38,166 nucleotides of DNA from Nemertoderma westbladi. Lineage: Eukaryota; Animalia; Xenacoelomorpha. Of the stretch, positions 1-38,166 are shown one piece after another. Both the position numbers and the translations under genes were made by a program. Each line of letters starts with the position of its first letter. Position 1 is the first letter of the stretch. The notes beneath the pieces are model-generated. The model did no database searches. It saw only the letters and a list, made by a program, of their open reading frames with translations, and had not been told where the DNA came from. The DNA is taken from positions 1-38,166 of the forward strand of contig JAUCBJ010005446.1 in the NCBI GenBank assembly GCA_032718475.1, written 5' to 3'.

Positions 1-383
1 ACTGATAATAAAGTCTCAAAATCATAACCCAAAGTCCCGTGACTTTAGCTCTCTTATTTTCCAAGAATCCCGTTCAACACATGTAATCAGCAGTGAGACA
101 GGATAATTTCAGTTCAGTAGCTCGGGATTGGTCGAAATCAGAACTAACTCAACGCAGGGCTATGGGTAACTAGGGCAACCTTCCCAAGCCGGCTGTCCAA
201 TCGAACAGCTCAGATCCCTCCTAAAGGATTCCAACGCCTTGGAGGGGGAACTGGTTAGCAAAGAAAACAAATCAGTCATATCCCAGAAAAACCTTTACAG
301 TAGGTTTCAGAGTATTTTAGCGTATGGGGGAAAAACTGGGTTGCGGGGCGAAGGGCCAGTTACATCCCACAGAAGCTTTTACA

Positions 384-3020
384 ATATTTTACTCACACAA
401 CGCACTCATCGACCATGAATCGTACTGTACTTTACTATCATCGGGTTTGGTTGGATATTTTACTCACACAACGCACTCATCGTCCATGAATCGTACTGTA
501 CTTTACTATCATCGGGTTTGGTTGGATATTTTACTCACACAACGCACTCATCGTCCATGAATCGTACTGTACTTTACTATCATCGGGTTTGGTTGGATAT
601 TTTACTCACACAACGCACTCATCGTCCATGAATCGTACTGTACTTTACTATCATCGGGTTTGGTTGGATATTTTACTCACACAACGCACTCATCGTCCAT
701 GAATCGTACTGTACTTTACTATCATCGGGTTTGGTTGGATATTTTACTCACACAACGCACTCATCGTCCATGAATCGTACTGTACTTTACTATCATCGGG
801 TTTGGTTGGATATTTTACTCACACAACGCACTCATCGTCCAGGAATCGTACTGTACTTTACTATCATCGGGTTTGGTTGGATATTTTACTCACACAACGC
901 ACTCATCGTCCATGAATCGTACTGTACTTTACTATCATCGGGTTTGGTTGGATATTTTACTCACACAACGCACTCATCGTCCAGGAATCGTACTGTACTT
1001 TACTATCATCGGGTTTGGTTGGATATTTTACTCACACAACGCACTCATCGTCCAGGAATCGTACTGTACTTTACTATCATCGGGTTTGGTTGGATATTTT
1101 ACTCACACAACGCACTCATCGTCCAGGAATCGTACTGTACTTTACTATCATCGGGTTTGGTTGGATATTTTACTCACACAACGCACTCATCGTCCATGAA
1201 TCGTACTGTACTTTACTATCATCGGGTTTGGTTGGATATTTTACTCACACAACGCACTCATCGTCCATGAATCGTACTGTACTTTACTATCATCGGGTTT
1301 GGTTGGATATTTTACTCACACAACGCACTCATCGTCCAGGAATCGTACTGTACTTTACTATCATCGGGTTTGGTTGGATATTTTACTCACACAACGCACT
1401 CATCGTTCATGAATCGTACTGTACTTTACTATCATCGGGTTTGGTTGGATATTTTACTCACACAACGCACTCATCGACCATGAATCGTACTGTACTTTAC
1501 TATCATCGGGTTTGGTTGGATATTTTACTCACACAACGCACTCATCGTCCATGAATCGTACTGTACTTTACTATCATCGGGTTTGGTTGGATATTTTACT
1601 CACACAACGCACTCATCGTCCATGAATCGTACTGTACTTTACTATCATCGGGTTTGGTTGGATATTTTACTCACACAACGCACTCATCGTCCATGAATCG
1701 TACTGTACTTTACTATCATCGGGTTTGGTTGGATATTTTACTCACACAACGCACTCATCGTCCATGAATCGTACTGTACTTTACTATCATCGGGTTTGGT
1801 TGGATATTTTACTCACACAACGCACTCATCGTCCATGAATCGTACTGTACTTTACTATCATCGGGTTTGGTTGGATATTTTACTCACACAACGCACTCAT
1901 CGTCCAGGAATCGTACTGTACTTTACTATCATCGGGTTTGGTTGGATATTTTACTCACACAACGCACTCATCGTCCATGAATCGTACTGTACTTTACTAT
2001 CATCGGGTTTGGTTGGATATTTTACTCACACAACGCACTCATCGTCCAGGAATCGTACTGTACTTTACTATCATCGGGTTTGGTTGGATATTTTACTCAC
2101 ACAACGCACTCATCGTCCAGGAATCGTACTGTACTTTACTATCATCGGGTTTGGTTGGATATTTTACTCACACAACGCACTCATCGTCCAGGAATCGTAC
2201 TGTACTTTACTATCATCGGGTTTGGTTGGATATTTTACTCACACAACGCACTCATCGTCCAGGAATCGTACTGTACTTTACTATCATCGGGTTTGGTTGG
2301 ATATTTTACTCACACAACGCACTCATCGTCCATGAATCGTACTGTACTTTACTATCATCGGGTTTGGTTGGATATTTTACTCACACAACGCACTCATCGT
2401 CCATGAATCGTACTGTACTTTACTATCATCGGGTTTGGTTGGATATTTTACTCACACAACGCACTCATCGTCCAGGAATCGTACTGTACTTTACTATCAT
2501 CGGGTTTGGTTGGATATTTTACTCACACAACGCACTCATCGTCCATGAATCGTACTGTACTTTACTATCATCGGGTTTGGTTGGATATTTTACTCACACA
2601 ACGCACTCATCGTCCAGGAATCGTACTGTACTTTACTATCATCGGGTTTGGTTGGATATTTTACTCACACAACGCACTCATCGTCCATGAATCGTACTGT
2701 ACTTTACTATCATCGGGTTTGGTTGGATATTTTACTCACACAACGCACTCATCGTCCAGGAATCGTACTGTACTTTACTATCATCGGGTTTGGTTGGATA
2801 TTTTACTCACACAACGCACTCATCGTCCATGAATCGTACTGTACTTTACTATCATCGGGTTTGGTTGGATATTTTACTCACACAACGCACTCATCGTCCA
2901 GGAATCGTACTGTACTTTACTATCATCGGGTTTGGTTGGATATTTTACTCACACAACGCACTCATCGTCCATGAATCGTACTGTACTTTACTATCATCGG
3001 GTTTGGTTGGATATTTTACT
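384..3020. repeat. 71-bp tandem satellite, ~37 near-identical copies
   Basis: Unit ATATTTTACTCACACAACGCACTCATCGTCCA(T/G)GAATCGTACTGTACTTTACTATCATCGGGTTTGGTTGG repeated head-to-tail; variation is almost confined to one T/G site. Confidence 0.98.
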
Positions 3021-3375
3021 ACTGTAGTAATCATCTTTCGTGGGGCTGCTAACAGGTTTCCCATTCCAATGCCGTTACTCTTAGTCAATAACTTGTCATT
3101 GAACTTGAAATAGTTAGTTAGTTGAAATACTTCAAAACTAAATCTAAGAATGAGCTAAATTCAGTTTTATGCCAAGGATGTATATTTTACTTTCATTTTC
3201 TGTAATGACTTCTACCATATATTCTTTCGATTCGGGAATATTTTTTTCTTTATCAACTCAACAATGTGATCCCCGGGTGACTAGGGCTTACCAATATATT
3301 TCAGAATTAAATTATTATTCGCAGAAGGACTACTGTATTTCATTCAGTAATAAAGAAGAATGCATTCCGTTTCAG

Positions 3376-3584
3376 AGGGAAAGAAGGGGAAGAAGGCAAA
3401 GAAGAAAAAATCTTACAAACTACAAAATTGCGATGATGGAGAACATTGTCTCCCCGAGGTAGTGATAGAAGAGATGAGGAAGTCAGGAAAGAAGCAGGGG
3501 GGTCGAAAGAAAGGCAAATGTTTGTTGGAAGGGGAGGAATGTGAAATCAGGAAACATAAGAAAAAGAAAGGTAGGCCTAAGTGA
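3376..3584 (+). CDS. Possible Lys-rich terminal exon of an unidentified gene
   Basis: Open frame GKKGKKAKKKKSYKLQNCDDGEHCLPEVVIEEMRKSGKKQGGRKKGKCLLEGEECEIRKHKKKKGRPK-stop follows a plausible acceptor (tttcag, ending 3375). No recognisable homology. Confidence 0.25.
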
Positions 3585-4503
3585 TGGTTGTACTGTAGTT
3601 ATTGGTCAGTGGGTTAATCGCACTTTTTTATTGGTTCCGATACATCTGAAATAAACAACAACAGTATGTAGCGCAGTCGGTGATGGCGTATTTACCATCG
3701 GACATACAGAATATGAGAAATATAAATAATTTAACATTGAATTACTAATTTTTTGTCCGTTTACTGACTTTTTGTGACACTTATTCTTGAAACTGTCAGT
3801 GCCTAGTCTATTTATTTCTGGACTGTCAGATAGTCGATTTGGTAGAACCCCCCCCCCCCCCCCCCCACCCCATATGTTTAACTTTTGATATTGAAAACTT
3901 GATTTTCTTCACATTTGGGTAAACTGAAAAGTGACACATAGCAGCAGAAAGTCTTGTAGTGATTCACGATCTAGTGGTACCCAAGGCGTACTACAGTACA
4001 TACTCTACTATATAGTACGCACGCCTTGGTGGTACACCTATGTTGTCATCGCTGCGCCCAGCCATAGGGGGACTTTGATGCGCCCATATTGTTCGGCTGG
4101 AATCTTAAATTTATTCTTTACTCCTTAAGGTGAATTTTATAGAAATTTGGGTCCTAAATAAACTCCCAAAAGAACCACCCAAAAGAACCAAATAGAACCC
4201 AAAATAACCTAAATTTGTTATAAACATTAGATTTTTACCTCCAAATCTGCTGGCAGACGTCCTTTTGCTGAGATTTTGTACCAACCATACTTGTGCTTGA
4301 ATCTATTCTTCGAATTAACTAACCTGGCTCTTAACCCGACTTAATAGAATACTGACATTCTACTGTAAGTTACTTACTAAGTCAGACTGTAAAACTCAAA
4401 CACACAGTAGTGGAAAGATACCAATAACTACAATACGTAGGCCTAATGTAACGTTAAGGCCTACGTAATTAACGTATCAGCTCTACAAACTTGTAGCGTT
4501 GAA

Positions 4504-7500
4504 GGGCCGCGGTTGGGAGGTTGGGAGGGCCGCGGTTAGGAGGGGGCATCTAAAGGGCCGCGGTTAGGAGGTTGGGAGGGTTGCGGTTGGGAGGTTGGGA
4601 GGGCCGCGGTTGGGAGGGGGCATCTAAAGGGCCGCGGTTAGGAGGTTGGGAGGGCTGCGGTTGGGAGGGCCGGGGTTGGGAGGGCCGCGGTTAGGAGGGG
4701 GTATCTAAAGGGCCGCGGTTAGGAGGTTGGGAGGGCCGGGGTTGGGAGGTTGGGAGGGTTGCGGTTGGGAGGTTGGGAGGGCCGCGGTTGGGAGGTTGGG
4801 AGGGCCGCGGTTAGGAGGGGGTATCTAAAGGGCCGCGGTTAGGAGGTTGGGAGGGCCGGGGTTGGGAGGTTGGGAGGGCCGCGGTTAGGAGGGGGTATCT
4901 AAAGGGCCGCGGTTAGGAGGTTGGGAGGGCTGCGGTTGGGAGGGCCGGGGTTGGGAGGGCCGCGGTTAGGAGGGGGTATCTAAAGGGCCGCGGTTAGGAG
5001 GTTGGGAGGGCCGGGGTTGGGAGGTTGGGAGGGCCGCGGTTGGGAGGGCCGCGGTTAGGAGGGGCATCTAAAGGGCCGCGGTCAGGAGGTTTGGAGGGCC
5101 GCGGTTGGGAGGTTGGGAGGGCCGGGGTTGGGAGGTTGGGAGGGCCGCGGTTGGGAGGTTGGGAGGACCGCAGTTGGGAGGTTGGGAGGGCCGCGGTTAG
5201 GAGGGGGCATCTAAAGGGCCGCGGTTAGGAGGTTGGGAGGGCCGCGGTTGGGAGGGCCGCGGTTAGGAGGTTGGGAGGGCCGCGGTTGGGAGGGCCGGGG
5301 TTGGGAGGTTGGGAGGGCCGCGGTTGGGAGGTTGGGAGGGCCGGGGTTGGGAGGTTGGGAGGGCCGCGGTTGGGAGGTTGGGAGGGCCGGGGTTGGGAGG
5401 TTGGGAGGGCCGCGGTTGGGAGGGCCGCGGTTAGGAGGGGCATCTAAAGGGCCGCGGTTAGGAGGGGGCATCTAAAGGGCCGCGGTTAGGAGGTTGGGAG
5501 GGCCGCGGTTGGGAGGTTGGGAGGGCCGCGGTTGGGAGGTTGGGAGGGCCGCGGTTAGGAGGGGGCATCTAAAGGGCCGCGGTTAGGAGGGGGCATCTAA
5601 AGGGCCGCGGTTAGGAGGTTGGGAGGGCCGCGGTTGGGAGGGCCGCGGTTAGGAGGTTGGGAGGGCCGCGGTTGGGAGGGCCGGGGTTGGGAGGTTTGGA
5701 GGGCCGCGGTTGGGAGGTTGGGAGGGCCGGGGTTGGGAGGTTGGGAGGGCCGCGGTTGGGAGGGCCGCGGTTAGGAGGGGCATCTAAAGGGCCGCGGTTA
5801 GGAGGGGGCATCTAAAGGGCCGCGGTTAGGAGGTTGGGAGGGCCGCGGTTGGGAGGTTGGGAGGGCCGCGGTTGGGAGGTTGGGAGGGCCGCGGTTAGGA
5901 GGGGGCATCTAAAGGGCCGCGGTTAGGAGGGGGCATCTAAAGGGCCGCGGTTAGGAGGTTGGGAGGGCTGCGGTTGGGAGGTTGGGAGGGCCGCGGTTAG
6001 GAGGTTGGGAGGGCTGCGGTTGGGAGGTTGGGAGGGCCAAGGTTGGGAGGGCCGCGGTTAGGAGGGGGCATCTAAAGGGCCGCGGTTAGGAGGGGGCATC
6101 TAAAGGGCCGCGGTTAGGAGGTTGGGAGGGCTGCGGTTGGGAGGTTGGGAGGGCCAAGGTTGGGAGGGCCGCGGTTAGGAGGGGCATCTAAAGGGCCGCG
6201 GTCAGGAGGTTGGGAGGGCCGCGGTTGGGAGGTTGGGATGGCCGGGGTTGGGAGGTTGGGAGGGCCGCGGTTGGGAGGTTGGGAGGGCCGCAGTTGGGAG
6301 GTTGGGAGGGCCAAGGTTGGGAGGGCCGCGGTTAGGAGGGGGCATCTAAAGGGCCGCGGTTAGGAGGTTGGGAGGGCCACGGTTGGGAGGTTGGGAGGGC
6401 CGCGGTTAGGAGGGGGCATCTAAAGGGCCGCGGTTAGGAGGTTGGGAGGGCTGCGGTTGGGAGGTTGGGAGGGCCAAGGTTGGGAGGGCCGCGGTTAGGA
6501 GGGGCATCTAAAGGGCCGCGGTCAGGAGGTTGGGAGGGCCGCGGTTGGGAGGTTGGGAGGGCCGGGGTTGGGAGGTTGGGAGGGCCGCGGTTGGGAGGTT
6601 GGGAGGGCCGCAGTTGGGAGGTTGGGAGGGCCGCGGTTAGGAGGGGGCATCTAAAGGGCCGCGGTTAGGAGGTTGGGAGGGCCGCGGTTGGGAGGTTGGG
6701 AGGGCCGCGGTTGGGAGGGGGCATCTAAAGGGCCGCGGTTAGGAGGGGGCATCTAAAGGGCCGCGGTTAGGAGGTTGGGAGGGCTGCGGTTGGGAGGTTG
6801 GGAGGGCCGCAGTTGGGAGGGCCGCGGTTAGGAGGGGGCATCTAAAGGGCCGCGGTTAGGAAGTTGGGAGGGCCGCGATTGAGAGGTTGGGCGGACCGCG
6901 GTTAGGAAGGGGCATCTAAAGGGCAGCGGTTAGGAGGGGGCATCTAAAGGGCAGCGGTTAGGAGGGGGCATCTAAAGGGCAGCGGTTAGGAGGGGGCATC
7001 TAAAGGGCAGCGGTTAGGAGGGGGCATCTAAAGGGCAGCGGTTAGGAGGGGGCATCTAAAGGGCCGCGGTTAGGAGGTTGGGAGGGCCACGGTTGGGAGG
7101 TTGGGAGGGCCGCGGTTAGGAGGGGGCATCTAAAGGGGCGCGGTTAGGAGGTTGGGAGGGCCGCGGTTAGGAGGTTGGGAGGGCCGCGGTTGGGAGGTTG
7201 GGAGGGCCGCGGTTGGGAGGTTGGGAGGGCCGCGGTTAGGAGGGGGCATCTAAAGGGGCGCGGTTAGGAGGTTGGGAGGGCCGCGGTTAGGAGGTTGGGA
7301 GGGCCGCGGTTGGGAGGTTGGGAGGGCCGCGGTTGGGAGATTGGGAGGGCCGCGGTTGGGAGGTTGGGAGGGCCGGGGTTGGGAGGTTGGGTGGGCCGCG
7401 GTTAGGAGGGGGCATCTAAAGGGCCGCGGTTAGGAGGTTGGGAGGGCCGCGGTTAGGAGGTTGGGAGGGCCGCGGTTGGGAGGTTGGGAGGGCCGCGGTT

Positions 7501-9553
7501 GGGAGGTTGGGAGGGCCGCGGTTAGGAGGGGGCATCTAAAGGGCCGCGGTTAGGAGGTTGGGAGGGCCGGGGTTGGGAGGTTGGGAGGGTTGCGGTTGGG
7601 AGGTTGGGAGGGCCGCGGTTGGGAGGTTGGGAGGGCCGCGGTTAGGAGGGGGCATCTAAAGGGCCGCGGTTAGGAGGTTGGGAGGGCCGGGGTTGGGAGG
7701 TTGGGAGGGTTGCGGTTGGGAGGTTGGGAGGGCCGCGGTTGGGAGTTTGGGAGGGCCGGGGTTGGGAGGTTGGGAGGCCCGCGGTTAGGAGGTTGGGAGG
7801 GCCGCGGTTGGGAGGTTGGGAGGGCCGCGGTTGGGAGGTTGGGAGGGCCGCGGTTAGGAGGGGGCATCTAAAGGGCCGCGGTTAGGAGGTTGGGAGGGCC
7901 GGGGTTGGGAGGTTGGGAGGGTTGCGGTTGGGAGGTTGGGAGGGCCGCGGTTGGGAGGTTGGGAGGGCCGCGGTTAGGAGGGGGCATCTAAAGGGGCGCG
8001 GTTAGGAGGTTGGGAGGGCCGCGGTTAGGAGGTTGGGAGGGCCGCGGTTGGGAGGTTGGGAGGGCCGCGGTTGGGAGATTGGGAGGGCCGCGGTTGGGAG
8101 GTTGGGAGGGCCGGGGTTGGGAGGTTGGGAGGGCCGCGGTTAGGAAGTTGGGAGGGCCGCGATTGAGAGGTTGGGCGGACCGCGGTTAGGAAGGGGCATC
8201 TAAAGGGCAGCGGTTAGGAGGGGGCATCTAAAGGGCAGCGGTTAGGAGGGGGCATCTAAAGGGCAGCGGTTAGGAGGGGGCATCTAAAGGGCAGCGGTTA
8301 GGAGGGGGCATCTAAAGGGCCGCGGTTAGGAGGTTGGGAGGGCCACGGTTGGGAGGTTGGGAGGGCCGCGGTTAGGAGGTTGGGAGGGCCACGGTTGGGA
8401 GGTTGGGAGGGCCGCGGTTAGGAGGGGGCATCTAAAGGGGCGCGGTTAGGAGGTTGGGAGGGCCGCGGTTAGGAGGTTGGGAGGGCCGCGGTTGGGAGGT
8501 TGGGAGGGCCGCGGTTGGGAGGTTGGGAGGGCCGCGGTTAGGAGGGGGCATCTAAAGGGGCGCGGTTAGGAGGTTGGGAGGGCCGCGGTTAGGAGGTTGG
8601 GAGGGCCGCGGTTGGGAGGTTGGGAGGGCCGGGGTTGGGAGGTTGGGAGGGCCGCGGTTAGGAGGGGGCATCTAAAGGGCCGCGGTTAGGAGGTTGGGAG
8701 GGCCGCGGTTAGGAGGTTGGGAGGGCCGCGGTTGGGAGGTTGGGAGGGCCGCGGTTGGGAGGTTGGGAGGGCCGCGGTTAGGAGGGGGCATCTAAAGGGC
8801 CGCGGTTAGGAGGTTGGGAGGGCCGGGGTTGGGAGGTTGGGAGGGTTGCGGTTGGGAGGTTGGGAGGGCCGCGGTTGGGAGGTTGGGAGGGCCGCGGTTA
8901 GGAGGGGGCATCTAAAGGGCCGCGGTTAGGAGGTTGGGAGGGCCGGGGTTGGGAGGTTGGGAGGGTTGCGGTTGGGAGGTTGGGAGGGCCGCGGTTGGGA
9001 GGGCCGGGGTTGGGAGGTTGGGAGGCCCGCGGTTAGGAGGTTGGGAGGGCCGCGGTTGGGAGGTTGGGAGGGCCGCGGTTGGGAGGTTGGGAGGGCCGCG
9101 GTTAGGAGGGGGCATCTAAAGGGCCGCGGTTAGGAGGTTGGGAGGGCCGGGGTTGGGAGGTTGGGAGGGTTGCGGTTGGGAGGTTGGGAGGGCCGCGGTT
9201 AGGAGGTTGGGAGGGCCGCGGTTAGGAGGTTGGGAGGGCCGCGGTTGGGAGGGCCGCGGTTGGGAGGTTGGGAGGGCCGCGGTTGGGAGGTTGGGAGGGC
9301 CGCGGTTGGGAGGTTGGGAGGGCCGCGGTTAGGAGGGGGCATCTAAAGGGCCGCGGTTAGGAGGGGGCATCTAAAGGGCCGCGGTTAGGAGGGGCATCTA
9401 AAGGGCCGCGGTTAGGAGGTTGGGAGGGCCACGGTTGGGAGGTTGGGAGGGCCGCGGTTAGGAGGGGGCATCTAAAGGGGCGCGGTTAGGAGGGGGCATC
9501 TAAAGGGCCGCGGTTAGGAGGGGGCATCTAAAGGGCCGCGGTTAGGAGGGGGA
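4504..9553 (+). repeat. G-rich complex satellite (~5 kb)
   Basis: Mosaic of GGTTGGGAG, GGGCCGCGGTT(A/G)GGAG and the 28-bp module GGGCCGCGGTTAGGAGGGGGCATCTAAA; extreme G/C strand skew. Confidence 0.97.
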
Positions 9554-9944
9554 TAACCGATGAGTGGATGAGTAATCGGATAGTATTATTCCTTGAAAAG
9601 GAATTCAGACATTTCGCCATCTAGCTGGAGACTGTTGAAAAGATGGTGTCTAAATTCTCTAAAAAATCTAATCTTTTGCTCATATTGATGCCTGCAAATT
9701 TTCAATTCGACAGCTTTAAACCGACAATGTTGGATCCTCGGCCACCCCACTAACAGAATCAGTTCGCAGAGGCTCTGCAAACTTTGTGGCTCGCCCCACA
9801 TAAGAGTGAAAACAAATAACTCAAATTAAATAGTTATGCTACGCTTGACCTTACTGTTGGCCTATACTAAATCAGTCGCAGTCTTGATATATGTGAGATT
9901 TCGGTTTGGATACATATTGGTTATATACAGTTGTAGGTCTACTG

Positions 9945-10570
9945 TCACAGAGGATAGCTTTTCCAACAAAAAACAATAAACGATTTCTTTAGCAATACAG
10001 GGAAAAGAGTAGGTTACAGAGGCGGGCTTTTCTAACCAAAACAATAAACGTCTTCTTTAGCAATACAGGGAAATGAGTAGGTTACAGAGACGGGCATTTC
10101 TAACCAAAACAATAAACGTTTTCTTTAGTAATACAGGGAAAGGAGCAGGTTACAGAGGCGGGCTTTTCTAACCAAACCAATAAACGTTTTCTTTAGCAAT
10201 ACAGGGAATGGAGTAGGTTACAGATGTGGGCTTTTCTAACCAAAACAATAAACATTTTTTTAGCAATACCTGGAAAGGAGCAGGTTATAGAGGCGGGCTT
10301 TTTTAACCAAAACAATAAACATTTTCTTTAGCAATACCTGGAAAGGAGCAGGTTACAGAGGCGGGCTTTTTTAACCAAAACAATAAACGTTTTCTTTAGT
10401 AATACAGGGAAAGGAGCAGGTTACAGAGGCGGGCTTTTCTAACCAAACCAATAAACGTTTTCTTTAGCAATACAGGGAATGGAGCAGGTTGCAGATGTGG
10501 GCTTTTCTAACTAAAACAATAAACTATTCCTGTAAGAATACAGGGAAAGGAACGAGTTTTTCTAACCTAA
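9945..10570. repeat. 68-bp minisatellite, ~9 diverged copies
   Basis: Unit approximately GGCGGGCTTTTCTAACCAAAACAATAAACGTTTTCTTTAGCAATACAGGGAAAGGAGCAGGTTACAGA. Confidence 0.92.
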
Positions 10571-10975
10571 ACAAAAAAATACAGAATCTCATTACCAATT
10601 GAGATAAAAGAGCACTTTACAGAGTAGGTTATTTAAAATAAACTACACTACCTGAGTACTACAATTCTAAAATAATTAGTAAATTAATTTTCTACTAAAT
10701 ATAAATAATAGTGATAGGAAATTTCACAGTATCAGTAGGTCTACGTATTGCAGTTCCGCAATATTATTATTTCTAGGGTTTATGCATTACCTTTATACCA
10801 CTCTTTCCTTATACTGATACTGGTAATGATGGCCTAGGAGAACAGCTCAGTAGTACCGGATAACTTAAATCGGAAAAATAAAACTAAAAAAAAGAACCAA
10901 AAGTCTAAATAATGTCCTTAAAGCGACACAATGAAGTACGCGAGGTATTAGTGGACCTACTCGAATCTATGGTGG

Positions 10976-11127
10976 GAGCAGCAGTAGTTCCAGTACTCCT
11001 CTATGGGAGTCCATACTGGGCTCTAACTGCTGAGGACACCAAATCTATGGATGGCACAAGGATGCTACGCCGGGTTCACTGTGTCAAGTACAATGAACAC
11101 ATCTCCAACCAGACACTATATAACATT
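10976..11127 (+). mobile_element. RTE-clade LINE fragment (C-terminal region)
   Basis: Translates AAVVPVLLYGSPYWALTAEDTKSMDG-RMLRRVH...HISNQTLYNI, closely matching 14345-14512. Confidence 0.85.
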
Positions 11128-11340
11128 ATTGATAGTAACAATGTGTTGGCAAGCTGTATTTTTCGAGGTATTTGTTATTATACATTTATTATAGGAAGGG
11201 ATCTTGGGGTCTTAGCCTCGAATGATAAGTTTATTTTACCGAAAATAACTTATCTTTTATTGGCGCAATTGTAGGACTAATCCCATCACAGGGCTAATAA
11301 AATGGCAGCTGGCTTTGAAATTAATACTCCATATCTCAAG

Positions 11341-11402
11341 AACCTGTGGCCTAGTGGTTGTAGTCTCGGCTTCCACCTCGAGGTCCCAGGTTCGAATCCG
11401 AC
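11341..11402 (+). promoter_or_regulatory. tRNA-derived (Gly-TCC-like) Pol III head: A box + B box
   Basis: A box TGGCCTAGTGG 11347-11357; anticodon-arm remnant CTCGG-CTTCCAC-CTCGAG; B box GGTTCGAATCC 11389-11399. The acceptor stem is not intact. Confidence 0.8.
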
Positions 11403-11445
11403 ACCACGCTGATGAGACCCAGTAAGGTCGAAACGCGTACGTGGT
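11403..11445 (+). ncRNA. Minimal type I hammerhead ribozyme
   Basis: Stem I ACCACG/CGTGGT (6 bp perfect); core CTGATGA 11409-11415; stem II GACC-cagtaa-GGTC; GAAA 11430-11433; palindromic mini stem III ACGCGT; cleavage triplet GTA 11437-11439. Confidence 0.9.
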
Positions 11446-11536
11446 TTGGAGAGATATGAGATATTAATTTCAAGAAAAAATTACGCGATTCCTAAATTTG
11501 TACACTACCCGGTTAAAAAGTACGCTTTGGCTTATG

Positions 11537-11745
11537 CTTTGGCAGCCTTATTGAGTGAATAAGCATGGTGGACAGCCCATGACTTTCTTGAGACGCATCT
11601 TAAAAAAGGACACTGGCCTTGAAGATGCGGATGATCTAGCAAATGTCATATGTGTGATAGGGAGTTGTGGCGGCGCAATTTTGTCGACAGGCCGGCACAG
11701 CATTCTTGAAAATGCAGCTGCAATGCAGCATGCCGATCCTAGTAG
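11537..11745 (+). mobile_element. RTE-clade LINE 3' end fragment
   Basis: NKHGGQPMTFLRRILKKDTGLEDADDLANV; near-identical to 14618-14805. Confidence 0.85.
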
Positions 11746-11759
11746 TTTGGTGGGACCCT

Positions 11760-12443
11760 TTCAGGTCAAATGGAAATAAGTGACGCTGAACCAAGGCTAT
11801 TTATTAGACAGTGCAAGAATCGAAATCATTAGGTTTCACCAAGGCTCCCGTCGCTATGCAGTAAGGGATGCGAGAGAAGGACCTTGAAAGAGTTGTGCGA
11901 GGAGTGAGGCGGCGTCTGCAGTTCGTGCTCCTCCAGAAGAGCTCACTGTACCTTCGTGGCAGTCGGCGATCAAGGCACACCCTGGGATCGTCGATGGAGA
12001 GCTGACATGCGGGGATAGGACAGTGCAACGCTGTATTATAGGGGATACATACTGCAATTAGAAATTACCTCACAAACTCTGCGCAGAAAGAGTCCCGACT
12101 CAAACAGACTACAGCGGCCAAGAATGCAGTTAAGGCTGCATCTAGGTCCCTGAACAGGCAGTACTCTGTTATTCTACAGGAGCTAATAAACCAACAGGTT
12201 GATGCCATCAATGATGCTGACGACAGCAGGCAATCATCCCAGGCATGGAAATCGATCAACTTGCTTACTGGGCGGAAAAGCCAACCAACCACCAAGGTTA
12301 AGGCTGAATCACCAGCCGATCGCCTCAATGGTTGGAAGGCCCACTTTGAAAAGCTCCTCAATAATGACAGGGTATTGCCTGATAACTTTATAGAAGTAAA
12401 AGTGTCTGAGTCTGTACTCCCAGATATTCCCATTGGCGATATC
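11760..12443 (+). mobile_element. RTE-clade LINE fragment (linker upstream of RT)
   Basis: Frame reads QAWKSINLLTGRKSQ...RLNGWKAHFEKLLN, typical of the region before the RT in LINE ORFs. Its last 88 bp recur at the start of the RT copy (13144-13231). The 5' boundary is approximate. Confidence 0.75.
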
Positions 12444-12756
12444 ACTTAAACATTTAGAAGAGAATGATGAAAATAAAGAAGAGATATTGAGACAAATATT
12501 AGGAAACAAAAATCAAATGCGGAAATTTATTAAACAAATGGAAGAAAATGAGGAAAATAGGGAAGAGATATTAAGACAGGTTCTGGGAAATAAAAGTAAA
12601 TTACTGAAAATTAATGAACAATTGAATAAAATTAAGAAACAGTTGGGTAATGAGGAAGATGAAAGTAAAGTAAATCAACCAGCTTTTACTAATTTTCAAA
12701 GACCTATGATAAAAAACTCTCGTTCAGTATATGCCCGCGCAGGACGACGCTATTGA
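12433..12756 (+). CDS. Orphan coiled-coil ORF with internal peptide duplication (start uncertain)
   Basis: EENDENKEEILRQILGNK and EENEENREEILRQVLGNK repeat in frame; located between two RTE pieces. Confidence 0.35.
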   Translation: MAISLKHLEENDENKEEILRQILGNKNQMRKFIKQMEENEENREEILRQVLGNKSKLLKINEQLNKIKKQLGNEEDESKVNQPAFTNFQRPMIKNSRSVYARAGRRY

Positions 12757-12783
12757 CATTTGTTTGTTTGAGTTCCTTTCATA

Positions 12784-12893
12784 ATAGTATTAGGGCTATT
12801 TATCCAAAACAATTATATTAGTATTAGGACTATTTATCCATAACAATTATATTAGTATTAGGACTATTTATCCATAATAATTATATTAGTATT
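12784..12893. repeat. 34-bp tandem repeat, ~3 copies
   Basis: TAGTATTAGGACTATTTATCCATAACAATTATAT repeated with few substitutions. Confidence 0.8.
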
Positions 12894-13143
12894 ATAAATG
12901 TATTTACCCCACAATATTTATTATTATTAGGTCTATTTATTCAAGAAATTATATGTTTTTATCATATACTTTGCAAAAATTGGTCGACTAAGTCATAATT
13001 TTTAAAATTTAAATAAGGGTTGAGTTATTTTATAAAGTTAAGAAGAGTGAATCAATGGAGGCAACCTGAAGTCTAATCTCTTGGCCTTTACTCATAAGAC
13101 CGCACATTAACTTCCAAGGTTGCATACTCAATAATGAAGGAAG

Positions 13144-14810
13144 CCTCAATAATGACAGGGTATTGCCTGATAACTTTATAGAAGTAAAAGTGTCTGAGTC
13201 TGTACTCCCAGATATTCCCATTGGTGATATCTCCTTTGCAGAAGTGAAGGCTGCTGCAAAGAGCATTAAGACCAATCAATCGTGCCAGTGGAATAGATGG
13301 TGTTCCCCCTGAGGTCTTTAAAATACCTGAGTGTTTAAAGCTCATCTATCCTATCATAGTAGACATGTACCGAACAACAAGAGTCCCGCAAGAAATGAAA
13401 ACAAATAAGTTGGTGCCAGTTCCCAAGAAGGGCAACCTAACCCTCTATGGTTCTTTTCGGGGAATCTCATTGATCTCGATTGCTGCAAAGCTATACAATT
13501 GAATTCTATTAAATCTCATCAGGGATTCCATTGAGAGACTGCTCCTTGGAAATCAGAATGGGTTCCGTAAAGGTCGTGGGACCATGGAGCCCATTTTGGC
13601 ACTTAGAAGGATAATTGAAGAGTTATCAAAAAAGAAAGACAGGCATCTGGCTATTATATTTGTTGACTTCTTCAAGGCCTTTGATTCAGTCTCTCGCTCA
13701 CGTATGTTCAGCATACTTTCATTATATGGGATTCCTGATGAAATTATTGCAGCAATCAGATCAGTACACGATGGTTCGACAACATTTGTGTCTACTGTTG
13801 ACGGTGACATAGAACCATTTGAAGTGTTATGGGGCGTCTTCCAGGGAGACACACTTGCACCATTATTGTTCATAATTGTGGTTGACTATGTTCTACGCAT
13901 GTCATTAGATCATCATAATGATGATTGGGTGATGATAACTCCACCTACTGGCTCCAGAAGTCGAGGAAATCCTGCCAAGTACCAAACTGATCTAGACTTT
14001 GCTGATGACTTAGGAGTACTCTCAGAATCACTAGAGGGAGCCCAACGGCTCCTCAGCTCATTAGAACATGCTGCTTCTAGTGTTGGTCTTTTTATTAACT
14101 CCAGAAAGACCAAAATTTTGACAGTTGACTTTGAAAGTCCTCAGCATGTCTCAGATCGGATGAGCATAAGCTCAAAGGACGGTATGCTTGAGCATGTAGA
14201 CAACTTCTGTTACCTGGGATAAAGGATCCGGAAGTCAGATGAGGACCTTCGAATACGTAAGGGAAGGGCATGGGCAGCCTTGAATAGGCTTTCCAGGATT
14301 TGGAAGTCACCGAGAAATAATCGGAAACTTAAGGTCCGATTATTTAGAGCAGCGGTAGTTGCAGTACTCCTCTATGGGAGTCCATGCTGGGCTCTAACTG
14401 CTGATCAGCTGATGACACAAAATCTCTGGATGGCACATTCACAAGAATGCTACGCCGGGTTCATTGGGTCATGTACAATTCACACATCTCCAACCAGACA
14501 CTATATAACATTGGAGGTGTCTCATTGATTCCCCCAAGCTTGACACTAGAACAAAATCGCCTCCGCTTTGCAGGTCATTGCTTTCGCCGTGATGACCAGC
14601 CAGTGCATAATCTTGTACTTTGGCAGCCTCATGGAGTGAATAAGCATGGTGGACAGGCCATGACTTTCTTGAGACGCATCTTAAAAGACACTGGCCTTGA
14701 AGATGCGGATGATCTAGCAAATGTCATGGCGGCGCAATTTTGTCGACAAGCCGGCACAGCATTCTTAAAAATGCAGCTACAATGCAGCATGCCGATCCTA
14801 GTAGCATTAT
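13144..14810 (+). mobile_element. 5'-truncated, disrupted RTE-clade non-LTR retrotransposon (reverse transcriptase pseudogene)
   Basis: Motifs VPVPKKGNL..FRGISLISIAAKLYN, QNGFRKGRGT, FVDFFKAFDSV, GVFQGDTLAPLLF, DLDFADDLG, FCYLG, LLYGS, RLRFAGHCFR. An in-frame stop near 13500 and downstream frameshifts disrupt it. Confidence 0.93.
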
Positions 14811-16723
14811 ACACACCTATTTCGTTCTTTTGGGTTCTTTTGGGTGTTTTTTGGGTTCTATTGGGTTCTTTTAGGTGGTTCTATTGGGTTCTTGTAGGTG
14901 GTTCTATTGGGTTCTTTGGGGTATTTTTTGGTTCTTTTGGGAGTTTAGTAGGACCGTAGAAATTTTACTAATTTACCATTCTCATTTTAATTATTAATTC
15001 GCACATTTGTAACTTTTCAGGGTCGATATCGAATGACTTCTGTTGCAAAAACAAAGGGCGGCATTTAATTTGTGAGAATGGAATTTGCACAAAACCCATG
15101 GAAGAGTATTAGAAAAAACAAAGTTATAAATAATTTAATAACTTTACGACCGGCCATAACTAGTGGATAACTTTATTTACGTGGCACTCAACAGTGGTAG
15201 ATGTTGTGTTAATTATTGTATAATATGGTTTAATATACAATGTCAAAAAATTTAGCTGGAAATAAGTTGCGATAAATATATGACATTTTTAATGACTTTA
15301 ATGACATTTAATATTTCTTTAAATGTCATTTTTAATGTTATTTTGTGAGATAGTTAACTGTAATTTCTGCCGCGAGTTAACATTATTTGGGTTGGCAGTT
15401 TTGGTTCATTGTATATTCCAACTAATTAACTACAAGTCATACTTCAACCTTAAATAATATAGACTTTATTTTATACCTTATTGTATTGAAAGAGTACCGG
15501 TAGAGTTGCACAAAATTGAGCTTTTATGTATTAGACAGACAGACCTGACAACCGTTCCGATATACACAGAAAATAGTTGCAATAATGATCTGGTCTGATC
15601 TGATTATTTTCTTAATAATATAATTCGAGCTTCTTCGGTGTGTTATTGATAAATAGCTTTCAGCCGATAAAAACAAAAACATGCGTCTTTTGAACTCATC
15701 AACTTACTCAACGAAATTCAGATGTCTTTACAGATCATGGCATCTCGCATCAATCTATCAATCTCACCATGTTGGACTGGTTCGATAGTGAATAAGTCTC
15801 GAAGACACCGCAATGCAAGCCCGACAGATAGTAGGCTGACCTACAGTATAACTCATTGGCTTTATCTTTTATTGATCAAAGATATTACCATATAGAAATT
15901 GCTCGCTAATTGGCAGATTATAAAATCGATAACTTTCATTAGTAAAGACCAAAATCGAATTTTACTTATATTTTAAGTCATTAGAATGATAACTAGAACC
16001 TCATAAGACGAAACTGTAGAATTATTATTACGCAGGTACGGTAAATGTGAACAATACATTAAGTACACAATATATTAATCAGCAGCATCATTGTATTATT
16101 ACTATTTAATCAACTACGCGTAATAGGGAAAAACTATTATTCGTATTCCATAATATTATTTTTTCCCTTTACTGTATTTATAATTAAATTTGTCAACAGC
16201 AGTAGGCCTATAAATTACTAACTATTTATTTACTACTTTGAAAATAAATGAGCTTTATTTCCCTACGAACCCGAGATGTATAATTCACGAGCGGCACCGA
16301 GTGAAATAAACATCAAGGGGGTTGTAAGGGAAATATATCTGTTGGTTTTTCAAGTAATACGTTTTAACTTCTTAATTTTGACTTTCATCTCTTGAATTGA
16401 GGTTCAGTGTGCCGCATTTGATTCTTCCACATCGTCCGATGTTAAGAGTTTTGTGTAGCTGCATTCCCGCCGCATTCCCGCCGCATTCCCGCCGCGTTTC
16501 CGTAGTTGTGTTTGAACACAACCGGTACACAGTAATATGGCTATCCCAGCTTTATCTAGGTTCTCGAATCCTTAATCCCGCGAAATACCGATAAAGTAAA
16601 TCACTTGCATTTCTAGGTTAGGCATAAATCTCGGACCCGGATATAACTTATTTTTAAAGTTGATAGAGAGCGGGGTATAGAAAGGCAATTTTGAAAAGAA
16701 ACATTAATTTACGTGACTTTAGA

Positions 16724-17106
16724 ATGGGCAATTATATAACCAAACACAAAAAAAATAGGAACAGTTTGCAGAAAGGCAAATGTCATCTATTGGACACATC
16801 AGAAAATCTCGAGACCCCAAGTGAATTTAAATTTAGCGATGGTGAAACACAACGCAGCAGTGCTATAAGAGATCGAAGTCCGAACGCAGTTGGATGTCAA
16901 GGTGATGCTTGTAACGAATCTCAAACGAAATCTGGAAGTCATAAATGGAATAAAGAAACCATATGGAGTGCCGAGTTTCACCAATCAGCAATGAACCCAG
17001 AATCATTCAGAGAACATGGGAAACATATGGTAGATTACATCGCCGATTATGTGAACAATCTCAGAAACAAAAAGGTTTTAAGTACAGTTCAACCGGGTTA
17101 TCTAAG
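16724..17106 (+). CDS. Ddc: AADC/DOPA decarboxylase-like, exon 1 (conserved start MNPESFREHGK at 16991; in-frame upstream ATG at 16724)
   Basis: MNPESFREHGKHMVDYIADYVNNLRNKKVLSTVQPGYLR; GT donor at 17107. Confidence 0.85.
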
Positions 17107-17251
17107 GTACGTATCTATCTAATACATCCTACTATCTACATGGGAGTTCATTTTACCAGCACACACGTGATATTATATTCATTTCTTATGCCGGCATAGC
17201 GTATGACACACAGAGAAGTCAGACTTTCATGTAAAGTATTTGTGTTCTCAG

Positions 17252-17450
17252 GAAAGAACTTCCGCAAGCGGCGCCTTCCGAACCCGATACACTGACCTGT
17301 CTATTGGATGACATTGACCGCATTATCACCCCAGGAATCACCCAATGGCATCACCCTCATTTTTTCGCATTTTACCCGGCTGCCATGTCGTTCCCAGCCG
17401 TTCTCGCTGATATGCTTATAGGCAGTATCGGATGCATTGGTTTCTCATGG
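17252..17450 (+). CDS. Ddc: Ddc-like exon 2
   Basis: ELPQAAPSEPD...IITPGITQWHHPHFFAFYPAAMSFPAVLADMLIGSIGCIGFSW; AG/GT borders, phase-consistent. Confidence 0.93.
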
Positions 17451-17623
17451 GTTAGTGGAGCGGATGTTGGCACAGAATTGTTTAATTGTTATTGTCGGCT
17501 ATATTGAAAATATTTATTATTATTAACAATTTAACACGTACAGAATTGACCATTAAATCCTTTATTTGTGACTCAAAGTATTTCGATTCAACCAACGAAC
17601 GTGTGTTTTTGTCTCTTATATAG

Positions 17624-17851
17624 ATCGCAAGTCCCGCCTGTACGGAAATGGAAATGGTTATGTTTGATTGGCTGGCGATGGCACTTGGTCTACCCAATCA
17701 CTTTATATCCAGCCAATCGGAGGGGGGAGGCTGTATACAAGGCGCAGTTAGCGAATCAACGTTTCTCTTGATGTTGGCAGCCAAAAAGAAAACACTTAAC
17801 GCTCGGAGGGGTATATCAGCTGATCGCCTTGTTGCTTACTGTTCCGATCAG
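17624..17851 (+). CDS. Ddc: Ddc-like exon 3
   Basis: IASPACTEMEMVMFDWL...GGGCIQGAVSESTF...LVAYCSDQ; AG/GT borders. Confidence 0.93.
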
Positions 17852-18504
17852 GTAAAATTAAACAACAATTCCCGTAGTCTTTTAGTATATAATACCATTA
17901 AAATGAAGTAATGTTTTTGCTAAAAGAGAAATAAAAACTGAAACTTTCATATGAAACCAGATAACTATTTTGTTAGGCTTGTGAAACTATATAAAATTTA
18001 CAACTGGCGTTATTTATCCTACTAAAAGCAAACGTTGTGCGTTTTTGAAACCCTCACAATTTGGACCCATTTTTAAAAATAATATTTTTTGTATGGGTCG
18101 GAATTGTCCTCTTTCCCTACTTTTCAATTTTTTCTGCCTTTCTTCATCGCCTTTTAGTAGTTAGAAAAGCCATCTTAATTTCCTCAATTGGTTATAATAT
18201 GTTTATTAAATAAAATATAATTAAAAAATACGTCAGTTTAAGTAAATATTATTATTATATGAATAAATATTAAGACTAGAGTTATACTGTAGGTAGGACG
18301 TCATTAACTTCAGCAGTAATTTACTATACTTGATAAAATTACAGTTCTCATTCTATTAAAATCCTCGTAAACCCTTGGATTATAAAACGCCTCCCACTGT
18401 AGTCTTATAAAGTCCTAGATTATAAATCTTTTTTTATAAGTATATTGTAAATTATCTTAACATAATTGTGATCAAATAATTAATACTTGACCTTTTTTAT
18501 CTAG

Positions 18505-18648
18505 GCTCATTCTATGATGGCAAAGAATGCGATGTTGGCAGACGTTAAGATTCGTATACTGCCCAGCGATGCAGGATTCTCTTTGCGTGGAATTACATTA
18601 GAAACAGCTATGGGTGAAGATACCAAGAATGGCTTAATACCGTTCTTT
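18505..18648 (+). CDS. Ddc: Ddc-like exon 4
   Basis: AHSMMAKNAMLADVKIRILPSDAGFSLRGITLETAMGEDTKNGLIPFF (His192 equivalent); not in the ORF track, translated by hand. Confidence 0.92.
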
Positions 18649-19636
18649 GTGAGTTAGGTAGAAACTAGAAACGCTGCGAGAGCAGCGTGAAACGAACACC
18701 CCCCCCCCCCCCCCCCCTTCCCACCAACCAATACAAAACCGCGACATCTCATCCACCACCCACGGAAGGGTAGCACGAACTTAGTTCCCATCGCACGTTC
18801 AATATGCGAAGACAGGCGGTTTATAGGAGTAAATAGTCAACACAGTACTCGTCTTCATTATAAGCCTCGTTGCGCTCGTCCTATTCTGTGTTTAAATATA
18901 TTTTTCCTAAACGCAGACTATTTATGACGCGACTTTTATCTATAATCGCGACCTTTATAACTATGCGACGTTTCGAAACTGTGTGAGTAACTGCTGATTT
19001 ATGGCAGATGGATATATATGTACATGAGACAAAAAGTTTTGACGAAAAACTCACCCAGCCCCGCCTATAATACAGGCAGGTTCGTTATTAGCAGAGACAA
19101 ATAAAATTGTATTTGTTCCTGTAGATTTAAAAACAGAACATCTTTGTAGATTTACAAAGTGTAGGCCTACTCTAGTCAAAGTACTTAGGTTCTTAGTTAA
19201 TTTCCGTTATTGGTACCACAATTGCTTGATAAAAACAGCAATGTACAGTAATGGTTTTGAAATATTGCAATAATTTTGTTTTTGGGGCATCCTTATCCCC
19301 TTTATATTAAATTAAATTGTTCCTGTATATTTTGACATAAATAAAAAACGCTTATACAGTACCAAGTCCCAATATATAGTTAGTAGCTATTTTACAGCTA
19401 TGGAAACTCACATTAATCTTACAATGTTACAAAGAAAAGTCAGTTATTTCTCCACAAAATTCTAATGTCTTTACAAGTGTTAGGAGACGCCGCATCACCA
19501 CTTATCCACACAGTAAGTGCACCATTGCACGAATAGTAGGCCTAGGTCCATTAATAGTTTGTAGGCTCGACTGAATGATGCATTTTTCAAAAAGGTGTAA
19601 GAAGGATTACTTTGTTAATTATTCATTATGTTGCAG

Positions 19637-19748
19637 GTATGCGCAACCCTGGGAACTACAAACTCCTGTGCATTCGATAACTTAGTGGAACTTGGTGACG
19701 TCACAGAAGCCCATGACGTATGGCTACACGTTGATGCAGCCTATGCAG
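19637..19748 (+). CDS. Ddc: Ddc-like exon 5
   Basis: [37 protein letters not shown](G); AG/GT borders. Confidence 0.93.
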
Positions 19749-20734
19749 GTGGGTAACCACGAACGTGATTATTATAATTAACTCAAATTGGTAAGAAATC
19801 ATGAATAAAAACAAATTAATTATATTCCACAAAATTGCCATTTTGAACTGAAATTTCAGGAATAAAGTTTGGACTGCAAAACTATGCAAATATTGCAACT
19901 AGTGAAAAAAAATTGCCAACCTATTTTCATAAAAAAAACCTTTACATAAATACATTGGAATATAATCATAAATCGATCAATCAGGGCTAGTGGCCTGAAT
20001 CTCTGTTGTTTATCACGTAACCATCATCAATACGTTCAACTAGTACAGTAACAAACTAAATAATTACTAGAATAATAACTAAACTAACAATAACTAAATA
20101 AAAATCGTGTTTTATTGCACTGCCATGGTTAGTAATAATTAGTTTCCCGCATTAATCCCATCACCAAGGAAATGAAATTGTAGTCAAATTCAAATGTCAA
20201 TATTTTATTAATTGCCCTCACCTATCAAATTTTCTTGAATATGTCTTGAAGTAAAAAGTTTTAACTTTGCAGTCGGTTGGTTACCTTGGCAATTACAATA
20301 TTATTATTATTATTGTTTATTACTATGCCAGTATCATTAAACACTCGAGGCAGATATAAATAAAATGCAAAGTAAATCGCTCCAAATAAAATACAAGTCA
20401 TAAATTAAAATCGCTACATATAAATCAATATGTATTTCACCACCAGATGTCCCTACTGGTTGAAGAACTGAAAGATTCTTTTCCGTATAGGATATGTTAC
20501 TGGCAAAGCAATTCCGAAGGAAGTTTATTTTAATCTTATCTGATACGGCGAGAGCGGCATGCAGTACTCGGTATTTAAGGCTACGGAGATGGAACTTCGA
20601 AAGTATTAAAGACCTAATATTTGGAAGCGGAAATGTGAACGTACTCCTGTTATAAGTTCTTTTAGGTGAACTCCCGCCATAGTATATCTGGGATCGTTCC
20701 CTTGCGAAAGTGTGTTAAAGATAAGACAGAGAGG

Positions 20735-21001
20735 TTTAATATGATACGTTCGTGGGGCGTCGCGCAGCACGCGAATTTGAGCAAGTTCGAAACAAGTTCG
20801 ATTTGATCTGGAGTCAAACGTTCGAGAGGTATTTGCCCGTAAATTTTAAAAATATAGAAATAATTTTTCTAGTATGCCCATACAATATGGTTAAAATCTT
20901 CAAAAGTTATTTACGAATGAATTTTTCATTACAGACGGACAGACAAACGGACATGAAATTTTGCCCTATTTACTAATTATAATTGTGCGCTAAGGCTCGC
21001 C
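20735..21001 (+). mobile_element. Possible non-autonomous Helitron/Helentron-type element in Ddc intron 5
   Basis: ACAGACGGACAGACAAACGGAC microsatellite near the 3' end followed by GC-rich GCGCTAAGGCTCGCC, resembling DINE-1/Lep1-type layouts. Boundaries are approximate. Confidence 0.35.
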
Positions 21002-21798
21002 ATGACGGCGTGGCTCGCCCCACATGTTATAACCCTGGGAATACACCCGATACAATCACTGTAAAGTGCCGACGAGACAGGAGGAGTGTTAAGCTACCCA
21101 GAAACTCATGATCCAACATGTAGGAGCCCCCTCAATGTTTTCCAATAAAAAGCATCAAGTTCCAGAGTCAGAGTCTCGGTCGAGGTTAGACCTCCAAACA
21201 CGAATCTGAGCTTAGAGGTAATAGAGGGAATGGCAATCATATACCACAAAAGTGTTAGTGTTTCCACATTCAACCCCTTCATCGTTCAACCTTTCCTGTT
21301 GAAGGTCTCAAAGACTATTGTAATTACTTTTATACACTCCCGCATCATATTAAGATTAACCTTAACGCCCAAAAATGGAATGCAGTTGTTTGAGCTCACG
21401 AGTGTGCCCTTTATATTTATGAAACTAGCAATTGCTCCATCTGTGCGACCGTGGCCTAAATTGTAGTCAAATTCATATGTCAATATTTTGTTAATTGCCG
21501 CTAATCACTTATCAAATCTTCTTGAATATGTCTTGAAGTGCAAAGTTTGAACTTTGCAGCCGGTTGGTTACCTTGGTTACCTGTTACCTTTACAATTACA
21601 ATATAAATATTCCAGAAACAAAATTTAATACATTTCTCTGAACCTTACCCATCATCACTAAATTACCTTATAAGAAATTCTTAAATATTAATGAAAGAGT
21701 TTTGCTGTGTTTTTTAGTGTGCTGACTAAATTTACAAGCTTTAATTATTGTATTTATTATGTGTCCGGAGTAACAGATTTGGATTTTTTTTTTCATAG

Positions 21799-21916
21799 GA
21801 AGCGCTTTTATATGTCCGGAATATCGATATTTGATGGAGGGAATAGAGAAAGCTCATTCGTATTGTTTCAACCCCCATAAATGGCTGCTCGTCAACTTTG
21901 ACTGCTCCGCAATGTG
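21799..21916 (+). CDS. Ddc: Ddc-like exon 6 (PLP-binding lysine)
   Basis: [40 protein letters not shown], containing the NPHK motif. Confidence 0.95.
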
Positions 21917-22033
21917 GTATGTGTTTTAGAGTTTTATAATATGTTATACAATAATAGGAGTTATATAAATTATTAGAGAAGTAATTTATAGATTGATACT
22001 TACTATATTTTATTACGATTCCGCTCGGGTTAG

Positions 22034-22223
22034 GATCAGGAGGAAACGTGATTTAGAGTCGGCGTTTGTGGTTTCTCCGCTCTATCTGCAACACCCTCAA
22101 CAAAATGACGTCACTGATTACAGGCACTGGCAGATACCACTGGGTAGGAGATTCCGATCTCTCAAGATATGGTTCGTACTCCGGATGTTTGGTATAAAGG
22201 GACTACAGGAATATATTCGGAGG
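22034..22223 (+). CDS. Ddc: Ddc-like exon 7
   Basis: SPLYLQH...DYRHWQIPLGRRFRSLKIWFVLRMFGIKGLQEYIRR; catalytic-loop Tyr and the DDC-type Gly in LGRRFR. Confidence 0.94.
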
Positions 22224-22396
22224 GTGAGTCTCAGCTACTTGATATTTGTTCTATTTATTTATGTGAAATTAGTAGCAATATACTGACTTTGGGGGCCTAT
22301 TTTTATTGAATGAATCACTATGGCAAACATTAGAGACTTACACCCCACAAACAACAAAAAAATATACAGATTAGGACAGTACTAAGCCACTAGTGA

Positions 22397-22876
22397 CATC
22401 AAAAACAAACGAACACAAAATAAACAAAGAACCAAACCAAATTTTTACGGCAACAAAACTGTCATATATTTTCTTATCAGATGTTGACAACTACGACTTT
22501 AGAGGGATTGTAATATTCATATTAAAACAATAAAATAGGACATGGGGTCTATTCCCTCAGATACTACCTAGCATTTAGGGCCACTTGGGCCACTGTTAGT
22601 ACTCAGGCACTAGGCCCATCAAAAAACACAAAACAAAATACCAAATCGATTTTAGTGCTACATAAACCCAACCCAACTACCACAAGAAAAATTTGCAAAA
22701 ATTTGAAAATATATTTTCTTATAGAATATAGGGTAAGCTTGTAGTGTAGTTACTATAGGTATCATTTAGTGTATAGACAGGTAGGTTTAGAGTAAGGTTA
22801 TCAAACACAACGGTGTTGAGCATTTGATTATGTTTGGTTTTTTGTTTATTTTGTGTTTGTTTGTTTTTGATGGGCC
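22397..22876. repeat. MITE-like inverted repeats in Ddc intron 7
   Basis: CATCAAAAACAAACGAACACAAAATAAACAAAGAACCAAAC (~22397-22437) and GGCCCATCAAAAAACAC (~22613) are inverted relative to GTTTGGTTTTTTGTTTATTTTGTGTTTGTTTGTTTTTGATGGGCC (~22832-22876). Confidence 0.6.
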
Positions 22877-22918
22877 ATGCGTCCCCTCACTGAAACTCAT
22901 TAACACTTGTTTGTGCAG

Positions 22919-23118
22919 CATATTTCCTTGGCTCAACTATTTGAGGAACTATTACAAGAAGACGACAGGTTTGAAATCGTGGCTCCTGTAGTTCTGGGTT
23001 TGGTGTGTTTCCGCCTTAAAGGCTCCAATCAAACAAATCAGTTGCTACTGGAAACCATCAACAAGGATTCCAGGATATACATAGTTCCCGCCCAACTAAA
23101 CCAATTATATATACTAAG
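22919..23118 (+). CDS. Ddc: Ddc-like exon 8
   Basis: HISLAQLFEELLQEDDRFEIVAPVVLGLVCFRLKGSNQTNQLLLETINKDSRIYIVPAQLNQLYILR. Confidence 0.93.
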
Positions 23119-23289
23119 GTGGGCAATTAATAATGGCAACAAGTTTCTATTCAAACTTAAACAATTATAAGTTACCAGAAGACGTTTGGAAAAATTAATG
23201 TCAATCCTTAAAATACTACGCCTCATATAACATGCTCAATAAGCGTAAAGCAAAAGCAATTAAATTTAGTTACAACATTTATATTTTAG

Positions 23290-23386
23290 GTTCGCTATTT
23301 GCAGTTATTGGACGACACGAAATGATGTCGTATTCGGTTGGAAGGTGATTCAGGAGTTAGCTACAGAAATACTGAAACTCGACTAA
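23290..23386 (+). CDS. Ddc: Ddc-like exon 9 (terminal)
   Basis: FAICSYWTTRNDVVFGWKVIQELATEILKLD-TAA. The spliced total from 16991 is 1404 nt (467 aa), with no frameshifts. Confidence 0.92.
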
Positions 23387-23731
23387 CAATATTTAGAGAA
23401 CAATAGCTTTAGTGAAGGGATATATAATTATAAAATATATCATATGACAAATATAATTATTATATAACTTATTCATATCTGAAATAGTGTTGCCACGGGA
23501 TCCCGATCCCGAAAATCGGAATCCCGATGGAAAAATATCGGGATTTACTAGCTATATCTGAATTTATATGCCATACAGCTAAAAATTTGTAAAATTATAT
23601 AAAAATGTACAATTTTTGCCAATAACAAAATTTTTGTCGAAAACGAAAATTTTTGTCGAAAAGATAAATAATGAATAATAAAGAAAAGGTAAAGGTAACA
23701 GGACATTGTTTTCGTCGTGAGGACTAGCCTG

Positions 23732-24756
23732 CAGGGACAGGATACGATACGATACGATACGAATGCAATTATGAGAAAATACGATACGATACGAAAAATC
23801 CAAGATACGATATGAAATACGTATAAAATTCGTATCGTATTTTATCTGCTGTTAAGAGTTGATAAATATTGTATTGTATTTTGTATTACACTTCGAAAAT
23901 CATATAAATATCTATATAATAGGCAAATATTATTCATTTTAATGTTTCAGTCCAGTATGCTTACTACATCAATAGTGTGTCTACTGGCTACATCGGCCCA
24001 ATAGTAGGCGTTGACGTATTACCATGCCACTTTATGCATACACTGCACTGCAGCTGTAGGGCTACTGCCGTTATTTATGGAATAATTTTGAATTTGATCA
24101 TGGACTTCTAGAATATTAATTTATACCATTAAATAACATTCTGTAACATTCTAGTAATGTTAAGTAATGTTCTAGTAACATTCTAGGTATAAATAACATT
24201 CTAGAAGTCCATGATTTGATGTACCAATATGGAATAAAATTGAAAATTTCAATTTCGAAGTCAAACAAATACTAGAATAAAACTGTTTTATTTCAAAACA
24301 AAAATGTTTTATTTATTTTATTCTCTCACTAGAATACTTTATCATAACATCAATGCCTTGTAGGCGCGATTACTTACCCTTACAAGTATATTTAACCTGT
24401 TATTATATTATATTTCAGTGGACTCTTTATTCTACAGTTAATTACAATGTGATTAACTATCTTAACGGTCTTACACATTTTATTGACATAATAAAACTAT
24501 AAGCTGCAAATTAATTTTTACACAAATTATTGAGAAAATAAATGTAATAAATGATCTCTGGTTTGACTGTTGAAAACATTAATATTTACAAAATAATAAG
24601 ATACAAAAATATGCGATACGAAATGCGCAAAATATTTATTCGTATTATACGATACGAAGTCAATTTTTGTGATACGATACGAAATTCGATACGAATAAAA
24701 TACTGCGATACGAAATACGAAAATCCATTTTCGTATCGTATCGTATCCTGTCCCTG
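23732..24756. mobile_element. hAT-type MITE with (GATAC)n subterminal repeats, inserted into an RTE 3' fragment
   Basis: TIRs CAGGGACAGGATACGATACGATACG / CGTATCGTATCGTATCCTGTCCCTG; 8-bp TSD CTAGCCTG vs CCAGCCTG (7/8 match); the flanks rejoin into contiguous RTE sequence. Confidence 0.85.
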
Positions 24757-25060
24757 CCAGCCTGTACACAATCTTGTACTTTGGCAGCCCCAAGGAGAAA
24801 ATAAGCATGGTGGATGACTTTCTTGAGACGCCTCCTAAAGGACACCGGCCTTGAAGATGCGGATAATCTTGCGAAAGTCATGGTGGATAAGGAGTTGTGG
24901 CGGTGTAACTTTGTTGATAAGCCGGCATAGCATTCTTAAAACACGCTGCGTTGGGCTTGCTAATTATTGTGGATTGCATGGTCATGGCAAAAATATTCTT
25001 GTTCAGCCGGCATAGCATCTCAATGTGCAGCTTCAATGCAGCAGTCCGATTATATTATAG
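24757..25060 (+). mobile_element. RTE 3' end fragment (continuing from ~23697-23731)
   Basis: QPVHNLVLWQPQGENKHGG..TFLRRLLKDTGLEDADNLAKV, matching 14597-14800. Confidence 0.85.
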
Positions 25061-25639
25061 AAATGTGTCAACGAGGCACACTTTCGACGCAATCAAATTC
25101 ATACCCTCCCATAAGAAAATCTACGCAAAATATGATAACTATAGAATAACGTGCCACTGTAGCCTGATCCTTTCTTTTGATTGCTAGTTTACATATAAAT
25201 TTGCAAGATGGTATTTGCGCCCCCCCCCCCCCCCCATGTCTCGTATGTTTATAATAATGTTTGCGGCAGTAACTTAAACGTTTTGTTGGTTTAGTTAAAT
25301 TTCTCATAAAAAACACCAAGCAGGACCAGTAATCAACCAACCCAGTCCAAAACTCCTGATCTCATTAATTCCCTTTTGAACGATGACTATTTGGGTAAGC
25401 ATAGCAACTTGATGTTTGCACATCTTAATTATGTTAGTTGGTGTCGATAAAACTCAATGCATATCGATTGCTTTTACGATGAGATGTAAATATATGTCAA
25501 TCTTGATAAGGGGGATACTTGACAGGGAAGTGTTTGTATTTGACAGGGAAAAGACAGTCGCAAAGGTGATATTAATTTGGCAACTTGTTAGAGATCTCCC
25601 AGCCATTATTGTGAGTGTGACCGCATGAGCACGAGCAAG

Positions 25640-26000
25640 TGAGTGACCGGCTGGACTTCAGGGTAGAGCTGGGTTTCAGAAATTATCTACCACCATATGG
25701 TAATGCACTTCATTGCTTTGTGGATTATCCAACATTGTGTATTCTGTGTAACATTACGGTATGCGATCTGGTTTCAGTAGCAAGGAACCATATCAAGGAA
25801 CACCTCATAACTGGACTGGAACAGACTTCATTGCTGCGGTGAACAAGTTCTACCTCAGTAATTACACAAATGATCTTATTTCCATGAAATACTGGACAGC
25901 TAGTTGATGGCAGACGATGCTTTATCTTTGCGGAAATGGAGGTCTTCTGTCCAACACCAGAGATAACAGAAACCGTTAACATGACCTACAGTTCGTCCCA
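25640..26000 (-). mobile_element. Old, degenerate RTE-like LINE remnant
   Basis: Minus-strand frames give VNGFCYL..EDLHFRKDKASSAIN.LSSI..NLFTAAMKSV..YGS, paralleling VDNFCYLG..EDLRIRKGRAWAALNRLSRI..LFRAAVVAVLLYGS in the younger copy. Confidence 0.5.
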
Positions 26001-26817
26001 TAGACGTTGTTATTCCTACCAATCAACTCTCGGTCATAAGCAGCAATATTCATAGAAAGTAGTTGTCTTGCTATTGACATAATTGGAAGTAGCTTCTACG
26101 CTGCGTGTTAACGTTTGAACTTCCACAAGTGTCTCAGACAGAACACCAATGTCTTCAGTAAATACGGAATTTGGTAACATGTATGTCTGGCAATCGATGG
26201 CTTTATGGCAAAGGGGTCTCCCTGAATGAAACCCCCCAAATGTCTAACTAATTGTGATAAGTGGCAACTAATTCCTAGTACTTAAATACAGACATTTCTT
26301 CAGTGGTTGTTCCGAGTACCGGAAATCAACCTAAGTGATTCTACCCCTTTATAGGCTGAATTCCATTCAATTATCAGCAGTCAGTCCGATTCAACACGAT
26401 TCTGTTGAATCGCTTTTCTGGGATCGATATCTGATTAATTCCATAATATGGGAAGTTTTTCGCCACAAATATTACCATTTTCGATAGTTAAACAAAACGT
26501 CTCGATCGGCAAATACAGCACCGTTTAATAAAATATAAGCACTAAACAACTTGAACAACTAAATTCATAAATTGATTAAATCTATTGACAAATAGTTAAA
26601 ACCAATAACAAACAATTATATAGCACAATAATTCAGTGATAACAGAGTGGAACAATTATTGACGCGGTGGGACGTGACTGTAACTGGTGGTGACGCGGAT
26701 GAAACTGGTGATAACGCGGCAGGATCAATGATCACGCGGACGGAACCGGTGATCATTTGGGTGGAACAGCCGATACGATAACAGAATACATCGAACCTCC
26801 AATAACTAAATCCCGGA

Positions 26818-27949
26818 TCACGTGACGGGATCCAGGGTAACGATGAGTTCGTTATCCCCCACTGTATCTCCGACAGCCAAGTGAATGGAGGCCACGACGC
26901 CAGCGGTTTCCGCCAGCAAGGAGTTTTGCATCTTCATTGCCTCGACGACGCAGACCTCCTGTCCCGGAACGACCCGCTGCCCCGGTTCCACGGACACCGA
27001 TATCAGCGAGCCGGGCATCGGGGAGCGAACCTCGAGGCCGGAGTTCGTCGCGTCCCGTCGCGACGGCATGGTCGCTAGGTAACCGTGGTAACGGGCGTCC
27101 ATGGCGTGGCAACGGAATGCGGTCCCGTGGTAACGCAGGGAGACAGCGCCGTCGGAGTGCCGCTCCAACAGCTGCATGAGAAGCGACGACTCGTTAACAA
27201 CCAATGGAATCGCCCCGTCATCGACGGAGAAATCGTGGATGAGAAACTCCTCGTTGTCGATCCGAACCCGGAAGATCCCGTCCACAAACCGAACCTCCGC
27301 CAACGGTGACTCACCCTCGAGCATAACAACCACCAACCAATTGCTCGTAGACTTAGAATAGGAGCTCACTGATTGGTTAATAAATTCTGAGGAGTTAATT
27401 TCACCTTTAATATAGAAACAAGCGGCTATAGCAGCGAGTTGGTAAACCTCGTAAGGGCTTAGTCGCTTCCCTTTGAAACCGTCCGGGTAGACAAGTTGCA
27501 GATAGTCTGTGGTGACGTCACCAGCGATAAAGCGCTCTTCCACGAGGATGTCTCGGAGGAGCGCCACGTTGTGGAGGAGTCCGCGGATGACGTAGCGATC
27601 CAAGGCCTCGCAGGAGGTCCGCAACGCCTCCGTGCGGTTCACGCCGTAACCCACGAGTTTGGAGATCATGCTATCGTAGTAGATGGAAATCTCGGAACCC
27701 TCGTCGACGCCGCCGTCGACTCGGACGTTGGGCATGTCGGGCTCGATGTACCGGTGCAGTCGTCCCACCGACGGGAGGCCGAAGCTACGGTACGGGTCCT
27801 CCGCGTATACGCGGCACTCTACCGCGTGGCCCTTGAGCTGCACGTCGGATTGGCTGTATTCCAGAGGTAAACCTCTACCGACTCGCAACATCTGGTAAAC
27901 TATGTCGATCCCCGTCGTACATTCCGTTATGGGATGCTCCACCTGCAAT
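26818..27949 (-). CDS. PCCA: Propionyl-CoA carboxylase alpha chain, terminal exon (biotin carboxylase C-term, BT and biotinyl domains)
   Basis: LQVEHPITECTTGIDIV...GHAVECRVYAEDPY.SFGLPSVGRL...GSEISIYYDSMISKL...RSPMPG...VVEAMKMQNSL (biotinylation motif AMKM); acceptor TTAG directly upstream. Confidence 0.93.
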
Positions 27950-28161
27950 CTAATTATAATTGCTGAATGAATATAATATAATATTACTAATTATTCATTA
28001 TGAATAATTTTCAGCAATTTATTTTTGACTTTTCTCAAAAAAAGGTATAATAAAATATATACCATTTGGTACACCCGCCAATTTGTATTTTGAAAATTTT
28101 AACAGAAAATCCGATCGGTTATTGGAAATAAGTGCAATATTATGGTTTTGTTCAGAAATGG

Positions 28162-28260
28162 AAAAAATTAGAAAGCGCGACACCGGGGGTTGAACCAGCG
28201 CTATACGTACGTTTCAGCCTATCAGGCCTCATCAGTAGTGCTAACCAGTTCAGCCACTTG
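28162..28260 (-). ncRNA. tRNA-like Pol III unit with a minimal type I hammerhead ribozyme (28197-28242) between the A and B boxes
   Basis: Minus strand: TGGCTGAACTGG (A box) tt AGCACTA CTGATGA GGCCT-gat-AGGCT GAAAC-GTAC-GTA TAGCGCT GGTTCAACCCC (B box) ... TTTTTT. Stem I pairs 6/7, stem II 5 bp, stem III palindromic ACGTACGT. Confidence 0.88.
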
Positions 28261-28469
28261 TCCCTGACATTCACTCTCCCACCTAATCCACTTCTATTGA
28301 ACGGGCAGTCTTAAGTTGCATATATTCTATCTCTAACAGCGGACCTACCGGCCTCAAGTATGTTAGAGTGAAACAGGAGGGAAGTACAAATAAATAAATA
28401 TTCAGCTCGAGTATTGCTGCCAGGTGATAATAATCAATTAATTGGAAATAAGAGACATCGAATATCCGG

Positions 28470-28912
28470 TACCATCTCGATTGCTGCAAAGCTATACAAT
28501 AGAATTCTATTAAATCGCATCAGGGATCCCATTGAGAGACTGCTCCAAAGCCATATCCTCTTGCAGGACATTGCTTTCGCCGTGAGGACCCCCAGCCAGT
28601 GCATAATCTTGTACTTTGGCAGCCTCATGGAGTGAATAATAATGGTTGACAGCCCATGACTTTCTTGAGACGCATCTTAAAGGACACTGGCCTTGAAGAT
28701 GTGGATGATCTAGCAAATGTCATGGGCGATAGAGAGTGTTGTGGCGACGCAATTTTGTTGACAAGCCGGCACAGCATTCTTAATGTACGCTGCATTGGAG
28801 CATACCAATTATTGTGGATAAAAATTGCTTGGTGGTGACAAAATGTTTTTATTAAACTGGCATAGCCTCTCAATGTGCAGCTGCAATGCAGCAGGCCGAT
28901 TATAGTAGTAGT
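28470..28912 (+). mobile_element. Internally deleted RTE derivative in a PCCA intron (antisense to PCCA)
   Basis: ISIAAKLYNRILLNRIRDPIERLL (equivalent to 13473-13546) is joined to the 3' region (equivalent to 14568-14805), omitting about 1 kb of RT core. Confidence 0.85.
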
Positions 28913-28944
28913 ATAACAATATATTACAATAAAACAACACACAC

Positions 28945-29108
28945 CTCGTATTCATTTCCAAAAAGTAAAATTTTTTATTTTTATCAACAAGAAACTCTAC
29001 AGTCCCGGCGCCATGGTAACCCACAGACAGAGCCAATGAAATAGCTTGTTTGCCCATTGCGTCTCTCATTGGTTGATCAACAATCGTACTTGGAGCCTCT
29101 TCTATAAC
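28945..29108 (-). CDS. PCCA: PCCA exon
   Basis: [55 protein letters not shown]; AG/GT borders. Confidence 0.94.
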
Positions 29109-29287
29109 CTAATGAAATAATTGAATTGTAAGTATTACAACTACCGGTGTGTAACACAATAACAGGTACATAGATGTTTTGAAAAATTAAGATAATAAGG
29201 TAGGCTAGTGAAAAAGCAACACATTGAGGAATAACAATCTACAAATCGATTAACTAAGATATCTTAAGTACTCCCAATGTTCAATAT

Positions 29288-29366
29288 ATCTAGCTCAGTT
29301 GAAGAGTTATCACACGGCCTGTGAGATGCCGCTGGTTCGAAACCAGGTCCCAGCGATCATTTTTTG
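29288..29366 (+). mobile_element. tRNA-derived SINE head / tRNA pseudogene
   Basis: A box TAGCTCAGTTG (29291), B box GGTTCGAAACC (~29334-29344), T-run terminator ~29360-29366; no intact cloverleaf and no hammerhead core. Confidence 0.55.
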
Positions 29367-30264
29367 TCACAGGTTCTACCCATATGGTTCGGTTATTCTA
29401 TTTGAAACTCACCAGCGGTTGTAGGACTTCAACACTAATAATATACATTATATGTATGGTTTATTGGTTTACGTATTTATGATTGGGTGAGTAAGAATTT
29501 ATATTTTCGATTTCTAACTTATTTTACAAGCATTTGAAAAAGAATGTCAATCGATTCCTACTACAATCGGCACCTACTGTTCATATTTTTTGTCCTTATA
29601 GTTATTTATAGGTACCGATAGAAAGATGACGATACTGATGTTTTCCGTTCAAGGATTCCGAAATTAAATATCGTTGATAAATAGCTGATTTATTGGCGAT
29701 CTTAGTTGTATGTTTCGTTGATAAAGCTAATGGGCTGAAAAAATTGCAGAATTTATTTTACGAAAATAATGTTTAAAATTTTTGTCTGACTTTTTAACTT
29801 ATTCTTTATTTAACTATTTCGCTTTAGCTTTTACTGATTTTATTTTAAAGCTTGTACCATTTCGAGGATTTGACTAGATGATATTCCAGAACGTTAATCA
29901 AATAATAAAACCAAAAATGCTAAATTAAACTAGCCTCGCAAAAGATCATACAATTAAACATTTAACTGCTAAATTGATAAATAATTAACAACGTAATTAC
30001 TGATCGCTAATTGGATATATTTTATTATCCGCATTTTTGGAAGAATCTTGATAATTAATTTATTGACCGCAAAATGCGGACAGAAAAGTCTTTATTTTAA
30101 AAATAATTAAGAAATATTTTAAATAAAATATGTTTAAGAGTAATATGCTTTACTATTCCTCGAAAATACATAAAGTCTGACAAAAAACGTTGAGGCTTTC
30201 TTTTTGTAAAATAAATAGTTATTTCTGCAAAAAATGCGATACCGATATATTTTAACAAACTGAC

Positions 30265-30339
30265 CTTTTGGTTTCGTCTCTGGATCGAGCATTCCCGTTC
30301 ATTGAGATGAATTGCGTTGCCAAGTGTGTCACATAGAAT
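30265..30339 (-). CDS. PCCA: PCCA exon
   Basis: [25 protein letters not shown]; AG/GT borders, phase 0. Confidence 0.94.
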
Positions 30340-30822
30340 CTAGAAAATAAAACAAAGTTAATAAACCAAAACTGTATGGTAGATTCGTTTTGTACGAATA
30401 GATTATTCTACCGTATTCTACCGAATACGGGAAATATAAAACGGGAAAGAACCCACCTCATCCTCAGATGTACATATTTATCACATCTACATATTATGCG
30501 ATGAAGATAGCATGCGATGAAGGGGGAATATAACATATCTCTCAATACAACAACCATTTTTTGCAGGTCGGAGCCCAAATCCAATCCCAACCTAATTTTT
30601 CAAATTTCAATCATATGATACGAAATTTGGTATGAAGATAGTTTGACAATTTTTCTCGCTGCTGGCAGAGCGGGATTTTTCAATTTTCAAATTATTTCGC
30701 TACAACAATCCGTTAAGCAATTAAGCAATATTCTATTTAGCAATATTTAACCATCTCTGTTGTCTTTTAATATTGGTTAGCTGTACACAGTGGGTTAGGT
30801 TTAACCCCATTGGTTAGCACTA

Positions 30823-33800
30823 CAGTGAGTTCACCTGATTGGTTAGCAGTGGGATGTATTAACAGTGCAGTAGGTCACCGTGGGATGCATTAACAGTGCA
30901 GTAGGTCACCGTGGGATGCATTAACAGTGCAGTAGGTCACCGTGGGATGCATTAACAGTGCAGTAGGTCACCGTGGGATGCATTAACAGTGCAGTAGGTC
31001 ACCGTGGGATGCATTAACAGTGCAGTAGGTCACCGTGGGATGCATTAACAGTGCAGTAGGTCACCGTGGGATGCATTAACAGTGCAGTAGGTCACCGTGG
31101 GATGCATTAACAGTGCAGTAGGTCACCGTGGGATGCATTAACAGTGCAGTAGGTCACCGTGGGATGCATTAACAGTGCAGTAGGTCACCGTGGGATGCAT
31201 TAACAGTGCAGTAGGTCACCGTGGGATGCATTAACAGTGCAGTAGGTCACCGTGGGATGCATTAACAGTGCAGTAGGTCACCGTGGGATGCATTAACAGT
31301 GCAGTAGGTCACCGTGGGATGCATTAACAGTGCAGTAGGTCACCGTGGGATGCATTAACAGTGCAGTAGGTCACCGTGGGATGCATTAACAGTGCAGTAG
31401 GTCACCGTGGGATGCATTAACAGTGCAGTAGGTCACCGTGGGATGCATTAACAGTGTAGTAGGTCACCTGATTGGTTAGTAGTGGGATACATTAACAGTG
31501 CAGTATGTCACCTGATTGGTTAGCAGTGGGATACATTAACAGTGCAGTAGGTCACCTGATTGGTTAGCAGTGGGATACATTAACAGTGTAGTAGGTCACC
31601 TGATTGGTTAGCAGTGGGATACATTAACAGTGCAGTAGGTCACCTGATTGGTTAGCAGTGGGATACATTAACAGTGCAGTAGGTCACCGTGGGATGCATT
31701 AACAGTGCAGTAGGTCACCGTGGGATGTATTAACAGTGCAGTAGGTCACCGTGGGATGCATTAACAGTGCAGTAGGTCACCGTGGGATGCATTAACAGTG
31801 CAGTAGGTCACCGTGGGATGCATTAACAGTGCAGTAGGTCACCGTGGGATACATTAACAGTGCAGTAGGTCACCGTGGGATGCATTAACAGTGCAGTAGG
31901 TCACCGTGGGATGCATTAACAGTGCAGTAGGTCACCGTGGGATGCATTAACAGTGCAGTAGGTCACCGTGGGATGCATTAACAGTACAGTAGGTCACCGT
32001 GGGATGCATTAACAGTGCAGTAGGTCACCGTGGGATGCATTGACAGTGCAGTAGGTCACCGTGGGATGCATTAACAGTGCAGTAGGTCACCGTGGGATGC
32101 ATTAACAGTGCAGTAGGTCACCGTGGGATGCATTAACAGTGCACTAGGTCACCGTGGGATGCATTAACAGTGCAGTAGGTCACCGTGGGATGCATTAACA
32201 GTGCAGTAGGTCACCGTGGGATGCATTAACAGTACAGTAGGTCACCGTGGGATGCATTAACAGTGCAGTAGGTCACCGTGGGATGCATTGACAGTGCAGT
32301 AGGTCACCGTGGGATGCATTAACAGTGCAGTAGGTCACCGTGGGATGCATTAACAGTACAGTAGGTCACCGTGGGATGCATTAACAGTGCAGTAGGTCAC
32401 CGTGGGATGCATTGACAGTGCAGTAGGTCAGTGTGGGATGCATTAACAGTGCAGTAGGTCACCGTGGGATGCATTAACAGTGCAGTAGGTCACCGTGGGA
32501 TGCATTAACAGTGCAGTAGGTCACCGTGGGATGCATTGACAGTGCAGTAGGTCACCGTGAGATACATTATTAACAGTGCAGTAGGTCACCGTGGGATGTA
32601 TTAACAGTGCAGTAGGTCACCGTGGGATGTATTAACAGTGCAGTAGGTCACCGTGGGATGCATTAACAGTGCAGTAGGTCACCGTGGGATGCATTAACAG
32701 TGCAGTAGGTCACCGTGGGATGCATTAACAGTGCAGTAGGTCACCGTGGGATGCATTAACAGTGTAGTAGGTCACCTGATTGGTTAGTAGTGGGATACAT
32801 TAACAGTACAGTAGGTCACCGTGGGATGCATTAACAGTGCAGTAGGTCACCGTGGGATGCATTAACAGTGCAGTAGGTCACCGTGGGATGCATTAACAGT
32901 GCAGTAGGTCACCGTGGGATGCATTGACAGTGCAGTAGGTCACCGTGAGATACATTATTAACAGTGCAGTAGGTCACCGTGGGATGCATTAACAGTGCAG
33001 TAGGTCACCGTGAGATACATTATTAACAGTGCAGTAGGTCACCGTGAGATACATTATTAACAGTGCAGTAGGTCACCGTGGGATGTATTAACAGTGCAGT
33101 AGGTCACCGTGGGATGCATTAACAGTGCAGTAGGTCACCGTGGGATGTATTAACAGTGCAGTAGGTCACCGTGGGATGCATTAACAGTGCAGCAGGTCAC
33201 CGTGGGATGTATTAACAGTGCAGTAGGTCACCGTGGGATGTATTAACAGTGCAGTAGGTCACCGTGGGATGCATTAACAGTGCAGTAGGTCACCGTGGGA
33301 TGCATTAACAGTGCAGTAGGTCACCGCGTGGGATGTATTAACAGTGCAGTAGGTCACCGTGGGATGCATTAACAGTGCAGTAGGTCACCGTGGGATGCAT
33401 TAACAGTGCAGTAGGTCACCGTGGGATGCATTAACAGTGCAGTAGGTCACCGCGTGGGATGTATTAACAGTGCAGTAGGTCACCGTGGGATGCATTAACA
33501 GTGCAGTAGGTCACCGTGGGATGCATTAACAGTGCAGTAGGTCACCGTGGGATGCATTAACAGTGCAGTAGGTCACCGTGGGATACATTAACAGTGCAGT
33601 AGGTCACCTGATTGGTTAGCAGTGGGATACATTAACAGTGCAGTAGGTCACCTGATTGGTTAGCAGTGGGATACATTAACAGTGCAGTAGGTCACCGTGG
33701 GATACATTAACAGTGCAGTAGGTCACCTGATTGGTTAGCAGTGGGATACATTAACAGTGCAGTAGGTCACCTGATTGGTTAGCAGTGGGATACATTAACA

Positions 33801-34155
33801 GTGCAGTAGGTCACCGTGGGATACATTAACAGTGCAGTAGGTCACCTGATTGGTTAGCAGTGGGATACATTAACAGTGCAGTAGGTCACCTGATTGGTTA
33901 GCAGTGGGATACATTAACAGTGCAGTAGGTCACCGTGGGATACATTAACAGTGCAGTAGGTCACCTGATTGGTTAGCAGTGGGATACATTAACAGTGCAG
34001 TAGGTCACCTGATTGGTTAGCAGTGGGATACATTAACAGTGCAGTAGGTCACCTGATTGGTTAGCAGTGGGATACATTAACAGTGCAGTAGGTCACCTGA
34101 TTGGTTAGCAGTGGGATACATTAACAGTGCAGTAGGTCACCTGATTGGTTAGCAG
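30823..34155. repeat. 31-bp satellite with a 44-bp variant (~100 units) filling a PCCA intron
   Basis: Unit GTGGGATGCATTAACAGTGCAGTAGGTCACC; the variant adds TGATTGGTTAGCA. Confidence 0.98.
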
Positions 34156-34174
34156 AACGGTAGATTCACGTTAC

Positions 34175-34399
34175 CTGCATTTCAATGTGTCTCGGATTCT
34201 CGATAAACTTCTCGATGAGAAGTCTGTTGTCCCCGAAGCTACTGAGCGCCTCTTGCGACGAGAGTCTGTATCCCTGAAGCACGTCGGCGTCGTTCCACGC
34301 GATACGCATTCCCTTACCGCCGCCACCGGCTGACGCCTTAATCATAACCGGGTAACCGATAGAGTTAGCGATAGTAACGGCATGGCAAGGTGTCTCAAC
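34175..34399 (-). CDS. PCCA: PCCA exon (ATP-grasp region); upstream exons not found in the window
   Basis: [75 protein letters not shown]. Confidence 0.95.
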
Positions 34400-35790
34400 C
34401 TGGAGGAATTAAAGGGATAACTTTTCATAACAATGGGACTCACAATTAGCAAATATGAACATGCATTTTATACACCACGGCTCGGAATATAATGTTGTAA
34501 TTCAGTGACATGCCCCCACAACCCCCCCCCCCCCCCCCCACCCCCGAAATAAACAACAAATTGTTTTTCTACAAGGAATTTGAAACATAGATAGTTTCAT
34601 ATCTTTATTCCTTCCTGTTTGAGCCAGAATCTTTATTTTCACTTTCAACCTTTAGTGTAGATACAAGCATTAAAAAAGTGTCTCCGGTGATATTTACCTT
34701 ATAAAGTATTATTATATTTACCTTTACATTATACTATGTACTATATGTACTACGTTACACATTATACACCTATGTTAATTAACGGCCCGACAAGTTAACC
34801 GCGTTTATTGATGCCCGTCCGGTATTTTCAGCATCTGTTAAAACGGAACCCAACTTGTAGCAATATCGGAGTTTCGTGACTATGAGAATCATCTGAGATA
34901 TAGGCGTTCAAATAGTGCAATAGTTACCGTTCGGGGGAGGCTATAAGATAATCACAGTATATTACGGGTCATGGTGTACTTTGTGTCAGAGAACTTTATC
35001 GTACAAATTTCAGTACAGTGTAAGTAACTATGGCTGAAAAACTACGATCTGTGATGGCGTATGCCCCCTTTAATGAAATTATGTTGGAATTACGTGAGTG
35101 TCAGTGCGACTTGTGTGATTAATCTCAAATTTAGTCCCAAATTAATCGCCTCATTTTCCTAGCCACTGTTACAGTTTCTAACTATATATGTACAGTCTAC
35201 GAGTTCTACATATTATGTACAAGAATTATTTAATTGTACGTAATTTAATTTCGTGGTAATATATTGTATTATTAATAATCCACACAGCCAATTAATGCCA
35301 TCAGGTAATAAAGTTATCGATTAAAATATAATGTGCGGTGTCCGCACCGTACCGGTAAACTACAAACTGCACACAATTTCAATTAACACCCATAAACATA
35401 AAGCACATAAAGATCGATGAACAAAAGAAGAAAAAGCGCCAAAATCTAGTGTTGACGAGGGGACCACCACCCAAACTCTGGGTTGGTTGGTTGGTTGGTT
35501 GGTTGACGAGGGGACCACCACCCAAACTTTTTAAATGATAAGTTTAGAATTTCGTTAATACGTAATAAATAAAGAGACCCAGCGAAATTAGATTTTTTTA
35601 GATTTTTTGAGACTTACAAGATAATAACTGTCTATATTTACTACTACTATTAGGTCGAGCAAACTCGGATATATTCTATAGGAGTATTACGATTTATGAT
35701 ATTTGTTGAGTTTTATTGGAAATATGATATTTGTTTTGTTGTTTCATTCATTATTTTTAGGTGATTAGTTGCTATGGGTTCCGTTATGGG

Positions 35791-35929
35791 CTAAGCAAAG
35801 CAAAGCAAACAGTCGGCCGAAGCCGGAGGCGACCCGAAGGCACCTCTTTCGATAGCTGCTACCCGAGGGTAGGGGTGGGCGCTACTCCTATCCCAAGATT
35901 GCTCCCAGTTATTTAACTGGTACTTTTAA
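35791..35929 (-). mobile_element. 5'-truncated structured SINE-like retroposon with TSD
   Basis: 10-bp direct repeat CCGTTATGGG at 35781-35790 and 35930-35939; (TTTGC)n tail at the minus-strand 3' end; several GC-rich hairpins. Confidence 0.75.
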
Positions 35930-36639
35930 CCGTTATGGGGTAAAGTTATGTAATGACGGTGCAATTCTGCAATATGTAAATTGTATATGTATGACGGTGC
36001 AATAATTATAATTATCAATAAAACTACTTACTAACTACCATTGACGAACACCGTTCGTTCACTTAATTCAGATGGGACTGGTTATATCCCTGTTTCCGCT
36101 CAAATTGTATTCTCGGTGGACTTTCATACCTGTTGCTACACCGCCGCCCGGTGCAAAACATGGCTACACCCGACCTTCGAGCCAGTTTGCATAACTGTTT
36201 ACTCCAAGTATGTTACCATGACTACAGCCAAGGGATCCTCAAGCGGCAGAGATAGGCGTTCCGCTATTCAGTTATAATATTCTTTCCATTAAACTTTACG
36301 AGCCGAACCGGTGTTTGTTCCGCAATTAATAGCACTGCGCATCCAATGCGACTAGCTAGCTACCACGCTCCACTCAGTTTAGTTAAGGTTTTACTGCTAA
36401 GCCGTCAGTCAACACCAGGGCATATCGCCCCTCTGATTGCTCTTCACTACATAACAAGGGTGTGGCTAGTGGTTGGAGCATTATTTCAGATTTATACCAG
36501 AACTGAATCTATCTAAATTTTGTTATCTCTGTGTTTGACGGAAATACATATTATAAATAAATATTATTAATATTTAAAACTGGCAAACTTAGTACACATT
36601 AATTGACCCCCCCCCCCTCACAAATTTTTCTACAAATCT

Positions 36640-38166
36640 TAATTCGATTGCATGAAATTTGAATCAGAGATAGTTTCACTCAACTCCTCCTGGATGGGTG
36701 AGCCACAATTTTTATATTTGCTTTCATTCTTTAGCTACAAGCATTTTAAAAAGGTGTCTCCGGTGATATTTCACCAGTTACACCGCAGTTATTCTTTAAT
36801 CTTTGTAGTGGTTTGTTGGTACCAATAGAAAGCTGACCTTGCAAGGATTCCAAATTATGTTAAAATATTTAACCTTGGTTGGAAAATAGATGAGATATGA
36901 GCGTTCAAAAGTTGCATGTATTTGCTTCCTCTAAAGGTCAATTATTATATTTAATAGAAATATCATATTCTGGAACATTTTGTTAATGTATGAATAGTTA
37001 CGTAATAGTATAATTAAAGAGGTATTGCATTGTTGCCCAGCTACGTATTAGGATAAACTAAATGTTCCAGAATATGGTACATTTATTAAACGCCACTAAT
37101 AGAATGCCACCCCAAATTAGATGATTTAACACCAAAATTAATTACTTTGCAACAAATATATTTTTTTGTAGCACCAATTCACACCCCCCCCCCCCCCCCA
37201 AAAAAAAACAATTATTCATCCCCCAAAAACAATTATTCATCCCCCAAAAACAATTATTCATCCCCCAAAAACAATTATTCATCCCCCAAAAACAATTATT
37301 CTACCCCCAAAAACAGTTATTGATTCCTCAAAAACAATTATTCATCCCCCAAAAACAATTTTTCATCACCCCAAAACAATTATTCTACTCCCAAAAACAA
37401 TTATTGATTCCTCAAAAACAATTATTCATCCCCCAAAAATAATTACTTGTTAACCAAAAAAAATTATTCCAGCACCAAATATTTTATATAACCTACGCTT
37501 TGTTCAGTTGCCATGCTCCAAGTATTCGTACCGATAGGCCTATTGCCTATCTATTATTGCCTATGGCCTATTACTTATTATGTTATAAGTTTCAGTATTA
37601 CGGCAGTACTGAAGTTTTTGTCTAACTTCCAGGAAGTGCTAGACCTATTGCTGCAGTAGTATTTATTTTGGGGGATTATGTATTTATTTTTGGCGAAAAT
37701 TTATTTGTTTTGGTAAAATTTGTAATTATTTTGTGAGTTTTGTCATTTATTTTGGTGCTAATAATTGGTTTTGGTGTTGAATAATTGTTTTTGGTGTTGA
37801 ATAATTTTTGTTGGGGTCACATTATTTAATTTTGTGTAAAATAATTTTTTTGGTGTATTTTTCATCAATTTTGGGATGACTTTAATTGGTAGCCTTTATT
37901 AAATAGAATTAATTCGCCAGCAGGGGAAGCAAATACATGCAACTTTCGAATGCCCATAGCCATAACTCAGCTATTTCCCAAATAAATTCAAATATTTTAA
38001 CATATTTGGAATCCTTGCATGGGCAGCTTTCTACTGTAATGGTTCACGATAAGGTTGAAGAATGATTACACTGTGACCTGTGAAATATCGCCGAATACAC
38101 CTTTTTCAAACACTTGTAGTTAAGGATAGAAATCAAAAATAAAAATTCTGGCTCACCCACGGAGGA
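36640..38166. repeat. Inverted pair of a dispersed repeat (~36680-36931 vs ~37921-38166) enclosing a foldback-like element with a 21-bp array (37205-37450)
   Basis: Shared blocks GGGTGAGCCA, TAGAAAGCTG..TGCAAGGATTCCAAAT and AAGTTGCATGTATTTGCTTCC in opposite orientation; CAATTATTCATCCCCCAAAAA repeats with an inverted counterpart near 37660-37860; related pieces at ~34570-34700, ~29610-29670 and ~30600-30690. Confidence 0.7.

Follow-up and report, generated by a model that had tools for sequence, protein, structure and literature searches.

A likely Pol III-driven hammerhead retrozyme with a tRNA-Gly-like head in an abundant ~411-bp repeat of animal DNA

A hammerhead ribozyme motif joined directly to the 3' side of a tRNA-Gly-like sequence raises the question of what its self-cleavage would serve: the formation of a 3' end by a route other than Pol III termination or RNase Z processing, or the release of monomers from multimeric transcripts. 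Both possibilities were put forward in the initial annotation of such a fusion in Nemertoderma westbladi, where it was treated as a feature of 105 bp. The whole stretch of DNA analysed (38,166 nt of contig JAUCBJ010005446.1), referred to here as the window, is repeat-rich animal DNA with satellites, reverse transcriptase, a pyridoxal decarboxylase exon and an open reading frame similar to propionyl-CoA carboxylase alpha (PCCA). The 105 bp proved to be the middle of a ~411-bp unit, 401 bases of which are present in the window as a single copy at 11125-11525 (Table 1). The element at 11340-11450 is likely the promoter-plus-ribozyme module of this abundant non-coding repeat, which most probably is a non-LTR retrozyme driven by Pol III and built like Sm-alpha. 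The parts of this explanation that rest on observation are the length of the unit, its head-to-tail junctions in DNA, its high abundance, the intact hammerhead motif, and the inversion and LINE insertion of the window copy. The combination of a tRNA-like promoter with a hammerhead has a precedent in blood flukes, and the element reveals no new route to tRNA ends.

Seven public runs contain the stretch or part of it. Four of these were compared (X1, X2, X4 and X5), out of a set that also includes X7, a sediment run with a small share, and runs of organisms C and D. X1, X2 and X5 are DNA runs from three studies, X1 possibly being the source of the window itself. No run listed as containing the stretch is recorded as RNA, an outcome without weight in either direction. 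X4, a putative RNA run under another organism label, is represented by two contigs and is not counted as evidence of transcription.

Table 1. Coordinates of the window copy, its flanks and the features of the repeat unit.
Feature	Position in window	Strand	Evidence
Left flank, LINE-type reverse transcriptase fragment	10976-11127	+	blastn, 84% to 14347-14512; RVT_1 in upstream ORF of the other copy
Inverted part of the window copy, 166 nt; in family order it follows 11525 in the hammerhead sense	11125-11290	-	Opposite-strand joint
Only run of four T on the sense strand of the unit, ~232 nt after tRNA +1; possible leaky Pol III terminator	11242-11245	-	Sequence
Directly oriented part of the window copy, 235 nt: 49 nt upstream of the head, head, hammerhead and 86 nt past the cut	11291-11525	+	Even depth in X1, X2 and X5; covered entirely by X4 record 17
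5' arm of the long-range helix, upstream of tRNA +1	11315-11337	+	22 of 24 columns match the reverse complement of 11451-11473
tRNA-Gly-like head, tRNA positions 1-72	11340-11409	+	Weak to moderate sequence likeness; predicted hairpin, not cloverleaf
A box	11347-11357	+	Sequence
Remnant of an anticodon arm, which includes TCC (11372-11374) and an extra base	11365-11382	+	Identical run of 14 bases plus CGAGG against the annotated tRNA-Gly(TCC) of L100
B box	11389-11399	+	Sequence
Type I hammerhead motif, predicted cut between 11439 and 11440	11403-11445	+	Motif scan, Rfam, shuffles, folding
Palindromic stem III hexamer, permitting a double (dimeric) hammerhead	11433-11438	+	Cofold
3' arm of the long-range helix, just past the ribozyme	11451-11473	+	Pairs with 11315-11337
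Right flank, continuation of the left-flank LINE after a gap of ~99 bp	11531-11745	+	blastn

The A box, TCC loop and B box attributed to the head are all present. The A box agrees with the consensus of Pol III type 2 promoters, and the TCC is situated in a 7-nt loop (11370-11376). The head was not recognised as a tRNA: ARAGORN called no tRNA gene, no Rfam tRNA match was listed at E ≤ 10, and neither the T stem nor the acceptor stem shows any pairing. The CCA that had been placed at the tRNA's 3' end occupies positions 67-69, and positions 74-76 are GAT (numbered from T54 at 11391). In the predicted fold, the first seven bases of the head (11340-11346) pair with 11387-11393, which overlaps the 5' part of the B box, giving seven of seven possible pairs at a pair probability of 1.0. 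This complementarity of the 5' end of the head to the B box region would leave 11397-11408, and with it the old 3' acceptor strand (putatively 11403-11409), free for stem I, 11397-11408 being predicted to enter an 11-bp helix with one bulge. Judged from the folding, the head would be a promoter and not a tRNA, a cloverleaf being impossible in the models. The 5' strand of stem I is probably derived from the old 3' acceptor strand of the head, C72 of the tRNA having become C3 of the ribozyme core. The first base of the core coincides with tRNA position 72, which places the fusion, but not the cut, at the tRNA end.

Among the 30 rows listed of 52 matching records, 25 are tRNA-Gly, largely from one phage clade (best E 0.04). 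Among tRNAs in the loci compared, C70-G71-C72 as in the element was found in five of five tRNA-Gly and in one of 39 others. A glycine origin of the head is therefore likely on sequence grounds, as judged against prokaryotic and phage reference tRNAs only. The alignment with the tRNA-Gly(TCC) of L100 is no independent test, because L100 was picked as the best match.

The hammerhead said to cut after GUA at 11439 was confirmed as a motif. The strict pattern occurs once in 9500-30800 and in none of 300 dinucleotide shuffles; with relaxed criteria, the mean was 0.037 motifs per shuffle. Rfam gave no match in the window at gathering thresholds, and a search with the 401 nt of the copy matched HH9 at E 1.4e-4 and 26.6 bits, which is under the gathering score of 52. 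The motif consists of a 6-bp stem I (11403-11408/11440-11445), extended by five pairs (11397-11401/11446-11450), core bases 11409-11415, a 4-bp stem II (11416-11419/11426-11429) with a 6-nt loop, and GAAA at 11430-11433. With an A at the end of loop II and a U at position 1.7, the usual hammerhead tertiary contact would be possible. The CUGANGA, GAAA and NUH core elements, helix I of 6 bp, helix II of 4 bp and a short palindromic helix III are those of canonical metazoan type I hammerheads, for which the palindromic dimer pattern is also described in PMC4209133.

The motif is not the perfect stand-alone minimal hammerhead it had been taken for, since stem III has only one pair (A-U), which closes a palindromic tetraloop at a cost of 5.2 kcal/mol in the monomer. 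The minimum of the cofold is a double hammerhead, at -42.7 kcal/mol as compared with 2 x -17.2 kcal/mol.

Contigs that match the unit number 4332 in X1, 1715 in X2 and 112 in X5, with similar depth over the head, ribozyme and body. Summed depth in X1 is 2-8e5 across 11130-11525, which is not a copy number, and single listed contigs have depths of 17-45; a rough estimate would put the family at the order of 1e4 copies. X4 record 17 is 441 nt long, spans both parts of the unit and has a 30-nt terminal overlap, which indicates a 411-nt unit closing on itself; such a self-closing contig also arises from tandem DNA, so that it does not distinguish a circle from a tandem. In the DNA contigs, the head-to-tail junction was found as loose ends in nine X1 and three X2 contigs and as one joint in X5, with an A-rich linker at the junction. 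The GC content of the two parts of the unit is 0.447 and 0.325, which together with the type I hammerhead and the non-coding length agrees with the retrozyme definition (150-450 bp, GC <50%). The ~411-bp head-to-tail unit and the favoured double hammerhead support the initial suggestion that monomers may be released from multimeric transcripts.

Sequences upstream of tRNA +1 and just past the ribozyme are complementary, and a helix as good as 11315-11337/11451-11473 was found in none of 5000 shuffles. If formed in RNA, this helix would need a read-through or circular transcript. The fold z score was -5.2 for the body alone and -4.4 for the circular unit (none of 100 shuffles each), as compared with -3.0 for the antisense, -2.9 for the arrangement in the window itself and +1.5 to -2.5 for six background tiles. 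With controls this low, the strand specificity of the fold signal does not suffice as proof of selection on RNA. In the circular fold, 60% of bases are paired; for other metazoan retrozymes, >70% pairing is quoted in PMC4918200.

The earlier remark that no T4 follows directly on the cut is true of all of 11291-11525, and hence of the 86 nt past the cut. It carries little weight, as T runs are not significantly scarce in the unit (P 0.56 for T4 and 0.69 for T5), and T-run depletion was rejected as a sign of Pol III read-through. Read-through is thus assumed, the unit having one T4 and T runs not being depleted beyond chance.

The window copy departs from the family order. Its positions 11290 and 11525 are joined on opposite strands in 17 contigs of X1, four of X2, and one each of X4 and X5; therefore the copy is inverted there relative to the family. 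With its unit broken by the inversion, this copy can probably no longer act as a source. At least ten further head-to-head joints at other points are among the joints listed (15 and 12 rows, with 52 and 29 more beyond the listing), each in one contig per run and with sides of ~23-28 nt where given; they hint at recurrent inversion in the family. The copy is inserted in a LINE that we take to be RTE-like, with loss of ~99 bp of the target and no target-site duplication at this locus. Twin priming is a known cause of such inversions. Inverted truncated copies are described as typical of Penelope-like insertions in PMC8557442. The LINE belongs to one young family present in the window as several fragments (10976-11745, 12042-14804, 24757-25057 and 28474-28909) that are 80-99% alike.

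The tandem junctions could also have arisen at the DNA level, by unequal crossover or segmental duplication of a satellite-like repeat in which the promoter and ribozyme are relics and the 23-nt inverted repeat is a duplication without a role in RNA. This explanation is improbable, though it would accommodate a fold signal present partly on both strands as well as the altered core of X5 record 24 (window 11364-11472). In this 1831-nt contig of depth 401, three core positions of the head-hammerhead piece are changed, suggestive of a dead copy that was amplified as part of a larger repeat. In most copies, however, the core is kept, the changes listed for it in X1 making up 0.37% of depth at 11411, 0% at 11431 and 0.02% at 11438. 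The X1 differences that reach 5% (11170, 11205, 11214, 11215, 11475 and 11492) are all six outside the head and ribozyme, though six sites within ~70% of the unit are not significant; in a family this homogeneous, conservation of the core is not separable from that of the flanks. The dispersed, inverted insertion of the window copy in a LINE and the other head-to-head joints, single contigs per run with short sides as they are, also speak against amplification of a satellite.

If the family were instead a standard SINE of tRNA origin, A-rich at its tail and moved by the LINE, this would account for the A-rich linker and the T4 at ~232 nt, and for the abundance of the LINE in public contigs, which is about equal to that of the element. 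The hammerhead would then merely trim or destabilise a Pol III transcript, and the head-to-tail junctions would be occasional dimers. Inversions are known from LINE-driven insertion too. The chance that the family is of this kind appears small. Depth in X1 is 5.1-6.9e5 upstream of tRNA +1 and 5.2-7.1e5 inside the head; the upstream part therefore travels with the element, whereas a primary Pol III monomer would not carry it, and it pairs with the sequence behind the cut. In addition, blastn (word size 7) gave no match between the unit and any LINE copy of the window, and at the window locus a 99-bp target deletion is found in place of the target-site duplication of a classical tRNA SINE.

A short tRNA-like RNA whose 3' end is formed by the hammerhead, with neither Pol III termination nor RNase Z and in the manner of theta ribozymes on phage tRNAs, is very unlikely. 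The start of the core at tRNA position 72, the 100-nt 5' product that any self-cleaving Pol III transcript would yield and the lack of a T4 within 86 nt of the cut would agree with such a role. The cut, however, falls 30 nt beyond position 72, so that the catalytic core stays with the 5' product; the head is devoid of acceptor and T stems and received no tRNA call from ARAGORN or Rfam; the repeated unit is 411 bp and not 100; and none of 99 candidate matches in viral and metagenome contigs was a convincing tRNA-hammerhead fusion. These matches to a pattern of B box plus core (7 viral and 92 metagenome) failed the stem filter in 98 cases, and the remaining one passed with a stem II of 1 bp only; the exact ribozyme pattern was absent from the viral contigs. 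A role in tRNA processing is thus largely refuted by the distant cut, the missing acceptor and T stems and the 411-bp unit. Theta ribozymes resemble the element in that a self-cleaving motif abuts tRNA-like sequence on its 3' side. The parallel drawn with them initially fails because, according to PMC10879173, the theta fold is HDV-like and its cut lies within 5 nt of the 3' end of a genuine tRNA, in a phage context.

The likeness to Sm-alpha, also pointed out at the start, was borne out. In Sm-alpha and Sj-alpha of Schistosoma, a Pol III promoter is followed by a hammerhead in tandem repeats that are cut from multimers (PMC6765202, PMC2770079, PMC8490949). As in the element, a tRNA-type Pol III promoter precedes the type I hammerhead of Sm-alpha, and the unit is several hundred bases long (335 bp as compared with ~411 bp) and occurs in tandem at high copy number; cleavage is described as leaving the promoter at the 3' end of the monomer (PMC6765202), which is also the arrangement predicted for the element. 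Sm-alpha differs in having a full tRNA-Gln (PMC4918200, PMC2770079) in place of a Gly-like head without a cloverleaf. The probable donation of the 3' acceptor strand of the head to stem I would also set the element apart from Sm-alpha as described. Sm-alpha is the named tRNA-bearing exception among metazoan hammerhead repeats in PMC4918200, and retrozymes are otherwise said in PMC7761336 to harbour no promoters. Non-LTR retrozymes so described thus differ from the element, which has A and B boxes; they share with it the type I hammerhead, a tandem unit of 150-450 bp and GC <50%, and have a self-paired monomer, as is predicted to a lower degree for the element (PMC7229834, PMC7761336, bioRxiv 10.64898/2026.07.22.740005).

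The one-pair palindromic stem III has a counterpart in the axolotl HHR_Amex1, which is described as cleaving well only as a dimer (PMC7229834). Hammerheads of Penelope-like elements likewise show a short palindromic stem III, dimer-dependent cleavage, which is predicted here for the element, and inverted truncated segments (PMC4209133, PMC8557442). They are of the minimal type, whereas helix I of 6 bp and helix II of 4 bp in the element are canonical, and the element has no ORF. Further background on hammerhead elements is available in PMC10886601 and PMC6309819. In the literature searched, with repeat databases and most subscription papers outside its scope, no description of a tRNA-Gly-headed hammerhead repeat was found. 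As judged by its sequence, the element would function like Sm-alpha and shows the hammerhead type, unit length, GC content and head-to-tail copies of a retrozyme, yet appears to lie outside the Sm-alpha family, with a head of Gly type.

As a Pol III-driven retrozyme, the repeat would be propagated as follows. At a tandem locus, Pol III would start at the equivalent of 11340, directed by the A and B boxes, and would partly read past the single T4 into the next unit. Two hammerheads could then pair via the palindromic stem III and cut, giving a 411-nt monomer that starts at the equivalent of 11440 and has the head and core at its 3' end. A host ligase of the RtcB type may close the monomer into a circle, in which the head and ribozyme would be presented on the long helix. 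A reverse transcriptase acting in trans, most likely that of a Penelope-like element, would copy circles or multimers into DNA, and such reverse transcription could give rise to tandems as well as to permuted, partly inverted, dispersed copies like that in the window. Descriptions of this cycle exist for Sm-alpha (PMC6765202) and metazoan retrozymes (PMC7229834), and bioRxiv 10.64898/2026.07.22.740005 describes reverse transcription in trans by a Penelope-like element.

The family is a real, and by prediction probably active, ribozyme repeat of known design with a different tRNA head. If a family that is young, homogeneous, very abundant and provided with another tRNA head holds up as such, it would show that the promoter-ribozyme design arose more than once, and it would offer a clean test of Pol III read-through, dimer-gated cutting and reinsertion. 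More speculatively, hammerhead retrozymes may have captured tRNA genes repeatedly, at least twice in this genome (in the 411-bp unit and in an unrelated unit at 28256-28162), and the 411-bp unit might be a natural self-promoting cassette for the expression of circular RNA, with helix I and C3 of the ribozyme made out of the 3' acceptor strand and C72 of a tRNA-Gly. In that case, Pol III-driven retrozymes would be a widespread, overlooked class of SINE mobilised by Penelope-like elements and not a schistosome oddity.

The unit at 28256-28162, on the minus strand, is a second tRNA-hammerhead fusion, with an A box at 28256-28245, a B box at 28195-28187 and a T6 run at 28167-28162. Its hammerhead core (28235, 28215) replaces the anticodon arm, stem II has an extra base and for that reason did not pass the stem filter of the motif scan, and no sequence, including the tail, is shared with the 411-bp unit. 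A B-box-like sequence with a possible A box upstream, a T run behind and no hammerhead is located at 29275-29345 and is maybe a decayed tRNA-derived SINE.

The window further includes two coding regions. An intronless GC-rich frame of 390 amino acids on the minus strand (26818-27990) is PCCA-like, with 42-50% identity to the best 120 matches listed, which are from animals where named; it may be a retrocopy, or else a long exon from a lineage that is poorly sampled. Segments 16667-17122 and 21969-22286 are probable exons of a spliced pyridoxal-dependent decarboxylase, the second assigned by Pfam PF00282 and the first by eye. Three satellites were also observed: a 71-bp array at 384-3020 with 99% matches over 37 copies, a 31/44-bp composite satellite at 30849-34155, and a G-rich 23-bp satellite at 4503-9465 composed of telomere-like GGTTAGG and GGTTGGG units with a strong GC skew.

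Follow-up and report, generated by a model that had tools for sequence, protein, structure and literature searches.

A complete type I hammerhead ribozyme motif was found between the A box and the B box of a tRNA-type promoter, on the minus strand of the 38,166-nt stretch of Nemertoderma westbladi DNA analysed here (the window). We think it somewhat probable that this sequence is a copy of a non-LTR retrozyme with a unit of ~341 nt, moved by a Penelope-like element (PLE), in which the hammerhead has replaced the anticodon arm between the A/B boxes and new copies are templated by a circle. The anatomy of the motif, the repeat family, the boundaries of the insertion, its target-site duplication (TSD), inverted junctions elsewhere and one closed 341-nt contig were observed directly, and every step of the cycle beyond the DNA anatomy is one that we infer.

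Anatomy of the ribozyme and its promoter boxes

The motif occupies positions 28256-28162 of the minus strand, where an A box, a complete type I hammerhead, a B box and T6 were confirmed in this order in the sequence. The A box (28245-28256) was recognised as a motif match, with promoter motifs as in PMC10886601. It is followed by the 5' strand of stem I (28236-28242, with a mismatch at 28239 in the window copy), the catalytic core CUGAUGA (28229-28235, identified by sequence pattern), stem II of 4 bp with a 5-nt loop (28216-28228, with a G-U at pair 10.1-11.1 in the window copy), and GAAA (28212-28215), which forms one block with stem III and the cleavage triplet (28204-28215). Stem III comprises 2 bp and a palindromic tetraloop in an 8-nt palindrome (28205-28212), the cut is predicted between 28204 and 28203, and the 3' strand of stem I (28197-28203) overlaps the stem of a T-arm-like hairpin that holds the B box (28186-28196). 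T6 (28162-28167), a candidate Pol III terminator, is the sole run of at least four T on the minus strand within the 308-bp insertion described below. An earlier note on this DNA had located the two boxes, the core, the cut and T6, and all of its coordinates matched on recheck.

By sequence, the motif has the features of a type I hammerhead: a core of the form CUGANGA, GAAA, UH, and stems I-III in type I order. Two hammerheads were identified in the window by a type I descriptor, and none of 300 first-order Markov simulations, built on the 26,706 non-satellite bases of the window, contained one. Rfam by itself did not call the hammerhead: the best match at the motif was Hammerhead_3, with a score (19.7 bits, E 0.036 on 121 bases) below the gathering score, which no family reached in the Rfam search of the window. 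The 104-nt motif RNA folded no better than shuffles (z 0.45), and no second copy of the motif family was found within the window. Nor does the motif qualify as a tRNA gene, as ARAGORN found 0 tRNA, the Rfam tRNA model gave no match to the motif, and acceptor pairing is not family-wide.

A D-arm-like hairpin of 3 bp (28254-28240) involves the A box, and the T-arm-like hairpin (28199-28182) has 5 bp and an 8-nt loop. Because both hairpins abut inner stem I, the ribozyme takes the position that the anticodon arm and variable loop have in a tRNA, which bears out the earlier proposal of a hammerhead that stands in for the anticodon arm between the two boxes. The stem lengths (I, 7 bp; II, 4 bp; III, 2 bp with its palindromic tetraloop) agree with the canonical metazoan hammerhead type (canonical and minimal forms are defined in PMC4209133). 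Invertebrate retrozyme ribozymes of coral and mussel cleaved as single motifs, and an axolotl form with a 2-bp stem III cleaved better as a dimer (PMC7229834). A PLE-type minimal ribozyme that is an obligate dimer, as had been suggested, was not supported, since the stems fit the canonical type of invertebrate retrozymes, which in coral and mussel cleaves as a monomer. The self-duplex of the palindrome was computed at -9.8 kcal/mol; dimer action of the hammerhead is possible, and the evidence does not require it.

In 98.5-99.4% of family depth the stem I position 28239, mismatched in the window copy, is Watson-Crick paired, so that most of the family has all 7 bp of stem I; the private mismatch of the window copy likely weakens the predicted cutting of the host pre-mRNA. 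At stem II pair 10.1-11.1, 65-86% of family depth carries G-C and the rest G-U. The palindrome variant 28208 (2.5-14% of depth) and the A-box variant 28249 (5-23% of depth, with the box consensus kept) also maintain pairing through G-U, so that all three helix polymorphisms listed (28216, 28208 and 28249) preserve a pair in this way; no compensatory double change in the ribozyme helices was seen among the listed variants. At a 5% threshold, 20 variant places were listed, of which none fell in the 13 core positions, one in the 12 of the A box and none in the 11 of the B box. As a sign of purifying selection, this depletion (1/36 versus 2.4 expected, P 0.31) is not significant. No variant of T6 was listed in DNA copies. 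Other letters are carried at 28180 in 91-99.5% of depth and at 28261 in 49-98%. The GACA/TGTC remnant of an acceptor stem, which had been put forward earlier and depends on these two positions, is thus present in the window copy only, and was rejected as a family feature.

The A-box nucleotides 28252-28248 can pair with the B-box nucleotides 28195-28191 and thereby extend stem I, and the computed energy of this rod form was lower than that of the cloverleaf-like form (-9.8 versus -7.9 kcal/mol). Such folding would suit a retrozyme that is transcribed by Pol II or other read-through, as a review proposes for all retrozymes (PMC7761336), and in which the boxes, left over from a captured tRNA, persist for their RNA structure or for TFIIIC binding and do not act as promoter of the mobile RNA; T6 and the 176 nt of family sequence upstream are likewise ill-suited to a plain Pol III unit. 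Both boxes nevertheless match promoter motifs at normal spacing, and the common A-box variant stays within the consensus. T6 comes after the boxes as in Pol III genes, and the same window has a second tRNA-headed hammerhead. We therefore regard a purely relic role of the boxes as quite unlikely.

The insertion and its repeat family

Contig depth in the public DNA run X1 rises from the single-copy level in the bin 28126-28138 and returns to it in the bin 28438-28450. These limits, with an exact 12-bp direct repeat at them, define the insertion as 28440-28133 (308 bp, minus strand). The AT-rich 5' copy of the 12-bp TSD lies at 28441-28452 and the 3' copy at 28121-28132, both read on the minus strand; when 200,000 pairs of windows of the same size were drawn at random, 104 shared a 12-mer. 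The host sequence is a 995-bp intron (27950-28944, minus strand, GT..AG) of the propionyl-CoA carboxylase alpha gene, relative to which the element is in the sense orientation. The insertion is a solitary copy of almost the full unit length, not a tandem one, and is circularly permuted relative to the cut site, with 237 nt before and 71 nt after it. Non-LTR retrozymes are non-coding and have a length of 150-450 bp, GC below 50%, a TSD of >4 bp and one type I hammerhead in each unit (Cervera and de la Pena 2020, PMC7229834). The size, GC content (0.425), 12-bp TSD (at the window locus only) and type I motif of the element, together with its repeat family, support the idea, already raised in the earlier note, that it is a retrozyme.

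The family sequence upstream of the tRNA-like part (~176 nt, 28265-28440, minus strand) has high-copy depth throughout and falls outside any A/B-driven Pol III transcript of the window copy. Family sequence also extends beyond the terminator (28133-28161, minus strand), where genomic copies have a common 3' end near 28136-28148. The ~100-nt stretch from the A box to T6 had previously been taken for the mobile unit, that is, a tRNA-ribozyme SINE running from the tRNA-like 5' end to T6. Although A, B and T6 delimit a plausible ~100-nt Pol III transcript and depth peaks over 28140-28255, such a unit is highly improbable and is contradicted for the window copy: the repeat reaches 176 nt further upstream and ~30 nt past T6, the TSD brackets 308 bp, and the closed repeat unit is ~341 nt. 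A SINE is also not what was found at the 3' side, where the element has no A-tail and a fixed end 30 nt after T6. A link to the adjoining RTE-like fragment (28474-28909) was considered and rejected, as repeat depth stops at 28440 and the TSD lies between the two.

Contigs matching the stretch numbered 1,305-1,391 in X1, 2,382 in X2 and 102 in X4, all public DNA runs, and bear out the earlier expectation of a repeat family that keeps the A-box/hammerhead/B-box order. Compared with a summed depth of 33.7 (X1) and 19.6 (X2) in the flank, depth in five bins inside the element was 700-2,600x (X1) and 2,900-7,300x (X2); summed depth is no copy number, and these values can be read only as many hundreds to thousands of copies. 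At 28136, 54 contigs of X1, 48 of X2 and 10 of X4 depart from the stretch and continue in mixed sequence (agreement 0.49-0.64); these heterogeneous loose ends show that copies are dispersed and have a common 3' end. Past 28136, the consensus of the loose ends contains a further short stretch common to the three runs, and nine contigs run on past 28434; the family unit is thus somewhat longer than the window copy. Depth is greater over the 3' part of the element, a pattern expected from 5' truncation. Opposite-strand joints made up 6 of the 15 joints listed in one contig comparison, with 22 more beyond those listed, and 3 of the 15 listed in a second, with 27 more beyond them. Five of 15 listed joints fall at 28198-28215, near the cut, together with a depth step, and the palindrome or inverted stems could cause both. 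Among the joints listed there was no empty-site joint and, in X1, X2 and X4, none going back ~341. Runs X7 and X8, which carry other organism labels, had 0 matching contigs, a result that does not prove absence.

In run X6, whose organism label differs and whose RNA nature is guessed, one contig matched (371 nt, depth 5.5). Its letters 1-34 align to 28207-28174 and its letters 108-368 to 28441-28181 without gaps; by these coordinates letters 342-371 repeat letters 1-30, so that the period is 341 nt. The 30-letter overlap corresponds to a 31-mer assembly (k presumably being 31) of either a circle or a uniform tandem array. Letters 35-107 are unaligned, and the contig has no alignment over 28173-28136, the part that bears T6; its variant letters also occur in DNA runs. 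The contig represents a head-to-tail or circular unit. Tandem units in DNA would assemble into an identical closed contig, so this single contig is no proof of a circular RNA.

The contig would indeed be a DNA tandem array if this Penelope-moved family were copied, like a solo pseudo-LTR, from uncleaved read-through RNA, with a ribozyme that rarely cuts and no circle. A PLE enzyme in vitro achieved insertion without the need for hammerhead cleavage; the RNA that it used had not been processed, and none of the reads stopped at the hammerhead (PMC11167929). An uncleaved template would account just as well for the intact ribozyme inside the window copy, and none of the runs with the family is confirmed as RNA. 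However, X6 contains one single-haplotype closed contig, versus 102-2,382 matching contigs in the DNA runs, and no flanking or variant contigs, which fits one circular or homogeneous species. The core and helices are intact in the family majority, and circles have been obtained from similar repeats in coral, mussel and axolotl (PMC7229834). Copying from uncleaved RNA is accordingly a serious alternative that we nonetheless think unlikely.

Proposed transcription and copying of the element

The published retrozyme model has multimeric RNA cleaved into units, which RtcB ligates and a PLE enzyme then copies. One PLE enzyme has been shown to cut AT-rich DNA and to begin reverse transcription at an internal site (PMC11167929), and PLE insertions include inverted truncated copies (PMC8557442, Fig. 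2 legend). The TSD, inverted joints and fixed 3' end of the present family are in keeping with such behaviour. For the circle-templated retrozyme that we favour, Pol III would start just upstream of the A box, and most transcripts would end at T6 (~100 nt), with read-through of tandem copies giving multimers. Two successive hammerheads would release one unit with the B-box half first and the A-box half last, leaving the promoter split, and a host RtcB-type ligase may close the circle and restore the A-ribozyme-B order. A Penelope-type enzyme would then nick AT-rich DNA and reverse-transcribe from an internal site ~70 nt past the cut; reverse transcription across the ligation junction would produce permuted, often 5'-truncated or partly inverted copies with the promoter intact. 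Since the cut lies between the boxes, the A-ribozyme-B order can come only from a template that spans the cut site, which may be a circle or an RNA that was never cut. The weak point of this cycle is T6, because a ~100-nt Pol III transcript cannot template a 308-bp copy without tandem read-through.

More tentatively, and with considerable doubt, we suggest that the two halves of the element's own Pol III promoter also make up the ribozyme, which cuts between them, that circle-templated copies are thereby selected, and that the ~100-nt transcript is trans-acting. If so, the cleaved linear unit, with B before A, would give promoter-dead DNA, and only copies made across the ligation junction of a circle would regain an A-B promoter; the layout itself would select for circle-templated copies. 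The abundant, T6-terminated ~100-nt transcript would be a natural tRNA-scaffolded hammerhead that can pair through the 8-nt palindrome and may cut other members of the family in trans, copies within host introns among them.

These possibilities bear on two questions, the mode of transcription of animal retrozymes and whether new copies are really templated by circles. A promoter that straddles the cut site makes both questions testable in one element, and the box order in genomic copies would be a record of whether reverse transcription crossed the cut site.

Relation to known elements and other features of the window

The element resembles metazoan non-LTR retrozymes (PMC7229834; Li, Clavereau and Pollet 2026, bioRxiv 10.64898/2026.07.22.740005) in size, GC content, canonical type I hammerhead and TSD, and also in the occurrence of dispersed monomers and, going by the one closed contig, possibly of a head-to-tail or circular unit. 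Whereas described retrozymes are said to lack promoters, those of animals seeming to do so according to a review (PMC7761336), here A/B boxes bracket the ribozyme and T6 follows; the main texts of PMC7229834 and 10.64898/2026.07.22.740005 mention no Pol III or A/B boxes in retrozymes. Circles and cleavage were demonstrated for metazoan retrozymes, while the present family is known from DNA anatomy and a predicted cut. The SINE-like Sm-alpha/Sj-alpha repeats of schistosomes likewise combine a tRNA-derived Pol III promoter with a type I hammerhead and are high-copy and often tandem (PMC6765202, PMC2770079). Their promoter, however, precedes the ribozyme and lies whole on one side of the cut, a layout taken for Sm-alpha from later descriptions and not from the box positions in Ferbeyre 1998, whereas in our element the ribozyme lies between the boxes; a whole promoter upstream of the hammerhead was found instead at another element of the window (11347-11460). 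The head of the schistosome repeats is called tRNA-Gln by tRNAscan-SE, in contrast to our element, which has lost the anticodon arm and is called by no tRNA program.

PLE pseudo-LTRs and their non-autonomous derivatives are alike in having a type I hammerhead, a palindromic stem III, tandem or inverted structures, AT-rich targets and reverse transcription that begins at a fixed internal point beyond the 3' side of the ribozyme. Unlike them, the window element has no ORF, a hammerhead that is canonical and not minimal (PMC4209133), and tRNA boxes. In tRNA-derived SINEs and Helenus TRIMs (PMC10886601), A/B boxes were also captured in a non-autonomous retroelement, and the boxes of Helenus are also inside a longer repeat unit. 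Differing from both, our element has a ribozyme, no A-tail and no visible LTR/PBS/PPT layout, and its unit begins 176 nt before the tRNA-like part.

Among the titles and abstracts listed in full-text searches of the literature, none dealt with a natural hammerhead between A and B boxes; an example that went unnoticed may be present among the many invertebrate retrozyme sequences in the supplement of PMC7229834. The internal layout, with the ribozyme inside the promoter, is apparently undescribed and occurs in a retroelement of known kind. It would also provide a natural counterpart to ribozymes placed in the anticodon arm of a tRNA. Cotten and Birnstiel reportedly engineered such cassettes in 1989, in which the anticodon arm of a tRNA carries a hammerhead and the internal promoter boxes flank it; these were synthetic, trans-cleaving and non-mobile.

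A family-like pattern gave 0 matches in viral contigs. A general pattern of core, GAAAC and B box occurred at 189 loci (10 viral, 116 metagenome and 63 prokaryotic-genome), in collections that hold little animal DNA, so that the scan says nothing on rarity in animals. Both stems were formed at 0, 1 and 0 of these loci, respectively, in no case with an A box; none of the 189 was similar by BLASTN, with the window copy passing as positive control. At the metagenome loci L021, L075, L082 and L103, tRNA-like genes are interrupted close to the anticodon by an insert in which CUGAUGA and GAAA occur but no hammerhead stems form. These inserts are probably ordinary tRNA introns.

The second tRNA-plus-hammerhead element of the window (11315-11473, plus strand) is unrelated and has the Sm-alpha order: an A box from 11347, an anticodon-arm-like hairpin, a B box (11389-11398) and a hammerhead core at 11409. 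Its type I hammerhead, with a 1-bp stem III and a palindromic tetraloop, matched Rfam HH9 (26.6 bits, E 9.7e-5). A 23-bp imperfect inverted repeat encloses the whole element (folding z -6.8), after which no T4 run was seen and around which no TSD was found. A broken LINE lies at 12042-14959 (plus strand), with an RT domain (PF00078) at 13503-14219, and is presumably RTE-like, judging from the look of its protein. Several 3' fragments of this LINE, 76-96% alike, are present at 10909-11274, 11531-11745, 24757-25057 and 28474-28909 (plus strand), and one adjoins each hammerhead element.

Four tandem arrays were also observed, comprising a 71-bp period of ~99% identity (384-3020), a G-rich, strand-skewed array (4500-9550), a 68-bp period (9944-10551) and a 31-bp period that fills an intron of the carboxylase gene (30814-34155). 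Two convergent genes encode a pyridoxal-dependent decarboxylase (PF00282; 16667-23170, plus strand) and propionyl-CoA carboxylase alpha (26818-34408, minus strand). The last exon of the latter is 1.1 kb long and G+C-rich, in a gene that is otherwise AT-rich. The host is a divergent animal without a near relative among the best 120 matches listed for the carboxylase protein (7,996 candidates scored), which were 44-50% identical and nearly all animal where named.
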